Shown here: piece after piece, positions 1 to 53,342 of the stretch
Layout of the letters: the number at the start of each line of letters is the position of its first letter
Position numbering within the stretch: position 1 is the first letter of the stretch
Source: Candidatus Parcubacteria bacterium
GTDB taxonomy: Bacteria > Patescibacteriota > Minisyncoccia > Phycocordibacterales > UBA5272
DNA length: 53,342 nt
Reading direction: 5' to 3'
Assembly: GCA_039796775.1 (NCBI GenBank)
Contig: JBDKJD010000005.1
Span: 1-53,342, forward strand
Notes under the pieces: generated by a model
Seen by the model: the letters and a program-made list of their open reading frames with translations, nothing else
What the model was told of the DNA's origin: nothing
Databases searched by the model: none
Program-made: the position numbers and the translations under genes

Positions 1-230
1 CTTGTGGGCCCGCAAAACACAAATTCCCCCGCGTATATGCTTGTTATTTTGTGTTTGGCGGGCCCACAGCACGACACCTGCGTGTCATGCGTGAGGAATC
101 GAAAGGCGGAACCTTATCGAGCGACCACGCGAGATGGTGAGCCGGGGTCGAGAAATTTTGAGAGCGACGGCGAACAAAATATTCGTGACCGAATTTCCTC
201 GTGGGCCCGCAAAAATAAGGAGCACGTTTA
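1..230. other. GC-rich structured non-coding element (candidate ncRNA, family not identified)
   Basis: There is no convincing ORF. A 60-nt sample (61-120) is about 58% G+C, against about 30-40% nearby. GTGGGCCCGCAAAA occurs at 4-17 and 201-214, with an inverted copy at 57-67. Positions 4-23 pair with 48-67 (20 bp, 1 mismatch). GAGGAA (94-99) can pair with TTCCTC (195-200). Confidence 0.3.
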
Positions 231-308
231 GTGCGACTATATTTTTGCAGGGTGCTGCGTACTCGCAGCCAAGCAAAAGAATAGTGAGTGTATCCAGCTT
301 GGTTGTGT

Positions 309-350
309 TATTGTATTACTACAAACTATAAACTACTGACTACAAACTGC
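309..350 (-). repeat. Heptamer tract with TAG every 7 nt, read on the minus strand, just 3' of the stop of CDS 354..1208
   Basis: The reverse complement reads gtttgTAGtcagTAGtttaTAGtttgTAGtaatac. Confidence 0.6.
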
Positions 351-353
351 TCT

Positions 354-1208
354 TTATTTCCTCTCCTCAATTTTAAACGCCCCAGTCTTGTTGTTGATGG
401 TAACTACAAACTTTTCAGAAAATTCTTGCGGAAGTGATACGAGATTTTTGTCAGTCATCGCTTCTAGGGATGACGGGTATACGCCTGTTATTGTTTTGTA
501 TGCGAGGATGCCACGCTCAAGCATGGTAGTGAGCACTTCTTTTTCAAGACCGAGACCTAGTACTTTTTTTAATGTTTCATCATTAGTTGTATCATAAATC
601 ACTTTCACTAAATCAAATGACGCTTTGTAGCCTTTGACTTCATTGATAACAAAAGAAGAGTAATTGAGATACACCCCAGGTGGTGCATTTTTCTTCTCTG
701 CGGCTATTTTTAAATACTCTTTGGCTATGTTATAAGACTTTGTGAATAGATAGTATTGAGTTCCGAGATGATAGGGGATTTGCCAGCTTGTAGGGATGGT
801 TTCTATTCCTCGCTTGGCAACCTCTGCTACTTGATTCAAACGGTCGATATCATTTCTGTCTTGTGGAATAGTCCATATAGCGAAGAGATAAGGGTGTTCA
901 AAGCGTGGGTCAAGCGTTGATATGTTTTTGAAATAATCTAAAAAGAAAAGTTCTTCCCCATTCCAAGCCACGAAATCTTGTATCGCGCGTAACCAATAAA
1001 TGTCTGCCAAAAATGTCTTGAATCCAAAATGTCCATATGATAGCAACTCAGCCGGGATGAGATCTCGTTTGACTGCTTCTAATCTAAGTGAATAGGGTGG
1101 GGAAACTTTATCATAGTGTACATGAATTAATGAAGTGATACATAGTAAAGAAAGAGACAGCACTATGACAAGTATTTTTTCTTTATGATGTAACAGACTA
1201 ATCTTCAT
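354..1208 (-). CDS. Hypothetical membrane-anchored protein (N-terminal TM helix, helical repeat-like body)
   Basis: This is the track ORF 354..1268 trimmed to the internal ATG (MKISLLHH...). That start lies 5 nt after the stop of the upstream permease gene. The protein has a hydrophobic N-terminal helix and no recognisable catalytic motif. Confidence 0.6.
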   Translation of the reverse strand: MKISLLHHKEKILVIVLSLSLLCITSLIHVHYDKVSPPYSLRLEAVKRDLIPAELLSYGHFGFKTFLADIYWLRAIQDFVAWNGEELFFLDYFKNISTLDPRFEHPYLFAIWTIPQDRNDIDRLNQVAEVAKRGIETIPTSWQIPYHLGTQYYLFTKSYNIAKEYLKIAAEKKNAPPGVYLNYSSFVINEVKGYKASFDLVKVIYDTTNDETLKKVLGLGLEKEVLTTMLERGILAYKTITGVYPSSLEAMTDKNLVSLPQEFSEKFVVTINNKTGAFKIEERK

Positions 1209-1212
1209 GTAA

Positions 1213-1980
1213 TTAAAAATCTCTTTTCTTGAAAACATTAACAGCGATGAGAAGGAGAAGCGCGCCACATACTACTCCATAGATAATGGTATATAAGAGC
1301 ATCGGAAGAGATGGTAATGTTCCGTACACTACATCATTTCGTATATTGAACTTCTCAAAGTTGGGGACAATGGTGTATATGGTTTTGAAAACATATTCAG
1401 TTATTACATTATCGGTATATGTGAACATAAAACGATAAATATCTCCACCGTGAGCAATAAAATATACGGCCAGTGAAGAAATAAAAGCAAGCACCGGAGA
1501 CATAAACGATGAGAAGAGTAATGCAATCAGTATAAGAAGAATAGACTCAATAAAAGAAAGTGCGGCAGATAGGGTGATGGCAGGAATATAGCTCGTATTT
1601 CCAACAATCAGAAGTAGTACAAACAAAAATATTGTTGATAAAACAGTTACTGCGAATGTTGTTGTGGCGAGACCAAGCATTTTGCCTATAATAATTGCTT
1701 GGCGAGAGATTGGTTTTGGAATGATGAGATAAAAGGTTTTGCGTTCTATTTCTTTGTACATCAAGAAAGAACCGATGAACAATGCGATAAACACCTGAAG
1801 GAGGTATATTGCAGTGATGCTGAAGTTGGTGATAATACGCACATTGTGGTCATGAGAAATTGATCCAACAAAAAGACTAAACAAAATAATCCCAATAATA
1901 ACGAACCATACAGACATAAGTACTCGGTCACGAATAGTCTCTAGGAATGTATTTTTGGCGATAGTGATAATAGTATTCAT
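1213..1980 (-). CDS. ABC-2 type transporter permease
   Basis: A 255-aa polytopic membrane protein encoded directly downstream of the ABC ATPase gene. The architecture is typical of ABC-2 exporters. Confidence 0.7.
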   Translation of the reverse strand: MNTIITIAKNTFLETIRDRVLMSVWFVIIGIILFSLFVGSISHDHNVRIITNFSITAIYLLQVFIALFIGSFLMYKEIERKTFYLIIPKPISRQAIIIGKMLGLATTTFAVTVLSTIFLFVLLLIVGNTSYIPAITLSAALSFIESILLILIALLFSSFMSPVLAFISSLAVYFIAHGGDIYRFMFTYTDNVITEYVFKTIYTIVPNFEKFNIRNDVVYGTLPSLPMLLYTIIYGVVCGALLLLIAVNVFKKRDF

Positions 1981-1992
1981 AGGGAGTGTGTA

Positions 1993-2736
1993 TTATATTG
2001 CTTGTTTCCTTGATAATCGCTCTTTAGTAATCATTGACACAAAAGCCTCTTCGAGATCTCTGTGCTCACCTTTTAATACTTCCGGTGTTCCGATAGCTAG
2101 CAGTGAACCATTATCGATAATAGCTACCTGATCACACACTTCTTCTACATCTGCCAAGATGTGAGTGTTAATGAATACAGTTTTGCCAGACTGCTTTATT
2201 TTTTTGAGTATCTTCTTGATATCAGCTCTCCCTAGAGGGTCGAGTCCGTCTAGTGGTTCATCGAGGAAGAGCAGCTTCGGATTATTCAGCATCGCTTGAG
2301 CTAAGCCAAGACGTTGTAACATTCCTTTGGAATACGTCCTTATTTTTTTATGAGCACCATGCACAAGATCAACTTCTTCCAAAATAGTATGTATGACATG
2401 TTTTTTGTTAGGCAACGAAAAGAGATCAGCTATCATGGTCAAAAATTCTTCTCCTGTTAAGTATTGATAGAACTGGGGAGATTCCGGCATAAACCCAATA
2501 TCATGCTTGATTGTAGTAGAAGAAGGATCTTCACCAAAAATTTTGACAGAGCCGCTCGTTGGGCGACTTAGACCGACTAACATTTTTATGGTAGATGTTT
2601 TGCCGGCTCCGTTTGGTCCAATGAATCCAAAGACAGTACCTTCTTCTATATCAAAAGAAATATTTTTTACTATGTGAGATATCTTTTTGCCCAGCTTGTA
2701 CTCTTTTTTGAGATTAGTTACTTCTATTGCTTTCAT
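1993..2736 (-). CDS. ABC transporter ATP-binding protein
   Basis: Walker A is GPNGAGKTS, the signature-like motif is YSKGMLQRL, and Walker B is LLFLDEP. Confidence 0.9.
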   Translation of the reverse strand: MKAIEVTNLKKEYKLGKKISHIVKNISFDIEEGTVFGFIGPNGAGKTSTIKMLVGLSRPTSGSVKIFGEDPSSTTIKHDIGFMPESPQFYQYLTGEEFLTMIADLFSLPNKKHVIHTILEEVDLVHGAHKKIRTYSKGMLQRLGLAQAMLNNPKLLFLDEPLDGLDPLGRADIKKILKKIKQSGKTVFINTHILADVEEVCDQVAIIDNGSLLAIGTPEVLKGEHRDLEEAFVSMITKERLSRKQAI

Positions 2737-2810
2737 GTGGTATATGGTAACAGATCTAAATTCTACTTCAAGACTAGACAGTCTGATTAGTACGTGTGAG
2801 ATTCTTGTCC

Positions 2811-2845
2811 ACTAGTAACTATTAACCATTGACTATAAACTAAGA
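2811..2845 (+). repeat. Five heptamers (actagta actatta accattg actataa actaaga) ending 5 nt before the gap ATG
   Basis: Direct reading shows TAG or TAA in four of the five units (accattg has none). There is no AGGAG-like SD between the tract and the start codon. Confidence 0.65.
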
Positions 2846-2850
2846 AATAT

Positions 2851-3969
2851 ATGGACAAAAAAATTCGCGTAGGTATTAATGGTTTTGGGCGCATAGGAAG
2901 AGCTTTTTTTAAGATTGCGTATGACAATCCTAATCTAGAAGTGGTCGCCGTGAATGACCTTGGAGATATACATAATCTCGCATATCTCCTCCAGTATGAC
3001 ACAGTATATAGAGTGTCACATTTTGATGTTCATCCAGAAGTGAATGAGACAAGTGCTGGATTCTCTCCTGATGTTGGTGGTATTCCTGCTAAAACTGAAC
3101 AGTATCTTCTCACGGAGGGTCATGATGGTGAACGACGTATTAGAGTATTTCAAGAGAAAGATCCAAGTGCTATCCCTTGGGGCACACTCGATGTCGATGT
3201 GGTGATTGAGTCCACTGGGCTCTTTGTTACTTATGACAAGGCAGCAGCTCATTTGAAGGGGGGAGCTAAGCATGTGGTCATATCTGCTCCAGCCAAGAAA
3301 GGAGAAGATGAGTCTGTTAAAGGTGAGACCATCCTCATGGCTATCAATGAAGAAAAGTTCGGCACATGCCAAGTGACTTCAAATGCATCATGTACTACTA
3401 ACGCTTCATCTCCTGTTATTGCTATTTTGGATGAAGCTATTGGTATTGATAAAGCTATCCTAAACACAGTACATTCATATACTGCGTCACAATCAATTGT
3501 TGATGGACCAAACAAAAAAGATTTTCGTGAGGGACGTGCTGCTGCACAGAATATCGTACCATCTTCAACAGGAGCTGCGATTGCTGTCACCAAAGCATTC
3601 CCTTCACTTGAAGGACTCTTTGATGGTGTATCTATTCGTGTACCTACTCCTGCTGGGTCTATTGCTGATATTACGTTTATTGCTAAGCGAGAGACTACAA
3701 AAGATGAAGTCAATGAGATATTGCGTCAAGCTGCTCAAACTGAGAGATGGGGTGGAATATTCCAAGCAACAGATGAGGAGCTTGTATCGAGTGATATTAT
3801 CGGACTCCCATACGCGTCTATTGCTGATCTTAAGATGACTCGAGTTGTCGGAGGTAATCTTGTGAAGATACTCGCTTGGTATGACAATGAGATGGGGTAC
3901 ACTAACACACTTGTTGAACACGCTATTAAAGCAGGAAGAGCTATTCAGACAATAGACAATAGACAATAG
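2851..3969 (+). CDS. gap: Glyceraldehyde-3-phosphate dehydrogenase
   Basis: NAD-binding motif INGFGRIGR, active-site motif SNASCTTN, and C-terminal WYDNEMGY. There is an extra loop after residue ~55. The last codons (TIDNRQ*) are encoded by the ACAATAG array. Confidence 0.9.
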   Translation: MDKKIRVGINGFGRIGRAFFKIAYDNPNLEVVAVNDLGDIHNLAYLLQYDTVYRVSHFDVHPEVNETSAGFSPDVGGIPAKTEQYLLTEGHDGERRIRVFQEKDPSAIPWGTLDVDVVIESTGLFVTYDKAAAHLKGGAKHVVISAPAKKGEDESVKGETILMAINEEKFGTCQVTSNASCTTNASSPVIAILDEAIGIDKAILNTVHSYTASQSIVDGPNKKDFREGRAAAQNIVPSSTGAAIAVTKAFPSLEGLFDGVSIRVPTPAGSIADITFIAKRETTKDEVNEILRQAAQTERWGGIFQATDEELVSSDIIGLPYASIADLKMTRVVGGNLVKILAWYDNEMGYTNTLVEHAIKAGRAIQTIDNRQ

Positions 3970-3996
3970 ACAATAGACAATAGACAACAGATACAG
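3949..3996 (+). repeat. (ACAATAG)x5 plus two degenerate units, containing the gap stop codon
   Basis: A perfect tandem heptamer runs 3949-3983, followed by acaacag and atacag. The gap TAG at 3967-3969 lies inside it. Confidence 0.9.
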
Positions 3997-4011
3997 ATTC
4001 ATTATACATCT

Positions 4012-4368
4012 ATGGCTTCGTATAAAGATTTAATCGTTTGGCAAAAGTCTTACGAGTTAAGTATCTTGATTTATGCCATCACTAAGAAGTTTCCTAAGGA
4101 AGAAATTTTTGGTTTAACTTCTCAAATGAGAAGAGCAGCGGTGTCTATCCCTTCTAATGTAGCAGAAGGAAACATAAGATTTGGCAAAAAAGAAAATGCG
4201 CAGTTTTTAAAAATTGCTTACGGTTCTGCTGCTGAATTAGAAACCCAACTTTTAATTTCTAAAGATTTGGGCTATGTGATAGAAAAAGATTATACTATAG
4301 CAGTGAGTCTCTTAAATGAAGTCATGAAAATACTTTATACTTTATTGGTCCGTGTACCTAATGTCTAA
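4012..4368 (+). CDS. Four-helix-bundle protein (23S rRNA intervening-sequence protein / Avd-like family)
   Basis: Family hallmarks are YKDLIVWQKSYEL, IPSNVAEG and GSAAELETQL, and the 118-aa length fits. Confidence 0.8.
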   Translation: MASYKDLIVWQKSYELSILIYAITKKFPKEEIFGLTSQMRRAAVSIPSNVAEGNIRFGKKENAQFLKIAYGSAAELETQLLISKDLGYVIEKDYTIAVSLLNEVMKILYTLLVRVPNV

Positions 4369-4389
4369 TATCTTATGTCTATTGTCTAT
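4362..4389 (-). repeat. Inverted copy of the ATAGACA heptamer array (tgtctaa tatctta tgtctat tgtctat)
   Basis: TGTCTAT is the reverse complement of ATAGACA, a cyclic permutation of the 3949-3996 unit. The tract spans the four-helix-bundle gene stop and the rpiB start (ATG 4375). Confidence 0.8.
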
Positions 4390-4845
4390 TTAGCTACTGA
4401 TCACGCAGGGTTTAATTTAAAAGAAGAAGTAAAGGCTTACTTAGAAGAAAAAGGGCAGGAGGTCTATGACTGCGGGGCTCTCACTTTTGAGTCAGGAGAT
4501 GATTACCCGCATTTTATTTCTCTTGCAGCAGAAAAGGTGCAACATGATTCCATGCATGAACCATCTATGGCTGTAATCTTCGGTGGATCAGGTCAAGGAG
4601 AAGCTATCATGGCTAATCGTTATCGTCATGTAAGAGCTATCGTGTATGCCGGAGGGAATCTTGAGTTGATCAAATTAGGTCGCGAACACAATGATGCGAA
4701 CGTGCTATCAATCGGTGCGCGCTTCGTAGAGAAGAATGAGGCGATACAAGCGCTTGAATTATTTTTGTCTACACCATTTTCACATGAGGAGCGACACTCA
4801 GAGCGTGTTATACAGATTGATGAAATAAGTAAGCATATTGTATAA
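4375..4845 (+). CDS. rpiB: Ribose-5-phosphate isomerase B (RpiB/LacA/LacB family)
   Basis: N-terminal ATDHAGFNLKE, with GSGQGEAIMANR typical of the family. Confidence 0.85.
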   Translation: MSIVYLATDHAGFNLKEEVKAYLEEKGQEVYDCGALTFESGDDYPHFISLAAEKVQHDSMHEPSMAVIFGGSGQGEAIMANRYRHVRAIVYAGGNLELIKLGREHNDANVLSIGARFVEKNEAIQALELFLSTPFSHEERHSERVIQIDEISKHIV

Positions 4846-4851
4846 AAGAAT

Positions 4852-5007
4852 ATGAACAAAGGAACACTTATTGTTGTAGGATTACTATTGCTCGCAATTT
4901 TATTTTCTCCTATTATTCCAAACATTAATGAAGAATGTGATGTGTACGGAAGAGAATGTGATGAGAGTAAGACTACAGTATCGATTTATGATAAATATTT
5001 TAAATAA
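4852..5007 (+). CDS. Possible 51-aa small membrane protein
   Basis: My own translation is MNKGTLIVVGLLLLAILFSPIIPNINEECDVYGRECDESKTTVSIYDKYFK*. It has one TM helix and starts 6 nt after the rpiB stop. It falls below the track cutoff. Confidence 0.3.
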   Translation: MNKGTLIVVGLLLLAILFSPIIPNINEECDVYGRECDESKTTVSIYDKYFK

Positions 5008-5040
5008 AATATTATTATGTATCTCGTTTCTAAAAAACGA

Positions 5041-5124
5041 CAGCTAAGAGCTAATAGCTAAAAGCAAACCGCTCTAGCTCTCCTTTCTCCACTAGTCACT
5101 AAGAACTAATCGCTATACACTAAG
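5041..5124 (+). repeat. Two heptamer tracts (NAGCTAA units at 5041-5068, CACTAAG-like units at 5090-5124) in the rpe leader
   Basis: The first tract reads cagctaa gagctaa tagctaa aagcaaa. The second reads cactagt cactaag aactaat cgctata cactaag, followed by agcATG. Confidence 0.7.
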
Positions 5125-5127
5125 AGC

Positions 5128-5787
5128 ATGTTCATTACTCCAGCTATCTTTCCACATTCATTTCATCATTTGCATGAATTATTGTTCAAGACAGAAGGTG
5201 TCACAAAGAGAGTGCAGATTGATTTGTGTGACGGCGTTATTGGTCTTGAGAGAACATGGCTCCCATATAAAGAAACTCATTTACCTGATGGGTTCGAATA
5301 TGAGTTCGATCTCATGATTAAAGATTGGGTTAAATTTTTAAAGAGAGCGCTGTCGCTTGGAGCTAAGCGAGTCATACTTCATATTGATGCTTGGGAAGGG
5401 CATGATTTTTTGATGTTGCAAGAAATAATGTCTCATCATAAACATGTGAGCGTTGGTTTTTCTATATCCAATGATTCTCCGATTGATAATTTTATTGAAA
5501 GAGTGTTGATAGAACGACGGAATTTTAATAATGTATTTGTGCAGGTTATGGGTATACGCCATATAGGAGCACAAGGACAAGCGTTCGACGACAGAGTTCT
5601 TTTTGTTATAGAGAAGATTAAACGACGTATGCCTGATATTAGTGTTCAAGTAGATGGTGCGATGAATAACAGTACTATTTTTTTGGTGAAGCGATCAGGG
5701 GCCGATACTGCTGTCGTTGGTTCAGCGATATATGGGGAGTCTAATATACGAAAAGCATATGAAGAGATACTTGAGTCTTCTTCATAA
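5128..5787 (+). CDS. rpe: Ribulose-phosphate 3-epimerase family protein (divergent)
   Basis: A TIM-barrel pattern fits: ITPAIF, QIDLCDG, VDGAMN and GADTAVVGSAIY. The gene sits between rpiB and tkt. Confidence 0.6.
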   Translation: MFITPAIFPHSFHHLHELLFKTEGVTKRVQIDLCDGVIGLERTWLPYKETHLPDGFEYEFDLMIKDWVKFLKRALSLGAKRVILHIDAWEGHDFLMLQEIMSHHKHVSVGFSISNDSPIDNFIERVLIERRNFNNVFVQVMGIRHIGAQGQAFDDRVLFVIEKIKRRMPDISVQVDGAMNNSTIFLVKRSGADTAVVGSAIYGESNIRKAYEEILESSS

Positions 5788-5850
5788 GATAGTCTCATAA
5801 GCTTCGACTATCCTCTACCTACTATAGAGTCTTCGCTGTATACTACGTGC

Positions 5851-6720
5851 ATGTATCCACTTACAGATGTAGAAGTACAAGCATTAACATTGCGAGCAGA
5901 AGATATCAGAGAGAGCATTATTAAGATGCTTACTGAAGCTGGGAGCGGTCATACAGCGGGACCGCTTGGTATGACTGATATATTCACTGCGCTCTATTTT
6001 AGATTTCTGAATCATAATCCACGTCATCCTGATTGGGTTCAGCGAGATAGGGTGATTCTCTCTAATGGTCATATCGCCCCAGTATTATATGCGACCATGG
6101 CTCATGCGGGGTACTTTTCTATTTCGGAGTTGAAGACACTTCGCAAGTTTGGTTCACGTCTCCAGGGGCACCCACACAGAGGGACACTTCCTGGTATTGA
6201 GACATCATCTGGCCCTCTTGGATCCGGGCTCTCACAAGCAATTGGTATGGCGCTTATGGATAGATTAGAACATCACAAACCAGACAGATATTTTTATTGT
6301 TGTATGGGGGATGGTGAGATCAATGAAGGACAAGTGTGGGAATCTTTTCTTCTTCTTAATAAATACAAATTAAACAAAGTGATATCAATCATCGATCGTA
6401 ATACTATTCAGATAGATGGATACACCGAAGATGTTCTACCGCTTGAGTCTCTCAAAGATAAAATGGAAGCATTTAATTTTCATGTGATAGAAATTGACGG
6501 TCACAACTTCCGTGACATCGGTACAGCGATAGGTAAAGCTAAGAGTACATTAGATAGACCAACTATCATTATCGCTCACACTATTCCAGGTAAGGGGGTT
6601 ACTCAATTTGAAGGTGATTATAGATGGCATGGCAAGTCTCCTAATAAAGAAGAGGCTAAGATGGCACTCAAAGAATTAAGAACGATGCGAGGAAAAGTTC
6701 TGCATTCAGAGATCGACTAA
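5851..6720 (+). CDS. tkt: Transketolase, N-terminal (thiamine-diphosphate binding) subunit
   Basis: Motifs GSGHTAGPLG, SNGH and GDGEINEGQVWE. This is a split-type transketolase. Confidence 0.9.
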   Translation: MYPLTDVEVQALTLRAEDIRESIIKMLTEAGSGHTAGPLGMTDIFTALYFRFLNHNPRHPDWVQRDRVILSNGHIAPVLYATMAHAGYFSISELKTLRKFGSRLQGHPHRGTLPGIETSSGPLGSGLSQAIGMALMDRLEHHKPDRYFYCCMGDGEINEGQVWESFLLLNKYKLNKVISIIDRNTIQIDGYTEDVLPLESLKDKMEAFNFHVIEIDGHNFRDIGTAIGKAKSTLDRPTIIIAHTIPGKGVTQFEGDYRWHGKSPNKEEAKMALKELRTMRGKVLHSEID

Positions 6721-6744
6721 CTTTTTATTGATATTAAGATTTAT

Positions 6745-7731
6745 ATGATACGAAAAACATTATTCACCCAACAAGAAGAAAGCAAAGCTACACGAGAAGG
6801 CTTTGGAGAAGGCTTGCTCTCAATTGGTCAAAAAGATTCTCGAGTCGTCGCGCTCTGTGCTGACTTAACTGAAAGTGTAAAGATGGATTCTTTCAGAAAT
6901 GCTTTTCCTGAAAGATTTTTTGAAGTTGGTATCACAGAACAAGCAATGTCAGGAGTTGCGTCCGGGATGGCTGCTATGGGGTATATTCCATTCATCGCTA
7001 GTTATGCGATGTTTAGTCCGGGACGTAATTGGGAACAGATACGAACGACTATTTGTTATAACAACATGCCAGTGAAGATAGTCGGGGCACATGCTGGGGT
7101 CTCAGTAGGGCCAGATGGTGCCACCCATCAAGCGATAGAAGATATCGCTATTATGAGAATGCTTCCTAATATGGAAGTGTATGTTCCTTGTGATGCTACA
7201 GAAGCCAAAGCTATTACAGAATATATCGCGACGAGTAATAAACCTGCGTATCTAAGATTAACAAGAGAAAAAACTCCTCTTATGGTGTTAGATAATTATG
7301 TGTGGCAACATGGCAAAATGTATAGCTTGTACACATCGCTTAATAAAAGCGGTGGAGATTATATGTATAATGTGGCTCTCATTGGCTCTGGTCCGATTCT
7401 CTATGAAGCTCTAAAAGCAGCGCCTCAATTAGAAAAGGAGGGAGTAGGAGTTCGAGTCATTAATGTTCCGCAGATCAAACCGCTCGATGTGGGAGGATTA
7501 TTGAGAATCGCCAAAGATGTTAAAGCAATTGTCACGGTAGAAGAGCATCAGATAGCGGGAGGGTTAGGAGGCTCGATAGCTGAATATTTAAGCGAGCACC
7601 ACCCTCTACGTATTGGTCGTATTGGTATACATGATAGATTCGGGCAAAGTGGAAAAGGGTTAGAATTATATGAAGAATACGGTCTCACCGCAAAACATAT
7701 TGTACAAAAAGTGAGAGAGACGTTGCACTAG
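6745..7731 (+). CDS. tkt: Transketolase, C-terminal (pyrimidine-binding) subunit
   Basis: Motifs GITEQAMSGVASG and GPDGATHQAIEDIA. It immediately follows the N-terminal subunit. Confidence 0.9.
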   Translation: MIRKTLFTQQEESKATREGFGEGLLSIGQKDSRVVALCADLTESVKMDSFRNAFPERFFEVGITEQAMSGVASGMAAMGYIPFIASYAMFSPGRNWEQIRTTICYNNMPVKIVGAHAGVSVGPDGATHQAIEDIAIMRMLPNMEVYVPCDATEAKAITEYIATSNKPAYLRLTREKTPLMVLDNYVWQHGKMYSLYTSLNKSGGDYMYNVALIGSGPILYEALKAAPQLEKEGVGVRVINVPQIKPLDVGGLLRIAKDVKAIVTVEEHQIAGGLGGSIAEYLSEHHPLRIGRIGIHDRFGQSGKGLELYEEYGLTAKHIVQKVRETLH

Positions 7732-7742
7732 TCAATAGATAA

Positions 7743-7773
7743 AGAGCCCCCGCACCGAAGGTGTGGGGGCTCT
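7743..7773. terminator. Bidirectional hairpin between tkt (+) and the PfkB kinase (-)
   Basis: agagcccccgcacc gaa ggtgtgggggctct forms 14 bp including one G.U pair. Confidence 0.7.
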
Positions 7774-7805
7774 AGTAACCAGTAACTATCAACCAGTAAC
7801 TATTC
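7773..7805 (+). repeat. CCAGTAA-family heptamer tract (tagtaaccagtaactatcaaccagtaactattc)
   Basis: The motif is the same as in the terminal array at 53216-53342. Confidence 0.7.
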
Positions 7806-8792
7806 TAATATCGTGAGTTCGTAATCAGCTGGCGCTTTCTTGAGTAATTCTTCTATCGCTTGTTCGGTCAATAATCCTTCTTGTGCTCCTACATGCTGCA
7901 CAACGTTCATACTATTGATTGGAGCTCTTTTGATAGCGTAGGTCGGATCATATCCTTTAGCTAGGTATGCGATAAAGGTAGAAAAGAATGCATCACCCGC
8001 TCCTGTTCTCTCATACGGTGGAGCAAGGTCCGGATACACTGGCATTTGGAAGTACGAGTGCTCGTATTTCATATAAGCACCATGAGGACCATCGGTGATA
8101 ATTGTTACTTTTGGACCAAGTGCTTCTATACCGTCTAAGAGTTCTTTCATATCGACTCCTTCTTTGTTCAATAGCCCTTCGGCTTCTTCTTTATTCATGC
8201 ACACTACTTCAGTTTTTTTGTAGAGTTCTGATATTTGTTCTTTGAATCCAAGCTGAAACGTTCCTGGTTGGAATGCTATTTTAACCTCGGGGTGGGATGT
8301 GGCATATTCCACAAGCTGATGATGGAAAGGAAGTGTGTGCTTGCCAAGTGAGCTCAAATAGACCCATGTAGGAGATCCAATCTCTGGGACGCGTGGCTCA
8401 TACTCTTCATGCTTAATAAGAATAGTTCTATCATCACCATACCATAGTACATAATGATAATTAGTCTTTTTATCATTAAAGACCTGCATGTGATCTGTCA
8501 CTACATTTTCTTTCTTAAGTTGTTCCAAAATAAGCTTCCCATTATCATCACCTCCAACAGAAGCGACGAGCGCAGATGATAGTCCGAGTCGCGCAGCTGA
8601 TACTGCAGCGTTCGCACTGTTCCCGACCGCTGGCAAGATATACACATCATCAAAAGGCACTTTTGCTCCATACGGTACACAAAGTTCTCTTCCGTGAGCT
8701 CCTTCTTCTATATGACCGATAGACATTTTGATAAAAGCATCAACTACAGTGTCACCGAAGGCGACAAAGTCTAGTTTGTTTGTATTTTCCAT
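7800..8792 (-). CDS. PfkB-family carbohydrate kinase (substrate unknown)
   Basis: Ribokinase-like fold signatures include the C-terminal TGAGDAF motif. Confidence 0.8.
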   Translation of the reverse strand: MENTNKLDFVAFGDTVVDAFIKMSIGHIEEGAHGRELCVPYGAKVPFDDVYILPAVGNSANAAVSAARLGLSSALVASVGGDDNGKLILEQLKKENVVTDHMQVFNDKKTNYHYVLWYGDDRTILIKHEEYEPRVPEIGSPTWVYLSSLGKHTLPFHHQLVEYATSHPEVKIAFQPGTFQLGFKEQISELYKKTEVVCMNKEEAEGLLNKEGVDMKELLDGIEALGPKVTIITDGPHGAYMKYEHSYFQMPVYPDLAPPYERTGAGDAFFSTFIAYLAKGYDPTYAIKRAPINSMNVVQHVGAQEGLLTEQAIEELLKKAPADYELTILE

Positions 8793-8835
8793 ATACCTTG
8801 AAGTATATCAGTTAGTATCGCTATACTGTGTTGAT

Positions 8836-9726
8836 ATGCAAACATTACAGAAACAGAGTGAATTTTATTTTGACCTTATCAAGCAATACAAGAATGAAGG
8901 AAAAGCGATAGCGCATTTTAATATTTCTAATCTCGATCAAGCAAGAGCTATCGTGGAAGTGGCAGAAGAGTTGGGTGAACCAGTTATTATCGGAGTGAGT
9001 GAGGGTGAGCGCGACTATATGGGAGTAGAGATGGTGCGTGCGATAGTTGATCAACTTAATCAAGAATATTCAATACCAATATTTTTAAACGCAGATCATA
9101 CGTATTCAATAGAAAAAGTAACACAAGTTATAGAAGCTGGGTATGATAGCGTGATTGTCGACGGGGCTAAGCTTCCTTATGAAGAGAATATTGCACTTGT
9201 TAAATCATGTGTTGATATTGTGCGCGCATATGAGGAGAGAACAGGGAAGAGAGTGCTTGTCGAGGCTGAGCTCGGATATATCGGGCAATCGTCATCTCTT
9301 AATACAGCTCTTCCAGAAGGAGTAACTGAAGAGAATCTCACGACTCCTGACCAGGCTCGTGATTTCGTCTCTCGTACTGGCGTTAACCTCTTTGCTCCAG
9401 CGATTGGTAATGTGCATGGGATGCTCATTGACGCTGAAGAGCCTAAGCTTCGTATTGATAGACTTAAAGAGATAACTGCAGTTCTTGAAACTCCGCTTGT
9501 GCTTCATGGAGCATCTGGGAATACCGATGAAGATCTTAAGGGTTCTATAGATAATGGTGTGGCGATTATTCATATCAATACTGAGATACGAAAAGCATTT
9601 CGTGATGGTGAGATGAATTATTTGAGCGAACATCCAAATGAAGTTGCTCCGTATAAGTTCGGCCGTGCAGGGCAAGATGAAATGAAGAAAGTAGTAAGAG
9701 CGAAGATGGAGCTCTATAGGAAGTAG
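8836..9726 (+). CDS. fba: Class II fructose-bisphosphate aldolase
   Basis: The start is taken at the internal ATG (MQTLQKQ...), because the track extension overlaps the divergent kinase. Motifs are NADH (LNADHT), HGASG and IHINTE. Confidence 0.85.
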   Translation: MQTLQKQSEFYFDLIKQYKNEGKAIAHFNISNLDQARAIVEVAEELGEPVIIGVSEGERDYMGVEMVRAIVDQLNQEYSIPIFLNADHTYSIEKVTQVIEAGYDSVIVDGAKLPYEENIALVKSCVDIVRAYEERTGKRVLVEAELGYIGQSSSLNTALPEGVTEENLTTPDQARDFVSRTGVNLFAPAIGNVHGMLIDAEEPKLRIDRLKEITAVLETPLVLHGASGNTDEDLKGSIDNGVAIIHINTEIRKAFRDGEMNYLSEHPNEVAPYKFGRAGQDEMKKVVRAKMELYRK

Positions 9727-9732
9727 AGATTC

Positions 9733-10161
9733 ATGTTTCGTTTAGAAAAAAAGAATCCTATAGAAAATAGCGATTATAGACCAAGATTCCATTCGCTTAA
9801 TCTTAAAAATGAAGACGGCGAAACAGTTGCCTGGAGTCATCTTCATTACAGAAACGATATTGTGCCTAGCTACTATGTAGAGCTCGTGGAAGTTTCCTAT
9901 CCTTTACAAAATAAAGGTTTAGGTCAAAGATTGGTTGATGAACTCAATATTTTTCTTGAGAGTAAAAAAAGTGTAGGAATTTTGCGCTCCCTCGAACTAA
10001 CTGGAAAAGGGGAACATATTTATAAAAAGAAGGGGTGGGAGAGTTTTAGAGATACTGACTTTATGTTTTTTAATGTCCCTTCATATATAGAAGAGAGTGA
10101 TAAATTAAAAATAATTAAAGCAATCAAAGACAGTCTTTCACGTTCCAAAGATTTAGACTAG
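9733..10161 (+). CDS. Putative GNAT-like acetyltransferase
   Basis: QNKGLGQRLVDEL resembles the acetyl-CoA-binding Q/RxxGxG/A motif. The rest of the protein is uninformative. Confidence 0.4.
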   Translation: MFRLEKKNPIENSDYRPRFHSLNLKNEDGETVAWSHLHYRNDIVPSYYVELVEVSYPLQNKGLGQRLVDELNIFLESKKSVGILRSLELTGKGEHIYKKKGWESFRDTDFMFFNVPSYIEESDKLKIIKAIKDSLSRSKDLD

Positions 10162-10635
10162 TTTTGAGATGTATACTCCAACGACATAGGCGAGAGTTGC
10201 GCATATGCTCCCAATAGCGACTGATTGGAGTGGGAGCAATATTCGATTGCGATTAAGTATGCGCGCACGTAGATAGCCGATTATTGCGAACGTTATGAGT
10301 GTGAAAAGTGCAGAGAGGAAGAACTGTTTTTCTTTTGCTGCGAAGATAACAGGGAGAATAGGGATAAAACCAATAACCACAAAAGAGAAGAAGGTGACAA
10401 GAGAGTTTTTGAGTACTGTTGCTTTAGTTTCTCCTTTTCTTGAGTCTTCTGCCATATAATCAGCTGATGCCATGGAGAAGCCGTCAGATACTAGATTAGC
10501 AATGCCGAGTATTAAAACTATTCGTGTATCGATTCCTGCTCCTACTGCACCTGCCATGACTGCAAAAGTGGTCACAGTTCCATCTGAGCCGCCGTACACA
10601 AAACTAGGTAAATATTTTTGTATAGATTCTTTCAT
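10153..10635 (-). CDS. VIT1/CCC1-family (DUF125) iron/manganese transporter-like membrane protein
   Basis: N-terminal GGSDGTVTTFAVMAGAVGAG, with multiple TM helices. Confidence 0.7.
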   Translation of the reverse strand: MKESIQKYLPSFVYGGSDGTVTTFAVMAGAVGAGIDTRIVLILGIANLVSDGFSMASADYMAEDSRKGETKATVLKNSLVTFFSFVVIGFIPILPVIFAAKEKQFFLSALFTLITFAIIGYLRARILNRNRILLPLQSVAIGSICATLAYVVGVYISKLV

Positions 10636-10684
10636 AAGGTGTAGTATATACTAAAGTATCTAAAGTATTTGCATTTACGTATTT

Positions 10685-10719
10685 ATAACTATTAACCAGT
10701 AACTATTAACTAGTAACTA
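10685..10719 (+). repeat. Five heptamers (ataacta ttaacca gtaacta ttaacta gtaacta) ending 2 nt before the malic enzyme ATG
   Basis: Direct reading shows TAA in every unit and no SD. Confidence 0.75.
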
Positions 10720-10721
10720 AT

Positions 10722-11870
10722 ATGTCACACGATTACAACCAAGAAGCATTAGCTTTACACAAGACACATCACGGTAAAATTGAATTACACACCAAAGTTC
10801 CTATGGAGAATCGCGACGATCTTTCTCGAGCATATAGCCCAGGAGTAGCAGAAGTGTGTAAAGAAATTGCTAAAGATGTTAATAACGCTCGTGAGTATAC
10901 ACTTAAGCGTAATACTGTTGCGATAGTGTCCGATGGTTCAGCGATACTTGGACTCGGTAATTTAGGTGCCCATGCTGCTATTCCTGTGATGGAAGGGAAG
11001 GCTGCGATACTTAAGTCATTTGCAGATGTTGATGCATTTCCGATATGTTTAGATACTCAAGACATAGAAGAAATTATAAAAGCAGTGAAGCAGATTGCTC
11101 CTGTGTTCGGAGCGGTGAACCTAGAAGATATTGCAGCACCAAAGTGTTTTGAAATAGAAGAGAGACTGCGTCGCGAACTCCCTATTCCTGTAATGCATGA
11201 TGATCAGTGGGGGACAGCAACTGTTGTTCTCGGAGGACTTATTAACGCACTCAAAGTGACAAGTCGAGAAGGAAGAGAGGATATCAAGATTGTAGTGAAC
11301 GGTGTCGGTTCAGCAGGCGTTGCTGTTTCTAGACTTCTTCTTGCTTCAGGGTATACCAACATTCTTTTCTGTGACACAAAAGGAATTATTTTTGAAGGGC
11401 GAGGGGATGAGATGAATAAAGAAAAGAAAGAGCTTGTATCAAAAAGCATCGCTCAAGGATTCAGTGGAACCCTTGCTGATGCTGTTAAAGAAGCAGACGT
11501 GTTCATTGGTGTTTCTAAAGCAGGCGCACTTACCAAAGAAATGGCAGAGAGTATGAATGAAGATGCTATCGTGTTCGCACTCGCCAACCCAGTCCCTGAG
11601 ATTATGCCTGACGTTGCTAAAGAAGCAGGTGTGGCAGTTATTGCGACTGGACGTAGTGATTATCCTAATCAGCTCAATAACTCACTCATCTTCCCAGGGT
11701 TATTTAAAGGTATGCTTGATAATAATATCAAGCAATTCGAAACAGAGATGTTCGTACGCGCCGCGCATGCACTTGCCTCTCATGTAAAAGACCTTTCTCC
11801 AGAGAATATTTTACCTACAATGTTTGACAAGGAGCTTGTCGATGTCATTGCGTCATCGGTTACACAATAA
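10722..11870 (+). CDS. NAD(P)-dependent malic enzyme (short form)
   Basis: Motifs YSPGVAEVC, VSDGSAILGLGN, NLEDI and GVGSAGVA. Confidence 0.9.
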   Translation: MSHDYNQEALALHKTHHGKIELHTKVPMENRDDLSRAYSPGVAEVCKEIAKDVNNAREYTLKRNTVAIVSDGSAILGLGNLGAHAAIPVMEGKAAILKSFADVDAFPICLDTQDIEEIIKAVKQIAPVFGAVNLEDIAAPKCFEIEERLRRELPIPVMHDDQWGTATVVLGGLINALKVTSREGREDIKIVVNGVGSAGVAVSRLLLASGYTNILFCDTKGIIFEGRGDEMNKEKKELVSKSIAQGFSGTLADAVKEADVFIGVSKAGALTKEMAESMNEDAIVFALANPVPEIMPDVAKEAGVAVIATGRSDYPNQLNNSLIFPGLFKGMLDNNIKQFETEMFVRAAHALASHVKDLSPENILPTMFDKELVDVIASSVTQ

Positions 11871-11885
11871 AAAAATCGCACGCAC

Positions 11886-12655
11886 TTATCTTTCGACGTA
11901 TGCATGCGACCACAAAGAGGCAAACTCTTTTTTGTAACGTTCCTCTTGCAACCTGACATTTTTCTGAAGGGTTAGATGTAGCTGCTCCACCAGACGCATC
12001 CAGTTCTTGTACATAGGGAGGCTGCCATCTTGCCCAAGCTTTTCTATGAGCTCAAGAGCTCGCTTCTCAAGCCTGGGATAGAACTCTTTCACTTCAAGGA
12101 TTTTCTCCAGCTGCTTTTTCTTTGGCATCGCCGATAGGGTGAGGATGTTATCGTTTGCGTCAAAGGGTTTAGCTCGAGGACTTCCCAGACATCGACAGAC
12201 AAGACTCTTTTTAAGTAGGCTCGTCTCTCTTCTTTCGGAGAAGCTTTCTTCGTCAGACACATAACCATGTATTCCACGTCTTCATCTTGAAGGATGAGGT
12301 GTATGGTTGTTTTTGCAAGAAGGCGGGTTGATCCAGCTTTCGTTGCATCTTCGACAGTGCCATGAAGAAGAATTGCTGCAAGCATTTTGATAGAAAGTAC
12401 CTGATGGCGACTCATAAGGAATGCCGCACAGATGAACTGTCTGAATACATGCAAGAAGTAGATCTCGCCACTTGCCCTCCTTGGAGTAAGGTTGTGCCCG
12501 TCAAAAGAGATGTTAAAGGCAAGAAGGAGGAAGAGTCTCTCGGCCTCTCGCAACCTAAGATGAGAGAACACTTTACAGATGACTTCCTGCAAAGCTTCTT
12601 TGGTAGGCTCAGTAGGGTCTAGGCCCTGCATGAGCCGGAGTATTGCTCGGCTCAT
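11886..12655 (-). pseudogene. Frameshifted, degenerate RelA/SpoT-type HD-domain (ppGpp-hydrolase-like) gene
   Basis: Two overlapping frames, 12089..12655 and 11886..12260, together give the HD_4 pattern. The elements are GH..RRASGEIYFLH, LLHGTVEDA (HD changed to HG), CLTKK, then AKPFDANDNILTL in the other frame. The 770-nt span is not a multiple of 3. The region is GC-rich. Confidence 0.5.
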
Positions 12656-12860
12656 GTGAAGTCCTTTCTGTCTACTGGGTTGAAAGGGGAATAACGATGA
12701 ACAAGTTGGTTTCACGCTACAATACTTATGAGTATGAGTCAAATTATTATTGTATCTACCATTTGTTGTTTAGTTGATTTTGTTGTAGTATTTTCTTACG
12801 ACAGTAATCCTGCCGTCTAGTTGTTCGTTGCTATCTTTTCTTTTACCTAGGAGAACTTCC

Positions 12861-13967
12861 ATGCAAGCTTCGTCTTTTGCTGATATCATCAGCGCCGTTG
12901 AGCTCGTTGAGAAGCGGGTGCAAAATCGCCAGCTCACGAACAGAGAAATAAGTGCGGCCGGCGATGATGCCAAGGTCCACATCCTTGGCCTTCCCGTTGT
13001 TTCGGCCAAAGGTCAGGCTGCGGCTGCCGACAGAATGATTCAGCATGTCATCTTTGAGTCCCAGAGATATGCGTCTGCTGCAGAGGTGCTCAAGGCCGAG
13101 CTCGCACAAGCGTCTGTGGGGCCGATCGTCATTCTCCCGCCTGGACTCTGGTCGGCGATAGCCAAGAAGTCCAATCTCTACACCTTCTTCCCTCGCGAGG
13201 ATGGAAGTGTTTTGGTTTCGGTGAACTTCACACGTCTCCCGAAGGATGTTGTTACGGCGGCGAAGAATGCTAAGAGTCTTTGGTTGAGCGGCATTGCAGG
13301 CTCGATGTATTTTCTTACCAGTACTGCACTCTTTCTTTTTACAGCAAGCAATCTCGGCATTTTTTCCGGGTACGTTTCCTCGTCTTTTGTCGGCTCCCTC
13401 ATCGGTTCAGGGATTCTTGGTGTAATTTCCACGTTTGTCATTAGGGGAGTTTTTGAGCACTGGCTTCGCAATCATGCTCGACTGATTCGAAAGGAGGTCA
13501 AAAAAGCCGGGGGAATACATCGATTCCTTTGGCCGGAGAACACCGACTGGTATGAGCGTTTCAACTCTTGGAAAAGGCATTCGAGCATTAAGGATGAGTT
13601 TTCTAGCATTAAGGTTGGGTTTCCTACTCCTCCACAAGAGGTACAGGAAATCCTTTCTAGAATGTACGAAGCCAGGCTGACGGACCGGATGCGACTGACT
13701 GTCGATACGGGGGCGATTACTTTTGTGACCGACCCCATGAAGATGATGATTGCAAGCGCGAAGGGCATTGCCCTTGAGATGATTGCAAGCACGAAGGGCA
13801 TTGCCCTTGAAATGAAAGAGCAAAAACGCCGCTACGCAGCTGACCCGATCGTCACGGTGGCGAGCACTGATGGTCATGCGGTCGCCATCATCGCTCAGTA
13901 CGGGGACTTCCCCGTCGAAGAAGAAGCTGTCAAAAAAGCTGTTGCCGAGTACTCATTCTTGGACTGA
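12861..13967 (+). CDS. Hypothetical membrane protein (two central TM helices), GC-rich
   Basis: The start is taken at the ATG preceded by AGGAG (12850-12854). The hydrophobic segment is LWLSGIAGSMYFLTSTALFLFTAS...GILGVISTFVI. There are no recognisable motifs. Confidence 0.6.
   Translation: MQASSFADIISAVELVEKRVQNRQLTNREISAAGDDAKVHILGLPVVSAKGQAAAADRMIQHVIFESQRYASAAEVLKAELAQASVGPIVILPPGLWSAIAKKSNLYTFFPREDGSVLVSVNFTRLPKDVVTAAKNAKSLWLSGIAGSMYFLTSTALFLFTASNLGIFSGYVSSSFVGSLIGSGILGVISTFVIRGVFEHWLRNHARLIRKEVKKAGGIHRFLWPENTDWYERFNSWKRHSSIKDEFSSIKVGFPTPPQEVQEILSRMYEARLTDRMRLTVDTGAITFVTDPMKMMIASAKGIALEMIASTKGIALEMKEQKRRYAADPIVTVASTDGHAVAIIAQYGDFPVEEEAVKKAVAEYSFLD
13746..13811 (+). repeat. In-frame 33-bp tandem duplication (MIAS[A/T]KGIALE x2)
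   Basis: Units 13746-13778 and 13779-13811 differ at 2 positions. Confidence 0.9.
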
Positions 13968-13987
13968 GCTTGTGTTTCGTTTTCCCA

Positions 13988-14014
13988 AGAGGCGCCCAAC
14001 GGGCGCCTCTTTTT
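13988..14014 (+). terminator. Rho-independent terminator
   Basis: agaggcgccc aac gggcgcctct forms 10 bp and is followed by TTTT. Confidence 0.85.
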
Positions 14015-14069
14015 GTTTGTAAGTTTTTATACTATAAGGTTGCCAGAAATATGGTAGAGTGTAAAGACT

Positions 14070-15374
14070 ATGTCATTTTCTTTTGAGATTCTAAAAAGAG
14101 GGGACGGGGGAGATGGGGGTACAATGCGCGCGCCTTTGGCGCGCGCCGGTATCATCCATACCCCACACGGTGATATCAAGACCCCCGCCTTTATTCCAGT
14201 TGGGACAAAAGCAACAGTAAAAGCACTCACCGGAGAGCAGGTGCGTGATTATGTGGGAGCTGACGCAGTGCTTGCTAATACGTATCATCTTTATCTCCAG
14301 CCGGGGGATGAACTTGTGGCACGTCATGGCGGCTTTGCTCGTATGATGGGATGGTTACATGGAGAGACAGCAGACAATAGACAAGAGACAACAGATGAAT
14401 CAAAAATACTAAGTATGCCTATGCCTACTTTCACTGACTCAGGGGGATTTCAAGTATTCTCTCTTGGACAAGCATTAGGGCATGGGGTTGGGAAGATTGC
14501 AACAAGCGAAGAAATAAGCAAAAGAGAATCAGAAGAGATTAAGAATGAAGGTGCTCATGAGAAGCTTGCAAAGATTGACGATGACGGAGTCACGTTTAAG
14601 TCTGTGATAGATGGAAGTGAACATAGATTTACTCCTGAACGAAGTATGGAGATACAACATAACTTAGGCGCTGATATCTTTTTTGCATTTGATGAATGCA
14701 CGTCTCCTTTAGCCCCAATTGAATATCAGAAGAGGGCATTAGAGAGAACTCATGCGTGGGCAGCGCGCAGTCTCAATCATCACAAGAAGTTAGGAGTATC
14801 AAAAGCAACAGGTGAGATGCAAGCACTCTTTGGTGTTGTGCAAGGAGGTTCTTATGAAGAACTTCGTCGTGAGTCAGCACGCACGCTTGGTGCTATGGAT
14901 TTTGACGGATACGGAATCGGAGGAAGTTTCACTAAAGAAGATATGGGAACAGCTGTGAGATGGGTGTGCGAAGAATTGCCTGAGAATAAACCAAGGCACT
15001 TGCTCGGAATTGGTGAGCCAATAGATATATTACTCGGTATAGAAAATGGAATAGACACATTTGATTGTGTGTCACCCACACGACAGGGGCGAAACGGGGC
15101 GCTCTATACCTATGACGGGCGCATCAATATAACGAATGCGAAGTATAGAGAAGACATGAGTCCTATTTCAGATAATCAAGACTGGTATACGCATCAGTTT
15201 ACAAAGAGTTATCTGCATCATTTATTTAAAGCAGATGAGATGCTCGCAGGTACTCTCGCGTCAATTCATAATCTCAAATTTTTGGTGACATTATGTGAAA
15301 ATGCTCGACAGGCATTATTAGAAAATAGATTTGAAGAATTTAAGGAATCTTTTGTTGAGAGATATTACAAATAA
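14070..15374 (+). CDS. tgt: tRNA-guanine transglycosylase (queuine tRNA-ribosyltransferase)
   Basis: Motifs TPAFIPVGT, FTDSGGFQV, FAFDECT, GIGGS and LLGIGEP. Two insertions are present relative to the canonical layout. Confidence 0.9.
   Translation: MSFSFEILKRGDGGDGGTMRAPLARAGIIHTPHGDIKTPAFIPVGTKATVKALTGEQVRDYVGADAVLANTYHLYLQPGDELVARHGGFARMMGWLHGETADNRQETTDESKILSMPMPTFTDSGGFQVFSLGQALGHGVGKIATSEEISKRESEEIKNEGAHEKLAKIDDDGVTFKSVIDGSEHRFTPERSMEIQHNLGADIFFAFDECTSPLAPIEYQKRALERTHAWAARSLNHHKKLGVSKATGEMQALFGVVQGGSYEELRRESARTLGAMDFDGYGIGGSFTKEDMGTAVRWVCEELPENKPRHLLGIGEPIDILLGIENGIDTFDCVSPTRQGRNGALYTYDGRINITNAKYREDMSPISDNQDWYTHQFTKSYLHHLFKADEMLAGTLASIHNLKFLVTLCENARQALLENRFEEFKESFVERYYK
14365..14399 (+). 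repeat. Heptamer tract (agacagc agacaat agacaag agacaac agatgaa) inside the tgt coding sequence
   Basis: It belongs to the same ATAGACA family as 3949-3996. It encodes ...TADNRQETTDE... within an insertion just before the TDSGGFQ motif. Confidence 0.7.
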
Positions 15375-15414
15375 TGCAGGGCGAGGGCGGTGTTGTGTAG
15401 TAATAGTCAAACAA

Positions 15415-15444
15415 AAGTCGCCGTAATGATTACATTACGGCGAC
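15415..15444. terminator. Bidirectional hairpin between tgt (+) and a membrane protein gene (-)
   Basis: agtcgccgtaatg atta cattacggcgact forms 13 bp. An A-run lies before it and a T-rich sequence after it. Confidence 0.75.
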
Positions 15445-15464
15445 TGAATTTTGGTCGCTACCCA

Positions 15465-16016
15465 TCAGGGTGTATGCTCGCTTGCCCGTTTTATGATGGC
15501 AAGGAGTATGAGTAGACTGAGGCCAACTATGCTTAGTAGGGTCATCATTATCACTTTCATCCACTCAGGTGAGAGTGTGATCACAACAATCGTAGCAATC
15601 CCGAAACAAAACGTTTGTAGATTAGACGGACAGAATCGCCCAACCTTGAAGAAGGCAACAAGGAATATTATCACGATCAGAGATGCAACCAGAAACGCCG
15701 TTAGTTTCGGGAAGTAAATGAAAGCGAGAACGAGAAGGCAGACAGCAAGGATAGCGATTAAACAAGCAACAAGCAGCCCTTTCATGCTTGCTTCGAATGT
15801 TTCCCCGAAATTGTTGAATATGTCATCGAGCCATGTTGTGATTCGACTGAAGACACTTTTTCGATAAGGATCTTCGTGGATACATGCTTTTCCGAGGCAT
15901 AGTGTGCCAAGGACTACAGGAATTGCAAGTTTGTACACACTCATATTGAGCATGAAAAAGCACGCAGTAGCTATTGTGCATAGTACACAGAGAAACACCC
16001 AGAATAATTTTTTCAT
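15465..16016 (-). CDS. Hypothetical polytopic membrane protein
   Basis: 183 aa with several hydrophobic helices and no motif. Confidence 0.55.
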   Translation of the reverse strand: MKKLFWVFLCVLCTIATACFFMLNMSVYKLAIPVVLGTLCLGKACIHEDPYRKSVFSRITTWLDDIFNNFGETFEASMKGLLVACLIAILAVCLLVLAFIYFPKLTAFLVASLIVIIFLVAFFKVGRFCPSNLQTFCFGIATIVVITLSPEWMKVIMMTLLSIVGLSLLILLAIIKRASEHTP

Positions 16017-16054
16017 ACCAAGGTTGACCTTTCAGATGAATGGTCCCAGCTCCG

Positions 16055-16123
16055 TCAGATATTGACGAGTGCTAGGACAAGGAGTACAACAATACACAGT
16101 ACCCAATTTGGAATCTTGCTCAT
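16055..16123 (-). CDS. Possible 22-aa hydrophobic micropeptide
   Basis: My own translation is MSKIPNWVLCIVVLLVLALVNI*. GAAAGGAG lies 8 nt upstream of the ATG. The ORF ends 38 nt upstream of the start of CDS 15465..16016. Confidence 0.25.
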   Translation of the reverse strand: MSKIPNWVLCIVVLLVLALVNI

Positions 16124-16199
16124 GAATCTATCTCCTTTCAGAGTGTTTTTGAAGAAAAAAGAACAATCAATAATGTCATGCTATAATTACATATCACTT

Positions 16200-18239
16200 A
16201 TGTCAAGAAAGTCCGAAGGAGAATTCAAATTACAAGGGTTCACCCCCGCAGGCGATCAGCCCAAAGCTATCGCTTCTTTGGTCGACGGTCTCAAAAAAGG
16301 CATGCTACGTCAGACACTTCTTGGTGCCACTGGAACAGGAAAGACATTTACTATTGCGAATGTCATCGCCCAAGTTCAGAAGCCAACGCTTGTCATAGCT
16401 CACAATAAGACACTCGCAGCTCAGCTCGCGCAGGAGTTTCGAACCTTTTTCCCTGATGCTGCGGTGCATTATTTCGTTTCGTACTATGACTATTATCAAC
16501 CAGAGGCGTATATGCCCGTTACTGATACTTATATTGAAAAGGACGCACAGATAAACGAAGAGATAGACAGACTTCGCCATGCTTCAACTCAGGCACTTCT
16601 AACACGAAAAGATACCATCATTGTCGCTTCTGTGTCGTGTATTTATGGTCTTGGTTCTCCAAAAGATTATGAAAGAGAGAATCTCAAGATATCAGTTGGA
16701 AGCGCTATCTCCAAGTTTGATTTGATGCAGAAGTTCGTGGCGATTTATTATGAGCGTACTAATGCTGATCTTTCACCTGGAACATTTCGCGCTATTGGAA
16801 ACCGTATTGACATCATGCCGATATCTGAAACTGTGATGCTTCAGATAGAGATAGCAGGAGGAAAGATTTCTCATCTTCAAGTGGTTGACCCAGTTTCAAT
16901 GAAAGTAATAAAAGTGGTGGAGGATTATTTTATTTTCCCAGCCAAGCACTTTATTTCTGATATCCCTACACGAGAGAGAGCTATTACAACAATAGAAGAA
17001 GAGCTTAAGCTCAGACTTGAAGAGCTCGATAATGATAAGAAAATTCTAGAAGCAGAGAGATTAAAACGTCGTACACGTTACGACGTAGCCATGATACGTG
17101 AGGTGGGATTCTGTCAGGGTATTGAGAACTATTCTCGCCATCTCTCTGGTAAGCTGCCAGGGGAAGCGCCTGATACGCTTCTTGAATATTTCCCTCATGA
17201 TAAGAATGGTAAACCAGAATTTTTGACCGTAATAGACGAGTCCCATGTGACCCTCCCTCAGCTTCATGGAATGTACGCAGGTGATCAGTCGCGCAAGGGG
17301 ACTCTTGTTGAGTACGGGTTCCGTCTTCCTTCTGCGAAGGATAATAGACCCCTTCGATACGAAGAATTTGAGAAGCGTATAAGCGAAGTTATTTATGTAT
17401 CTGCGACCCCGGGAGCGTATGAGCGCACAGAGTCGGCTCAGATTGTAGAACAAATCATACGCCCAACCGGTCTCCTTGACCCGCAACTTGAAGTCAAAAA
17501 GGTTAATGAATCAGGTGCGTATAAAGGACAGGTAAAAGATTTCATTGACGAAGCGGTCAAGGACGTGAAGAGTGGTGGACGTATACTCGTGACTACGCTT
17601 ACCAAAAAGATGGCAGAAAGCCTCGCCGAATATCTTCGTGGTGAAGGTGTTAAGGCTGAGTATCTTCACTCTGATATTAAGACCATGGAGCGTATTCAGA
17701 TTCTTACACGATTTAGAAAAGGAGAGTTCGACTGTCTTGTCGGCGTGAACCTTCTTCGTGAAGGATTGGACTTACCTGAAGTGACTCTTATTGGAATACT
17801 AGACGCAGATAAAGAAGGATTCCTTCGTTCAGAAACGTCCCTCATTCAGACTATTGGTCGTGCTGCACGCAACTCTCGTGGCCGTGTGATTCTGTACGCT
17901 GATGTGATGACGGGGTCGCTTGAGCGGGCTATTAACGAGACTAATCGTAGGCGTGCAATACAAGAAGCCTTTAACAAAGAGCATGGCATAACTCCAAAAA
18001 CTATTGCAAAGAATATTAAAGACATCACTGAAGAGTTACAAAGTGAACACGCAAAAGCTGTGAATGCAGAGCTCTCGATTGATGAGAAGTTATTTAAGAA
18101 AAATCCCGACAAGCTTATCAAGCTAAAAGAAAAGCAAATGAAAGAAGCAGTGAAGGCGCTTGATTTTGAAACAGCAGCAATATTGCGCGATGAGATAAAG
18201 GTGTTAAAGGAAAGACACACACGAGAAGATAAGGAGTAG
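16200..18239 (+). CDS. uvrB: Excinuclease ABC subunit B
   Basis: Motifs GDQPKAI, GATGTGKT, DESH and GRAARN, with a C-terminal UVR motif (ETAAILRDEI). The start is trimmed to MSRKSEGEF. Confidence 0.92.
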   Translation: MSRKSEGEFKLQGFTPAGDQPKAIASLVDGLKKGMLRQTLLGATGTGKTFTIANVIAQVQKPTLVIAHNKTLAAQLAQEFRTFFPDAAVHYFVSYYDYYQPEAYMPVTDTYIEKDAQINEEIDRLRHASTQALLTRKDTIIVASVSCIYGLGSPKDYERENLKISVGSAISKFDLMQKFVAIYYERTNADLSPGTFRAIGNRIDIMPISETVMLQIEIAGGKISHLQVVDPVSMKVIKVVEDYFIFPAKHFISDIPTRERAITTIEEELKLRLEELDNDKKILEAERLKRRTRYDVAMIREVGFCQGIENYSRHLSGKLPGEAPDTLLEYFPHDKNGKPEFLTVIDESHVTLPQLHGMYAGDQSRKGTLVEYGFRLPSAKDNRPLRYEEFEKRISEVIYVSATPGAYERTESAQIVEQIIRPTGLLDPQLEVKKVNESGAYKGQVKDFIDEAVKDVKSGGRILVTTLTKKMAESLAEYLRGEGVKAEYLHSDIKTMERIQILTRFRKGEFDCLVGVNLLREGLDLPEVTLIGILDADKEGFLRSETSLIQTIGRAARNSRGRVILYADVMTGSLERAINETNRRRAIQEAFNKEHGITPKTIAKNIKDITEELQSEHAKAVNAELSIDEKLFKKNPDKLIKLKEKQMKEAVKALDFETAAILRDEIKVLKERHTREDKE

Positions 18240-18291
18240 AGGGTAGAATTAGGGAGCAGAATGTAGAGCGTAGAGTATAGAGTATAGAAAA
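18237..18291 (+). repeat. TAGARNN-type heptamer tract beginning at the uvrB stop codon
   Basis: The tract reads tagaggg tagaatt ... tagagcg tagagta tagagta tagaaaa. Confidence 0.7.
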
Positions 18292-18416
18292 TACAAAATG
18301 CGAAATAGAAAGAACGTATGATATTTATATAAAATAAAATATTTATCAGTCAATATTGCCACTAGATATATTTCATGATTTTGCATGATTTTTTAGGAAG
18401 CGTATACTAAAAGGGT

Positions 18417-18956
18417 ATGAAAAAATATGTACCGTATATCGTAGGAATTGTTGTTCTTTTTGCTCTTGTATCTCTTGGGCAAAGTGTGATGAAAAACCGT
18501 AAGGTTGCAAATGATGAAAAAGTAACAGTCACAGAAAAAGTGGCTACAAAATTAGTAGAGGGGACAGTGACACGTTTCTTTGAAGGGGAGCAAGTTCTTG
18601 GATACGCTTTTGATATTCCAGAAATTGCGTCTACTCTTATCGAACGAGATGGGGCTAATGTGAAAGTAATTGGTGAAGCAAACGCTTTCATTAATGCTAT
18701 GTATTTTAGTTACGAAGGTGGACGTGGATATACACCGGCTGACTATATTACAGAAGTTATTGCACCAAATGTAAAAGTAGTATCTGTTACAGGAACAACT
18801 ACCATTGGTTCACAAGAGTGGACTGTAGCTGAAGGGTCGACAAGCGTATGGCATGTTGCTTCGGTTAAAGATGGGGCATGGCTCATCGTTGCAGAATCCA
18901 AAAAAGGAGACAATGAAACTGCGATGAATATCCTTGATTCTCTTACTGTAAAGTAA
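18417..18956 (+). CDS. Hypothetical secreted or membrane-anchored protein
   Basis: It has an N-terminal TM or signal helix (YIVGIVVLFALVSLG) and no motif. Confidence 0.55.
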   Translation: MKKYVPYIVGIVVLFALVSLGQSVMKNRKVANDEKVTVTEKVATKLVEGTVTRFFEGEQVLGYAFDIPEIASTLIERDGANVKVIGEANAFINAMYFSYEGGRGYTPADYITEVIAPNVKVVSVTGTTTIGSQEWTVAEGSTSVWHVASVKDGAWLIVAESKKGDNETAMNILDSLTVK

Positions 18957-18972
18957 TAGAGTGACAAACAAT

Positions 18973-19003
18973 AATCGCGCACATGTGCGCGATTTTGTTT
19001 TTT
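18973..19003. terminator. Bidirectional terminator (22-bp palindrome plus T-run)
   Basis: aatcgcgcacatgtgcgcgatt is followed by ttgtttttt. Confidence 0.8.
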
Positions 19004-19011
19004 CAATCGTT

Positions 19012-19167
19012 TTATGCAAACGTTGAACATGGGATACTTTGTTGCGAAGGATACTCGTCAAGGTCAGTTGACCATTCATCGACTCCATAAATACCGAGAT
19101 ATATGAGAGCATGGAACAAGATTTTTTCTAAAGCCCTTGAACCACTGCCGCGCATCTTAATTCGCAT
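19012..19167 (-). CDS. Possible 51-aa protein
   Basis: My own translation is MRIKMRGSGSRALEKILFHALIYLGIYGVDEWSTDLDEYPSQQSIPCSTFA*. TAAGGAG lies 6 nt before the ATG. The ORF ends just before the bidirectional terminator. Confidence 0.3.
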   Translation of the reverse strand: MRIKMRGSGSRALEKILFHALIYLGIYGVDEWSTDLDEYPSQQSIPCSTFA

Positions 19168-19270
19168 GATATTCTCCTTATAGAAGGTAACAGGAAGACA
19201 GAACTACTTTCTTTCATTCTACATCTTTTTGTATATGCTTCAAGTGGAAAATTGTGATAGAGTAAAGATA

Positions 19271-20302
19271 ATGAAAAAGAGGGTATTTGTAGGCATGTCA
19301 GGCGGAGTGGACTCCTCAGTGTCAGCGCTTTTGCTTAAGCGAGCGGGGTATGATGTCACTGGAGTGTTTATTAAAGTATGGCAACCAGACTTCATAGAGT
19401 GTACCTGGAAAGAAGACAGATTAGATGCGATGCGAGTCGCTGCGCATTTGGATATTCCTTTTGTTACACTGGATCTCGAAAAGGAATACAAAGAAGGAGT
19501 AATTGACTATATGATTAGTGAGTATAAAAGTGGCAGAACTCCTAATCCAGATGTGATGTGTAACCGCGAAGTGAAGTTCGGTGCTTTTTATACATGGGCC
19601 AAGTCACAAGGGGCAGACTATGTAGCTACGGGGCACTATGCAGAGCATAATGGAGAGACTCTTGTTAAGAGTAAAGATGAGAACAAAGACCAGACATACT
19701 TCCTTTGGGCTGTATCAAAAGAAGTTATTCCACAGATACTTTTTCCTGTTGGGGGGATTGAAAAGACCGAGGTGCGTACGATAGCAGCAGAGGTCAATCT
19801 TCCTGTTGCGTACAAGAAAGATAGTCAAGGATTATGTTTCGTCGGGACTATTGATATTAAGACTTTGCTTAAGGGGTATATAGAAGAGAAGAGGGGTGAT
19901 GTGATGAATGAAGAGGGGGAAGTAATTGGGTATCACGAAGGGGTTACGTTTTATACCATCGGTGAACGGCACGGTTTTGTGATTACAAAAAAGGGAGACG
20001 ACGAGAAACCATATTTTGTAATAGCAAAAGATTTTGATAAGAACACACTCACCGTATCTCATACCAAAAAAGAAGAAGCATATGGAAGTAGTATTAGTCT
20101 CACATCGTGTAATTGGACTAGTGATATTGTGGAGGGGAAGGTGTACGATGCACGTGCTCGCTATAGAGCACCTCTAGCTAAAGTTAAGGCCTTGTCGTCC
20201 TCTACATTTGAAGTTGTTGAAGGAGATATAGTTGCAGTGAGCGGACAGTCTCTTGTTGTGTATGATGGTGAGAAGTGCATAGGAGGGGGGGTAATTGTTT
20301 AG
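19271..20302 (+). CDS. mnmA: tRNA 2-thiouridine(34) synthase
   Basis: PP-loop motif GMSGGVDSS, with KDQTYFL. The start is trimmed to MKKRVFVG. Confidence 0.9.
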   Translation: MKKRVFVGMSGGVDSSVSALLLKRAGYDVTGVFIKVWQPDFIECTWKEDRLDAMRVAAHLDIPFVTLDLEKEYKEGVIDYMISEYKSGRTPNPDVMCNREVKFGAFYTWAKSQGADYVATGHYAEHNGETLVKSKDENKDQTYFLWAVSKEVIPQILFPVGGIEKTEVRTIAAEVNLPVAYKKDSQGLCFVGTIDIKTLLKGYIEEKRGDVMNEEGEVIGYHEGVTFYTIGERHGFVITKKGDDEKPYFVIAKDFDKNTLTVSHTKKEEAYGSSISLTSCNWTSDIVEGKVYDARARYRAPLAKVKALSSSTFEVVEGDIVAVSGQSLVVYDGEKCIGGGVIV

Positions 20303-20329
20303 AACATAGAACATAGAGCGTGTAGAATC
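20300..20329 (+). repeat. TAGAACA-type heptamer tract beginning at the mnmA stop
   Basis: The tract reads tagaaca tagaaca tagagcg tg tagaatc. Confidence 0.7.
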
Positions 20330-20340
20330 AGGGAAATAAA

Positions 20341-20366
20341 AAGCGGTCGCCTGAAGGCGACCGCTT
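20341..20366 (-). terminator. Rho-independent terminator for the minus-strand metal operon
   Basis: aagcggtcgcc tgaa ggcgaccgctt forms 11 bp. The T-run is on the minus strand. Confidence 0.8.
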
Positions 20367-20411
20367 GGTCTTGAGAGCCTGAGTCTCTACTAGTATGATA
20401 GATGCTATGAA

Positions 20412-21005
20412 CTAGCAACAACCACAAGAGTATTTTTCTACAGGCTCTTTATCGAACGCATAGTGTTTCCACTTACCAGCTCTGTCATTCTCGTGACGAC
20501 TCCATTTGGTCTGAAAGGAAAGGTCAAAGCAGATGGCGATGAATCTTTTATCTTTCGCTAAGTCCTCCATACTTGTCTCAGGGCTAACAAAAGCAAGATT
20601 GGTTATGTCGCCGCCGTTGTGCTTTTCCCTTAGATATCTATTGATAGCGTCGAATCGTCTATGGCAGATACCATCTACTTCGCAGTGAGCGATAAGATCA
20701 GCTACCGTTTTAAGAGGCTTGTCTTCGTGCTGATACGCTTCGTACTTGTAGATGAGCCAGATAAGTGGGTTTTGGAACTTCATACCATTCCCAATTTCAT
20801 CTAACCTTTTCTTTGCCTCTGCTAAAGGATCGAGGTTTTGCATCACCCCCGGCTTACCTAAAAGGTTGAACTTTGGTTTTTCAGACAAGATAAGACCGGA
20901 GGCTATTTGAGCATCAAGCTCCTTATAGTTCTTATAAGCAAGAAGAAGTGCATCTACCTCTCTCCTTGTGTATTCAAACAAGCTTTCGTTGCTAGTTGTA
21001 TTCAT
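20412..21005 (-). CDS. Hypothetical protein with HCxxxxxCH and C-terminal SCGCC
   Basis: The start is taken at MNTTSNE, preceded by AAAGGAG. It is the last gene of the ZIP / NAS-like operon. No known family is recognised. Confidence 0.6.
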   Translation of the reverse strand: MNTTSNESLFEYTRREVDALLLAYKNYKELDAQIASGLILSEKPKFNLLGKPGVMQNLDPLAEAKKRLDEIGNGMKFQNPLIWLIYKYEAYQHEDKPLKTVADLIAHCEVDGICHRRFDAINRYLREKHNGGDITNLAFVSPETSMEDLAKDKRFIAICFDLSFQTKWSRHENDRAGKWKHYAFDKEPVEKYSCGCC

Positions 21006-21054
21006 GGTTTCTCCTTTGATTTCTTGAGACATATTTTATTATCTTACAAAAAAC

Positions 21055-21819
21055 TTACGTCTTTTGTAAGATAATAAAAGAGTTGATAATAGAGCTAGTG
21101 GGGTTAATATGAAATACTGGAGAAAGTGCCGTTATTGTTTTATTTGGGACAGGAGGATAGAGAAGAGTTTTTGCACCCTGTGCAGATCTACACATAAGAA
21201 GTGCCCCTGGGTTTAACTTTTGATGAACAGAAAGAATAATTTCATGCTTAGAGGATTCTGTCATTCCAACTAATGCAGCTATATATACCAAATCAAAGGA
21301 GTCGTACGCTGTAAAAGTTCGAGCGTCCTCATATACTATTGAAATCATTGATTTTAATCCAAGACTTGCGATTACTTTGCACGCGAGAGAATAGCTTCTC
21401 TTGTTATTCTCAATCACTGTACAGGTTAGCCCATATTGTTGTGCGAGGAGAATCGCAGTAAGGGGAAGAGGTCCTCCACCTAAAAACAAAACCCTTTTCT
21501 TGTCTTTTAAAAGCTTAGAAAAGTAAGAGTGCTCTAGATTAACTAATTCAACATAATTCTGATAATACCAAAATGTAAGCATTGTTTTATTTGGCTCTCG
21601 GGAAGAGATTATTTGTTTTGCCCAGTATGCCTCCATCTCACTTTCTGCTTTGGAAGAGAGAGTTCTTAACTTTCTGATTGCGGCCTTCTTTAGGGTTATA
21701 TCGCTTGGTTCAGCTTGTAGACAAAAACACACAAGTTGAGAAAAAGCCTCATTGGTTTGGGGAGAGGGTCGGAGACTTGGCAAGGATAGTATTGTATTAA
21801 ACAAAACAGAATCAGTCAT
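21055..21819 (-). CDS. Nicotianamine synthase-like (NAS/CntL family) SAM-dependent aminobutyryl transferase
   Basis: It is collinear with NAS hallmarks. These are LPSLRPSPQTNEAFSQLV, FWYYQNYVELVNLE, LFLGGGPLPLTAILLA, DLVYIAALVGM, LMCRSAQGAKTLLYPPV and FHINPTSSIINSFIILQK. Confidence 0.85.
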   Translation of the reverse strand: MTDSVLFNTILSLPSLRPSPQTNEAFSQLVCFCLQAEPSDITLKKAAIRKLRTLSSKAESEMEAYWAKQIISSREPNKTMLTFWYYQNYVELVNLEHSYFSKLLKDKKRVLFLGGGPLPLTAILLAQQYGLTCTVIENNKRSYSLACKVIASLGLKSMISIVYEDARTFTAYDSFDLVYIAALVGMTESSKHEIILSVHQKLNPGALLMCRSAQGAKTLLYPPVPNKTITALSPVFHINPTSSIINSFIILQKT

Positions 21820-21903
21820 ATAAGCACTATACCACAGTTTTTAACTTTATGCAAATAGTTCGCGTATGTAAATTAGCGAGAGAGTGTAAGAAATCAGAGA
21901 ATG

Positions 21904-22593
21904 CTATGAGTTATCATGAGAGTGATTATGGTCACTATGACTGTGTGAATGCTTTTTGTGATATTTGATTTCTAAATACAGTATCCAGATAATAATAGTA
22001 GCGAGTGAGGAGAGGCTGGCGATTTCGAGGAAGTGGAATTGTTCCGGGTCTATTTCTTTGCCGAGGATAAAAATAAAAAGCGCAGACACAGGAGCTCCTC
22101 CTTGGGCGAGCATGCCGTAGAATATTGTTTTCTTAATTGAAAGATTGAGCCCCCTTAGTAGGGCGAGCGTGCCAAGTATCTTCGGGAATTCGTGCACTAC
22201 TATACCAAGAGTTGCAGCTCCACCTAATACTGGATTGACGAGATATGTTGCACCAATAACAGCTCCGTCAATGAGGGAGTGGAGTGCCTCGCTCAACACT
22301 ATACCCTTTACCCCGCCTTCTTCCCTGTTATGTCTATGGTGTTTATTAAATGATGCGAGAATAAAAAAGGTGATTGCTCCAACGATGAGAGAGACAAGTA
22401 ATTCTCTTAACCCTAATTCATCCCTATGATGCAGGACATCGCTTAGTACTGCGTAACTAAGGAGAAGTATGCCGAATCCAAGGAGAAGAACCTTTGCTTT
22501 CCCTGACACCAACTCTCTTCTCAAAAGAATAGCGAGTAGTGCCAAAAGGGGAAGAATAAAGGCGCTCAAGGTAGCTAGTAATAGAGTAGACAT
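21904..22593 (-). CDS. ZIP-family divalent metal (zinc) transporter with His-rich tail
   Basis: It is polytopic, with HEFPK-type and HSLIDG motifs. The C-terminus is HKKHSHSHSDHNHSHDNS. Confidence 0.8.
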   Translation of the reverse strand: MSTLLLATLSAFILPLLALLAILLRRELVSGKAKVLLLGFGILLLSYAVLSDVLHHRDELGLRELLVSLIVGAITFFILASFNKHHRHNREEGGVKGIVLSEALHSLIDGAVIGATYLVNPVLGGAATLGIVVHEFPKILGTLALLRGLNLSIKKTIFYGMLAQGGAPVSALFIFILGKEIDPEQFHFLEIASLSSLATIIIWILYLEIKYHKKHSHSHSDHNHSHDNS

Positions 22594-22676
22594 AGCACAT
22601 AGTATATCGCATAGAGTATATTTTGCAAAAGATTCGCATTAGCAAAAATACTGACACTATGATAGTATGATTACAT

Positions 22677-23105
22677 ATGCCAGTCTATCCAAAAGAAGAA
22701 CTCAAAACTATGGTTCAAGAAGCAGGACTTCGTGTCACAGATCATCGAATCTTTGTCTTAGATGTTGTAGCGCGTCAGAAGCAGCCGATTACTGTGTATG
22801 AGCTTGTTGATGTTCTCCGCAAAAAAGAGAATATTGATCAGGCGACCGTTTATCGTAACCTAAGCTCACTCCATGAAGCCGGACTTCTCCGTCGCCTTGA
22901 TTTTAATCATGGACATGCTCACTACGAACTTGAGACTGGACGAGCGTCACATCAGATAGTGTGCGGTAAATGTGAGACGATTGAGAAGATAGAAGGAATA
23001 TCCGTTGAAGATGCTGTCAAAAAAATGCTTAAGAAAAGCAAAAAGTTCAAGCATACAAGCACTCACTCAATAGAAATATACGGCCTATGCAAAAACTGCG
23101 CATAG
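22677..23105 (+). CDS. Fur-family metalloregulator (Zur-like by context)
   Basis: A winged-helix N-terminus (TDHRIFVLD, ATVYRNL) with CGKC...CKNC structural zinc cysteines. Confidence 0.85.
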   Translation: MPVYPKEELKTMVQEAGLRVTDHRIFVLDVVARQKQPITVYELVDVLRKKENIDQATVYRNLSSLHEAGLLRRLDFNHGHAHYELETGRASHQIVCGKCETIEKIEGISVEDAVKKMLKKSKKFKHTSTHSIEIYGLCKNCA

Positions 23106-24244
23106 GGATTCTCTTCCTGGTTGTTTCGGTGTTCATCACAAGTCCTATCACGATATCTTTTGCTCTGCCACAGGCTTTTCATGCTAATGGTGCATTTGTT
23201 GAAGATAAAGAGATACTAACGAGGGCGAAAGTGCTCTCTCTTGTTGATTCAAAAAAAGAGTTGATACCTAACACCAATACATATGTCACCTCTTCTCAGT
23301 TCAAAATAGAAATCACAGAAGGTGAACTTCTCGGAAGACAAGAGATTGTGGCTGATTCTGCTTTTCGCATAGAAGAAGGTGATACTGTGTATATTAGATA
23401 TACCAAGACTCAGGATGGAAGTGAGTATTTTAGTATTTTTGAAGTTGATAGATCAAAAGGATTATTGATTCTCTTTGGTATCTTCGTCGTCACTGTATTA
23501 CTCATAGGCAAAAAACAAGGCCTTCTCTCACTCATTGCTTTGTTTATATCGTTTGGTTTTATTTTTAAATTATTATTCCCTCAAATGATTTATGGAGGCA
23601 ATATTGTTCTTATTGCAACCACAGGCGCACTTCTATCTCTTTTTGTGGTGATGTTTGTTACGCATGGATTCTCTCGATTGACAGTATCTGCGTATCTTGG
23701 GTGTGCGTTATCAGTGCTTGCGACATTATTGCTCGCGCTTTATGCGACCACTCTTACATCGCTTACTGGATTCGCTACGGAAGAGTCAGTATTTCTTAAT
23801 CTCACAACCAAGGGCGAGCTTGATTTTGTCGCGCTCTTGATTGGTGGAATTATTATAGGAGTGATAGGAGTGATAGATGATATCAGTATTACTCAAGCAA
23901 GTGTTGTTGGAGAATTAAAAAACGCAGGATCTCATCTTTCTCGCAAAGAATTATATATACGCGCCATGAAAGTGGGAAAGGATCATATGGGGGCTGTGAT
24001 TAATACACTCATCTTGGCATATACTGGTGCATCTCTCCCGCTTCTCCTTTATCTCTATCTTAGTTCTAACCCCCTCCACATGCTTGTTAACGGAGAAATA
24101 GTCACCACAGAGATAGTGAGGACTCTTGTCGGATCAACAGGGCTTCTTTTGGCGGTACCGCTCACCACGCTCATCGCTGTGTTCTTAATGAAAGAAGGAG
24201 ACACTTCATCTGGTTCTCATGCACACCATCATCATTCTCATTAG
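23087..24244 (+). CDS. YibE/F-family membrane protein with His-rich C-terminus
   Basis: Motifs GVIDDISITQASVVGEL and GAVINTLILAYTGASL, with a tail of SGSHAHHHHSH. It overlaps the regulator gene by 19 nt. Confidence 0.7.
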   Translation: MQKLRIGILFLVVSVFITSPITISFALPQAFHANGAFVEDKEILTRAKVLSLVDSKKELIPNTNTYVTSSQFKIEITEGELLGRQEIVADSAFRIEEGDTVYIRYTKTQDGSEYFSIFEVDRSKGLLILFGIFVVTVLLIGKKQGLLSLIALFISFGFIFKLLFPQMIYGGNIVLIATTGALLSLFVVMFVTHGFSRLTVSAYLGCALSVLATLLLALYATTLTSLTGFATEESVFLNLTTKGELDFVALLIGGIIIGVIGVIDDISITQASVVGELKNAGSHLSRKELYIRAMKVGKDHMGAVINTLILAYTGASLPLLLYLYLSSNPLHMLVNGEIVTTEIVRTLVGSTGLLLAVPLTTLIAVFLMKEGDTSSGSHAHHHHSH

Positions 24245-24344
24245 GTTTAGTTAGAAGACTATGAAATATCGTCCATATAATTGAATTCTTCCTCGTTTTT
24301 AGTGTTGTATAAACATCATACATACAGGTATACTTAACTACACT

Positions 24345-24797
24345 ATGCTATCCGAAACATCAAAAGCACCTGAATTCTCTCTCAAAGATCAAGACGATAA
24401 GTCTCATTCTCTTAGTGATTATAGAGGCAAAAAGGTGCTCCTTTATTTTTATCCAAAAGATGATACACCCGGATGCACTACAGAGGCGTGTAATTTTAGA
24501 GATAATTATGAAGAGCTACAAAAGGCGGGGCTTGTGATCCTTGGGGTGAGTAAAGATACTGTGAAGAGTCACAAGAAGTTTGCAGATAAGTATGAACTTC
24601 CTTTCCCATTATTGGCAGACGAAGATACCTCTGTGTGTCAGGCATATGGAGTGTGGAAATTAAAGAAGTTCATGGGGCGAGAGTATATGGGAATTGATCG
24701 AATGAGTTTCTTGATTGACGAAGAGGGGAAGATAGAAAAGATATTTAATGACGTTAAACCAAAAGAGCATATCGGAGAAGTGAAGGCGGAGCTGTAA
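24345..24797 (+). CDS. bcp: Thioredoxin-dependent peroxiredoxin Bcp
   Basis: The YFYPKDDTPGCTTEA motif is present. Confidence 0.9.
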   Translation: MLSETSKAPEFSLKDQDDKSHSLSDYRGKKVLLYFYPKDDTPGCTTEACNFRDNYEELQKAGLVILGVSKDTVKSHKKFADKYELPFPLLADEDTSVCQAYGVWKLKKFMGREYMGIDRMSFLIDEEGKIEKIFNDVKPKEHIGEVKAEL

Positions 24798-24838
24798 ACA
24801 TCAGATTCTTTAGCCGCAGTATCTATACGTTTTATGTG

Positions 24839-24867
24839 TTGACAGTATCTATGGCTCTTGTTACTAT
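24839..24867 (+). promoter_or_regulatory. Sigma70-like promoter TTGACA-17nt-TACTAT
   Basis: TTGACA is at 24839-24844 and TACTAT at 24862-24867. A direct repeat CAGTATCTAT lies at 24817-24826 and 24843-24852. Confidence 0.5.
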
Positions 24868-24901
24868 AGTCATTTCGTTGTTCTTATAAAGAGGAAATAG
24901 A

Positions 24902-25276
24902 TTGAAATCTAACATAAGCATCGCTTCGATCGGGAGTGACCTTAGAAAAGCTCATAACACATCACAAAGATTTGCACACCTTATGTACGTTGTCACCCCA
25001 AGAGATCACGGTCTCCTTGGTCAACATCCAACAACCTCACATTTTATGAGTCAGAATGAGTTACTAATCGTTCCTCCTCAGAAGTTGCGTGTAGTAAAAA
25101 TTTCTGGGTATGTACGGGGGGATTCTGCTCGTTATGAGTATTTTGTTTCATCGACAGGTCACGGGCAAGAGAAAAACGAAATGTACCTACCTTTAATCAG
25201 TCGACTATATCATTCAGAAGAAGAGGCTATGGCAGGAATCGATAGACATATTGTTGTTGTTGCAAAAAAACGTTGA
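24902..25276 (+). CDS. Hypothetical protein (TTG start)
   Basis: AGAGGA lies 7 nt upstream of the TTG. The protein is 124 aa with no motif. Confidence 0.45.
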   Translation: MKSNISIASIGSDLRKAHNTSQRFAHLMYVVTPRDHGLLGQHPTTSHFMSQNELLIVPPQKLRVVKISGYVRGDSARYEYFVSSTGHGQEKNEMYLPLISRLYHSEEEAMAGIDRHIVVVAKKR

Positions 25277-25348
25277 ACAAACAAATTCAGACATCTTTCG
25301 TCTTTTATGGCGGAGGGTGCTTTTTATGATTTAGATGTAAGATATATA

Positions 25349-25378
25349 AAAAGTGCCGCTTCAAGGAGCGGCACTTTT
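25349..25378. terminator. Bidirectional terminator
   Basis: aaaagtgccgct tcaagg agcggcactttt. Confidence 0.8.
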
Positions 25379-25403
25379 GATCACAGATCAATATGTGTTT
25401 AGG

Positions 25404-25739
25404 TTAATACAAATCAAAAAGTAAGCTGGGGTTACCGTACAAGATACGGTCGCCATTTTGGGAGGAGAGTGCATCTTTTGCCCATAGATGCAGGAGTGTT
25501 TCATTTTTCTTGTCACCACATATACGAAGCTCACACCCCCCCACGAGAATAACAAGTCGTCTGTCTTTTCTCTTGACGAGAATAGGCTCAGAGATTATCT
25601 TCATCAGGAAGCCTTTCACCTCTACACCTCCTCGTTTTGCAATTTTGAGAATGAGACCGTTTTTTCTCATGGATGCGGCGCTAAGCGCTTTGGCTAGAAG
25701 ATTGACGTTGAGTCGAAATGGTTTTTTTCTGGTTGCCAC
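25404..25739 (-). CDS. Hypothetical protein (GTG start)
   Basis: AGGAG lies 8 nt upstream of the GTG. The protein is 111 aa, basic at the N-terminus, with no motif. Confidence 0.45.
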   Translation of the reverse strand: MATRKKPFRLNVNLLAKALSAASMRKNGLILKIAKRGGVEVKGFLMKIISEPILVKRKDRRLVILVGGCELRICGDKKNETLLHLWAKDALSSQNGDRILYGNPSLLFDLY

Positions 25740-25913
25740 AATGTGTTCTCCTTGTTGAATGTACAGTTAATACGGTTAATTCCGTTAATATATTATACAA
25801 TATTTTTTAAGAAAGTAAATATTTATTTTAAACAATAAAAATAAATTCATACAGTGAAGGTAGTAAATAGTGTTATTGGCAAGTTACTGCTTAGATCTTT
25901 AAGAATAAATAAA

Positions 25914-25943
25914 AATCGAGCAACGCAATACGCGTGCTCGATT
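25914..25943 (-). terminator. Rho-independent terminator for CDS 25987..26361
   Basis: aatcgagcaacgc / gcgtgctcgatt forms a stem with one bulge. The T-run is on the minus strand. Confidence 0.65.
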
Positions 25944-25986
25944 GATGCTCATCACTTAATGAACAGAGGTTGTTGATTGAGTGTGA

Positions 25987-26361
25987 TTAGGTTGAGAGGG
26001 TGATTTTGTTACCAATAACCTTGACTTTCTGGGCTGCCAGGATAAAGGCGCCTTTTGAAGGCCACAGCTTCTCCTCTGTGAGCGAAGCAATCAAGTTCTC
26101 TGCCTGCCTGTCTTTTGCGATGAGCAGCCGATCACCAAACACCATTCGAACGTATAAGGCCTGCCTTGAAGGTCTTGAATTTTCTTTAATTTGAACAAAA
26201 TTAAGGGTTTTTGGACTGACTGTTATTTCTTGGGAACATGTTTTCGTGTTTCCAGTAGCTGTTGCGTTCATGTAATGTACGCTGCCAATTGTGATTGTGA
26301 TATCACCGGTGATTGCTTTGACTGCCTTTTTAATAGCAGTAGCCTGTTCTTGACATGTCAT
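25987..26361 (-). CDS. Hypothetical protein
   Basis: The start is taken at MTCQEQ, preceded by AAGAGG. The protein is 124 aa with no motif. Confidence 0.45.
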   Translation of the reverse strand: MTCQEQATAIKKAVKAITGDITITIGSVHYMNATATGNTKTCSQEITVSPKTLNFVQIKENSRPSRQALYVRMVFGDRLLIAKDRQAENLIASLTEEKLWPSKGAFILAAQKVKVIGNKITLST

Positions 26362-26543
26362 GTTTGCCTCTTGTGTGAAAAAGTACATTTATAACATTTT
26401 AGTAGTGTGCTACTTTAATGTTGCCTTGTTTCTGACTTTTGTTGTAACACTTTCGTCAGAATTACTATACTACATCCTATTTTTTTGTGTGTAAAGTATT
26501 TTTGTGTGTATACTTTAAAAGAGAATTAATAGTAACAATATCT

Positions 26544-27296
26544 ATGAAAACAGAAAATATAAAAATAATAGCAATAGGGTCATTTGCATTTATTCTTGGG
26601 ATGATCATGCTGGCATCCGGTGTTCGTGACATGGGGCAGAATAATGCGATCTCAGTAACAGGTACAGCAGAGAAAATGGTTACAAGCGATGCTGCTAAGT
26701 GGACACTCTCTATCACTCGTCAGGGAGACGCACAGGCTCTTCTCTTTGTCTCAAATAGTGTTAAGTCAGAAGGTCTTGCGACTGCGAGTTATTTGAAATC
26801 ACAAGGAATAGAGGATAAGGATATTACTGTGCAGCCAATAGTATCTAATGTTGTGTGCCAGTCACAACAACAAGTGATGTATGACGGCTTCGGCAAGCAA
26901 CAATGTTCAGGTTCTTTTAATTATAGTATTACTCAAACAATTATCGTTGAATCATCTGATGTTGAGCGTATCAAAAATCTTTCACTCAACGCGCAGTCAG
27001 AATTAGCCAAGAAAGGCATTGTGATTCAAACCGTTGCTGTTGATTATTTTTATAACAAATTATCTGAGCTTCGAGTTGAACTTCTCGAAGAAGCGTCAAA
27101 AAACGCCAAAGAACGAGCAGAAGCAATAGCTAAGTCCACAGGAGATAGAATTGGAGGAGTGCGTAATGCTTCACAAGGAGTATTCCAAGTTACACAAAGA
27201 AACAGTATTGACGTGAGTGATTATGGTTCCTATGATACTTCAACAATAGAGAAAAAGGTCACAGCAATAGTAAGAGCTTCATTTGAAGTGAAGTAA
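26544..27296 (+). CDS. SIMPL-domain (DUF541) envelope protein
   Basis: It has an N-terminal TM helix. GTAEKMVTSDAAKWTLSI, NAKERAEAIAKSTG and a C-terminal VTAIVRASFEV are typical of SIMPL proteins. Confidence 0.75.
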   Translation: MKTENIKIIAIGSFAFILGMIMLASGVRDMGQNNAISVTGTAEKMVTSDAAKWTLSITRQGDAQALLFVSNSVKSEGLATASYLKSQGIEDKDITVQPIVSNVVCQSQQQVMYDGFGKQQCSGSFNYSITQTIIVESSDVERIKNLSLNAQSELAKKGIVIQTVAVDYFYNKLSELRVELLEEASKNAKERAEAIAKSTGDRIGGVRNASQGVFQVTQRNSIDVSDYGSYDTSTIEKKVTAIVRASFEVK

Positions 27297-27316
27297 TACC
27301 CAATACTTAGTATTCG

Positions 27317-27359
27317 ATAACAAAATCCATCAAAGAAATTCTTTGATGGATTTTGTTAT
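27317..27359. terminator. Long perfect inverted repeat (21-nt arms) between convergent genes
   Basis: ataacaaaatccatcaaagaa a ttctttgatggattttgttat. Confidence 0.75.
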
Positions 27360-27382
27360 GATTAGGTCTGATATAGATAGAA

Positions 27383-28147
27383 TTACTTTTTAAGCGCTGA
27401 GAGGATCGCTGCCTCAATGTACGCATATTCTCTCGCTCCTTCGATTGCAGCAATCTGCTCATATCGGTCACCATTTCTTTTAAGAACAAAGGTAGCCGGG
27501 GTGCCGCTTACTCCAGCTTGTATACCATCTGCTATATATGCGTTCACAATATCGCTTGATGTTTGTTGTGAAAGACATGAAGCAAATGTAGTAGCGTTTG
27601 CTCCGACATCTTTTGCGAGAGCTTCTTTTGCCCCGTTTGGAAGTTTCATTGAATTATTATTTATTTTGTAACTAAATAATCTATCAATATATTCACGTCG
27701 CTTGGCTGCGCCTAGCTCTTGACCTATACATTCTATAGCTACTGCTTCACCGAAAGCATTCGGGTGAATACTTGTTAATGGGAAATGTCTATAATCAAAT
27801 GCTACTTTATCGCTATAATTGCGCTGTATCTCTGACATGGTTGGATATAGGCGCGCGCAGAAAGGGCACTCTGTGTCAGAGTATTCAACGACAAGTACGT
27901 CACTTTTGATATTACCAGTAGCGTAACTATTTTCTCCAAGAGACGATCCTAAGAAGTAAGTGGTGTCACTAGAACTTTTCCCTTCGATGATGATCGCATA
28001 GAGAATGTGAGACATTCCTAAAATTATAGCCGCGATAATAATAGCTATAGGAGTTGTGAGAAAAGGTTTATGCCTTTTGATAGAAAGTGTTTTAATATCT
28101 TCGCTTGTTTCTGGCTGTGTGTCAGCGGATTCTAAGTGTGTGTTCAT
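27383..28147 (-). CDS. DsbA-family thiol:disulfide oxidoreductase, membrane anchored
   Basis: A CPFC active site follows a TM helix. Confidence 0.8.
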   Translation of the reverse strand: MNTHLESADTQPETSEDIKTLSIKRHKPFLTTPIAIIIAAIILGMSHILYAIIIEGKSSSDTTYFLGSSLGENSYATGNIKSDVLVVEYSDTECPFCARLYPTMSEIQRNYSDKVAFDYRHFPLTSIHPNAFGEAVAIECIGQELGAAKRREYIDRLFSYKINNNSMKLPNGAKEALAKDVGANATTFASCLSQQTSSDIVNAYIADGIQAGVSGTPATFVLKRNGDRYEQIAAIEGAREYAYIEAAILSALKK

Positions 28148-28210
28148 AACTAAATGGTGGAGTAAATAGTGATAAGAGGTTTATACATGTAGTACACTAA
28201 GAAGCATATC

Positions 28211-28789
28211 ATGCTACAACCAAAACAACAGATGTTCTCTGCGCATATCATACGACATCTCATTTTTTCTGCTTTTCTTGAATTCGGTCCGGTATTGTTG
28301 TTTTTATCGACAACTCCTTATGTGAGCATTCATACGTCAACCGCATTACTTATGGTTGCGACCACTGTATCTACCTTTATTACTTTTCGTTTACAGAAAC
28401 GCATACCGTATCTTGCGCTTTATATCGCGCTCATCACCACATTCTTTGGATACCTCACTATTCATTTGAATGATGTTTCTTTTATTCAAATGAGAGATAC
28501 ATTATATGATATGACATGCGCTCTCACCTTAGTGATAGGGATGATATTTCAAAAACCATTTCTCAAGCATGCTTTTGATTCACTATTCCCGCTCACAAAT
28601 AGAGCATGGAATAGACTCACTCATTTATGGATTGGTTACTTTTTGATCACAGCTTGTGCTAATGAAATAGTTCGAACATTTTTTGATTTTTCGGAGTGGT
28701 TATTTTTTAAGGGTGTGATGATTGGTCTCACAAGTGTCTTTGGTTTATTCGCTCTTTATGTCAGTTTTGAATTGAAGGATGATCAATAA
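28211..28789 (+). CDS. YciB/IspZ-like inner-membrane (septation-associated) protein
   Basis: It has five hydrophobic helices and a family-like pattern (EFGPVLLF, FGYLT, WNRL..LW, ANEIV). Confidence 0.5.
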   Translation: MLQPKQQMFSAHIIRHLIFSAFLEFGPVLLFLSTTPYVSIHTSTALLMVATTVSTFITFRLQKRIPYLALYIALITTFFGYLTIHLNDVSFIQMRDTLYDMTCALTLVIGMIFQKPFLKHAFDSLFPLTNRAWNRLTHLWIGYFLITACANEIVRTFFDFSEWLFFKGVMIGLTSVFGLFALYVSFELKDDQ

Positions 28790-28897
28790 CAGGTGCCTAA
28801 AAAGGGATGCTCAGCATTATATTCTAAAAGTGTTAACTTCGTGTGATGAAGGTAGAAACATAATCAAATAAACAAAAAGCGCTAGTTTTTATTTTTG

Positions 28898-28906
28898 TGA
28901 TATAAT
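28898..28906 (+). promoter_or_regulatory. Extended -10 element TGATATAAT upstream of the atp operon
   Basis: It matches TGnTATAAT and lies 15 nt upstream of the atpB ATG. No clear -35 is present. Confidence 0.35.
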
Positions 28907-28920
28907 CGATTTGAATAATT

Positions 28921-29754
28921 ATGGCGATCAATAGTCAAGAACATGCAGGGAGTATTTTCCAAGTTGTAGAACCGCTCCCGACAATACAAGCACCTGTTTT
29001 GGGACAGGTTGGTCCATTTGCAATAGCGACATCAACAATGGCGACATTTTTTGTCATGGCGCTCATTGTTATTATGGTGATATATGCTTCTCGTTCAAAA
29101 CTTATTCCATCCAAAGTCCAGCATGTTTTTGAGATGATCTATGAGTCTCTCTCTTCGTTCTTTTCTTCTATATTAGGAAGTAGAGAAAAAGGCGAGAAGG
29201 TCACTCCTTTTGTTGGAGCGCTTTTTGTGTATCTTGTTATTGCTAATGTGCTCCCGATTTTACCAGGAGTATCTGGATTTTATGTTTATAATCAAGTGGG
29301 GGAGCATATAACACTGTTCCGTGGGGCGACAACTGATTTTAGTACTACCTTTGGGCTCGCTGTTGCAGTGATTGTGATGATGCAATATTTTGGAATGAAA
29401 GAGCAAGGAGTCTTCCCATATCTCTCTCATTTTATTCAGATTAAACAAGTGATCAAAGGATTCAAGAAGAGCTTAGGAGAGGGGATGGTCTCGATCGTTG
29501 GTTTCCTTGTTGGTATCATTGAGCTCATCTCTGAATTCGCTAAGATGTTGTCGCTGTCACTTCGATTATTTGGGAATATGTTCGCCCATGAAGTGCTTAT
29601 GATCATTCTGCTTGGTGCGTTCGCATTCGTTGTCCCTGCGTTATGGATGGGTATGGGTGTACTTGTATCAGTTGTGCAAGCTATAGTATTCGTATCTTTG
29701 GTTACTGTATATTATTCTCTTGTGCTTAAAAAAGAAGGTAAGGACGGACATTAA
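28921..29754 (+). CDS. atpB: F-type ATP synthase subunit a
   Basis: It is polytopic, with the LSLRLFGNMFAHE motif containing the essential Arg. Confidence 0.9.
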   Translation: MAINSQEHAGSIFQVVEPLPTIQAPVLGQVGPFAIATSTMATFFVMALIVIMVIYASRSKLIPSKVQHVFEMIYESLSSFFSSILGSREKGEKVTPFVGALFVYLVIANVLPILPGVSGFYVYNQVGEHITLFRGATTDFSTTFGLAVAVIVMMQYFGMKEQGVFPYLSHFIQIKQVIKGFKKSLGEGMVSIVGFLVGIIELISEFAKMLSLSLRLFGNMFAHEVLMIILLGAFAFVVPALWMGMGVLVSVVQAIVFVSLVTVYYSLVLKKEGKDGH

Positions 29755-29911
29755 AAGAGTATCTAGAATATTCGTTATTCTTCAAGTTTATAGAATCCCT
29801 TTTTTCCATATTTTAAGCTTTTCTGGTATACTCTTTTAGTAAGTCCTATCCGGGGCTCTATTTTATTGAAAACTTAAGTAAATAGATTGTATTTGAATTG
29901 TATATTTAATT

Positions 29912-29939
29912 ACAAACTATCAACCATTAACTAATAACT
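29912..29939 (+). repeat. Heptamer tract (acaaact atcaacc attaact aataact) in the atpE leader
   Basis: Direct reading. It ends 8 nt before the ATG at 29948. Confidence 0.6.
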
Positions 29940-29947
29940 GAATTTAT

Positions 29948-30166
29948 ATGACTCCAGAAGCTGCAATTTATATCGCAAAAGGAATGTGTATCTTAGCAAT
30001 GCTCGGTACCGCTATCGGTCAAGGGTATCTCGTAGGTAAGACTATGGAAGCGATTGGTCGCAACCCAGATATTGAAGGATCTATCTTCTCTAAGATGATT
30101 ATCGCAATCGCGATGACAGAAACTACAGCGATCTTCGCTCTCGTAGCATTTTTCCTCCTCAAGTAA
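29948..30166 (+). CDS. atpE: F-type ATP synthase subunit c
   Basis: A 72-aa hairpin with GRNPD in the loop and a conserved Glu (MTETTAIF). Confidence 0.9.
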   Translation: MTPEAAIYIAKGMCILAMLGTAIGQGYLVGKTMEAIGRNPDIEGSIFSKMIIAIAMTETTAIFALVAFFLLK

Positions 30167-30169
30167 CAG

Positions 30170-30228
30170 CCGTTAGCCTTTGGCTTTTAGTGTTTAGCTA
30201 ATAGTCAAATGCTAAAAGCTAAATGCTT
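30170..30228. repeat. Degenerate GCTAAAA-family heptamer tract containing both orientations
   Basis: The tract reads gttagcc tttggcttttag tgtttagctaatag ... gctaaaagctaaatgc. TAG or TAA spacing is 7 nt within the runs. Confidence 0.55.
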
Positions 30229-30236
30229 TTATCGTT

Positions 30237-30731
30237 ATGTCTGAACTCTTAAATATTCTTTCTTCAGTTGGATTCAATTGGCATGTTGCACTTGCTAACT
30301 TTTTCAACTTTCTCATTATTTTGTTCCTTCTTCATACTTTTTTCTTTAAGAAATTAGGTAAGACAATAAAGGAAAGAGGTGAGATTATTGAACGTGGCTT
30401 AAACCAGGCGAGCGAAGGGGAGAAGATACTACTCTCCGCTTCCGAAGAAAAGAAATCAATTATAGCTGAAGCCAAAAAAGAAAGTCATGCAATCTTGGAA
30501 CGCGCTAAGTCAGATGGAGAAACTATCGTCGCTTCTATGAAAGCAGATGCTGATAAAGAAATAGGAAAGGCAAAAGAAGCACTTCTTAAAAAAGAACAAG
30601 ATCTAACAACTTCGGTTGAGAAGGAGTTCCTATCTCGCGCCCCTAGTCTCGTCGCTTCTCTTTATAAAACGACACTACAAAAAGAAATGAATCAAGCTGA
30701 AAACGATGCTTTTATAGCTCGTGTTAAATAA
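30237..30731 (+). CDS. atpF: F-type ATP synthase subunit b
   Basis: An N-terminal TM helix is followed by a long charged helix. Operon position fits. Confidence 0.8.
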   Translation: MSELLNILSSVGFNWHVALANFFNFLIILFLLHTFFFKKLGKTIKERGEIIERGLNQASEGEKILLSASEEKKSIIAEAKKESHAILERAKSDGETIVASMKADADKEIGKAKEALLKKEQDLTTSVEKEFLSRAPSLVASLYKTTLQKEMNQAENDAFIARVK

Positions 30732-30737
30732 TTCATC

Positions 30738-31085
30738 ATGTCCTTATCTCTCCTTATTGCTAAGACGTTATACAAGAATGCTATCCCTGTAGCTCAAGCT
30801 ACAACAATTCTCGCTAAGTATAATCTCCAAGCTCTGCTCCCGTCTGTAGCTAAGCATCTTTTGAGATTACACAATAATGAAAAGTCACAATCAACTGTTC
30901 GTATAGAATCCCCATTCCCTGTTAGTGAAGCATCTGTTTCTACTATCAAGAAAATGGTAGGAGGAGAGAAAGAAGATCATACAATTATTATCACCCCGGA
31001 ACTTTTAGCTGGATTTCGTGCTGTGTACAAAAACACTATGCATGACGCTAGCGCAAAGAGAATAGTCGATGCTTTTACCAAATAA
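30738..31085 (+). CDS. atpH: F-type ATP synthase subunit delta (short, C-terminal half only)
   Basis: It sits between b and alpha. The C-terminal pattern ...ITPELLAGFRAVYKNTMHDASAKRIV matches the end of OSCP/delta. It is 115 aa, against a usual ~180. Confidence 0.7.
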   Translation: MSLSLLIAKTLYKNAIPVAQATTILAKYNLQALLPSVAKHLLRLHNNEKSQSTVRIESPFPVSEASVSTIKKMVGGEKEDHTIIITPELLAGFRAVYKNTMHDASAKRIVDAFTK

Positions 31086-31109
31086 ATAAGTAGTAATAAC
31101 AAACACACC

Positions 31110-32603
31110 ATGTCAGTAGATAGAATTATAAAAGAATTAGAAGGAACAATTAAAGATCTAGAAAAGGGTATTGAAGTATCTGATATAGGTACTGTCGTTT
31201 CTGTAGGAGACGGTATCGCGCGAGTTGTTGGGCTACGCGAAGTTGCGAGTATGGAAGAAGTTGTTTTCTCTTCTGGCGCGAGAGGGCTTGCTCTTAACTT
31301 AGAGAGTGACATGGTTGGTGTGGTGATCATCTCTGGATCAGAAAAAGTAAAAGAAGGGGAAGAGGTTAAGCGAACAAAGAAAGTTCTCTCTATTCCAGTA
31401 GGGGATGAACTCTTAGGGAGAGTCGTTGATCCGCTTGTGAATGCTCTTGATGGTGAGAAGCTTACAGGGTTACAGTCTATGGAATTGGTAGAGAAGATTG
31501 CGCCAGGCGTGATGTCTCGAGAGCCAGTGAACGTCCCTCTTCAGACAGGAGTGAAAGCAATCGATGCAATGATTCCAGTTGGTCGTGGACAACGTGAGCT
31601 CATCATTGGTGACCGTCAAACAGGCAAGACTACGATTGCGATAGATACTATTATCAATCAAAAAGGGAGAGACGTTATTTGTGTATATGTCGCTGTTGGT
31701 CAAAAAGAGTCCAAAGTTGCTCAAATCGTAGAGAAGCTACGAGAAGCTGACGCACTCGCATACACCGTTATCGTATTGGCCGGAGCGTCACACTCGTCTG
31801 CTCTCTCATTCCTTGCTCCGTATTCAGGGACAGCTATCGCAGAATATTTTATGAATAAGAAAAAAGATGTACTCGTTGTGTATGATGATCTTTCTAAGCA
31901 TGCGGTAGCATATCGTGAGATGTCACTCCTTCTTCGTAGACCGCCAGGTCGCGAAGCGTATCCGGGGGACGTATTCTATCTCCACTCACGTTTACTCGAA
32001 CGAGCGTGTCGCAGAAATGAAGCTTCAGGTGGAGGGTCAATCACAGCGCTCCCAATTATCGAGACACAAGCAGGGGATGTGTCAGCGTATATTCCAACTA
32101 ACGTTATCTCAATCACTGACGGGCAGATATTCCTTGATTCTAACTTGTTCTATAAAGGCATGAGACCGGCTATTGATGTTGGACTTTCTGTATCTCGTGT
32201 AGGAGGATCAGCTCAGACTAAAGCGATGAAGAAAAACGCGGGTAAGATGAAGCTTGCAATGGCACAATTCCGTGAACTCGAATCATTCGCACAATTCGAT
32301 GGTGATCTCGATCACGAAACCAAGAAAACAATTGAACGAGGTCGTAGAACAGCCGAAATTCTAAAACAAGTCAACGGTCATCCTGTAGGGACAGCATTAC
32401 AAATTGCATCGGTATATGCGGTTAACAATGGATATCTTGACCATGTGTCTGTAGAAGATATTGCTCGTTGGGAGAAAGAGATGCATGAATACATTTCTCT
32501 TTCACACAAGGATGTGCTCTCTATGATAGACAAAGGTTGGGATGATGAAGTAGAAGGCGCACTCAAAAAAGCTTTAACTGACTACTCTAGTACTCGTGGA
32601 TAA
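31110..32603 (+). CDS. atpA: F-type ATP synthase subunit alpha
   Basis: The P-loop is GDRQTGKT, with typical alpha motifs. Confidence 0.95.
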   Translation: MSVDRIIKELEGTIKDLEKGIEVSDIGTVVSVGDGIARVVGLREVASMEEVVFSSGARGLALNLESDMVGVVIISGSEKVKEGEEVKRTKKVLSIPVGDELLGRVVDPLVNALDGEKLTGLQSMELVEKIAPGVMSREPVNVPLQTGVKAIDAMIPVGRGQRELIIGDRQTGKTTIAIDTIINQKGRDVICVYVAVGQKESKVAQIVEKLREADALAYTVIVLAGASHSSALSFLAPYSGTAIAEYFMNKKKDVLVVYDDLSKHAVAYREMSLLLRRPPGREAYPGDVFYLHSRLLERACRRNEASGGGSITALPIIETQAGDVSAYIPTNVISITDGQIFLDSNLFYKGMRPAIDVGLSVSRVGGSAQTKAMKKNAGKMKLAMAQFRELESFAQFDGDLDHETKKTIERGRRTAEILKQVNGHPVGTALQIASVYAVNNGYLDHVSVEDIARWEKEMHEYISLSHKDVLSMIDKGWDDEVEGALKKALTDYSSTRG

Positions 32604-32633
32604 TATTCACATTTAAGTCCTGTATTTATCACA

Positions 32634-33485
32634 ATGCAAACAAAAGCAATTCGCCAAAAAATAAAAAGTGTCGGCAGTATCAAAAAAATCACCAAGACAA
32701 TGGAGATGATTTCTGCTGCTAAGATGAAGAAGGCAATTTCTTCTGCTTTGACACTTAGACCTTTTCACGAAGAAGCAAAGCATATTCTAGAAGATCTCTC
32801 TCTTGATTCTTTTGTTAAGCATGAATTGCTTAATCATAATGGAGTAGATACGGAGCTTGTGATTATGATAGCTTCTAACAAAGGTCTTTGTGGAGGATTC
32901 AATGTGAATGTGTATAAGAAGCTCCTCGAAAGTTATTCAAAAGAAGAACAAAAGAAGTTGAAGCTTATTTGTTTTGGCAAATTTGCTGAGAAGGTTGCTA
33001 AGAAGTTACATGTTCCTGTTGTGGCATCATTTAACCATGCTGTACTCACTGGAGATCATGCTCGAGCTGTTGCTAATCTTGTTGTTAAAATGTATCAACA
33101 AAAAGAAATAGGGACAGTGAGAGTTCTCTATACTGATTATGTTAATGCGTCATCATTTGAACCAACACTAGTTCAACTGCTTCCTTTTAGTGAGGACGGA
33201 GAACCTAACGCTACAGGCGAGCCGCGATATTCTTATGAACCAGATCAAGATACTGTACTCTCAACAGTGATTCCTATGATGCTCCACAACATTGTGTATG
33301 GAGCGATTCTTGAGAGTTATGCGTCTGAGCATTCAGCGAGAATGTTCGCTATGAAGTCAGCAACAGATAATGCGAATGAGCTTCAAAAAGATTTGAAGTT
33401 GTATTATAACCGCGCACGTCAAAGTGCGGTGACGCAAGAAATATCAGAAATCGTAGGAGGGGCTGCAGCACTTGCTAATAACTAA
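32634..33485 (+). CDS. atpG: F-type ATP synthase subunit gamma
   Basis: N-terminal IKKITKTMEMISAAKM and C-terminal ITQEISEIVGGA. Confidence 0.9.
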   Translation: MQTKAIRQKIKSVGSIKKITKTMEMISAAKMKKAISSALTLRPFHEEAKHILEDLSLDSFVKHELLNHNGVDTELVIMIASNKGLCGGFNVNVYKKLLESYSKEEQKKLKLICFGKFAEKVAKKLHVPVVASFNHAVLTGDHARAVANLVVKMYQQKEIGTVRVLYTDYVNASSFEPTLVQLLPFSEDGEPNATGEPRYSYEPDQDTVLSTVIPMMLHNIVYGAILESYASEHSARMFAMKSATDNANELQKDLKLYYNRARQSAVTQEISEIVGGAAALANN

Positions 33486-33546
33486 TATGAAAGTCTTTTT
33501 TATAAACAGTCTCGGAATAACAACCTGAATCACCGAGCAAAACCAA

Positions 33547-34968
<1,422 letters not shown>

Positions 34969-34971
<3 letters not shown>

Positions 34972-35035
34972 TTACTAATCGCTAGTTTGTAGTCTTACAC
35001 TCTAGTAACCAGTAACTCGTAATCAATAACTAGTC
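34969..35035 (+). repeat. Stop-rich heptamer tract filling the whole atpD-atpC spacer
   Basis: The tract reads tagttactaatcgctagtttgtagtc...tctagtaaccagtaactcgtaatcaataactagtc, followed directly by ATG. TAA recurs every 7 nt from 35006 to 35027. Confidence 0.7.
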
Positions 35036-35452
35036 ATGTTAAAACTAAAAGTCGTAACACCAGATAGTGTTCTTGTGGATGAAGTTGTATCAAGCGTCAC
35101 TCTCCCAACTACGAGCGGTATGATTACTGTGCTCACAAAGCACGTACCTATTGTTTCAACAATCAAAGCAGGGGAAATGATTATTAAAAAAGGTGAGACA
35201 GGGATAGGATTCGCTGTATACAAAGGTCTTGTGAATGTTCGCCCACACAGAAAAGGTATAACAGAAGTGGTGGTGATGCTCGAGAGCGCAGATAAGATAG
35301 AGGGGTTAGACATGGTTAAGATAGAAGAAGCTCTTAAACGTGCCGAAGAAATGAAAGAAGAGAAAGAAGAAGATTTAGATTTTGGAAGAATTGAAAGCAC
35401 AATTGAACGAGAGCTTAATCGTTTCAAGATAGCGAGAAAGTACAGGAGATAG
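35036..35452 (+). CDS. atpC: F-type ATP synthase subunit epsilon
   Basis: N-terminal LKVVTPD...V.LPT.SG.I.VL..H.P pattern, at the last position in the operon. Confidence 0.85.
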   Translation: MLKLKVVTPDSVLVDEVVSSVTLPTTSGMITVLTKHVPIVSTIKAGEMIIKKGETGIGFAVYKGLVNVRPHRKGITEVVVMLESADKIEGLDMVKIEEALKRAEEMKEEKEEDLDFGRIESTIERELNRFKIARKYRR

Positions 35453-35497
35453 AGATAGAATACAGAGCGTAGAACATAGAACGTAGAGTATAGTAAT
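35450..35497 (+). repeat. TAGARNN heptamer tract beginning at the atpC stop
   Basis: It reads tagaga tagaatacagagcg, then tagaaca tagaacg tagagta tagtaat. TAG occurs at 35470, 35477, 35484 and 35491. Confidence 0.75.
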
Positions 35498-35522
35498 GTA
35501 AACGCAGAAAACAAAAAGGAGA

Positions 35523-35577
35523 CAACATAAAAATACAAGAGCGAAGGCGTAGCCTTCGCTCTTGTATTTTTATGTTG
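35523..35577. terminator. Long hairpin (26 bp) between atpC (+) and uppP (-)
   Basis: caacataaaaatacaagagcgaaggc gta gccttcgctcttgtatttttatgttg. Confidence 0.8.
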
Positions 35578-35592
35578 CAATTTTTGTACCAA

Positions 35593-36369
35593 TTACAAGA
35601 ACATCACAATCACAATAACACCAAGAATAATTCTATAGAATCCAAAAATAGTAAATGAATGTCGCTTAATATAATCGAGGAAGAACTTTATGACAAAAGA
35701 AGCAACAATAAATGATACCAAGAATCCAAGAACAAAAGGTCCCCATTCATGACTTACGTCGAGCAATAAGTCTCTTTTTTTGAATAAAGAATATGCTGTT
35801 GCTGCGAGCATTGTAGGGACAGCTAATAAGAATGTGAATTCAGTGAGTATCGAACGCTCTATTTTGTGAAAAAGCCCCCCAACAATAATCGCGCCAGATC
35901 TTGATACTCCTGGTATGATGGCGATAGACTGGTATACACCAAGCAAAAACGCTTCTTTAAACGTGATATCATGTCTGGCGTGCACTTCACCATCGTTTTC
36001 ACTTCTTGTGTATCTATTTTCGGCAAAGAGTATGATGATTCCACCGATTAAAAGCGTGAAGCCGATGATGATAGGAGTATTAAAAAGTATTTTTATAAAA
36101 GGATAGAGAAAATATCCAGCGATTCCTGTTGGTATAAAAGCAATAGCTAATTTTTGGAGTCTGGCTATAGAGAGAAATTTCTTCCAGAATAATAATATCA
36201 CCGCACATATTGCTCCTAATTGTACAGCTATTTCAAACATAATATGAGCTTCTGTTTGAGGGAGAGATAGAAGATGAGAAGTGAGGATCAAGTGCGCAGT
36301 AGAGGAAATAGGCAAGAATTCTGTTACTCCTTCAACTGCGCCTAGAATAATTGCTTGAATTGATGTCAT
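35593..36369 (-). CDS. uppP: Undecaprenyl-diphosphate phosphatase (BacA/UppP)
   Basis: Motifs GVTEFLPISSTAH and PGVSRSG. Confidence 0.9.
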   Translation of the reverse strand: MTSIQAIILGAVEGVTEFLPISSTAHLILTSHLLSLPQTEAHIMFEIAVQLGAICAVILLFWKKFLSIARLQKLAIAFIPTGIAGYFLYPFIKILFNTPIIIGFTLLIGGIIILFAENRYTRSENDGEVHARHDITFKEAFLLGVYQSIAIIPGVSRSGAIIVGGLFHKIERSILTEFTFLLAVPTMLAATAYSLFKKRDLLLDVSHEWGPFVLGFLVSFIVASFVIKFFLDYIKRHSFTIFGFYRIILGVIVIVMFL

Positions 36370-36424
36370 TGGTATTGGATAATCTTGTATTAAGATGTAT
36401 AGCGGTAATAGAATAGTTGACTCT

Positions 36425-36469
36425 ATATAAAACTAAAGTATAGCATGATGCTATACTTTAGTTTTATAT
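36425..36469. promoter_or_regulatory. 45-nt perfect palindrome (22-nt arms, 1-nt centre) in the uppP/PAP2 divergent region
   Basis: atataaaactaaagtatagcat g atgctatactttagttttatat. The right arm runs into the PAP2 ATG (36468). Confidence 0.5.
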
Positions 36470-36938
36470 GAAGGAAATGCAAGTGTTCAAAATAATCGCT
36501 GTGTATGGAGTTTTGGCTTCACTTGCTCTCTTTGTTATTTTGCTTTTTCAGCTAAGCTCTTTTGAGGAGTGTTTATTCAGAATTATAAATATCGGATCAA
36601 TTGTCACACTCGCTGTTTGTTCAGCAAAATTGCTCAAGTATATATTCAAAAAACATCGCCCGAAGCACATGGCGTCCGTTCCAGAGGATTCATATGCATT
36701 TCCTTCTGCCCACGCTTCAGGACTCATGGCGCTCACATTTACTACGTACCAGGTTAGTCAACAATTCTTTGCGTATATTTTGATAGTGTCGTTATTAATT
36801 ATGTATGCGCGGGTCCGTTCCCGGGTTCACGATGTGTATGACATGATTGGTGGAACGGTGGTAGCTTTTGTTGTGACCATCAGTTTAAAAGAGCAAGTAT
36901 CCTACTTTTCGTCATATATTATAGATTTTATTCTATAA
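36468..36938 (+). CDS. PAP2-family phosphatase (possible second undecaprenyl-PP phosphatase)
   Basis: The three PAP2 motifs are KKHRPKH, FPSAHAS and SRVHDVYDMIGG. Confidence 0.8.
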   Translation: MKEMQVFKIIAVYGVLASLALFVILLFQLSSFEECLFRIINIGSIVTLAVCSAKLLKYIFKKHRPKHMASVPEDSYAFPSAHASGLMALTFTTYQVSQQFFAYILIVSLLIMYARVRSRVHDVYDMIGGTVVAFVVTISLKEQVSYFSSYIIDFIL

Positions 36939-36973
36939 ACATAAAGAGCAAGAGCTCTGTGTTACACTCATAA

Positions 36974-37008
36974 AAAAGCTAAAAGCCAAAAGCTAATAGC
37001 TAATAGCT
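36974..37008 (+). repeat. (AAWAGCY)x5 heptamer array ending 4 nt before the smc ATG
   Basis: The array reads aaaagct aaaagcc aaaagct aatagct aatagct. Confidence 0.85.
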
Positions 37009-37012
37009 ATTC

Positions 37013-39262
37013 ATGCATCTCTCACACATTACTCTTAATGGTTTCAAATCGTTTGCCAAGAAGACAACACTTGATGTTACGCATCAAGTGACTGGTGTTG
37101 TTGGACCAAATGGTAGCGGAAAGTCAAATATCGCAGAAGCGATACGGTTCGTACTCGGAGAGCAGTCAATGAAGAGTATGCGTTCAAAGTCAGGAAGTGA
37201 TGTTATTTTCAAAGGTTCAGAACATTTATCGCCTATGTCACGCGCAACAGTCACTATGGTGATAGACAATAGGGATAAAAGTAGACTCTCTGTTTCTCAT
37301 GCAAGTGGTGACCTCGCCCCTTATCTTGTGTATGATGAACTCACGCTTTCTCGCACTATTTATGCAGATGGTGGAAGCGAATACACATTAAATGGTGCGA
37401 AGGTGAGATTAAAAGACGTTCAGGAATTACTTTCTTTTGCTGGTATTGGAGGAAGTGCTCATACTATTATCAATCAAGGAGAAGCTGACAAGATACTTCT
37501 CGCTAACCCTAAAGAGAGAAAGGAAGCGCTCGAAGATGCGCTTGGGCTCAGGGTCTTTCATCTTCGATTAAACGAGAGTAGTCGTAAGTTAGAGAAAGTC
37601 AAAACTCATGTCAAAGAAGTGGAAGCTCTCAGAAGAGAAGTTAAGCCTCATCTTTCTCACTTAGAACGTCAGGTTAAAAAGATCGAACAAGGTGAAGAAG
37701 AAAGAAAAAAATTATCTGGGTATTTGTCGGTCTATTTAAAACGAGAAGAAAAAGAAATAGACAATAAGAAAAGGGAGATGTATGAAAGAGGAACAGCTAA
37801 CTCTCTTCATCTCGTAGAAGAAACAATAAAAAAAGAGTTACTACTTCTGAGTGAGCAAAAAGATGTTTCTACCAAAGAAGAAAAAGAGAGAAAGATAGAA
37901 GCAGAGAAAGAGAGACTCTTAGCTGAGAAGTCACTTGATGAAGAGAAATTACGAGAAGTAACTAAGAGTTTAGGAAGATTAGAAGCAGAGGTTAGTTTTT
38001 TGGAGCGTGAACTCAAGCGAGAAGTCGAAGTGTCTAGCGTATCGATAGAACAGAATATTCTCGTCACAACCAAGACTGCAATACATGACAAAATTGGAAC
38101 AGCGATACGCTTTATCTCTTCCAAAGAGTATCAAAAAGGAGAAGATACACTCAACCTCTTATCACAAGATGCTGATGCTTTTTTTGACGCATATATTTAT
38201 AATGACGATAAGCGTAAGACTGAGTTAGAAGAAGAAATACAAACAATAAAACATCAAATCATCACACTTGAAAAGGATGCGAGAGAGTTAAGCGGAAACG
38301 TTAAAGCTTTGTCTGACAGTATCGATATTGTGGTTGGGTCTATGAGTAGTGTCCTCGTCTCTCACCATGAAGAAGAGAAGAAGAAGGTGCTTCTAGAGAG
38401 TAAGTTGCGAGAGCTTTCTAGTGAGATTAGGTTAAGAGAGCAAGAAGAAAGAGAATTAGAAGAGAGGTCGGCATCGTTTGAAGCATTGCTCGAAGAGGGT
38501 ATCTTAATTGTAGGCAGAACAATGGCCGAGTATAGAGAGCTTGTAGATGATACAGAGAACACTCTTCTGTCTCAGCATGATTTGCGTCGAGCTATTGAGC
38601 GTTCCAAGTTGCGTATTGAAGAAGCCAGTCTTCCTAACAAAGATGAGATTGTTAAAGAGTATGAGACCACCAAAGAGAGAGATATATATCTTGAGAAAGA
38701 GTTGCTCGATATACAAGAAACAGAAAAGAAGCTATTACTCTTGATCGAAGAATTAACAGGTACATTACATGATAAGTTCTTGTCAGGAATAGAAGAGATA
38801 TCAAACATCTTCTCATCATTTTTTGGAGAAATATATCATGGAGGCAAAGCGTCGCTCACAAAAGTCACCCGTAAAAGAATAAATGAATTAGGTGAAGAGG
38901 AGGTAGAAGAAGGAATCGACTTAGATGTGAGCTTGCCGAATAAGAAAGTGAAAGAGCTTGCTATGTTCTCAGGTGGTGAGCGAGCACTCGTATCGATCGC
39001 GCTACTCTTCGCGATGTCGCAAGTCACACCACCACCGTTTATGGTGCTCGATGAGACAGATGCGCCACTTGATGAGTCTAATGCTAGGAAGTACGGTGCG
39101 ATGATGAGGAGGCTCGCAGAGAAGAGTAAGCTTCTTGTGATTACACACAACCGTGAGACCATGAATCACTGCGATATGCTTTATGGGGTGACACTTGGTG
39201 TTGAGGGTGGGTCTAAGCTCCTCTCTGTTAATTTAAAAGACGCAGAAGGGTATACGAAGTAG
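37013..39262 (+). CDS. smc: SMC-family chromosome segregation ATPase, short form without recognisable hinge
   Basis: The N-terminus reads ITLNGFKSFAKK...GPNGSGKSNIAEAIRFVLGEQS and the C-terminus FSGGERALVSIALLFA...MVLDETDAPLD. It is only 749 aa, and the middle is all charged coiled-coil-like sequence. Confidence 0.8.
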   Translation: MHLSHITLNGFKSFAKKTTLDVTHQVTGVVGPNGSGKSNIAEAIRFVLGEQSMKSMRSKSGSDVIFKGSEHLSPMSRATVTMVIDNRDKSRLSVSHASGDLAPYLVYDELTLSRTIYADGGSEYTLNGAKVRLKDVQELLSFAGIGGSAHTIINQGEADKILLANPKERKEALEDALGLRVFHLRLNESSRKLEKVKTHVKEVEALRREVKPHLSHLERQVKKIEQGEEERKKLSGYLSVYLKREEKEIDNKKREMYERGTANSLHLVEETIKKELLLLSEQKDVSTKEEKERKIEAEKERLLAEKSLDEEKLREVTKSLGRLEAEVSFLERELKREVEVSSVSIEQNILVTTKTAIHDKIGTAIRFISSKEYQKGEDTLNLLSQDADAFFDAYIYNDDKRKTELEEEIQTIKHQIITLEKDARELSGNVKALSDSIDIVVGSMSSVLVSHHEEEKKKVLLESKLRELSSEIRLREQEERELEERSASFEALLEEGILIVGRTMAEYRELVDDTENTLLSQHDLRRAIERSKLRIEEASLPNKDEIVKEYETTKERDIYLEKELLDIQETEKKLLLLIEELTGTLHDKFLSGIEEISNIFSSFFGEIYHGGKASLTKVTRKRINELGEEEVEEGIDLDVSLPNKKVKELAMFSGGERALVSIALLFAMSQVTPPPFMVLDETDAPLDESNARKYGAMMRRLAEKSKLLVITHNRETMNHCDMLYGVTLGVEGGSKLLSVNLKDAEGYTK

Positions 39263-39316
39263 AGTAAAACAAAGCCCCGTCTATGACGAGGCTTTTGAGG
39301 CGTCGCTTTACTGCGA

Positions 39317-39868
39317 CTAGCGCTTGGTGTCCGAGAGAGCGCCAAGTAGCATGGACATGGAGCTCATGTGCGCGGAGGGGGAGGAGACCTGTGCGTGAAT
39401 CTCCGCAGCCACAGCGACCAGGGCTGCCTGCTCATTGCTGAGTGCGCCGCCGAGGGCGCGGATCATGGCGACGACCGTCACGCCAAGGCCGGCATGCGAG
39501 TAGAGACCGAGTCCGACCGCCTTGCAGAAGTCAGGGTTCTCATTGAAAAAGCGGTCTATTTCTTCGTTGCCAGGAAGGTCGTCATCGACGGCTAGGCCCT
39601 CGAACTTCTTGGCAAGGGGGACCGACACTTCCTTGGTGACCTGTGGGCTGTGCCAGATGTTGAGGATGTTGCCGTCCTTGTCGACAGGCATTCTTTTCTC
39701 GTCGCTCCATCGGAACAGGCGAGAGATACCGTGGACATGGTTGCCACAATCGCAGATCTGACCGAGGTGCTTCCACTCACCACCTTCTCCGCGGGTTTTC
39801 AGGACCAGGAATTCGGATTTCATCCCGCAGATACTGATGACATCGCCAGCAGCGAGGTTGTTGAACAT
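39317..39868 (-). CDS. Hypothetical protein, strongly GC-rich
   Basis: The start is taken at MFNNLAAGD, which coincides with the GC step. A 60-nt sample (39361-39420) is about 65% G+C. No motif is present. Confidence 0.5.
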   Translation of the reverse strand: MFNNLAAGDVISICGMKSEFLVLKTRGEGGEWKHLGQICDCGNHVHGISRLFRWSDEKRMPVDKDGNILNIWHSPQVTKEVSVPLAKKFEGLAVDDDLPGNEEIDRFFNENPDFCKAVGLGLYSHAGLGVTVVAMIRALGGALSNEQAALVAVAAEIHAQVSSPSAHMSSMSMLLGALSDTKR

Positions 39869-40043
39869 GGTTTTTGGGTTAGTTGCCAAGATATTACTCC
39901 AAAATAAAGAAAAAATCCATGCAAAATTTGCATGGGCTATCTTTAATATATTATACTTAATGTAATCTGTCAAGTTTTATTTTTATAAAAATTCTTAAGC
40001 AGAATATCTGATACTTTGTGATTTCATGATATAGTAGTTCAAT

Positions 40044-41984
40044 ATGCAACGACTTTATACAGGTTCAATTTCTATTACGTCCAAAAAAGACGGATATGTT
40101 CGTGTCGCGGAATTGGAATCCGAAGGATCAATATTCGTCGATCATTCGCATCTTAATACAGCGCTCCACTATGACACTGTAGAGGTGGAGCTTCTCGGTA
40201 AGCACACCAATCAAAAAGGGGAGCAAGAGATGTTCGGAAAAGTAACACATGTCATCGAGAGAAGTAAGAAAGGATACGCTGGAGTGCTCGAGCAGGATCA
40301 TGGGATGTGCTTCCTGGTGCCAGACGATAAGAAGATGTATACCGATATCTTGATTGATACGAATCATCTTCATGATGCAGAGCCTGGAATGAAAATAATA
40401 GCATCAATTCTTGAGTGGTCCGATCCGAAGAAGTCTCCAATTGGAGCGGTGACTGCGGTACTCGGAATGCCTGGAGATAATAACGCAGAGATGCTTGCAT
40501 ACGCTCTTGAGCGAGGATTCTCAGATGAGCATAATCATGCTGTGGTGGAAGAGGCTAATGCTATTAAAACTCGAGGGATAACAGAAGAAGACAAAGCCGG
40601 AAGACGAGACTTCCGTCAGGTGCCAACGTTTACGATTGACCCAATTGATGCTAAGGACTTCGATGATGCTATATCATTTAAGAAACTTGATAACGGTCAT
40701 TACGAGGTTGGTGTGCATATCGCAGATGTGTCGTATTATGTGCGCCCGGGTATGGCGCTCGATGAGGATGCTATCGCTCGACAGACTAGTGTGTATCTCG
40801 TTGACAGATGTATTCCGATGCTCCCTGAAGTACTCTCTAACGACCTCTGCTCTCTCGTGCAAGGACAAGACCGTCTCGTGATGTCGTGCGTGCTTGAGCT
40901 TGACGATGAAGGTGAGGTGTACGGTGAGTGGTATGGAAGGTCACTCATCAATTCACATCGAAGATACACTTACGAGGATGCGCAGACTACACTTGATATT
41001 GGAAAGGGAGATTTTTATGAAGAGCTTACTATTCTTAACAAGATAGCAAAGACGCTTACCAAGAAGCGATTTGAAGGTGGCGCACTATCTCTTGAAACAG
41101 AAGAAGTTAAATTTAAATTAGATGAGAAAGGTGTGCCAGTGGATGTGTATACCAAGGAGCGCGGCGATACTCATAAGCTCATCGAGGAATACATGCTCTT
41201 AGCTAATAAATATGTGAGTAAGTTCATCACTAAAAAGCAAGAGGAAAAAGTAGGCGAAGGAAAAGCAATCTGCGTATATCGTGTGCATGATAAGCCTGAT
41301 GCTGATCGTATGCATGATCTTGACCTCTATATCAGAAGTCTCGGATATCATGTACGGTTTATGGATGGACTCATCGCTTCTCCTGAATTAAATACATTAC
41401 TTGCAAAGATTGGCGATAGACCAGAGAAGCCGCTCCTACAGATGCACATCACACGCTCAATGGCCAAAGCTATATATAGTACCAAAAATATCGGCCACTA
41501 CGGTCTCGCTTTTGATTACTATTCCCACTTCACTTCGCCGATTAGACGATATCCAGATGTGCTCACACACAGACTACTCATGAGAGTACTTGAGGAGGAT
41601 TATCCAAAAGAAGAAGAGAGAGGTCTATTCGACAAGTTGTGTCTACAAGCGTCACGTAGAGAAAAGGAAGCGTCAGATGCTGAGCGTGGAAGTATCAAGT
41701 ACAAGCAGGTGGAGTATATGTCATACAGAGTAGGGCAAGAGTTTGATGGTATGGTCTCTGGAATATCAGAGTGGGGCCTGTATGTAGAAGAGAAGAAGAG
41801 CAAGTGCGAGGGCATGATTAAGCTACGTGACTTAGGGAATGACTTCTTTGTGTATGACGCGAAGAATAACAGAGTGTTTGGAGAGCGCACCGGTATCGAG
41901 TGGAAAATAGGAACGCCGATCAGAATAAAAGTAAAAGGAGCGAACCTTGATCTCAAATTGATTGATTATCAATTGGTTGCTTAG
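40044..41984 (+). CDS. rnr: Ribonuclease R (RNase II/R family)
   Basis: RNB motifs are TIDPIDAKDFDDAIS, VYLVDRCIPMLP and HYGLAFDYYSHFTSPIRRYPD, with a C-terminal S1-like domain. Confidence 0.9.
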   Translation: MQRLYTGSISITSKKDGYVRVAELESEGSIFVDHSHLNTALHYDTVEVELLGKHTNQKGEQEMFGKVTHVIERSKKGYAGVLEQDHGMCFLVPDDKKMYTDILIDTNHLHDAEPGMKIIASILEWSDPKKSPIGAVTAVLGMPGDNNAEMLAYALERGFSDEHNHAVVEEANAIKTRGITEEDKAGRRDFRQVPTFTIDPIDAKDFDDAISFKKLDNGHYEVGVHIADVSYYVRPGMALDEDAIARQTSVYLVDRCIPMLPEVLSNDLCSLVQGQDRLVMSCVLELDDEGEVYGEWYGRSLINSHRRYTYEDAQTTLDIGKGDFYEELTILNKIAKTLTKKRFEGGALSLETEEVKFKLDEKGVPVDVYTKERGDTHKLIEEYMLLANKYVSKFITKKQEEKVGEGKAICVYRVHDKPDADRMHDLDLYIRSLGYHVRFMDGLIASPELNTLLAKIGDRPEKPLLQMHITRSMAKAIYSTKNIGHYGLAFDYYSHFTSPIRRYPDVLTHRLLMRVLEEDYPKEEERGLFDKLCLQASRREKEASDAERGSIKYKQVEYMSYRVGQEFDGMVSGISEWGLYVEEKKSKCEGMIKLRDLGNDFFVYDAKNNRVFGERTGIEWKIGTPIRIKVKGANLDLKLIDYQLVA

Positions 41985-42008
41985 AAGTTTTTACAAAAAC
42001 ACACATAA

Positions 42009-42020
42009 TTGACTAGTCAA
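42009..42020. promoter_or_regulatory. Perfect 12-bp palindrome TTGACTAGTCAA upstream of CDS 42087
   Basis: Direct reading. It lies 67 nt upstream of the ATG and doubles as a possible -35 (TTGACT). Confidence 0.3.
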
Positions 42021-42086
42021 GTAATCTGAGATACACTATATTGCATGTGTTCATTCAAAGTTATTCTTTAAAAGAAGGAGTCTCTA

Positions 42087-42989
42087 ATGACTTTCGTTAC
42101 AAAAATCTTGTTAGAGGTGGTTAACCTTCTCTTCAACAATCAAGGGGGTCTTCGTTTGCTTGGATGGCTCAAGCTCTTTGATGCAGTATTCGTGATGTAT
42201 CCAGCGGACCAAACATTCGCTGACCATTACACGTTTAAAACCCGACAACGGTTCATCAAGTGGAAGCCTTTTATCGTCGGCATGATCACTCTTCCCTCTG
42301 GGGCGCGTACGCTCATGTTCGCAATATCTGCTCACGTCGACGGAAGAGATCCCGACTACGATGCCAATGACTTGCGTGACCTGCATGCTCGCACTGAGTC
42401 CTTGAAAGGACTCTTACGTGCAAAGTCCACTCACTTTGCGGGCACCCTTCCTGGAAGGCTGTCTCATCTCAGAGTTCGTCGTGGAGACTGCCAAGGGATT
42501 GAGCAGAAGGCAACGGTTAAGAATGTGGTGACTGCGGTAGAAGAAACCCGGCACACTAGATGCTGCCCGATTGTCATTCTCGGAGCGAAAGGTTACGTTG
42601 GCCGCAAGGTTACCGAGTGCCTTTCTGAAGAGAAGAGGCTCAAGGTCTTCGCAGTAGATACTGATGGTGTCTACGAGGATGGGGTTCTGGTTGCGGATGA
42701 GTACGAGGGTCGTGATGACCCTCACCTCATCCTGAACATCACTCGACCTGAAGCCATCAATCCCTACATCGAGAAGATGGGGAAAAAAACCGTCGTCCTA
42801 AACGAGGTGTACCCAGCACCGCATCCGGATGTTGTGGCGTCGATGAAGGAAAGAGGGGTTACCGTGTACCATATCGCAGGTGTGAAAGCATCTGTGTGGC
42901 CACCGTTCCCTTCCGCCTATCAAGGTGCCGTGCCGTGCTGCGCAGCCCTTCCTCAAGAAAATTATAAGGTCCTAGTTATCGAACTGTAA
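42087..42989 (+). CDS. NAD(P)-binding oxidoreductase, COG5322-like (predicted amino-acid dehydrogenase / acyl-ACP-reductase-like layout)
   Basis: The Rossmann motif ILGAKGYVGRKV is central and there is a C-terminal ...VPCCAAL segment. AGGAG lies 7 nt upstream. A 60-nt sample is about 55% G+C. The family assignment comes from remembered architecture only. Confidence 0.4.
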   Translation: MTFVTKILLEVVNLLFNNQGGLRLLGWLKLFDAVFVMYPADQTFADHYTFKTRQRFIKWKPFIVGMITLPSGARTLMFAISAHVDGRDPDYDANDLRDLHARTESLKGLLRAKSTHFAGTLPGRLSHLRVRRGDCQGIEQKATVKNVVTAVEETRHTRCCPIVILGAKGYVGRKVTECLSEEKRLKVFAVDTDGVYEDGVLVADEYEGRDDPHLILNITRPEAINPYIEKMGKKTVVLNEVYPAPHPDVVASMKERGVTVYHIAGVKASVWPPFPSAYQGAVPCCAALPQENYKVLVIEL

Positions 42990-43010
42990 GTCCACGCTTT
43001 TGCGTGGATA

Positions 43011-43046
43011 AAGAGCCCTTGCGTAAGCTAGGGCTTCTTTTTTTGC
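43011..43046 (+). terminator. Rho-independent terminator (preceded by a second small hairpin at 42991-43008)
   Basis: aagagccct ... agggcttctt is followed by a T-run. Confidence 0.7.
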
Positions 43047-43061
43047 GCTATACTATTTCTC

Positions 43062-44669
43062 ATGTTCGTGTACGATACAATTAATACACTTCTTGCTATT
43101 ATCTTTCTTTTTAATGCCGCACTTCTTTTGCCGCTACTTCGTAATGTTCGTAACAACGTCCAGACTTTTGTTTATGCGATTAACATAGTAATGATTCTTT
43201 TATGGGTGGTGACAATGATAGGGTATCGCTCACAGAATGAATATTTTGATACATGGTTACGAGCGCTGTATGTTGCGGCGATATTTATCGGTGTGACATA
43301 TATGCAGTTTACATTTTTCTACCCAACAGTTCTTAGAAATGCAAAATATTATATTTACGTTGTTAATATTCTTGCGTTCGGTACTGCTTACCTGGTGACC
43401 CTTACTAACACGATTATTGTGAAAGGGGTGGCATCAGAGGTTGGTGAGCCTGGTATTGTATTTGGTGCTCTGTATCCATTATATATAGCCATTATTCTAG
43501 TTCCTTTTATTGCAGGCTTTTCTCGTCATATATATCTTGTCTATAAAAAGAATGTTAAGGTAATGTATCTTCTTTCTGGGTATAGCATCTCTGCTAATGT
43601 AGCTTTTATCACAAACCTCATTCTCCCATGGTTTGGTATTTTTATCTTTAACTGGGTTGGCCAGTTCTTTACTGTTATTATGGTGCTTTTTACCACATAT
43701 TCGATCCTTAAGTTTAACGTTATGAATATACGTTTCTTCGCTATTAATGTCGGAGTAGTATTTTTACTTATAGTAACTACAGCGCAAGTACTTTTTGCAG
43801 ACTCTATAAAGAATCTAATGGTGAGCGGACTAGTACTCTTTATTTCTTCTATCACCGGCTACTATCTCATTAAAATTAATAAAAGTGAAAGGGATGCTCT
43901 AGATCACTCAAAGCTACTTAATAGGAAGTTGGCGGACGCCAACGAGAAGCTCAAGTCTCTCGATAAATTAAAATCAGAGTTCATCTCTCTTACTTCTCAT
44001 CAGTTACGCAGTCCGCTAACAGTCATTAAAGGGTATGCGTCAACTCTTACAGATGGCGTGGTGGGAGAGCTAGACCCGAAGCAAAAAGAGATCGTAAGGC
44101 ATATCTACACATCAGCTCAAGGCCTCGCTAATGTAGTAGAAGATTTTCTCAATGTCACCAAGATAGAACAAGGTGGTATGAAGTATGAGTTCGGACTAGT
44201 CAATATTAAACAGATAGTAGGGGACTTATCTAGTGATATGAGGATTGCTGCAGAAGATAGAGGGTTACGATTTGAGAGTGAGATTGATGATGTGCATGAT
44301 TACACAATAGAGGGTGATGCAACGAAATTAAAACAAGTGTTTCTTAACTTGGTAGATAATAGTATCAAATATACGAAAGAAGGTTTTGTTAAAGTGTCTC
44401 TTACTCAGAATTCTCTCGATAAGAGCATGAAGTTCTCAGTCTCGGATTCCGGTATCGGTATAAGCAAAGAAACAAAAGAAAAGTTGTTTACTAAGTTTGG
44501 ACGCGGAGCAGGAAGCGCTCTTAATGGTGGAGGGTCTGGTTTAGGGTTATACCTTGCACAAGCAATTGTCGAGGCACATAAAGGTACCATTGAAGTGTCA
44601 TCGCAAGGGGAAGGGAAAGGGTCTACATTTAGTGTATTTTTACCCCTTCACCTGCAAACGAAAAAGTAG
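43062..44669 (+). CDS. Sensor histidine kinase with polytopic N-terminal domain
   Basis: The H-box is SLTSHQLRSPL, the N-box NLVDNSIKYT, and the G-boxes DSGIGI and GSGLGL. Confidence 0.9.
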   Translation: MFVYDTINTLLAIIFLFNAALLLPLLRNVRNNVQTFVYAINIVMILLWVVTMIGYRSQNEYFDTWLRALYVAAIFIGVTYMQFTFFYPTVLRNAKYYIYVVNILAFGTAYLVTLTNTIIVKGVASEVGEPGIVFGALYPLYIAIILVPFIAGFSRHIYLVYKKNVKVMYLLSGYSISANVAFITNLILPWFGIFIFNWVGQFFTVIMVLFTTYSILKFNVMNIRFFAINVGVVFLLIVTTAQVLFADSIKNLMVSGLVLFISSITGYYLIKINKSERDALDHSKLLNRKLADANEKLKSLDKLKSEFISLTSHQLRSPLTVIKGYASTLTDGVVGELDPKQKEIVRHIYTSAQGLANVVEDFLNVTKIEQGGMKYEFGLVNIKQIVGDLSSDMRIAAEDRGLRFESEIDDVHDYTIEGDATKLKQVFLNLVDNSIKYTKEGFVKVSLTQNSLDKSMKFSVSDSGIGISKETKEKLFTKFGRGAGSALNGGGSGLGLYLAQAIVEAHKGTIEVSSQGEGKGSTFSVFLPLHLQTKK

Positions 44670-44711
44670 CCGAGACATATTTTTGTAAGGAATGATATAC
44701 TTTCTAACAAC

Positions 44712-45092
44712 ATGAGGAAAATAATGATCATAGAAGATGATAAAAGTCTGCAAGAGATTTATAAGATTAATTTTGAAGTCGCAGGCTTTGATGTCGTTAT
44801 CGAAGGTGATGGATTGTCCGGTATATCTACCGTTGTTGAAAAGAAACCAGATATTATTCTTCTAGATATAATGATGCCAAATATGGATGGCTTTGCATTT
44901 CTTCGTGCCTTAAAAGAGAATACGAGCATAAGTGTTCCGGTTGTTGTGTGTTCTAATCTTTCTGACAAAGAAACATACGATAAGGCGTTCGCGGCAGGTG
45001 CTTCAGCTGTACTGCTTAAAGTTGACTACTCTGGTAAAGAACTAGTTCAGAAGATTGAAGGGATACTCATGCAGAAGAAGAGTGCACATTAG
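44712..45092 (+). CDS. Receiver-only (CheY-like) response regulator
   Basis: It has IIEDD, the DIMMP phospho-acceptor Asp and a conserved K (LLKV). No output domain is present. Confidence 0.85.
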   Translation: MRKIMIIEDDKSLQEIYKINFEVAGFDVVIEGDGLSGISTVVEKKPDIILLDIMMPNMDGFAFLRALKENTSISVPVVVCSNLSDKETYDKAFAAGASAVLLKVDYSGKELVQKIEGILMQKKSAH

Positions 45093-45164
45093 AAGGGTTA
45101 CACACAGTAGAAAAGATAAGAAAAAGTTATACTCTTAAGATGGTGCGCTAAGTTATTTTATTAT

Positions 45165-46748
45165 ATGGACCTTTCTTCTTCTATTTTTTCGGACATTCAA
45201 TTTGATTTAATCGGTGTCGTGGTTGCTGTAGTGGGTATTCTCGTTTTAGCTGGTATTGTATTTGCTCGTAGTACTAACAGTATCACTAGCAGAAGTTTCT
45301 TTTTCTTTGCGTTCGTAACGATTTTTTGGGGGCTATCAAACTATTTTTTATATAAGTTTTCAGATCCAGAGCTCGCCCTTCTTGCCCTTCGGTTGCACAT
45401 CTTTTTAACCATATGGCACGCGTATTCTTTCTTTCAGCTTGCGTTCGTGTTCCCTTATGAGAATAAAGTGCTACCTGCTTGGCACAGATATGTTTTACTC
45501 CCTCTAGCATTTTTTACTTCGTCACTCCTCCTTATTCCTTTTATCTTCAAACAGGTAAGTGGCCTTATCTCAGTTAATGAAGTGATTAATCCAGAGCAGA
45601 GTCAAGGTATTATCTTGGCAGCCGTCGTAACATTTAGCTTCTTTGTCGCTGGACTTCTTGTACTCCTCCGTAGAGTTTATGAAACAAAAGGAGACGAGCG
45701 TAGGCAGGTTATGCTCATGTTTACTGGAATGTCACTAACCGCTGGACTCCTTCTCCTTTTTAGCTTTATTCTCCCGATTGGGTTTAAGAACTTTAACTTT
45801 GTGCCGTACGGAGCTTTATTTATATTCCCAGTTATTGTTTTTACTGCCTACGCTATTTATCTAGTCGAACTATTCCACGTCAAAAATATTTTCGCTGGAC
45901 TTTTTACATTCTTCCTGTGTACCGTTTCTCTCATAGAGCTCATTCTCGCTGAAAGTGTAGAACAAGTACTTCTTCGTGTTGCTGTCTTTTTCTTAACACT
46001 CATTATCGGTATCCAGCTTGTTAAAAACACTTTTGAAATTGAATTAGCCAATGAGCAGAAGTCGGAGATTATGTCTTTTGCTACCCACGAGATAAGAACA
46101 CCCCTTACTGTTATGCGTGGGTATGCAACAATGCTCTTAGACGGTGATAAGGGTGAGATTAGTCCGCGCGTCAGAGATCTTCTTCAAAAAATTCTCATTT
46201 CTGGAAATGATGTCATAACTTTGTTATCTCAGTATCTAGATAAGTCTAAAATTGAGCTCGGGCAGATAGAGTATGTAAAAGCCGATTTTGATCTCGCGCG
46301 TACGGTCAACGATGTGCTTAGCACTTTCCAGATCAACGCAGAACAAAAAGGTATCACTTTAACGAAAGCAGTTGAGACTAAAGAGAGGCACATGGTTTTT
46401 GCGGATCAGTCGAAAATCAAAGAAGTACTAACGAATGTTATTGATAATGCGCTTAAGTACACACCACACGGCTCAGTTAATGTTTCTGTTCGAAATGAAA
46501 AGGATTTAGTAATTGTTAAAGTGTCAGACACTGGGATCGGTATCAAGCAAGATACGATACCGCATCTTTTTAAGGAATTTTCTAGAGCTGATCTAAAGAG
46601 AGTGAATATTCTCGGCTCAGGTATTGGTCTTTATTTAGCCAAGAAGTTTATCGAAGCTCACAAGGGAAGAATTTGGGTTGAGTCAGAAGGCGAAGGGAAG
46701 GGGACTCAGTTTTTTATACAGTTACCAGAATCTAAGACAAAGCACTAG
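45165..46748 (+). CDS. Sensor histidine kinase with polytopic N-terminal domain (paralog of 43062..44669)
   Basis: The H-box is SFATHEIRTPL, the N-box NVIDNALKYT, and the G-boxes DTGIGI and GSGIGL. Confidence 0.9.
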   Translation: MDLSSSIFSDIQFDLIGVVVAVVGILVLAGIVFARSTNSITSRSFFFFAFVTIFWGLSNYFLYKFSDPELALLALRLHIFLTIWHAYSFFQLAFVFPYENKVLPAWHRYVLLPLAFFTSSLLLIPFIFKQVSGLISVNEVINPEQSQGIILAAVVTFSFFVAGLLVLLRRVYETKGDERRQVMLMFTGMSLTAGLLLLFSFILPIGFKNFNFVPYGALFIFPVIVFTAYAIYLVELFHVKNIFAGLFTFFLCTVSLIELILAESVEQVLLRVAVFFLTLIIGIQLVKNTFEIELANEQKSEIMSFATHEIRTPLTVMRGYATMLLDGDKGEISPRVRDLLQKILISGNDVITLLSQYLDKSKIELGQIEYVKADFDLARTVNDVLSTFQINAEQKGITLTKAVETKERHMVFADQSKIKEVLTNVIDNALKYTPHGSVNVSVRNEKDLVIVKVSDTGIGIKQDTIPHLFKEFSRADLKRVNILGSGIGLYLAKKFIEAHKGRIWVESEGEGKGTQFFIQLPESKTKH

Positions 46749-46750
46749 GT

Positions 46751-47152
46751 ATGAAGAAAATTTTAATCATCGAGGATAACAAAGACTTGCAGGATATCTA
46801 TAGACATAGCTTCGAAAAAGATGGATATACAGTTGTAACTAAAGATAACGGACAAGATGGGTTCGATGCAATAGCAGAGGAGTTACCAGATGTTATTTTG
46901 CTTGATTTAATGATGCCTGGGGTTAATGGCTTTGAGTTTCTTCAGAAGATAAAAGCTATTGAGGGGGTGAATATTCCCGTTATTGTATGCTCTAATATTT
47001 CTGATATAGAAATGATAAATAAAGCTATTCAGGAAGGAGCCGCAGCTGTCCTTCTCAAAGTCGACTATGTTGGCAGACAATTAGTCGATAAGGTTAATTA
47101 TTTGGTTGAAGAATTTAACAAGAAAAAAGAAAACACCGAAGAAGTTGCTTAA
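46751..47152 (+). CDS. Receiver-only (CheY-like) response regulator (paralog of 44712..45092)
   Basis: It has IIEDN, DLMMP and LLKVDY. No output domain is present. Confidence 0.85.
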   Translation: MKKILIIEDNKDLQDIYRHSFEKDGYTVVTKDNGQDGFDAIAEELPDVILLDLMMPGVNGFEFLQKIKAIEGVNIPVIVCSNISDIEMINKAIQEGAAAVLLKVDYVGRQLVDKVNYLVEEFNKKKENTEEVA

Positions 47153-47284
47153 CTTCCAAAGTTCCCCACTTAAACTTGTGTGCCTTATTCTTGCTCCTCG
47201 TATAGTCTTTAAATAACGGACGCTGCATACTAGATGCAATAGTGAGACTTTCCTTTTTTTGAGCTTTGTGTTAGAATATATCCC

Positions 47285-47581
47285 ATGTTAAAAATCAGAT
47301 TACAACGCACAGGACGCAAGAATGACCCGTCTTTTAGACTTATTGTCACAGAAGGAACTCTTAAGCCTAAGACATCTCAATTCGCTGAAATTCTCGGTTC
47401 TTATAACGTGAAGCTCGGTGTTTTCTCAGCTAAGGCTGACAGGGTGAAGCATTGGATTTCTGTAGGAGCTCAAGTGAGTGATACAGTTCATAACCTTCTC
47501 GTTTCTAATAACGTTATCGAAGGAAAGAAAATCAACGTTCTCCCTAAGAAAAAACCAGTCGTTAAAAAGGAATCAAAATAA
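47285..47581 (+). CDS. rpsP: 30S ribosomal protein S16
   Basis: The MLKIRLQRTGRKNDPSFRLIV N-terminus is diagnostic. Confidence 0.92.
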   Translation: MLKIRLQRTGRKNDPSFRLIVTEGTLKPKTSQFAEILGSYNVKLGVFSAKADRVKHWISVGAQVSDTVHNLLVSNNVIEGKKINVLPKKKPVVKKESK

Positions 47582-47696
47582 TACGACCAATGTTTCCAAC
47601 AAAAGCAACGACATCACGTTGTTTTTTTGTGAATAACATACTGTTAAAGAAAGAAAATTACTGTTACGATTAAACAATAGATACAATATAAAGAAT

Positions 47697-48044
47697 ATGA
47701 AAGATCAAGAATTTGTTGAATATGTAGTAAAAGCATTAGTAGATAATCCAGATGGAGTTAAGGTAGATAGACGAGTTGATGAAATGGGGGTGCTCATTAC
47801 ACTTGATGTGACAGCGGCAGATATGGGAAAGGTTATCGGTCGTGATGGTGCTACAGCTAAGGCATTACGTACACTTCTTCGTGTTGTTGGTATGAAGAAT
47901 AACGCTCGTGTGAATCTTAAGATCAATGAACCAGAGGGAAGAGCTCGTACTTCTGGAGAGGAGAATGCAGCACCTACTGATCACTTTGCTCGTTATGATA
48001 CGACAGATGTAGATGCCGTGATGAACGACCTGAAAAGCCTCTAG
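47697..48044 (+). CDS. KH-domain RNA-binding protein (YlqC/UPF0109-like) with C-terminal extension
   Basis: It has a GKVIGRDGATAKALRTL GXXG motif and the usual position after rpsP. Confidence 0.8.
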   Translation: MKDQEFVEYVVKALVDNPDGVKVDRRVDEMGVLITLDVTAADMGKVIGRDGATAKALRTLLRVVGMKNNARVNLKINEPEGRARTSGEENAAPTDHFARYDTTDVDAVMNDLKSL

Positions 48045-48140
48045 CTTTTAGCAGTTTGCTTTTAGCTAACAAAAGCGCCTGTGGCGCTTTTGTTGTATTT
48101 GGAAGCCAAAGGCTCATAGCTAAGAGCCAAAAGCTGTGTT
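48045..48140. repeat. GCTAAAA-family heptamer tracts in inverted orientation flanking a terminator hairpin
   Basis: The left tract is agcttttagcagtttgcttttagct (minus sense). The right tract is agccaaaggctcatagctaagagccaaaagct (plus sense). Confidence 0.65.
48071..48091 (+). terminator. Rho-independent terminator between the KH gene and trmD
   Basis: aaaagcgcc tgt ggcgctttt. Confidence 0.75.
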
Positions 48141-48152
48141 AGTATTTTGTTA

Positions 48153-48872
48153 ATGAAACAAGCACCGCTTAGATTCCACATTGTAACTATTTTCCCCGAT
48201 ATGTTCGTCAGCTATTTTGCTGAGTCGATTATTTCCCGCGCAATTGAGAATAAGCTAATAGAAGTGAAGACCTATGCGCTGCGTGAATATACGAATGATA
48301 AGCACAGGAGAGTGGACGGTAAGCCGTACGGTGGTGGACCAGGTATGGTGATGTGGGTAGATCCAATCATTAACTGCGTAGAAACTATTAAAAAAAAGAT
48401 AGAATCTAAGAATAAAAAGCTAAAGGCTAATAGCCAAAAGCTAAAAGCTTTGATTGTTATCTTTAACGCTGGTGGGGAAAAGTTTACCAATACGCTTGCG
48501 CAAAAGTCTGCAAAAGGATACACGGATATTATGTTTATTTGTGGTCGCTATGAGGGGGTTGACTCTCGTGTGAAGAAAATTTTGAAAGCCAAAGAGTGGA
48601 GTATTGGGGACTATGTTTTGACAGGTGGCGAGCTTCCAGCTATGGTCTGTATTGATGCAATATCGCGACAGGTAAAAGGGGTGCTCCATGACGAGCTTTC
48701 TCTAGAAGAGAAGCGTGTAGCGTCCCATGAGATATATGCGCGTCCTGAGGTGTATGAGACTGGAGGTAAGAAATATCGTGTGCCTAAGGTGCTACTCTCT
48801 GGTAATCATAAACTCATTGAAGAGTATCGAATGAAAAAAGAAAATACGATAGGAAAGAAGAAAGTTAAATAG
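48153..48872 (+). CDS. trmD: tRNA (guanine37-N1)-methyltransferase
   Basis: Motifs IVTIFPDMF, GGGPGMVM, CGRYEGVD and LTGGELPA. The start is taken at the ATG rather than the upstream TTG. An inserted Lys-rich loop is encoded by a heptamer array. Confidence 0.9.
   Translation: MKQAPLRFHIVTIFPDMFVSYFAESIISRAIENKLIEVKTYALREYTNDKHRRVDGKPYGGGPGMVMWVDPIINCVETIKKKIESKNKKLKANSQKLKALIVIFNAGGEKFTNTLAQKSAKGYTDIMFICGRYEGVDSRVKKILKAKEWSIGDYVLTGGELPAMVCIDAISRQVKGVLHDELSLEEKRVASHEIYARPEVYETGGKKYRVPKVLLSGNHKLIEEYRMKKENTIGKKKVK
48415..48449 (+). repeat. (AAWRGCY)x5 heptamer array inside the trmD coding sequence
   Basis: The array reads aaaagct aaaggct aatagcc aaaagct aaaagct. It is almost identical to the smc leader array at 36974-37008. 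It is read in the one frame without stops, giving KKLKANSQKLKA. Confidence 0.85.
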
Positions 48873-49007
48873 TTAATTGTTATTAGTAATTAGTGGAAAT
48901 TCAAGAAGATATTAATGAGTAATACACATCTTTAAAATCTTTAACAGTCAACTAGTTTTTATATTTTTTATTTGTTACAATTGCTTGTACTTATTAAAAA
49001 ATAATAA

Positions 49008-49279
49008 GCCAAGATAGCTCAGTTGGTAGAGCACTTCCATGGTGGGTCGTAAAAGATTCCTGCCCACTGTATAGGTAACTATGTAGTGAATCCCGAATAA
49101 CGGTTAACGGCTGATAATAAGCTAAGACCGTGGCGTTACTTTTTTAAAAGTTTTAACGCCCGAACGACTGACAAGGGTATCCATGTATGGATAAAGATAC
49201 AGTCTAGTCCCTGTGTATAAGAATGAAGATAGGGTGTAAACGAAGGAAGAGGTCGCGGGTTCGATTCCCGCTCTTGGCT
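49008..49279 (+). tRNA. tRNA-Thr(GGU) interrupted by a group I intron after anticodon position 36
   Basis: Exons 49008-49043 and 49243-49279 join into a 73-nt cloverleaf. The acceptor stem is GCCAAGA/TCTTGGC and the D arm GCTC-AGTTGGTA-GAGC. The anticodon stem is CTTCC/GGAAG with loop ATGGTAA. The V loop is AGGTC and the T arm GCGGG-TTCGATT-CCCGC. An alternative splice junction would give ACG (Arg), but the intron would then lack a terminal G. Confidence 0.8.
49044..49242 (+). ncRNA. Group I intron (small, no ORF)
   Basis: P1 is GGTGGG/CCTGCC with U.G at the splice site. P2 is CACTGTATA/TATGTAGTG (49065-49088). P6 is GGCGTTA/TAACGCC (49132-49160). The R-like element is GAACGACTGACA and the S-like element AAGATACAGTCTAGTCC. 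P7 is GACTG/CAGTC, P8 TATCCAT/ATGGATA and P9 CCCT/AGGG. The intron ends in G at 49242. Confidence 0.8.
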
Positions 49280-49287
49280 CAAAAAAT

Positions 49288-50400
49288 ATGACACAGGAAC
49301 AATTTCCTCAGCAACCAGCACAGTCAAAGAGAGAGTCTGATTTTGAAAAAATGGAGACTGGCAAAAAAGTTTTTGATTTTTTAGAGAGAATAAAGTTTTT
49401 AGAATTTAGGAAGTCTGATGAAGATTTTGAGAAATGGATAAAGCAACTATCTTTTGAAGAGTTTGAACAATATCTCAACCGTTTAAATGGTATGATGAGA
49501 AGCTTGCCAAAAGACGAGAGGGGCAGGGATGGTGACGATGTGAAGATTGAAACCTCTAATCCTTTTATATCTTACACTGAATATCTTCCACCGGATTCTT
49601 CCCAAAAAGACTCTTTAATGAAAGAAGCTTTTGTTGCATTTAAGCAAATTTCAAATAACGAAGATAGAGCACTGCTACTTTACTATATTATACAAGCTGT
49701 TCATCCGTACTCTGATGGGAATGGAAGACTCGGAAGACTTCTTTACGAACTGGTATCTAGCAGTGGTAAAGACTTAAAAGAAGAAGACTTATCTAAGTAC
49801 CTTGATCACAATAAAAAAGGTCATAATGGAAATGGGGAAGGGAGGGAATTTTTCGCAAAGAAGATATTAGAACCAAAACATGCCTATTATTATATTAATA
49901 GAGAGGTTGCCCGCGAAGTTCTTGGAAAAGGTTTTACGCAAGAATATGGGAAGCTTTATCTTTATTCCCCGCTTGATAGTGCGCCAACATTTAATCATCT
50001 TAAAGAGGGTGACGATGGATTATCTGTTAGAGAGCTTAGTTTAGCTCAAACTGCTCTTCAGCAGACGGGTGTAGATCATTTTTCATTTAGTGGACTTATC
50101 TTGTCAAAACTCATGCAGGAAAAATCTTCTTTACAAAAATATCAAAAACAAGGTATGATTTTGGGTGATAATTTTGGTGTGGCTCAAGAAGATGTGAATA
50201 AGCATATATTTTCAATTGACGACGAAGAGATGGTTAAAGAATTTACAGCGGGAGATGTTCGGAGAATAATTGAGATTAATAGCGACCTTAAAATTAAATT
50301 TGTGAGAACAATCATTGACATTTTTGTTCACCCAGAAAGCCATCAAGTAAAAGTTTCTGAAGATGAAGAAAGTCTTCCAATAAAGCAACTTTTTTCCTAG
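49288..50400 (+). CDS. Fic-domain protein (putative AMPylase or other NMP-transferase)
   Basis: The core motif HPYSDGNGRLGR matches HxFx(D/E)GNGRxxR. The gene starts 9 nt after the tRNA. Confidence 0.8.
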   Translation: MTQEQFPQQPAQSKRESDFEKMETGKKVFDFLERIKFLEFRKSDEDFEKWIKQLSFEEFEQYLNRLNGMMRSLPKDERGRDGDDVKIETSNPFISYTEYLPPDSSQKDSLMKEAFVAFKQISNNEDRALLLYYIIQAVHPYSDGNGRLGRLLYELVSSSGKDLKEEDLSKYLDHNKKGHNGNGEGREFFAKKILEPKHAYYYINREVAREVLGKGFTQEYGKLYLYSPLDSAPTFNHLKEGDDGLSVRELSLAQTALQQTGVDHFSFSGLILSKLMQEKSSLQKYQKQGMILGDNFGVAQEDVNKHIFSIDDEEMVKEFTAGDVRRIIEINSDLKIKFVRTIIDIFVHPESHQVKVSEDEESLPIKQLFS

Positions 50401-50556
50401 ATTTTAATTTAAACTGTAATCTAAATTAGTCAGAGTAGTTTGGTTGATAAGGTGTTTTTCCTATAACAAATAGAGCCTAAGTCCCATCTTCGTTTGTTGT
50501 TTTTACACCCCCCCATTCTATTTACGCTATCCCACTAAAAGCGTACACTATTCTCT

Positions 50557-50593
<37 letters not shown>

Positions 50594-50597
50594 CCCT

Positions 50598-51728
50598 ATG
50601 CAACCCCTTGCTTCACGCCTTCGCCCAACGTCACTTAATGATTATATCGGCCAATCTCACTTAGTTGGAGAAGAGAAGCCACTTCGTGTGGCTATTGAGA
50701 AGAAGCATATCTTTTCTTTTATTCTCTGGGGGCCACCGGGATCAGGTAAGACCACTCTCGCACGCATCTATGCAAAAGCCATCAACGCAGATTATCATGA
50801 ACTTTCTGCTGTCTCTGCAGGGAAGGATGATATACGTCGTATCGTAGATATTGGCGGAGATCTTTTCGGGCCGAGAGTTTTATTCCTAGATGAGATTCAT
50901 CGTTTCAACAAAGCTCAACAAGATTTTCTTCTTCCGTACGTCGAATCTGGGAAGCTTATACTAATCGGCGCCACCACAGAGAATCCAAGCTTCGAAGTCA
51001 TCTCGGCGCTCCTATCCCGATGTAGAGTATTTATTTTGAATGAACTTACACAAGATGATATCAGTCGTATTATCGAAAGAACTGGTCTCTCAATAGACGA
51101 AGAAGCTCGCTTGATGTTATACGCATTAGGCGGTGGAGATGCTCGGCAGATACTTGGCGTTATTTCTTCAACTAATGATCTTTACGGGACGATAACCACA
51201 GAGACAATTAAAAATACTATTCAATCAAAACATCTCCGTTATGACAAGAAGGGTGAAGAGCATTACAACACGATAAGTGCATTTATTAAAAGCATGCGCG
51301 CGTCACAGACAGATGCTGCAATGTATTATCTCGCGCGTATGATTGATGCAGGAGAGGATCCAAAGTTTATCGCACGACGTATGGTAATATTCGCATCCGA
51401 AGATATTGGTCTTGCCGACAAAGGTGCTCTTATTATTGCTAATGAAGTATTCAAAGCTGTAGAAACAATAGGGCTACCTGAATGCGGTATCAATCTCGCA
51501 CACGGTGTGGCGTATCTCTCACAAGCAAAAAAGGATCGTAGTGCCTATGACGCATATAAAGATGCTCTCGATGATGTTAAACAACTAGGGAATCTAGCTA
51601 TTCCGATTAGATTACGTAACGCTGTGACAGGACTTATGAAAGAGAGTGGATATGGAGAAGGGTATGAGATGTATAGCAAAGAAAGTTTTTTGCCAGAAGA
51701 ACTCAAGGACAAGAAGTATTTTTCTTAG
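50598..51728 (+). CDS. rarA: Replication-associated recombination protein A (MgsA/RarA AAA+ ATPase)
   Basis: Walker A is GPPGSGKTT and Walker [12 protein letters not shown], with a C-terminal MgsA domain ([19 protein letters not shown]). Confidence 0.9.
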
Positions 51729-51731
51729 GGT

Positions 51732-52190
51732 TTATAGATTTTTTAACTCCTCATTGATTACTTCTAGCGCAGCCTCATGCTTTTTCTTTTCTGCTTCGTA
51801 GATTCTTTTTCTTAAGTAAGAAGAAGAGTACCCGTGATCACGAGTATTAAAGACTGTTTCTAGCGGCAAATCATGCCCTGTAAAAGGTTTTCCTTTCCAA
51901 TCAGCTCCAATAATTCTCACATGTATTCCGTGCTCATTCTTAGACAAGAGGTCATAGAGGTCTTTTTCTGTATCATAGAGCACTATTTTGTCTATATACT
52001 TTATGGCGCTTAGTTGCTCCATTCGCTCTGCAAGCTCTTGAACAGGCTTATTCTTCTCGGGTCTATCTAAGGTCGGGTCTGTATGTAATCCTACTATGAG
52101 GTAGTCACAGTAATCTCTGCACTCCTTAAACATGAGTACATGGCCCGCATGACATAAGTCGAAAGCTCCACACGTGAATCCTATTTTCAT
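51732..52190 (-). CDS. Cytidylyltransferase-family protein (TagD / RfaE domain II-like)
   Basis: N-terminal GAFDLCHAGHV matches the (H/T)xGH nucleotidyltransferase motif. Confidence 0.75.
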   Translation of the reverse strand: MKIGFTCGAFDLCHAGHVLMFKECRDYCDYLIVGLHTDPTLDRPEKNKPVQELAERMEQLSAIKYIDKIVLYDTEKDLYDLLSKNEHGIHVRIIGADWKGKPFTGHDLPLETVFNTRDHGYSSSYLRKRIYEAEKKKHEAALEVINEELKNL

Positions 52191-52244
52191 ATTATTTCGA
52201 ATAATAACATAAGAAGTAGATTATTTGCTATACTTGCAGCTATT

Positions 52245-53129
52245 ATGGAAGAGAATCTTGATAAAGAAATTCTTGATCTGGAGAGAGAGATGAATGCCAT
52301 AGATTTCTGGCAGGATAAAGAAAAGGCTCAGGCAGTTATCAAGAAAATTAAAGAATTGAAGGATAAGAAGGAAGGAGTTGGAGCGTTGGATAAAGGCGGG
52401 GCTATTATGTCTATCTTGGCTGGGGCTGGTGGGGACGACAGTGAGGACTTTGCTCGGATACTTCTTGAGATGTATATGAAGTATTGTGACAGACATGGAT
52501 ATACATACACGTTTCTTCATGATAACAGAAACGATCATGGTGGATATCGTAACCTCACAATTGAGATAGAAGGGAAGAATGTATACGGTAACCTAAAGAA
52601 TGAGTCTGGTGTTCATCGCCTTGTGCGCGTATCACCCTTTAACGCTCAAGCAAAGCGTCATACATCGTTTGCTCTTGTTGAAGTGCTCCCGATTATTCCG
52701 CACGCCGAGAGAAAAGCTTTATTGACAGATGAGATACGAATAGAGACATCGAAGGCGAGCGGTCCAGGAGGCCAGAACGTTAACAAGCGCGAGACTGCGG
52801 TACGTGTCGTGCATATTCCTACCAATATCGCAGTGCATGTAGCGACAGAGAGAGAGCAAGAGCGTAATAAACAAAAAGCGTTAGATATTTTGCAATCAAA
52901 ACTCTTCGCGCTTGATGAAGAAAAAAGAAAAGCAGAGATAGAGGGAAGACAAATTAGCAAAACGACAGAGATAGAGTGGGGTAATCAGATACGCTCATAT
53001 GTTCTTCATCCGTATAAGATGGTGAAGGATCATAGAACTGACTATGAGACGAGTAATGTTGAAGCAGTCCTTGAGAAAGGGGAGATAGAGGAGTTTATTA
53101 GAATGCAGAATGTAGAATATAGAGCATAG
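52245..53129 (+). CDS. prfB: Peptide chain release factor 2, short form without programmed frameshift
   Basis: It has the SPF tripeptide (VSPFNAQ) and GGQ (SGPGGQNVNK). It is 294 aa, and the alignment begins where canonical RF2 resumes after its frameshift site. Confidence 0.85.
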   Translation: MEENLDKEILDLEREMNAIDFWQDKEKAQAVIKKIKELKDKKEGVGALDKGGAIMSILAGAGGDDSEDFARILLEMYMKYCDRHGYTYTFLHDNRNDHGGYRNLTIEIEGKNVYGNLKNESGVHRLVRVSPFNAQAKRHTSFALVEVLPIIPHAERKALLTDEIRIETSKASGPGGQNVNKRETAVRVVHIPTNIAVHVATEREQERNKQKALDILQSKLFALDEEKRKAEIEGRQISKTTEIEWGNQIRSYVLHPYKMVKDHRTDYETSNVEAVLEKGEIEEFIRMQNVEYRA

Positions 53130-53147
53130 AATATTAGAGTATAGAAA
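53113..53147 (+). repeat. TAGARNN heptamer tract straddling the prfB stop
   Basis: TAG occurs at 53113, 53120, 53127 (the real stop), 53135 and 53142. Confidence 0.75.
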
Positions 53148-53215
53148 TGCCTGAGAATACCTACGCAAAGATAAGAGTGGTTTACTCGTTTAAAAATCAA
53201 AAGTATACTTCCCCG

Positions 53216-53342
53216 CCAGTAACCAGTAACCAGTAACCAGTAACCAGTAACCAGTAACCAGTAACCAGTAACCAGTAACCAGTAACCAGTAACCAGTAAC
53301 CAGTAACCAGTAACCAGTAACCAGTAACCAGTAACCAGTAAC
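53216..53342 (+). repeat. (CCAGTAA)x18 perfect tandem heptamer array running to the window end
   Basis: Direct reading shows 127 nt with no interruption. Confidence 0.95.

What the first reader, a model, noticed from the sequence alone, without database searches (positions are those of the whole stretch)
3949..4389. Four-helix-bundle (23S-IVS / Avd-type) gene bracketed by inverted heptamer arrays inside a sugar-phosphate operon
The 118-aa four-helix-bundle gene (4012..4368) sits between gap and rpiB. On its left is (ACAATAG)x5 plus degenerate units at 3949-3996, which also supplies the last gap codons and its stop. On its right is the reverse-complement array (tgtctaa tatctta tgtctat tgtctat, 4362-4389), which supplies the rpiB start and first codons (MSIVY).

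In RNA the two arrays could pair into a long stem enclosing the ORF. Proteins of this family were first described inside 23S rRNA intervening sequences, which are stem-loops excised by RNase III. The family also includes the DGR accessory protein Avd.

An IVS-like cassette placed in an mRNA operon, using the genome's own heptamer repeats as its stem, is not something I know to be described. It could act as an RNase III processing site that separates the gap and rpiB transcripts. It could also be the footprint of a small mobile cassette.
Basis: partly seen in the sequence, partly recalled or inferred. Interest (0 to 1): 0.7.

Follow-up and report, generated by a model that had tools for sequence, protein, structure and literature searches.

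The report
IVS-type hairpin gene cassette in an operon

Summary
A 118-aa PF05635/TIGR02436 gene (4012-4368) lies between gap and rpiB. It is flanked by (AGACAAT)x6.4 (3945-3993) and the inverted TGTCTNN array (4358-4390). The arms are 38 nt and 82% complementary, and the predicted fold closes on them (z = -4.7).

It is not a local accident. Nine further distinct loci carrying 4HB proteins 66-92% identical to the window's hold the gene in the same gap|rpiB slot, always between inverted arrays. One has a different unit but a perfect 28-bp complement. The two closest cassette-less relatives end gap in ..VSNV*/..ISNV*, the tail of the 4HB protein, which reads as a deletion scar.

Across 75 independent metagenomic homologues, none in rRNA, 83% have inverted flanks above the 95th percentile of 247 neighbouring genes. 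Arms are about 26 nt, often of period 7, tightly enclose RBS plus ORF, differ in sequence between cassettes, and are co-inherited with the ORF.

The anatomy matches the RNase III-excised Coxiella 23S IVS, which also has GACAGAT heptamers before its ORF. The best reading is an IVS-type cassette living in an mRNA operon, with its stem probably acting in RNA. Processing is untested, and a G:U test gave no support for RNA over DNA. Rating: new variant of a known kind.

The parts
2851..3969 (+). gap (glyceraldehyde-3-phosphate dehydrogenase). Its last 7 codons and stop (3946-3969) are written in the left heptamer array.
   Evidence: PF00044 + PF02800; ORF list; sequence
3945..3993 (+). Left arm: tandem heptamers AGACAAT x5, then AGACAAC AGATAC (6.4 units).
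   Evidence: TRF 3947-3991, 97% matches; pattern search 10 hits vs 0.72 expected; period-7 scan
3994..4011 (+). 18-nt spacer between the left arm and the ATG, where a ribosome-binding site would lie. No Shine-Dalgarno motif is visible.
   Evidence: Sequence; the family-wide median distance from left arm to ATG is 18 nt
4012..4368 (+). Four-helix-bundle gene (118 aa, PF05635 / TIGR02436). It fills the loop of the hairpin.
   Evidence: Pfam 132 bits, NCBIfam TIGR02436 123 bits, DGR Avd model 34 bits (cut-off 80); PDB 2GSC E = 2e-21; dN/dS 0.06-0.24 among the cassette genes at this slot
4353..4390 (+). Right arm: inverted array TGTCTAA TATCTTA TGTCTAT TGTCTAT. It holds the last codons and stop of the 4HB gene and the first five codons of rpiB.
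   Evidence: TRF 4358-4388; inverted-repeat pairs I1-I5
3945..4390 (+). Whole cassette (446 nt): arm, spacer, ORF, arm. The predicted closing stem pairs 3951-3995 with 4353-4395.
   Evidence: RNA fold z = -4.69; 36 closing pairs in the MFE structure; absent as a block from L048, L002, L005, L006
4375..4845 (+). rpiB (ribose-5-phosphate isomerase B). Its start codon lies 16 nt inside the right arm.
   Evidence: PF02502; N-terminus is MS.[VI]Y with the cassette and MKIY without it
5128..7731 (+). Rest of the host operon: rpe (5128-5787), transketolase N half (5851-6720) and C half (6745-7731).
   Evidence: Pfam; called genes in L001; synteny gap-rpiB-rpe-tkt conserved in most of the 80 related loci

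Best explanation
The element at 3945-4390 is an intervening-sequence (IVS) type gene cassette. It has no recognisable promoter of its own. A four-helix-bundle (PF05635) ORF with about 18 nt of leader sits in the loop of a roughly 38-bp stem made of two mutually complementary heptamer arrays. This is the same kind of element as the ORF-bearing IVS of 23S rRNA, but it lives in the spacer of the gap-rpiB-rpe-tkt operon of a Paceibacteria (CPR) bacterium.

**Shown**
- The package (arm, ORF, arm) is inherited as a unit. It has stayed in this slot across a clade while synonymous sites approached or reached saturation.
- It has been lost as a block in some lineages.
- The protein is under purifying selection.
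- The two arms change in sequence but stay complementary.

**Inferred**
- The cassette is transcribed by read-through from the operon.
- In the transcript the arms pair and loop the cassette out. This puts the gap stop codon (19 nt inside the left arm) almost opposite the rpiB start codon (16 nt inside the right arm).
- As in the Coxiella IVS, the stem is a double-stranded RNA substrate for RNase III. Cleavage would release the 4HB message and separate the gap and rpiB messages.
- The cassette is, or was, mobile, by a mechanism that is not visible in the sequence.
For: **Anatomy in the window**

**Same slot in relatives**
- 4HB proteins that are 66-92% identical lie between gap and rpiB in L082, L083, L085, L089, L171-L174 and L176.
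- All have AGACANN-type arrays upstream and TGTCTNN-type arrays downstream.
- L176 has changed units (TTAGAWW) yet keeps a perfect 28-bp complement.
- The window itself has a paired change: GATA in the left arm faces TATC in the right arm (pair I13).

**Constraint**
- dN/dS is 0.06-0.24 with dS 0.7-2.4 (one pair was not computable), so at most of these distances unconstrained flanks would have lost much of their similarity, yet the arms still pair.
- The MFE structure has a closing stem in 10 of 10 distinct cassette loci at this slot.

**Loss**
- L048, L002, L003, L005 and L006 lack the gene.
- L002 gap ends ..ATIVSNV* and L048 gap ends ..SISNV*. The 4HB proteins end RV[SP]NV*. This fits a deletion from the first left-arm unit to the last codons of the ORF.

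**Family-wide**
- In 75 metagenomic homologues the median flank inverted-repeat score is 32. For 247 neighbouring genes the median is 14 and the 95th percentile is 23.7. 83% of the homologues exceed that percentile.
- None of the 80 loci contains rRNA.
- Arms have a median length of 26 nt. They end 18 nt before the ATG and start at the stop codon, giving a loop of 384 nt.
- The upstream gene's stop sits at the outer end of the left arm (median -1 nt). The next gene's start is 10 nt past the right arm. The spacer with the stem closed is 14.5 nt, against 452 nt in linear sequence.

**Arms belong to the cassette**
- Arm similarity rises with protein identity in unrelated contexts (p = 4e-4; examples).
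- In L142 the arms lie within the segment that is absent from the aligned part of the related L115 methyltransferase; in L115 the two cassettes lie inside the host ORF.

**Precedent**
- The Coxiella IVS is 428 nt with a 28-bp terminal stem and an S23p ORF in the loop. It has (GACAGAT)x2-3 plus GACAGAA before the ATG, varying in number between strains.
- RNase III cuts it mid-stem, and the 5' cut is at the first repeat (PMC4990558).
Against: - No transcript data exist for this organism, so pairing in RNA and RNase III cleavage are analogies.
- Mismatches between arms are not enriched for G:U on the sense strand: 40 G:U-type against 68 A:C-type.
- Sense and antisense duplexes are equally stable: 38 loci favour sense and 28 favour antisense, p = 0.63. 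The constraint could therefore act on DNA.
- A mid-stem cut would fall at or next to the rpiB start codon, which could harm a housekeeping gene.
- In Coxiella the excised RNA is short-lived and the ORF appears not to be translated (PMC4990558). Here the ORF is clearly under selection, so the two systems may use the stem differently.
- No RNase III motif was found in the 53-kb window. This is uninformative, because the rest of the genome was not seen.
- No evidence of recent movement was found. One identical protein seen in the 24 contigs that were read was always in the same context.
Confidence: 0.6

Rival explanations
1. The arms act in DNA only. They are the terminal inverted repeats of a non-autonomous mobile cassette, MITE-like or recognised by structure. 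Their complementarity is kept by DNA processes such as template switching or gene conversion between inverted repeats, not by selection on an RNA stem.
For: - There is no G:U bias and no strand difference in stem stability.
- Arms are co-inherited with the ORF in unrelated contexts.
- Two copies that are 86% identical, sharing the CTTCCCA unit, sit at two sites of one host gene.
- Arms lie inside the insertion.
- The whole package shows presence/absence polymorphism.
Against: - Arm sequences differ between cassettes, even among three neighbours on one contig (L161). No sequence-specific transposase could serve them all.
- No recombinase gene or target-site duplication was seen.
- The cassette has been inherited vertically in one slot at near-saturating or saturated synonymous divergence.
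- Arms of 21-31 nt are marginal for homologous gene conversion.
- In the one characterised member, the stem is an RNA substrate (PMC4990558).
Confidence: 0.2
2. The hairpin serves the host operon rather than the cassette. It acts without cleavage as a looping-out or translational-coupling device that keeps the gap stop and the rpiB start adjacent. It could also gate rpiB translation, because the start codon is sequestered until ribosomes finishing gap or the 4HB ORF melt the stem.
For: - In the window the gap stop and the rpiB start lie 19 and 16 nt inside opposite arms.
- Family-wide, closing the stem reduces the stop-to-start distance from 452 nt to 14.5 nt.
- The 4HB stop is only 6 nt from the rpiB ATG.
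- Cassette-less relatives have gap-rpiB spacers that mostly run 10-40 nt.
Against: - This does not explain why the same architecture occurs in rRNA helices and inside ORFs.
- It is purely geometric, with no expression data.
- It is compatible with, rather than exclusive of, the main explanation.
Confidence: 0.12
3. Chance by-product. The genome is full of intergenic heptamer arrays, and two of them with related units happen to lie in opposite orientation on either side of an ordinary small gene.
For: - About 20 period-7 arrays lie in spacers of the window, and TAGAnnn arrays follow several other stop codons.
- Two array hairpins with no gene inside exist at 30164-30231 and 48034-48140.
Against: - The right arm and one arm of each of the two short gene-less hairpins (30164-30231, 48034-48140) are the only arrays seen running opposite to the usual direction in the window, and only the right arm faces its partner across a gene.
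- The pairing is conserved in 10 distinct cassette loci at this slot and in 83% of 75 independent family members, against 5% of control genes.
Confidence: 0.02
4. Invertible switch. Recombination between the inverted arms flips the 4HB gene relative to the operon.
For: Inverted repeats flanking a short segment are the hallmark of invertons.
Against: - All 10 distinct cassette loci at this slot have the same orientation.
- Family-wide co-orientation with neighbours is 86%, against 81% background.
- There is no nearby recombinase.
- The arms overlap coding ends, so inversion would destroy them.
Confidence: 0.02

Closest known systems
ORF-bearing intervening sequence (IVS) of 23S rRNA, as in Coxiella burnetii helix 45 (also Leptospira and others)
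   Same: - Total size: 446 nt here, 428-444 nt in Coxiella.
- Terminal inverted repeats forming a stem: 38 nt at 82% here, 28 bp in Coxiella.
- A PF05635 / S23p ORF fills the loop.
- Tandem heptamers lie just before the ATG with a closely similar unit: GACAGAT in Coxiella, AGACAAC AGATACAGAT here.
- Repeat number varies between strains.
- Distribution among relatives is sporadic.
(PMC4990558.)
   Different: - The host site is an mRNA spacer between two protein genes, not an rRNA helix.
- The arms overlap three coding ends.
- The ORF is under strong purifying selection, whereas it is reported as decaying and untranslated in Coxiella.
- RNase III excision is shown there and untested here.
Avd, the accessory protein of diversity-generating retroelements
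   Same: Homologous four-helix-bundle fold family: PF22296 bAvd 28 bits, PHROG 3206, NF033474 34 bits.
   Different: - The score is below the Avd model's cut-off (34 against 80).
- The neighbours are gap and rpiB, with no reverse transcriptase or template/variable repeat next to it.
Intergenic tandem heptamer repeats of bacteria (TAACTGA repeats of Beggiatoaceae, Cyanobacteria and Bacteroidetes; cyanobacterial STRR)
   Same: - Period 7 and intergenic.
- Often abut start codons or overlap the stop of the upstream gene.
- Units carry stop codons.
(PMC4679880.) The other arrays of the window behave this way.
   Different: - Those repeats are described as direct repeats of one genome-wide unit, with only one inverted case noted.
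- No link to PF05635 genes is described.
- Here two arrays of opposite orientation bracket a gene, and the unit is cassette-specific.
MITEs and other small non-autonomous elements with terminal inverted repeats
   Same: - Compact, with no recombinase gene and inverted ends.
- Presence/absence polymorphism.
- Found in many genomic contexts.
   Different: - The termini are not conserved between copies.
- The ends are tandem arrays.
- It carries a conserved protein gene.
- No target-site duplication was seen.

Membership tests
PF05635 / TIGR02436 four-helix-bundle protein ('23S rRNA intervening-sequence protein') | Profile match above the curated cut-off over the full domain | tested here: met
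   PF05635: 132.4 bits (cut-off 33.8), residues 5-109 of 118. TIGR02436: 122.9 bits (cut-off 24)
PF05635 / TIGR02436 four-helix-bundle protein ('23S rRNA intervening-sequence protein') | Four-helix-bundle fold | tested here: inconclusive
   Only a sequence match to the solved structure 2GSC (E = 2e-21).
23S rRNA intervening sequence (IVS) element | Inserted in a helix of 23S (or 16S) rRNA | tested here: not met
   It lies between gap and rpiB. There is no Rfam family in the window. None of 80 loci with homologues holds rRNA.
23S rRNA intervening sequence (IVS) element | Terminal inverted repeats that form a long stem closing the element | tested here: met
   38-nt arms at 82%, with a 22-nt core at 91%. 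The MFE structure closes on them, z = -4.69.
23S rRNA intervening sequence (IVS) element | S23p / PF05635 ORF in the loop (ORF-bearing subclass) | tested here: met
23S rRNA intervening sequence (IVS) element | Excised from the precursor by RNase III without ligation | not testable with these tools
   This needs RNA end mapping or an in vitro cleavage assay. It has been shown for Coxiella (PMC4990558).
23S rRNA intervening sequence (IVS) element | Sporadic presence among close relatives | tested here: met
   Present in the window, L082, L083, L085, L089, L171-L174 and L176. Absent in L048, L002, L003, L005 and L006.
DGR accessory protein Avd | Match to the Avd equivalog model above its cut-off | tested here: not met
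   NF033474: 34.1 bits, cut-off 80
DGR accessory protein Avd | Adjacent reverse transcriptase and template/variable repeat pair | tested here: not met
   The flanking genes are gap, rpiB, rpe and tkt. No long direct repeat was found around the gene.
MITE-like element with terminal inverted repeats | Terminal sequences conserved among copies of the family | tested here: not met
   Units differ between cassettes, and arm similarity falls to background below about 55-62% protein identity.
MITE-like element with terminal inverted repeats | Target-site duplication at the ends | tested here: inconclusive
   None was obvious at L115, L142 or the gap|rpiB slot. There was no systematic test, and the repeat arrays blur the ends.
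Invertible DNA switch | Both orientations found at one locus | tested here: not met
   10 of 10 distinct cassette loci at this slot have the same orientation.
Intergenic tandem heptamer repeats (TAACTGA / STRR type) | Direct tandem 7-nt units in spacers next to start or stop codons | tested here: met
   This holds for each arm taken alone and for about 20 other arrays of the window. The inverted pairing around a gene is not part of that description (PMC4679880).

The most novel reading that the evidence does not exclude
Genes of the '23S rRNA IVS protein' family may be the cargo of a widespread, undescribed class of compact hairpin cassettes. Each cassette would carry its own pair of co-evolving inverted short-repeat arrays. 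The arrays would loop the cassette out of whatever RNA it lands in: rRNA helices, operon spacers, or even ORFs whose frame stays open, as in L115 and L142. That would make insertion nearly harmless. On this reading the classical rRNA IVS is only the first-noticed special case. Spread might be RNA-mediated, given that the protein is a homologue of the reverse-transcriptase cofactor Avd.
Probability: 0.4. Interest if true: 0.85.

Novelty: new variant of a known kind. Interest (0 to 1): 0.68.

Why it matters
- IVSs and their ORF have been known for more than 25 years without an agreed origin or function (PMC4990558).
- In this sample, family members outside rRNA usually carry the same hairpin anatomy. 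Their arms co-evolve, travel with the ORF, and tightly bracket the ribosome-binding site plus ORF.
- That turns the IVS from an rRNA curiosity into one instance of a general cassette. It also gives many natural 'compensatory mutation' experiments to analyse.
- It links three things usually treated separately: tandem heptamer repeats of bacterial spacers, rRNA IVSs, and Avd-like four-helix-bundle proteins.
- Practically, the arrays break assemblies. Contig L001 starts 54 nt before the gene. They may also explain why the family shows up as 'CRISPR-array associated' in repeat-based screens (PMC10910872; this link is my guess).

Tried and rejected
- **Column-wise covariation on the cassette loci at the gap|rpiB slot.** The pairing register shifts by multiples of 7 between genomes, so the count of structure pairs on an anchored alignment would be meaningless. 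I used within-locus complementarity and unit turnover instead.
- **G:U versus A:C mismatch test and sense/antisense duplex energies.** These were meant to separate RNA from DNA constraint. There was no sense-RNA signal and a slight opposite bias. The level at which the stem acts is left open.
- **Co-orientation with neighbours as evidence for dependence on host transcription.** 86% against 81% background, not significant.
- **Looking for the same protein in several contexts as a sign of recent mobility.** P0057 was in the same context in all 24 contigs read (the index lists it in 95 blocks of the collection).
- **Other 4HB copies.** An HMM search found only one in the window, and only L029 among the gap loci.
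- **Rfam.** Nothing in the window, and one unrelated cobalamin riboswitch in the 80 loci.
- **PADLOC.** No defence-system match.
- **Promoter and terminator scan.** Nothing above shuffles for promoters and no terminator at the arms.
- **RNase III motif search in the window.** None found, which is uninformative.
- **Literature.** Eight full-text searches found no description of PF05635 genes bracketed by inverted tandem arrays outside rRNA. Ralph & McClelland 1993 (PMC47033) is not held.
- **Inverton and chance explanations.** Rejected as given under the rival explanations.
Full report
**1. What is in the window**

- A period-7 array AGACAAT x6.4 occupies 3947-3991. A degenerate array of the reverse-complement unit (TGTCTAA TATCTTA TGTCTAT TGTCTAT) occupies 4358-4388.
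- The double unit ACAATAGACAATAG with up to two mismatches is found 10 times against 0.72 expected.
- The two arrays form 38-nt arms that are 82% complementary, with 357 nt between them. A 22-nt core is 91% complementary. This pair is the longest inverted repeat within 600 nt in the whole window.
- Folding 3930-4410 as RNA gives a structure closed by these arms: -122 kcal/mol, shuffles -97.5 +/- 5.2, z = -4.69.
- The enclosed ORF 4012-4368 is a clear PF05635 / TIGR02436 protein. It is not a DGR Avd by NCBI's model (34 bits against a cut-off of 80).
- The flanking genes are gap and rpiB, followed by rpe and a split transketolase.
- The left array writes the last gap codons and stop. The right arm writes the last codons and stop of the 4HB gene and the first five codons of rpiB.

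**2. Organism and the same slot in relatives**

The best gap matches are uncultured Paceibacteria/Parcubacteria (CPR), and gap-rpiB-rpe-tkt synteny is general there.

All close homologues of the 4HB protein that I could place, from 92% down to 66% identity, lie in the same gap|rpiB slot. These are L082, L083/84, L085-88, L089/90, L171-L178.
- Every one has an AGACANN-type array upstream and a TGTCTNN-type array downstream.
- L176 has drifted to TTAGAWW units, yet its two arms are a perfect 28-bp complement.
- The window shows a paired change of its own: GATA on the left faces TATC on the right (pair I13).
- Among these cassette genes dN/dS is 0.06-0.24, while dS is 0.7-2.4 (one pair was not computable). 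The protein is therefore functional, and for most pairs the comparison is at divergences where unconstrained spacer DNA would have lost much of its similarity. The arms nevertheless still pair.
- The MFE structure has 13-52 closing pairs in all ten distinct cassette loci at this slot, the window included.

**3. Presence and absence**

The closest genomes by gap, rpiB and tkt (L048, L002, then L003, L005, L006) lack the gene. Their gap-rpiB spacers run about 10-140 nt.
- L002 gap ends ..A T I V S N V * and L048 gap ends ..S I S N V *. The 4HB proteins of this clade end R V [S/P] N V *.
- L002 reads ACAATAG (one left-arm unit) followed directly by TT TCT AAC GTG TAG.
- The simplest reading is a deletion from the first left-arm unit to the last codons of the ORF, which fused gap to the 4HB tail.
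- The divergence of the 4HB protein roughly tracks that of rpiB and gap. I therefore infer an ancestral cassette with several independent losses. Re-insertion by recombination of the flanking genes cannot be excluded.

**4. The whole family does this**

A metagenome scan gave 80 loci with homologues at 47-62% identity.
- I scored the best local alignment between the 90 nt upstream of the ATG and the reverse complement of the 90 nt starting 30 nt before the end of the gene.
- The 75 independent 4HB genes have a median score of 32. For 247 other genes on the same contigs and in the window the median is 14 and the 95th percentile is 23.7. 83% of the 4HB genes exceed that percentile.
- 61 of 75 have at least 15 closing pairs in the MFE fold.
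- None of the 80 loci contains rRNA or any other Rfam family at the cassette, and 81 of 82 genes have coding flanks.
- The anatomy is uniform:

| Feature | Value |
|---|---|
| Arm length | median 26 nt (IQR 21.5-31) |
| Left arm end to ATG | 18 nt |
| Right arm start | at the stop codon |
| Loop | 384 nt |

- About 35% of arms are strict period-7 arrays and 4-11% are period 8, against 2.5% of random segments.
- The upstream gene's stop sits at the outer end of the left arm (median -1 nt). The next start is 10 nt beyond the right arm. Closing the stem shortens the stop-to-start distance from 452 nt to 14.5 nt.

**5. The arms belong to the cassette and co-evolve**

- Unit sequences differ from cassette to cassette. 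Three cassettes within 3.3 kb of L161 have three different units.
- Arm similarity between cassettes in unrelated contexts rises with protein identity. The mean is 8.2 at background and 13.3 at 68% identity or more (Mann-Whitney p = 4e-4).
- Examples: L167, L170 and L144 share GGATTCAAG-type units. The two 86%-identical copies in L115 share CTTCCCA.
- In L115 and L142 the cassettes lie inside an Eco57I/MmeI-type methyltransferase ORF. In L142 the arms fall within the segment that has no counterpart in the aligned part of the L115 protein.
- So the unit of inheritance is arm, ORF, arm. The arms diverge much faster than the protein while remaining complementary to each other.

**6. RNA or DNA?**

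I tried two strand-sensitive tests.
- Among 223 mismatched positions in 66 stems, G:U-compatible mismatches on the sense strand number 40 and A:C-type number 68 (p = 0.009, in the wrong direction for a sense RNA stem).
- Duplex energies of sense and antisense arms do not differ: 38 against 28 loci, p = 0.63.
- Co-orientation with neighbours (86%) is not above background (81%).
- These data therefore do not show that the constraint acts on RNA. The A:C excess is unexplained.

**7. Background of the genome**

- The window holds about 20 other period-7 arrays, almost all in spacers.
- Forward arrays abut start codons, and TAGAnnn arrays follow stop codons. The left arm resembles this second class.
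- The right arm is the only array in the window that faces a partner array across a gene. The only other arrays of opposite orientation are the arms of the two short gene-less hairpins described next.
- Two short hairpins made of inverted arrays with no gene inside exist, between atpE and atpF (30164-30231) and upstream of trmD (48034-48140).

**8. What is known**

- IVSs of 23S rRNA are stem-loops removed by RNase III without ligation. Some carry an ORF of this family.
- The Coxiella element is 428 nt with a 28-bp terminal stem and the ORF in the loop. It has (GACAGAT)x2-3 plus GACAGAA just before the ATG, with repeat number varying between strains.
- RNase III cuts it mid-stem, and the 5' cut falls at the first repeat (PMC4990558).
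- The window's left arm ends AGACAAC AGATACAGAT, which is nearly the same unit.
- CPR rRNA insertions are reported to include this ORF (PMC11270868).
- Tandem heptamers next to start codons are described in Beggiatoaceae, Cyanobacteria and Bacteroidetes, without any link to this gene family (PMC4679880).
- Eight full-text searches found no description of the family being bracketed by inverted arrays outside rRNA. That is absence of evidence in an incomplete library.

**9. Most likely mechanism**

- Shown: a discrete, heritable arm-ORF-arm package; a selected protein; selected or maintained complementarity; block loss.
- Inferred by analogy with Coxiella and from geometry: the cassette is transcribed with the operon. 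Its arms pair and loop it out, so the gap stop and the rpiB start face each other. The stem is an RNase III substrate that frees the 4HB message.
- Open points: whether cleavage happens; how rpiB is translated if its start lies in the stem; whether the arms are maintained at the DNA level; how the cassette moves.

**10. Verdict**

- The interpretation as an IVS-like cassette in an mRNA operon is supported by comparative evidence.
- The RNase III step is plausible but untested.
- I rate this a new variant of a known kind, and of above-average interest, because it generalises to most sampled members of a very large and functionally unexplained protein family.

Noticed in passing
L115 21-3995 (cassettes at 421-777 and 2989-3345); L142 40-2613 (cassette at 1205-1567): Three 4HB cassettes, arms included, lie inside Eco57I/MmeI-type N6-methyltransferase ORFs. 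The host reading frame stays open through the whole cassette, in the same relative frame in all three. Chance is about 2.5e-5 for each. In L142 the methyltransferase domain is split by the insert.
   Followed up: partly
window 2810-2836, 10691-10723, 29919-29939, 30206-30228, 33562-33584, 35002-35022, 36972-37013, 50552-50596; and 18262-18306, 20297-20322, 35464-35488, 53098-53130: Period-7 arrays fill many spacers. One class abuts start codons in forward orientation. Another class (TAGAnnn units) directly follows stop codons. This resembles the TAACTGA repeats described in Beggiatoaceae, Cyanobacteria and Bacteroidetes.
   Followed up: partly
window 53216-53342: (CCAGTAA) x18, a perfect array that runs off the end of the window. 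It probably caused the assembly to stop there.
   Followed up: no
window 30164-30231 and 48034-48140: Hairpins built from inverted heptamer arrays with no gene in the loop. One lies between atpE and atpF. The other lies upstream of trmD and encloses a GC-rich stem-loop at about 48070-48096.
   Followed up: partly
window 48415-48449: A heptamer array (AAAAGCT-type) lies in frame inside the trmD gene and encodes KKLKANSQKLKA. It is complementary to the array at 48034-48067, about 350 nt upstream.
   Followed up: partly
L161 180-545, 1761-2135, 2977-3351: Three 4HB cassettes lie in a row within 3.3 kb (31-54% identical proteins). Each has a different arm unit: GCGAGCT-type, GGGTCTG-type and TTAGGGA-type.
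   Followed up: partly
L106, L124, L136, L148 (for example L136 3477-3848 and 3997-5007): In some genomes ordinary genes (CheY-like, CheB-like and others) are also bracketed by inverted arrays, because each spacer carries a hairpin of arrays of one genome-wide unit.
   Followed up: no
L168 4964-5338; L179 3579-4016: Small PD-(D/E)XK (PF13366) genes near 4HB genes also have inverted flanks (scores 34 and 20). This may be a second cargo type for the same kind of cassette, but there are only two cases.
   Followed up: partly
66 cassettes (loci L082-L170 and the window): Mismatches between arms are A:C-type more often than G:U-type on the sense strand (68 against 40, p = 0.009). This is the opposite of what a sense RNA stem predicts. 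Unexplained.
   Followed up: partly
L004 7075-7525: In this relative the gap-rpiB spacer holds a non-coding insert of about 475 nt instead of the 4HB gene. It appears to contain two similar segments of about 60 nt.
   Followed up: no
window 35523-35577, 36425-36469, 27317-27359: Perfect palindromes of 26, 22 and 21 bp with 1-3 nt loops lie in spacers. They are AT-rich and not array-like.
   Followed up: no
L001 (contig of 4610 nt) and several contigs shorter than 2 kb carrying close homologues: Assemblies tend to break at or next to the arrays. L001 starts 54 nt before the 4HB gene. The family is also listed as CRISPR-array-associated in a repeat-based screen (PMC10910872), which might reflect these arrays.
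   Followed up: no

What the first reader, a model, noticed from the sequence alone, without database searches (positions are those of the whole stretch)
20412..24244. Zur-type divergent locus pairing a nicotianamine-synthase-like enzyme with ZIP and YibE/F transporters
The minus-strand operon encodes three proteins: a ZIP transporter with a His-rich tail, a protein collinear with nicotianamine synthase across all hallmark blocks, and a Cys-rich unknown. It diverges from a Fur-family regulator that is translationally coupled (19-nt overlap) to a YibE/F membrane protein ending in HAHHHHSH.

NAS-like enzymes make nicotianamine in plants, thermonicotianamine in an archaeon, and the aminobutyryl intermediate of opine metallophores such as staphylopine and pseudopaline (CntL). 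Here there is no CntM-type opine dehydrogenase, no CntK racemase and no Cnt-type ABC importer. The product and its export or import route would therefore differ from the known bacterial pathways.

A metallophore pathway in a reduced, probably host-dependent bacterium would be unexpected. The 83-nt divergent region contains a TTTTGCAAAA palindrome (22621-22630) and CATAGT...ACTATG inverted elements that could be operator sites.
Basis: partly seen in the sequence, partly recalled or inferred. Interest (0 to 1): 0.7.

Follow-up and report, generated by a model that had tools for sequence, protein, structure and literature searches.

The report
Nicotianamine synthase with a new partner
A very small, probably host-dependent bacterium has a metal-regulated gene cluster where a plant-type chelator-making enzyme is always paired (and in some relatives fused) with an undescribed protein domain that is elsewhere fused to zinc-chaperone GTPases, which suggests an unrecognised way of handling scarce metals.

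Summary
In detail: all five ORFs, the His-rich tails, the 19-nt overlap and the 83-nt divergent region are real. The enzyme is a true core-type nicotianamine synthase (Pfam NAS, 178 bits) with both catalytic residues. It is close to archaeal, plant and fungal NAS and far from CntL, so the absence of CntM is expected rather than odd.

The main finding is the "Cys-rich unknown". It belongs to an undescribed domain family, here called X, with 175 representative clusters, no Pfam hit and no PDB fold relative. X sits in one operon with NAS in all 12 lineages examined. It is fused to NAS in 4 representative clusters and to COG0523 metallochaperone GTPases in 21.

It is a conserved 6-5-6 inverted repeat, ATGCRA-N5-TTGCA, present twice: once at the Fur/ZIP promoters and once at a separate NAS promoter. 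Its layout matches a Nur box, not a Zur box, yet the regulator lacks Nur's nickel site. In a relative the same box also controls ZIP and COG0523 genes, which favours zinc without proving it.

Most likely this is a metal-starvation module of CPR bacteria that combines uptake, a cytoplasmic nicotianamine-type chelator and an X-mediated step. It is a new variant of a known kind.

The parts
20341..20366 (-). Intrinsic-terminator-like hairpin that ends the NAS-X transcription unit
   Evidence: 11-bp stem with 8 GC pairs followed by TTTATTT, 46 nt after the X stop codon. No terminator-like site lies between ZIP and NAS.
20412..21005 (-). X: a 197-aa protein of an undescribed all-helical domain family, the obligate NAS partner. 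The longest ORF extends to 21032.
   Evidence: No Pfam or NCBIfam hit. 45 close homologs, all unnamed. 175 representative clusters in an exhaustive HMM search. AF2 model pLDDT 85, pTM 0.79. No Foldseek match in PDB or BFVD. In one operon with NAS in all 12 lineages, directly downstream in 11. Fused to NAS, CobW or a methyltransferase. A Shine-Dalgarno-like AAAGGAG precedes Met10.
21055..21819 (-). Core-type nicotianamine synthase (254 aa)
   Evidence: Pfam NAS 177.8 bits. MtNAS E 3e-21 against CntL E 1e-3. E63 and Y89 match MtNAS E81 and Y107. E59 and the AALVGMT loop match AtNAS1 E73 and VGMD (PMC10248798).
21826..21855 (-). NAS promoter: -35-like TTTGCA/TTGCAT and an extended -10 TG-TATAGT, ending 6 nt before the ATG
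   Evidence: The -35 element lies inside operator 2.
21850..21864 (-). Operator 2: the 6-5-6 box CGCGA-ACTAT-TTGCA in the ZIP-NAS spacer
   Evidence: A box occupies the same position in L002, L003, L004, L007 and L008.
21904..22593 (-). Short, divergent CPR-type ZIP metal importer (229 aa) with a His-rich loop and tail
   Evidence: Orthologs hit Pfam Zip at E 2e-7 and 8e-6. hhalign to a bona fide ZIP gives 97.4% probability. The profile hits only BbZIP chains, at the TM4/TM5 motifs. Family members are named zinc/cadmium transporter or ZupT.
22601..22628 (-). ZIP promoter: TTGCAA-16-TATACT, ending 7 nt before the ATG
   Evidence: The -35 element lies inside operator 1.
22624..22638 (-). Operator 1: the 6-5-6 box TGCGA-ATCTT-TTGCA in the Fur/ZIP divergent region
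   Evidence: It is conserved in every lineage of the clade. The layout and core match the Nur box tTGCaa-N5-ttGCAA (PMC2691836).
22677..23105 (+). Fur-family metal-sensing repressor (142 aa), with two CxxC pairs and atypical sensing residues
   Evidence: Pfam FUR 73 bits. Zur 63, Fur 59.5 and PerR 55 bits, all below cut-off. Nur's Ni-site and M-site are not conserved.
23087..24244 (+). YibE/F-family membrane protein (385 aa) with a C-terminal HAHHHHSH; its start overlaps the regulator gene by 19 nt
   Evidence: Pfam YibE_F 218 bits. The same 19-nt overlap occurs in L002 and L008. No PDB sequence relative. A hairpin at 23084-23106 spans the overlap.

Best explanation
The locus is a metal-starvation module of a CPR/Patescibacteria bacterium, controlled by one Fur-family repressor.

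With its metal bound, the repressor would sit on two copies of a 6-5-6 inverted repeat (ATGCRA-N5-TTGCA). One copy overlaps the -35 element of the ZIP promoter and abuts the repressor's own promoter. The other overlaps the -35 element of a separate NAS-X promoter. When the metal runs short, four things would be switched on: the ZIP importer, the regulator together with a YibE/F membrane protein, a core-type nicotianamine synthase, and the X protein.

The synthase would make nicotianamine, or a close relative such as thermonicotianamine, from SAM without any opine dehydrogenase.

I infer that the chelator acts mainly inside the cell, as a buffer or shuttle for the imported metal. I also infer that X works physically with the synthase and connects the chelator to the loading of metalloproteins. 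In related lineages a COG0523 GTPase fused to X, or encoded beside it, would assist that step. Zinc is the most likely metal.

Shown: the gene identities, the NAS-X linkage and fusions, and the conserved operator and its position. Inferred: repression by the regulator, the metal, the product, the cytoplasmic site of action and the role of X.
For: NAS identity and catalytic residues: (a NAS-X fusion's N-terminal half superposes on MtNAS, target TM-score 0.87).

NAS-X linkage:
- Same operon in all 12 distinct lineages.
- Four divergent NAS-X fusion clusters.
- The fusion model has pLDDT 87.8 and pTM 0.77.

X and metallochaperones:
- 21 of the 150 best representatives are CobW-X fusions, 20 of them with a CxCC motif.
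- L020 has the operon ZIP-NAS-CobW-X-Fur.
- L019 has NAS followed by a CobW-X fusion.

Operator:
- Found at the NAS-operon promoter in 10 lineages, and a second time in the ZIP-NAS spacer of every ZIP-type locus.
- It overlaps -35 elements, as repressor sites do (PMC6103462).

Regulon content in L011: boxes precede ZIP/ArsP permease, a COG0523 GTPase plus flavoprotein, a MinD-type ATPase, and NAS-X. ZIP and COG0523 are typical zinc-starvation regulon members (PMC6103462, PMC2823685).

A Fur-Zip-NAS operon also occurs on an unrelated metagenomic contig.

No exporter, substrate-binding protein or ABC/TonB importer accompanies NAS-X in any locus. ZIP proteins carry free ions (established knowledge of the family).
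Against: - No experiment backs any step.
- The metal is not identified. The operator layout is that of nickel-sensing Nur, and the regulator lacks the canonical sensing residues of Zur, Fur, PerR and Nur.
- All characterised bacterial NAS-like enzymes feed secreted metallophores.
- YibE/F has no known function and could be an exporter or importer. It accompanies the module in most Saccharibacteria-type loci.
- X has invariant His, Cys, Glu, Lys, Arg, Tyr and Trp residues that could equally form an enzyme active site.
- The window encodes no COG0523 or MinD-type NTPase anywhere in its 53 kb.
- The tools give no PAE or coordinates, so the NAS-X interface is not verified.
Confidence: 0.42

Rival explanations
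1. X is the second enzyme of the pathway. It would convert the NAS product, or prepare its acceptor, into a new nicotianamine-derived compound, taking the functional place of CntM. It would be a metal-dependent enzyme, and in some lineages a fused COG0523 GTPase would load its metal.
For: Consecutive pathway enzymes are often fused, and NAS-X fusions exist. The residues invariant across 150 distant members (Y95, K96, Y100, H116, C123, R126, W177, E181, K187, W188) look like a polar active site or a binding pocket for a polycarboxylate. Fusion of a chaperone to its client would explain CobW-X.
Against: No cofactor-binding motif, no Pfam hit and no fold relative support an enzymatic role. CobW-X fusions are five times more frequent than NAS-X fusions. 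MtNAS-type and plant-type NAS need no second enzyme.
Confidence: 0.25
2. This is a secreted metallophore system. The NAS(-X) product is exported, binds metal outside the cell and is taken up again, with YibE/F (and perhaps the ZIP-like protein) acting as exporter or importer.
For: Staphylopine, pseudopaline, yersinopine and bacillopaline all work this way (PMC7438024, 10.1101/641969). YibE/F is co-transcribed with the regulator in the window, L002, L005, L008, L009, L012 and L015. It has an extracytoplasmic N-terminal domain (judged by eye) and a His-rich tail.
Against: YibE/F is missing from NAS-X modules in L007, L019 and L020 and from the Fur-Zip-NAS operon in L016. No substrate-binding protein, ABC, MFS or EamA transporter is linked. 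ZIPs are ion carriers. An epibiont with a tiny cell would lose most of a diffusible product that costs three SAM per molecule (inference).
Confidence: 0.2
3. The module responds to nickel or cobalt rather than zinc. It would be a Nur-like regulon in which the chelator and the NTPases serve nickel or cobalt supply.
For: The operator has the layout and core of the Nur box, tTGCaa-N5-ttGCAA (one search compared). Nicotianamine-type ligands and Cnt systems handle nickel and cobalt (Cnt stands for cobalt-nickel transport; own knowledge). The G3E family includes the HypB, UreG and CobW nickel and cobalt chaperones, and the L005/L012 variants carry a CbiA/MinD-type ATPase.
Against: Nur's nickel site is not conserved: H70 and H72 correspond to R73 and D75. 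No nickel or cobalt enzyme (urease, hydrogenase, Ni-SOD, B12 pathway) appears in any locus. The CobW domains carry the CxCC motif and, in some, His-rich stretches that are usual in zinc-linked COG0523 proteins.
Confidence: 0.15

Closest known systems
Archaeal thermonicotianamine synthase MtNAS (PDB 3FPE) and the core-type (class III) fungal and moss nicotianamine synthases
   Same: Same Pfam family. The catalytic Glu and Tyr are conserved (E63, Y89), as is the GGGPLPLT SAM-binding motif. Length is about 250-300 aa with no C-terminal extension. E59 and the AALVG-x-D/T loop, which are shared with nicotianamine-producing NAS, are present. The fold matches MtNAS at a target TM-score of 0.87 in a related fusion.
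   Different: Only 28-33% identical to any named NAS. Encoded in a CPR bacterium. Always paired with, or fused to, the X domain. Under a Fur-family operator. The product is unknown.
Cnt opine-metallophore systems (CntKLM plus ABC importer and exporter): staphylopine, pseudopaline, yersinopine, bacillopaline
   Same: A bacterial NAS-superfamily enzyme in a metal-regulated cluster next to metal transport genes.
   Different: The enzyme is not CntL: 29.9 bits against a cut-off of 350, and 18.6% identity. There is no CntM, CntK, Opp- or FecCD-type importer, or MFS/EamA exporter. X has no counterpart in Cnt systems.
Zur regulons with ZIP/ZupT and COG0523 GTPases (for example C. glutamicum cg0794/cg0795 and B. 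subtilis yciC)
   Same: A Fur-family repressor with operators over -35 elements. The regulon contains a ZIP importer and, in relatives, a COG0523 GTPase paired with an oxidoreductase.
   Different: The operator is 6-5-6, not 7-1-7, 9-1-9 or 10-1-10. The regulator scores below the Zur cut-off and has different candidate metal ligands. Known Zur regulons do not contain a NAS-X pair.
Nur, the nickel-responsive Fur homolog of Streptomyces coelicolor (PDB 3EYY)
   Same: Same operator architecture and core, TGCAA-N5-TTGCA. Both proteins have two CxxC pairs, and H126 aligns with H130.
   Different: The Ni-site residues H70 and H72 and the M-site residues H33, H86, H88 and H90 are not conserved. The regulon holds no nik or sod genes.

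Membership tests
Nicotianamine synthase family (Pfam PF03059) | Full-length match to the family model above the gathering score | tested here: met
   177.8 bits against a cut-off of 27.1, covering model positions 15-271 of 276.
Nicotianamine synthase family (Pfam PF03059) | Catalytic Glu and Tyr (MtNAS E81 and Y107; AtNAS1 E77 and Y106) | tested here: met
   E63 and Y89 align with them. The register is fixed by the E81Q mutant chain. Both are invariant in the 20-sequence alignment (A4) and present in all 42 NAS-type sequences of the larger set; only the CntL fragment has Ile at Y89 (PMC10248798).
Nicotianamine synthase family (Pfam PF03059) | Features reported as specific to nicotianamine-producing NAS (AtNAS1 E73 and the 206-VGMD-209 loop) | tested here: inconclusive
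   E59 is present. The loop is present as AALVGMT, with Thr in place of Asp, and is variable within the clade. MtNAS has a 4-residue gap there. These features do not prove the product.
Nicotianamine synthase family (Pfam PF03059) | Makes nicotianamine (three aminobutyrate units from SAM) or a relative | not testable with these tools
   Needs an enzyme assay and LC-MS.
CntL / opine-metallophore (Cnt) system | CntL equivalog score | tested here: not met
   NCBIfam NF033601 gives 29.9 bits against a cut-off of 350. PDB CntL E 1e-3. 18.6% identity.
CntL / opine-metallophore (Cnt) system | An adjacent CntM opine dehydrogenase, with or without a CntK racemase, plus an ABC importer | tested here: not met
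   None appears in the window's gene tables or in 20 further ORFs, and none in any related locus.
ZIP metal transporters (Pfam PF02535) | Match to the family model above the gathering score | tested here: not met
   The window protein has no hit even at E 10. Orthologs score 25.8 and 30.9 bits against a cut-off of 35.1.
ZIP metal transporters (Pfam PF02535) | Detectable homology to bona fide ZIPs, including the TM4/TM5 metal-site motifs | tested here: met
   hhalign to the L020 ZIP (Pfam Zip 119 bits) gives 97.4% probability, E 1.5e-11. Apart from one designed repeat protein, the profile hits only BbZIP chains; there HSLIDG aligns with HNLPEG and HELPK with QDVPEG. Some family members carry precomputed Pfam Zip hits.
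Zur (zinc uptake regulator) | Equivalog-level sequence match | tested here: not met
   NF008646 gives 63 bits against a cut-off of 167. Fur (59.5) and PerR (54.9) score about the same.
Zur (zinc uptake regulator) | Zur-box type operator (n-1-n palindrome) | tested here: not met
   The conserved operator is 6-5-6. Zur boxes are 7-1-7, 9-1-9, 10-1-10 or 23-bp palindromes.
Zur (zinc uptake regulator) | Regulon of zinc-uptake genes and COG0523 genes | tested here: met
   Boxes precede the ZIP gene in the window, and ZIP plus a COG0523 GTPase in L011.
Zur (zinc uptake regulator) | Zinc-dependent DNA binding | not testable with these tools
   Needs EMSA or a reporter assay.
Nur (nickel uptake regulator) | 6-5-6 Nur box, tTGCaa-N5-ttGCAA | tested here: met
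   ATGCRA-N5-TTGCA is found in 10 lineages and is a perfect palindrome in L011.
Nur (nickel uptake regulator) | Ni-site H70, H72, H126 and M-site H33, H86, H88, H90 | tested here: not met
   They align with R73, D75, H130 and with Q36, R89, S91, Q93. The Nur sequence was validated against 3EYY.
Fur family (Pfam PF01475) | Family model match and two CxxC pairs | tested here: met
   73.3 bits against a cut-off of 23.1. C96xxC99 and C138xxC141 are invariant.
YibE/F family (Pfam PF07907) | Family model match | tested here: met
   218 bits, model positions 1-240 of 241. The family has no established function and no PDB relative.

The most novel reading that the evidence does not exclude
X is a new kind of metal-trafficking protein that works through a nicotianamine-type ligand. 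One version: X takes metal from the chelator, or gives metal to it, and passes it to COG0523 GTPases and their client proteins. The more radical version: the synthase builds the aminocarboxypropyl chain on X itself, or on another protein, giving a protein-borne chelator. Either way, nicotianamine chemistry would be part of intracellular metalloprotein loading in bacteria. It would also give COG0523 chaperones a small-molecule partner.
Probability: 0.15. Interest if true: 0.9.

Novelty: new variant of a known kind. Interest (0 to 1): 0.72.

Why it matters
Three points would interest specialists.

1. Published surveys place NAS outside plants only in fungi and actinobacteria, and they call its bacterial distribution poorly known (PMC12454661). 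Here it is vertically conserved in CPR bacteria, whose metabolism is minimal. Such a bacterium keeping an enzyme that costs three SAM per product implies a strong need for it.

2. An undescribed domain family is tied to NAS by gene order in every lineage examined and by natural fusions. It is tied to COG0523 GTPases by many more fusions. This is a concrete, testable lead on how COG0523 chaperones obtain or hand over metal, which the Zur review cited here describes as unclear (PMC6103462). It also bears on whether bacteria use nicotianamine-type molecules inside the cell, as plants and fungi do.

3. The regulator combines a Nur-type operator layout with zinc-type regulon content and unusual candidate ligands. 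That makes it a useful case for how Fur-family specificity evolves.

Tried and rejected
- **X as a Cys-rich structural zinc protein.** Rejected. Across 150 distant members only H116 and C123 are invariant, C117 is 72% conserved and C168 is not conserved. The CGCC tail is variable or absent.
- **Regulator as a Nur ortholog.** Rejected on metal-site residues.
- **X-methyltransferase fusions as AzeJ/VioH-type azetidine synthases** (lead from PMC11794875). Rejected. The nearest PDB sequences are HemK and RsmC, and AzeJ and VioH are not among the hits.
- **NAS-X fusions as read-through artefacts in UGA-recoded lineages.** Unlikely. Four clusters only 33-37% identical to each other share the architecture. 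The junction runs directly into the first conserved helix of X. The proteins are 35-45 aa shorter than two concatenated genes.
- **Phylogeny.** A neighbour-joining tree with bootstrap did not resolve the deep branches or the sister group of the CPR clade. It gives no evidence for or against transfer from actinobacterial hosts.
- **Fold searches for X** in PDB and BFVD found nothing.
- **YibE/F.** The PDB sequence search found nothing, and the literature search returned only unrelated name matches.
- **Literature.** Searches for NAS together with Saccharibacteria, Patescibacteria, CPR or COG0523 found no description of this module.
- **Third box-like match, inside the NAS gene (21367-21381).** Not conserved in relatives, so treated as chance.

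Full report
**1. Checking the observation**

- The 254-aa protein (21055-21819, minus strand) matches Pfam NAS over nearly the whole model: 177.8 bits against a cut-off of 27.1.
- The 142-aa protein (22677-23105) is a Fur-family member, 73 bits.
- The 385-aa protein (23087-24244) is a YibE/F member, 218 bits, and ends in HAHHHHSH.
- By coordinates, the regulator gene and the YibE/F gene overlap by 19 nt, and the divergent region is 83 nt.
- TTTTGCAAAA is at 22621-22630.
- The 229-aa membrane protein has the His-rich tail but no Pfam Zip hit of its own.
- The 206-aa ORF has no hit in Pfam or NCBIfam.

No opine dehydrogenase, racemase or Cnt-type ABC importer is present. I checked the gene tables covering window 18410-31819 and 20 further large ORFs. 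The rest of the window is chromosomal housekeeping. GC content is even across the locus.

**2. The host**

Reference-genome relatives of the locus are uncultured MAGs labelled Candidatus Saccharibacteria (L012, L015). Close homologs of the membrane protein are labelled Pacebacteria, Parcubacteria, Gracilibacteria or "Patescibacteria group". I could not place the window more precisely than CPR/Patescibacteria.

**3. The enzyme**

Against solved structures, the best match is archaeal thermonicotianamine synthase MtNAS (E 3e-21). CntL reaches only E 1e-3. The CntL equivalog model gives 29.9 bits against a cut-off of 350.

The E81Q mutant chain fixes the alignment register. With it, query E63 and Y89 correspond to the catalytic E81 and Y107 of MtNAS. 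These are E77 and Y106 in AtNAS1, and both are essential by mutagenesis (PMC10248798).

I aligned named plant, fungal and actinobacterial NAS with the metagenomic relatives.
- E63 and Y89 are invariant across the NAS-type sequences.
- E59 corresponds to AtNAS1 E73. It is essential there and was reported as conserved in nicotianamine producers. It is present in every NAS-type sequence aligned at that position.
- The AALVG-x-D/T loop (plant VGMD) is present as AALVGMT. MtNAS has a gap at that spot.
- CntL differs at E59 and Y89 in this alignment.

Identity is 28-33% to MtNAS and to actinobacterial, fungal and plant NAS, and 18.6% to CntL. A bootstrapped neighbour-joining tree did not resolve the deep nodes.

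The enzyme is therefore a core-type NAS. Enzymes of this type complete their product without an opine dehydrogenase, so the lack of CntM is expected. Sequence alone cannot tell whether the product is nicotianamine, thermonicotianamine or something else.

**4. Conservation of the neighbourhood**

I recovered 20 related loci. A tblastn map and the gene tables gave the following.
- NAS and the 206-aa protein's domain, called X here, lie in one operon in all 12 distinct lineages.
- X is directly downstream of NAS in 11 of them. In L020 a CobW gene sits between the two.
- The Fur-family gene accompanies them in 9 lineages, usually divergent from the NAS operon and followed by YibE/F.
- A ZIP-like gene is present in most.
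- One sub-clade (L005, L012) has a CbiA/MinD-type ATPase and a different His-rich membrane protein in place of the ZIP.
- The flanking genes mnmA, bcp, dsbA-like and the ATP synthase operon are syntenic even where NAS identity is only 47-60%. That argues for vertical inheritance.

**5. X is the unexpected part**

- Its 45 close homologs are all unnamed and lack Pfam domains.
- An AlphaFold model built from 31 sequences is confident (pLDDT 85.4, pTM 0.79) and all-helical.
- Foldseek finds nothing in PDB (best E 4.9) or in BFVD (best E 1.3).
- An exhaustive profile search of 1.84 billion representatives finds 175 clusters, 147 of them at E <= 1e-10.

Domain architectures of the 150 best representatives:

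| Architecture | Count |
|---|---|
| X alone | 120 |
| CobW/COG0523 GTPase followed by X | 21 (20 with the CxCC metal motif) |
| NAS followed by X | 4 |
| X followed by a HemK-like methyltransferase | 2 |
| Other N-terminal extensions | 3 |

The NAS-X fusions appear genuine. The four clusters are only 33-37% identical to each other. The NAS C-terminus runs within a few residues into the first conserved helix of X. The proteins are shorter than two concatenated genes would be. A model of one fusion has pLDDT 87.8 and pTM 0.77 from only four sequences. Its N-terminal half superposes on MtNAS at a target TM-score of 0.87, and no PDB entry covers X.

Genomic context of two distant X members confirms the link.
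- In L019, from a UGA-recoded lineage, NAS is followed directly by a CobW-X fusion.
- L020 has the operon ZIP, NAS, CobW, X, Fur.

Across 150 distant members the invariant residues are Y95, K96, Y100, H116, C123, R126, W177, E181, K187 and W188. C117 is 72% conserved and C168 is not conserved. The C-terminal CGCC tail is variable or absent. This looks like a polar pocket for a ligand or for catalysis, not a Cys4 site.

A ribosome-binding sequence before Met10 puts the likely start of X at 21005.

**6. The membrane proteins**

A profile of the 229-aa protein and its orthologs hits, apart from one designed repeat protein, only BbZIP-type chains in PDB. The hit is weak, but it falls exactly on the TM4/TM5 metal-site motifs. 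Two orthologs hit Pfam Zip at E 2e-7 and 8e-6, below the cut-off. hhalign against the bona fide short ZIP of L020 gives 97.4% probability. The family is widespread in Patescibacteria and is often annotated ZupT or zinc/cadmium transporter. It is a short, divergent ZIP.

A Fur-Zip-NAS operon with a canonical ZIP also occurs on an unrelated metagenomic contig that lacks X (L016).

YibE/F has no PDB sequence relative, and I know of no established function for it.

**7. The operator and regulator**

I aligned the promoter regions of all lineages. They share a 6-5-6 inverted repeat, ATGCRA-N5-TTGCA, which is a perfect 8-5-8 palindrome in L011.

The window has two promoter copies.
- 22624-22638 lies in the Fur/ZIP divergent region.
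- 21850-21864 lies in the 84-nt ZIP-NAS spacer.
- The second position is conserved in L002, L003, L004, L007 and L008.

Each box overlaps a -35-like element. These belong to TTGCAA-16-TATACT ahead of the ZIP gene and to TTTGCA-18-TG-TATAGT ahead of NAS. So NAS-X has its own regulated promoter. There is no terminator between ZIP and NAS, and a strong one lies after X.

The layout and core equal the Nur box, tTGCaa-N5-ttGCAA (PMC2691836). Zur boxes are n-1-n palindromes (PMC6103462 and PMC2823685). Yet alignment with the validated Nur sequence shows that the Ni-site is not conserved: H70 and H72 align with R73 and D75. The M-site is not conserved either. NCBIfam cannot separate Zur, Fur and PerR for this protein.

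Regulon content is the best clue to the metal. In L011 the boxes precede four units:
- ZIP and an ArsP-type permease;
- a full COG0523 GTPase followed by a flavoprotein oxidoreductase;
- a MinD-type ATPase;
- NAS-X.

The COG0523-oxidoreductase pair parallels C. glutamicum cg0794/cg0795, which are direct zinc-dependent Zur targets. This favours zinc but does not prove it.

**8. Interpretation**

Shown by the data:
- gene identities;
- the obligate NAS-X association and the fusions;
- the association of X with COG0523;
- a conserved operator at repressor-type positions.

Inferred:
- The regulator represses at these boxes when its metal is bound.
- The metal is zinc.
- The chelator acts mainly in the cytoplasm. 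No exporter or chelate importer travels with NAS-X, and ZIPs carry free ions.
- X links the chelator to metalloprotein loading.

The main rivals are these: X is a second pathway enzyme; the product is a secreted metallophore that uses YibE/F; or the module senses nickel or cobalt. The rivals about X's role and about secretion are not fully exclusive of the main explanation.

**9. Novelty**

Literature searches found no description of NAS in Saccharibacteria, Patescibacteria or CPR, and none of a NAS-COG0523 gene association. Recent NAS evolution papers state that NAS outside plants is known only from fungi and actinobacteria, and that its bacterial distribution is poorly known (PMC12454661).

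I rate this a new variant of a known kind: a nicotianamine-type, metal-regulated system with a new, unexplained core component.

Noticed in passing
L019:6961-10598: This contig comes from a UGA-recoded lineage: six genes contain 36 in-frame TGA codons and no in-frame TAA or TAG. It carries NAS followed directly by a CobW(GCICC)-CobW_C-X fusion. The module therefore spans lineages with different genetic codes.
   Followed up: partly
L011:5194-5958: The NAS gene of this MAG has a single in-frame TGA at codon 150, although TGA is a normal stop there. It is probably a nonsense mutation or an assembly error. The same locus carries five operator boxes, including ones before a COG0523 GTPase plus flavoprotein, an ArsP-type permease and a MinD-type ATPase.
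   Followed up: partly
window 21820-21831, 22594-22606, 22663-22676: The -10-like hexamers of the NAS, ZIP and regulator promoters end only 6-8 nt before the start codons, and no Shine-Dalgarno sequence is present. These three mRNAs may be leaderless. X, the second gene of its unit, does have a good ribosome-binding site.
   Followed up: partly
window 23084-23106: A hairpin, CCTATGCGCAGTTTTTGCATAGG, covers exactly the 19-nt overlap between the regulator's stop codon and the YibE/F start codon. It could gate translational coupling.
   Followed up: no
window 21367-21381: A third match to the operator pattern lies inside the NAS coding sequence. It is not conserved in relatives, and about 0.5 matches per window are expected by chance.
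   Followed up: partly
L005:5715-9144 and L012:2668-7210: These loci show a variant module. The regulator has an HHHHH motif, the promoter has two boxes with CGCAA half-sites, and a CbiA/MinD/NifH-type ATPase precedes NAS. A 190-200-aa His-rich membrane protein follows X in place of the ZIP.
   Followed up: partly
L016:5723-7783: A Fur (117 aa), canonical ZIP (266 aa), NAS operon lies on a metagenomic contig of unknown origin. It has no X and no 6-5-6 box. The Fur+ZIP+NAS combination therefore recurs without X on at least one other contig.
   Followed up: partly
L017:7001-14903: On a contig of unknown taxonomy, a NAS gene sits beside an ABC exporter, genes resembling the ergothioneine pathway (GCS2, DinB_2/FGE-sulfatase, GATase_4, Methyltransf_33) and ZnuA.
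   Followed up: no
proteins P0019 and P0026: Other metagenomic lineages have NAS fused to a GNAT acetyltransferase domain (423-429 aa). The NAS product may be acetylated there.
   Followed up: no
window 1-53342: The whole 53-kb window has no Rfam match at gathering thresholds, which means no tRNA, rRNA or riboswitch.
   Followed up: no
window 43062-47152: Two tandem histidine kinases (535 and 527 aa; the second has a 7TM sensor domain) are each followed by an ORF of about 130 aa. That is notable for a reduced genome.
   Followed up: no
window 5851-7731: Transketolase is encoded as two separate ORFs, one for the N-terminal TPP-binding part and one for the pyrimidine-binding and C-terminal part.
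   Followed up: no

Follow-up and report, generated by a model that had tools for sequence, protein, structure and literature searches.

For tRNA genes split by group I introns, the number of types, as defined by host and insertion site, was raised from four classical ones to 21 by Williams (2020, bioRxiv 10.1101/2020.01.27.920355), and the type Thr.5Ug is among them. The same study found many split tRNAs in metagenomic 'unnamed phyla'. It has further been reported that group I introns made some tRNAs difficult to find in circularized genomes, nearly all of them belonging to the CPR (Lui et al., 2021, PMC8172020). The present analysis concerns a tRNA-Thr(GGU) gene carrying an insert of 199 nt, situated in a stretch of DNA of 53,342 nucleotides that was analysed as a whole and is referred to as the window. 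The original prediction for this locus had named four tRNAs as the known hosts, a list that is outdated by the 21 types including Thr.5Ug, and had regarded a tRNA-Thr host in a CPR genome as an extension of the known distribution. Both the host and the site are found in Williams (2020), and tRNA introns in the CPR are found in Lui et al. (2021). The host site is already known, and it is apparently the intron lineage that is undescribed.

The type Thr.5Ug, with Rba53.Thr.5Ug as its seed, shares with the window a tRNA-Thr host, an insertion after the third anticodon base (loop position 5), a U at position -1, and an omega-G, and the window intron belongs to this type as it is defined. In both cases P1 is formed from GGU and a guide ending in ...GCC. 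When it comes to the introns themselves, Rba53.Thr.5Ug and the window intron have no detectable similarity in sequence (z = 0.0 in a local alignment). With 261 nt the seed is longer than the window intron (199 nt), and it is GC-rich with an IC3-type core (AAAUUCGGGG ... GUAGAGACCA ... AAGGGAUGGUCC). By inspection, the P7 strand ACGACUG of the window family is present in none of the 26 seeds of Williams (2020), and the family scores 11-16 bits on Rfam, while the entry threshold in the first phase of that study was 18-20 bits.

The intron in tRNA-Ile(CAU) of Azoarcus and those in tRNA-Arg(CCU) of Agrobacterium and cyanobacteria are of the IC3 type, and they are like the window intron inserted 3' of nucleotide 36 with the anticodon in P1. 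As they are generally described, they also share with it a small size, the lack of an ORF, a GNRA L2 and the absence of large peripheral domains. The rank of smallest natural self-splicer is usually given to the Azoarcus intron, with 205 nt; both the window intron, at 199 nt, and many of its relatives (171-200 nt) fall below this commonly quoted length. However, both the core motifs and the host tRNA differ, and the Azoarcus intron displays no sequence similarity to the window intron (z = -1.4). The IC3 signature, as seen in Azoarcus and Anabaena, consists of AAAUUCGG in J3/4-P4, GUAGAGACUA in P7, and AAGGGAUAGUCC in J8/7. The window intron instead carries GAAUAACGGU, CGAACGACUG, and AAAGAUACAGUC, and thus lacks the IC3 signature. 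The covariance model R1 described below, which detects phage introns, did not detect the tRNA-Arg(CCU) introns of cyanobacteria in L035 and L106 at E <= 1.

The lineage of the window intron is unlike the classical IC3 tRNA introns and resembles introns of phages. Introns of Firmicutes myophages (Staphylococcus, Listeria, Enterococcus, Bacillus) and of IMG/VR contigs have the 18-mer AAAGAUAYAGUCUAGUCC, covering J8/7, P7, and J7/9, in common with the window, and also the P9 hairpin and the 3' end GGGUGUAAACG. The 18-mer from J8/7-P7 matches 21 IMG/VR contigs. On R1 the phage introns score 20-33 bits (E = 1e-9 to 1e-4), and a pairwise comparison of a phage intron with the window intron gave z = 7.2, with the similarity lying mainly in the 3' half. 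Unlike the window intron, the phage introns are located outside tRNA genes, as ARAGORN found a split tRNA around none of the 21. At L002, L003, L007, L011, L013, L014, and other IMG/VR loci the phage introns end in CCC...GGGUGUAAACG. In the one Staphylococcus phage relative that was checked, a structural gene is followed by a gap in the annotation, and the intron is located there.

The split tRNA-Thr(GGU) gene and its empty site

When introns were allowed, ARAGORN called one split gene in the 53-kb window, a tRNA-Thr(GGU) that spans 49008-49280 and in which nucleotide 36 is followed by an intron of 199 nt. Without introns, which is the default mode, the program called no tRNA in the window. 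The two exons, of which the first is closed by U 49043, join to a cloverleaf of 73 nt with the anticodon loop AUGGUAA, while G 49242 closes the insert (Table 1). An intron-aware tRNA predictor, which had been suggested together with the original prediction, thus returns the isoacceptor that had been proposed.

A 44-mer across the predicted ligated junction was used as a query, and it matched five metagenome contigs (L142-L146). All five contain an uninterrupted tRNA-Thr(GGU) gene that is identical to the joined exons of the window in 73 of 73 positions, and these genes score 73.3 bits as tRNA in Rfam (gathering score 29). In blastn, each of the five contigs aligns to the window as far as 49043 and then again from 49243, the two parts being contiguous in the contig. 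The 199 nt thus constitute a separate insertion, and a genuine tRNA gene is left when they are taken out. Since the intron begins with G and the 3' exon with A, the placement of the insertion is unambiguous. The empty site can be regarded as the DNA-level equivalent of the spliced product. Both the proposed 73-nt cloverleaf and the exon and intron coordinates, with the intron after position 36, had been predicted exactly to the base, as seen from the ARAGORN placement and from the alignment break at 49043|49243 in the relatives.

The relatives are found at several distances from the window. TrmD of L146 and L143 is 97% identical to that of the window, and L146 also encodes an MgsA that is 95% and an HK2 that is 94% identical, in the order HK-RR-rpsP-KH-trmD-tRNA...MgsA-prfB as in the window. 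L145 is more distant than these two, its TrmD being 84% identical. The exact empty site is borne by relatives with about 85% DNA identity in the flanks; against this divergence of about 15%, the exons are unchanged.

No ORF of more than 22 aa on the + strand overlaps the 199-nt insert, leaving no candidate for an intron-encoded endonuclease, and the original prediction was right on this point. On the - strand, an ORF of 63 aa starts in the intron and extends through the 3' exon into the next gene. Scanning for sigma-70-like promoters and terminators beside the split gene gave none, a result that is uninformative for such organisms.

Table 1. Features of the split tRNA-Thr(GGU) gene in the window.
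Feature	Position	Strand	Basis
5' exon, tRNA-Thr(GGU) nucleotides 1-36, ending in anticodon G34 G35 U36	49008-49043	+	ARAGORN with introns; identical in the five uninterrupted genes
Group I intron of 199 nt lacking an ORF; begins with G and ends with omega-G	49044-49242	+	Exactly missing from L143, L145, L146; R1 score; covariation
3' exon, nucleotides 37-73 (A37 to discriminator U73), CCA not encoded	49243-49279	+	ARAGORN; five uninterrupted genes
P1 5' strand, anticodon GGU and intron GGG, splice site after U 49043	49041-49046	+	Pairs with 49059-49064; intron-side pairs covary
P1 3' strand, internal guide CCUGCC	49059-49064	+	GCC invariant in alignment A1
P2 hairpin, 10 bp, loop L2 GUAA (GNRA) at 49075-49078	49065-49088	+	10 of 10 pairs compensatory; in MFE fold
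P3 5' strand CCC	49092-49094	+	Pairs with 49175-49177; 3 of 3 pairs covary, 100% paired
P4 (49100-49104 with 49127-49131) around P5 (49109-49112 with 49120-49123)	49100-49131	+	Both in MFE fold
P6 hairpin (49132-49138 with 49154-49160)	49132-49160	+	5 of 7 pairs compensatory, e.g. GG/CC to CC/GG; in MFE fold
P7 5' strand GACUG within R-like element CGAACGACUGACAAGGG	49166-49170	+	Invariant in 44 of 44; pairs with 49200-49204
P3 3' strand GGG, makes P3/P7 pseudoknot	49175-49177	+	Covariation count on A1
P8 hairpin AUCCA-UGUA-UGGAU	49179-49192	+	5 of 5 pairs covary; Rfam Intron_gpI aligns the same helix
J8/7 (AAAGAUA) and P7 3' strand (CAGUC), S-like element	49193-49204	+	Matches Rfam Intron_gpI consensus AAGAUAUAGUC
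P9 hairpin CCCU ... AGGG	49209-49234	+	3 of 4 pairs covary
3' tail UGUAAACG, last base omega-G 49242	49235-49242	+	Tail comparison in the family

Secondary structure and covariation of the intron

The helices P1-P9 were drawn on the window sequence, and the pairs were counted in a structure-blind MAFFT alignment of 44 diverse homologues (A1). In A1, 92.4% of the cells form standard pairs, compared to 35-44% when the partners are slid by one to three columns, and 35 of the 53 pairs display compensatory changes in which both sides have changed. None of 500 shuffles reached the observed values for pairing or compensatory changes. Covariation is seen in P2, P3, P5, P6, P8, P9, the intron side of P1, and the anticodon stem, where all four counted pairs covary and pairing is 100% in the 44 homologues. 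P4 and P7 are invariant on A1, and covariation speaks neither for nor against them.

The covariance model R1 was built from A1, and full-length scores of 134-200 bits were obtained for 54 family members outside its seed. The window intron scores 200 bits and equals the best of these non-seed members, being itself a member of the seed. In an alignment fitted to R1 and comprising 56 matches (the 54 non-seed family members and two weak matches to other introns), 93.4% of the cells are paired and 39 of 48 pairs are compensatory.

In P1 the guide pairs G 49062 with U36, C 49063 with G35, and C 49064 with G34. The resulting U.G wobble at the 5' splice site, between the anticodon GGU and the guide GCC, is found in 100 of 100 sequences (44 of 44 and 56 of 56), and 97 of 100 homologues have a GNRA loop as L2. 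Compensatory changes in P5 are seen for two of the four pairs in A1 and for all four in alignment A2, while P4 is invariant. The R-like motif CGAACGACUGACAAGGG is present in 96 of 97 family members. The J8/7-P7 segment of the window, AAAGAUACAGUC, aligns with the Rfam Intron_gpI consensus AAGAUAUAGUC, and the R- and S-like core elements that had been proposed earlier are recognizable in these two segments. All 97 members contain AUACAGUCUAG, a figure that is partly by construction as AGTCTAG belonged to the search pattern. The tail UGUAA(A/G)CG was found in 67 of the 97. The position of the omega-G, G 49242, is fixed by the empty site in L142-L146; its conservation across the family is partly by construction, since a G was demanded by the search pattern.

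Every predicted pair in the window intron is a standard pair, and the MFE fold of this intron alone gives P2, P4, P5, P6, P7, P8, and P9 (z = -2.5). The P4-P6 and P3-P8 domains with the P3/P7 pseudoknot have their helices in the canonical order of a group I core. The original prediction had listed P1, P2, P6, P7, P8, and P9 together with a U.G pair at the 5' splice site and a terminal G; all of these are there (U36.G 49062 and G 49242), and P3, P4, and P5 can be added from the drawn fold, the covariation, and the MFE fold. By its boundaries and secondary structure 49044-49242 is identified as a group I intron, for which catalysis would be expected from established knowledge of such introns. 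Both the tRNA and the core of the intron are under purifying selection.

Taken together, the exact empty site, the covariation over about 100 homologues, and the U.G and omega-G boundaries indicate that this is a tRNA-Thr(GGU) gene split after nucleotide 36 by a compact, ORF-less group I intron. On the evidence of sequence, the main claim of the original prediction is thereby borne out.

Homologues, annotation and history

A degenerate pattern joining P7 to the 3' half of the tRNA identified at least 120 loci in species-representative genomes. The pattern demanded AGTCTAG, a G before AA, and the T-arm, and the conservation of those features is partly by construction. After filtering for a U before the intron, a G at its end, and a paired anticodon stem, at least 96 loci in addition to the window resolve as tRNA-Thr(GGU) split at 36/37. 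At least six further family members were found using R1, namely five that are cut by the edge of the locus and L079, which the anticodon-stem filter had rejected. Among the matches listed, intron length ranges from 171 to 230 nt (median 194), and the one nearest to the window intron is 67% identical to it. The window intron is compact, as had been expected of a very small candidate ribozyme, but 199 nt is typical of the family, whose smallest member among the matches listed is 171 nt.

The titles of the host records among the matches listed are mostly those of Patescibacteria (Saccharibacteria, Kaiser-, Wolfe-, Nomura-, Paceibacteria, and others); a few are MAGs with other labels, and one is the RefSeq record of an isolate, Niastella populi. 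This last one (L061, NZ_LWBP01000002.1) is a 300-kb contig whose record bears the title Niastella populi CCTCC AB 208238, an isolate of the Bacteroidota in culture; the family member at 5225-5423 on its - strand scores 190.8 bits on R1 and is part of the R1 seed. Of this R1 match the intron itself occupies 5234-5414, with nine exon nucleotides on either side. L023 resembles L061, and L025 is labelled Pedobacter. Going by the record titles of L061, L023, and L025, the intron family may also exist outside the CPR. The copy in the record titled as a cultured isolate offers a possible direct test of splicing.

Some other introns were seen in a number of the CPR loci. L080 contains a group I intron of 192 nt in tRNA-Tyr(GUA) at 7198-7409 (- strand), which is like the Tyr.4Ug of Williams and adjoins a tRNA-Thr gene. 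In L085 a group I intron at 963-1281 (- strand), near a tRNA-Thr gene, scores 54.6 bits in Rfam; for the same locus there is also a separate ARAGORN call of a tRNA-Ser(UGA) with an intron of 202 nt. Two weaker R1 matches, L109 7033-7264 (- strand) and L072 2751-2978 (+ strand), are also found near a tRNA-Thr gene.

Standard annotation tools do not recognize the family. Rfam gave nothing in the window at gathering thresholds; in a local scan Intron_gpI (RF00028) scored 13.7 bits (E = 0.59), where the gathering score is 50, and the alignment covers only P8, J8/7, and P7. Two other family members scored 10.7 and 16.1 bits, and none of 15 homologous loci reached the gathering score of Intron_gpI. 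None of the Rfam seed sequences for group I introns is bacterial (Williams, 2020, bioRxiv 10.1101/2020.01.27.920355). The low Intron_gpI score is due to the model, which is weak for this lineage, and not to the absence of an intron. With the original prediction, a covariance model giving no hit had been named as a refutation, and the failure to match at gathering score (13.7 bits) is here a false negative. The blanks obtained from default ARAGORN and Rfam were dropped as evidence of absence because the intron-aware and comparative tests succeeded.

Even with introns allowed, ARAGORN shifts the boundary by 1-2 nt in about 60 homologues among the matches listed (e.g., L023, L027, and L073). Its calls of tRNA-Arg(GCG), Pro(GGG), and His(GUG) were rejected, as those loci have the U at -1, the omega-G, and the paired anticodon stem only when read as Thr(GGU). 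With the exons rejoined, ARAGORN calls Thr(GGU) in 95 of 97. CPR genomes would otherwise seem to be without tRNA-Thr(GGU) or to have odd isoacceptors, which distorts assessments of tRNA sets and completeness, and the family-specific model R1 mends this annotation gap. The current understanding of how group I introns work is not changed. The main value lies in annotation, in a source of very small natural group I cores, of which about 100 natural variants are on offer, and in a natural pair of filled and empty sites.

The identity between introns is correlated with that between the PrfB proteins (rho = 0.24; none of 2000 permutations as high), for which a prfB homologue near the split tRNA is found in 36 loci, mostly of Patescibacteria, among the matches listed. 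The correlation fits an intron family that, as far as such comparisons reveal, is partly vertically inherited. The tRNA-Leu(UAA) intron of cyanobacteria and plastids is likewise fixed in one isoacceptor over a large clade with a vertical signal. It differs from the window family in its site (34/35 versus 36/37), in being IC3, and in its clade, and also in that the presence of the window family varies between close relatives. In the lineage of the window the intron was probably gained recently; this is the simpler reading because all five intronless contigs, which lie at several distances from the window, are without it. The family could plausibly have spread without an endonuclease, either through reverse splicing or through recombination between conserved exons. 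It might further be proposed, tentatively and with more doubt than confidence, that the family constitutes a distinct lineage of minimal group I ribozymes unseen by current models, related to those of phages and not to IC3, which resides in tRNA-Thr(GGU) of much of the Patescibacteria and is still mobile without an endonuclease, for instance by reverse splicing via GCC:GGU.

Function of the split gene and its surroundings

The segment 49008-49279 very probably encodes a functional tRNA-Thr(GGU) that is interrupted between U36 and A37 by the 199-nt group I intron, with the splicing chemistry as a predicted property. Several observations point to a gene that works: its exons match those of the relatives exactly in spite of flanks that are about 15% different, the anticodon stem shows covariation and is perfectly paired, and there is no second tRNA-Thr(GGU) in the loci of about 8 kb, in which the nearby Thr(CGU) and Thr(UGU) genes among the matches listed are uninterrupted. 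In numbers, an intact second tRNA-Thr(GGU) was found within about 8 kb in none of at least 120 loci, while the uninterrupted neighbours among the matches listed amount to 35 Thr(CGU) and 20 Thr(UGU) genes.

In the proposed mechanism a single precursor transcript would span the exons and the intron. The anticodon G34-G35-U36 would pair with the guide GCC (49062-49064) to form P1, with the U36.G wobble at the splice site, and the core would fold into the P4-P6 and P3-P8 domains, linked by the P3/P7 pseudoknot and braced by the GNRA loop L2. A free guanosine held in P7 would then attack the bond after U36. For the last step G 49242 would replace the guanosine, and the 3'-OH of U36 would attack the bond before A37, ligating the exons to a tRNA of 73 nt.

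The intron might instead be group I-derived without being an autonomous ribozyme, either in need of a host or trans-acting protein (a maturase or chaperone) or splicing too poorly alone, which is considered unlikely. Many natural group I introns require proteins, and a very compact intron such as this one, with members down to 171 nt among the matches listed, few peripheral stabilising elements, and a low score on the general Rfam model, could be a case in point. Yet all the core helices are there and under selection, and the GNRA L2 found in 97 of 100 fits bracing by RNA-only tertiary contacts as in the Azoarcus intron. Nor is there a conserved protein gene beside the intron, as synteny among the matches listed varies except for the housekeeping genes prfB and trmD. 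The suggestion that the insert is not a group I intron at all, but an archaeal-type protein-spliced intron, a miniature transposon, or an assembly artefact, has a next to negligible probability. It could draw on the lack of an Rfam match at gathering score, but like inserts are present in about 100 independent assemblies with a P3/P7 pseudoknot core backed by covariation, with U.G and omega-G at the exact boundaries, and with a J8/7-P7 that fits the group I consensus. The significant resemblance to group I introns of phages (R1 scores of 20-33 bits, pairwise z = 7.2) argues in the same direction, as do the absence of terminal repeats and target duplications and the site itself, which is 36/37 while protein-spliced introns are found at 37/38.

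It is very improbable that the locus is a decaying tRNA pseudogene with a dead intron while a second, intact tRNA-Thr(GGU) elsewhere does the work. The visible sequence is 53 kb of genome, leaving room for such a gene, and close relatives are uninterrupted at the same locus, so that the split state is not obligatory in the clade. Decay is, however, difficult to reconcile with exons that are identical in 73 of 73 positions to the intact genes of relatives with flanks about 15% different, or with an intron in which all pairs are standard and all invariant core motifs are kept. The R1 score also equals that of the best non-seed member, though the window intron is in the seed, and compensatory changes are seen in about 100 species without a second GGU gene nearby in any of them. 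A functional tRNA-Thr(GGU) gene split by a group I intron remains the preferred reading.

The genes around the split tRNA serve cellular housekeeping. Upstream of it, on the same strand, are two histidine kinase/response regulator pairs, rpsP, a gene for a KH-domain protein, and trmD. Downstream, also on the same strand, are genes for a Fic-domain protein, MgsA, and a peptide release factor with PCRF/RF-1 domains, which is labelled prfB without the label separating RF1 from RF2. The order rpsP-KH-trmD-tRNA-Thr is common to the window and the Parcubacteria MAG L132, with proteins that are 45-67% identical. Together with the prfB homologues near split tRNAs in mostly Patescibacteria loci, this makes the label 'CPR-like' a reasonable one for the window. 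The split tRNA-Thr is the sole tRNA gene detectable in window 1-53342, where no rRNA or other Rfam family was found at threshold, and the region of the split gene has no blastn match among annotated phages.

A second indel is located directly downstream of the tRNA, where the Fic-domain gene (49288-50400) and its flanks, comprising window 49286-50515, are missing in L146. In that contig a long perfect hairpin comes after the tRNA, and about 330 bp precede MgsA. An integrative-element origin of the intron was considered and rejected, since there are no att-like direct repeats or target duplications of note around the tRNA and the Fic insertion. The tandem heptamer ACTAGCC is found at window 50557-50586 as two overlapping 16-nt copies, and in five copies just upstream of MgsA in L146. 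The two histidine kinase/response regulator pairs are consecutive and occupy window 43062-47152. The second kinase has an N-terminal 7TM domain, and HK2 and RR2 are kept at 93-94% identity in L146.
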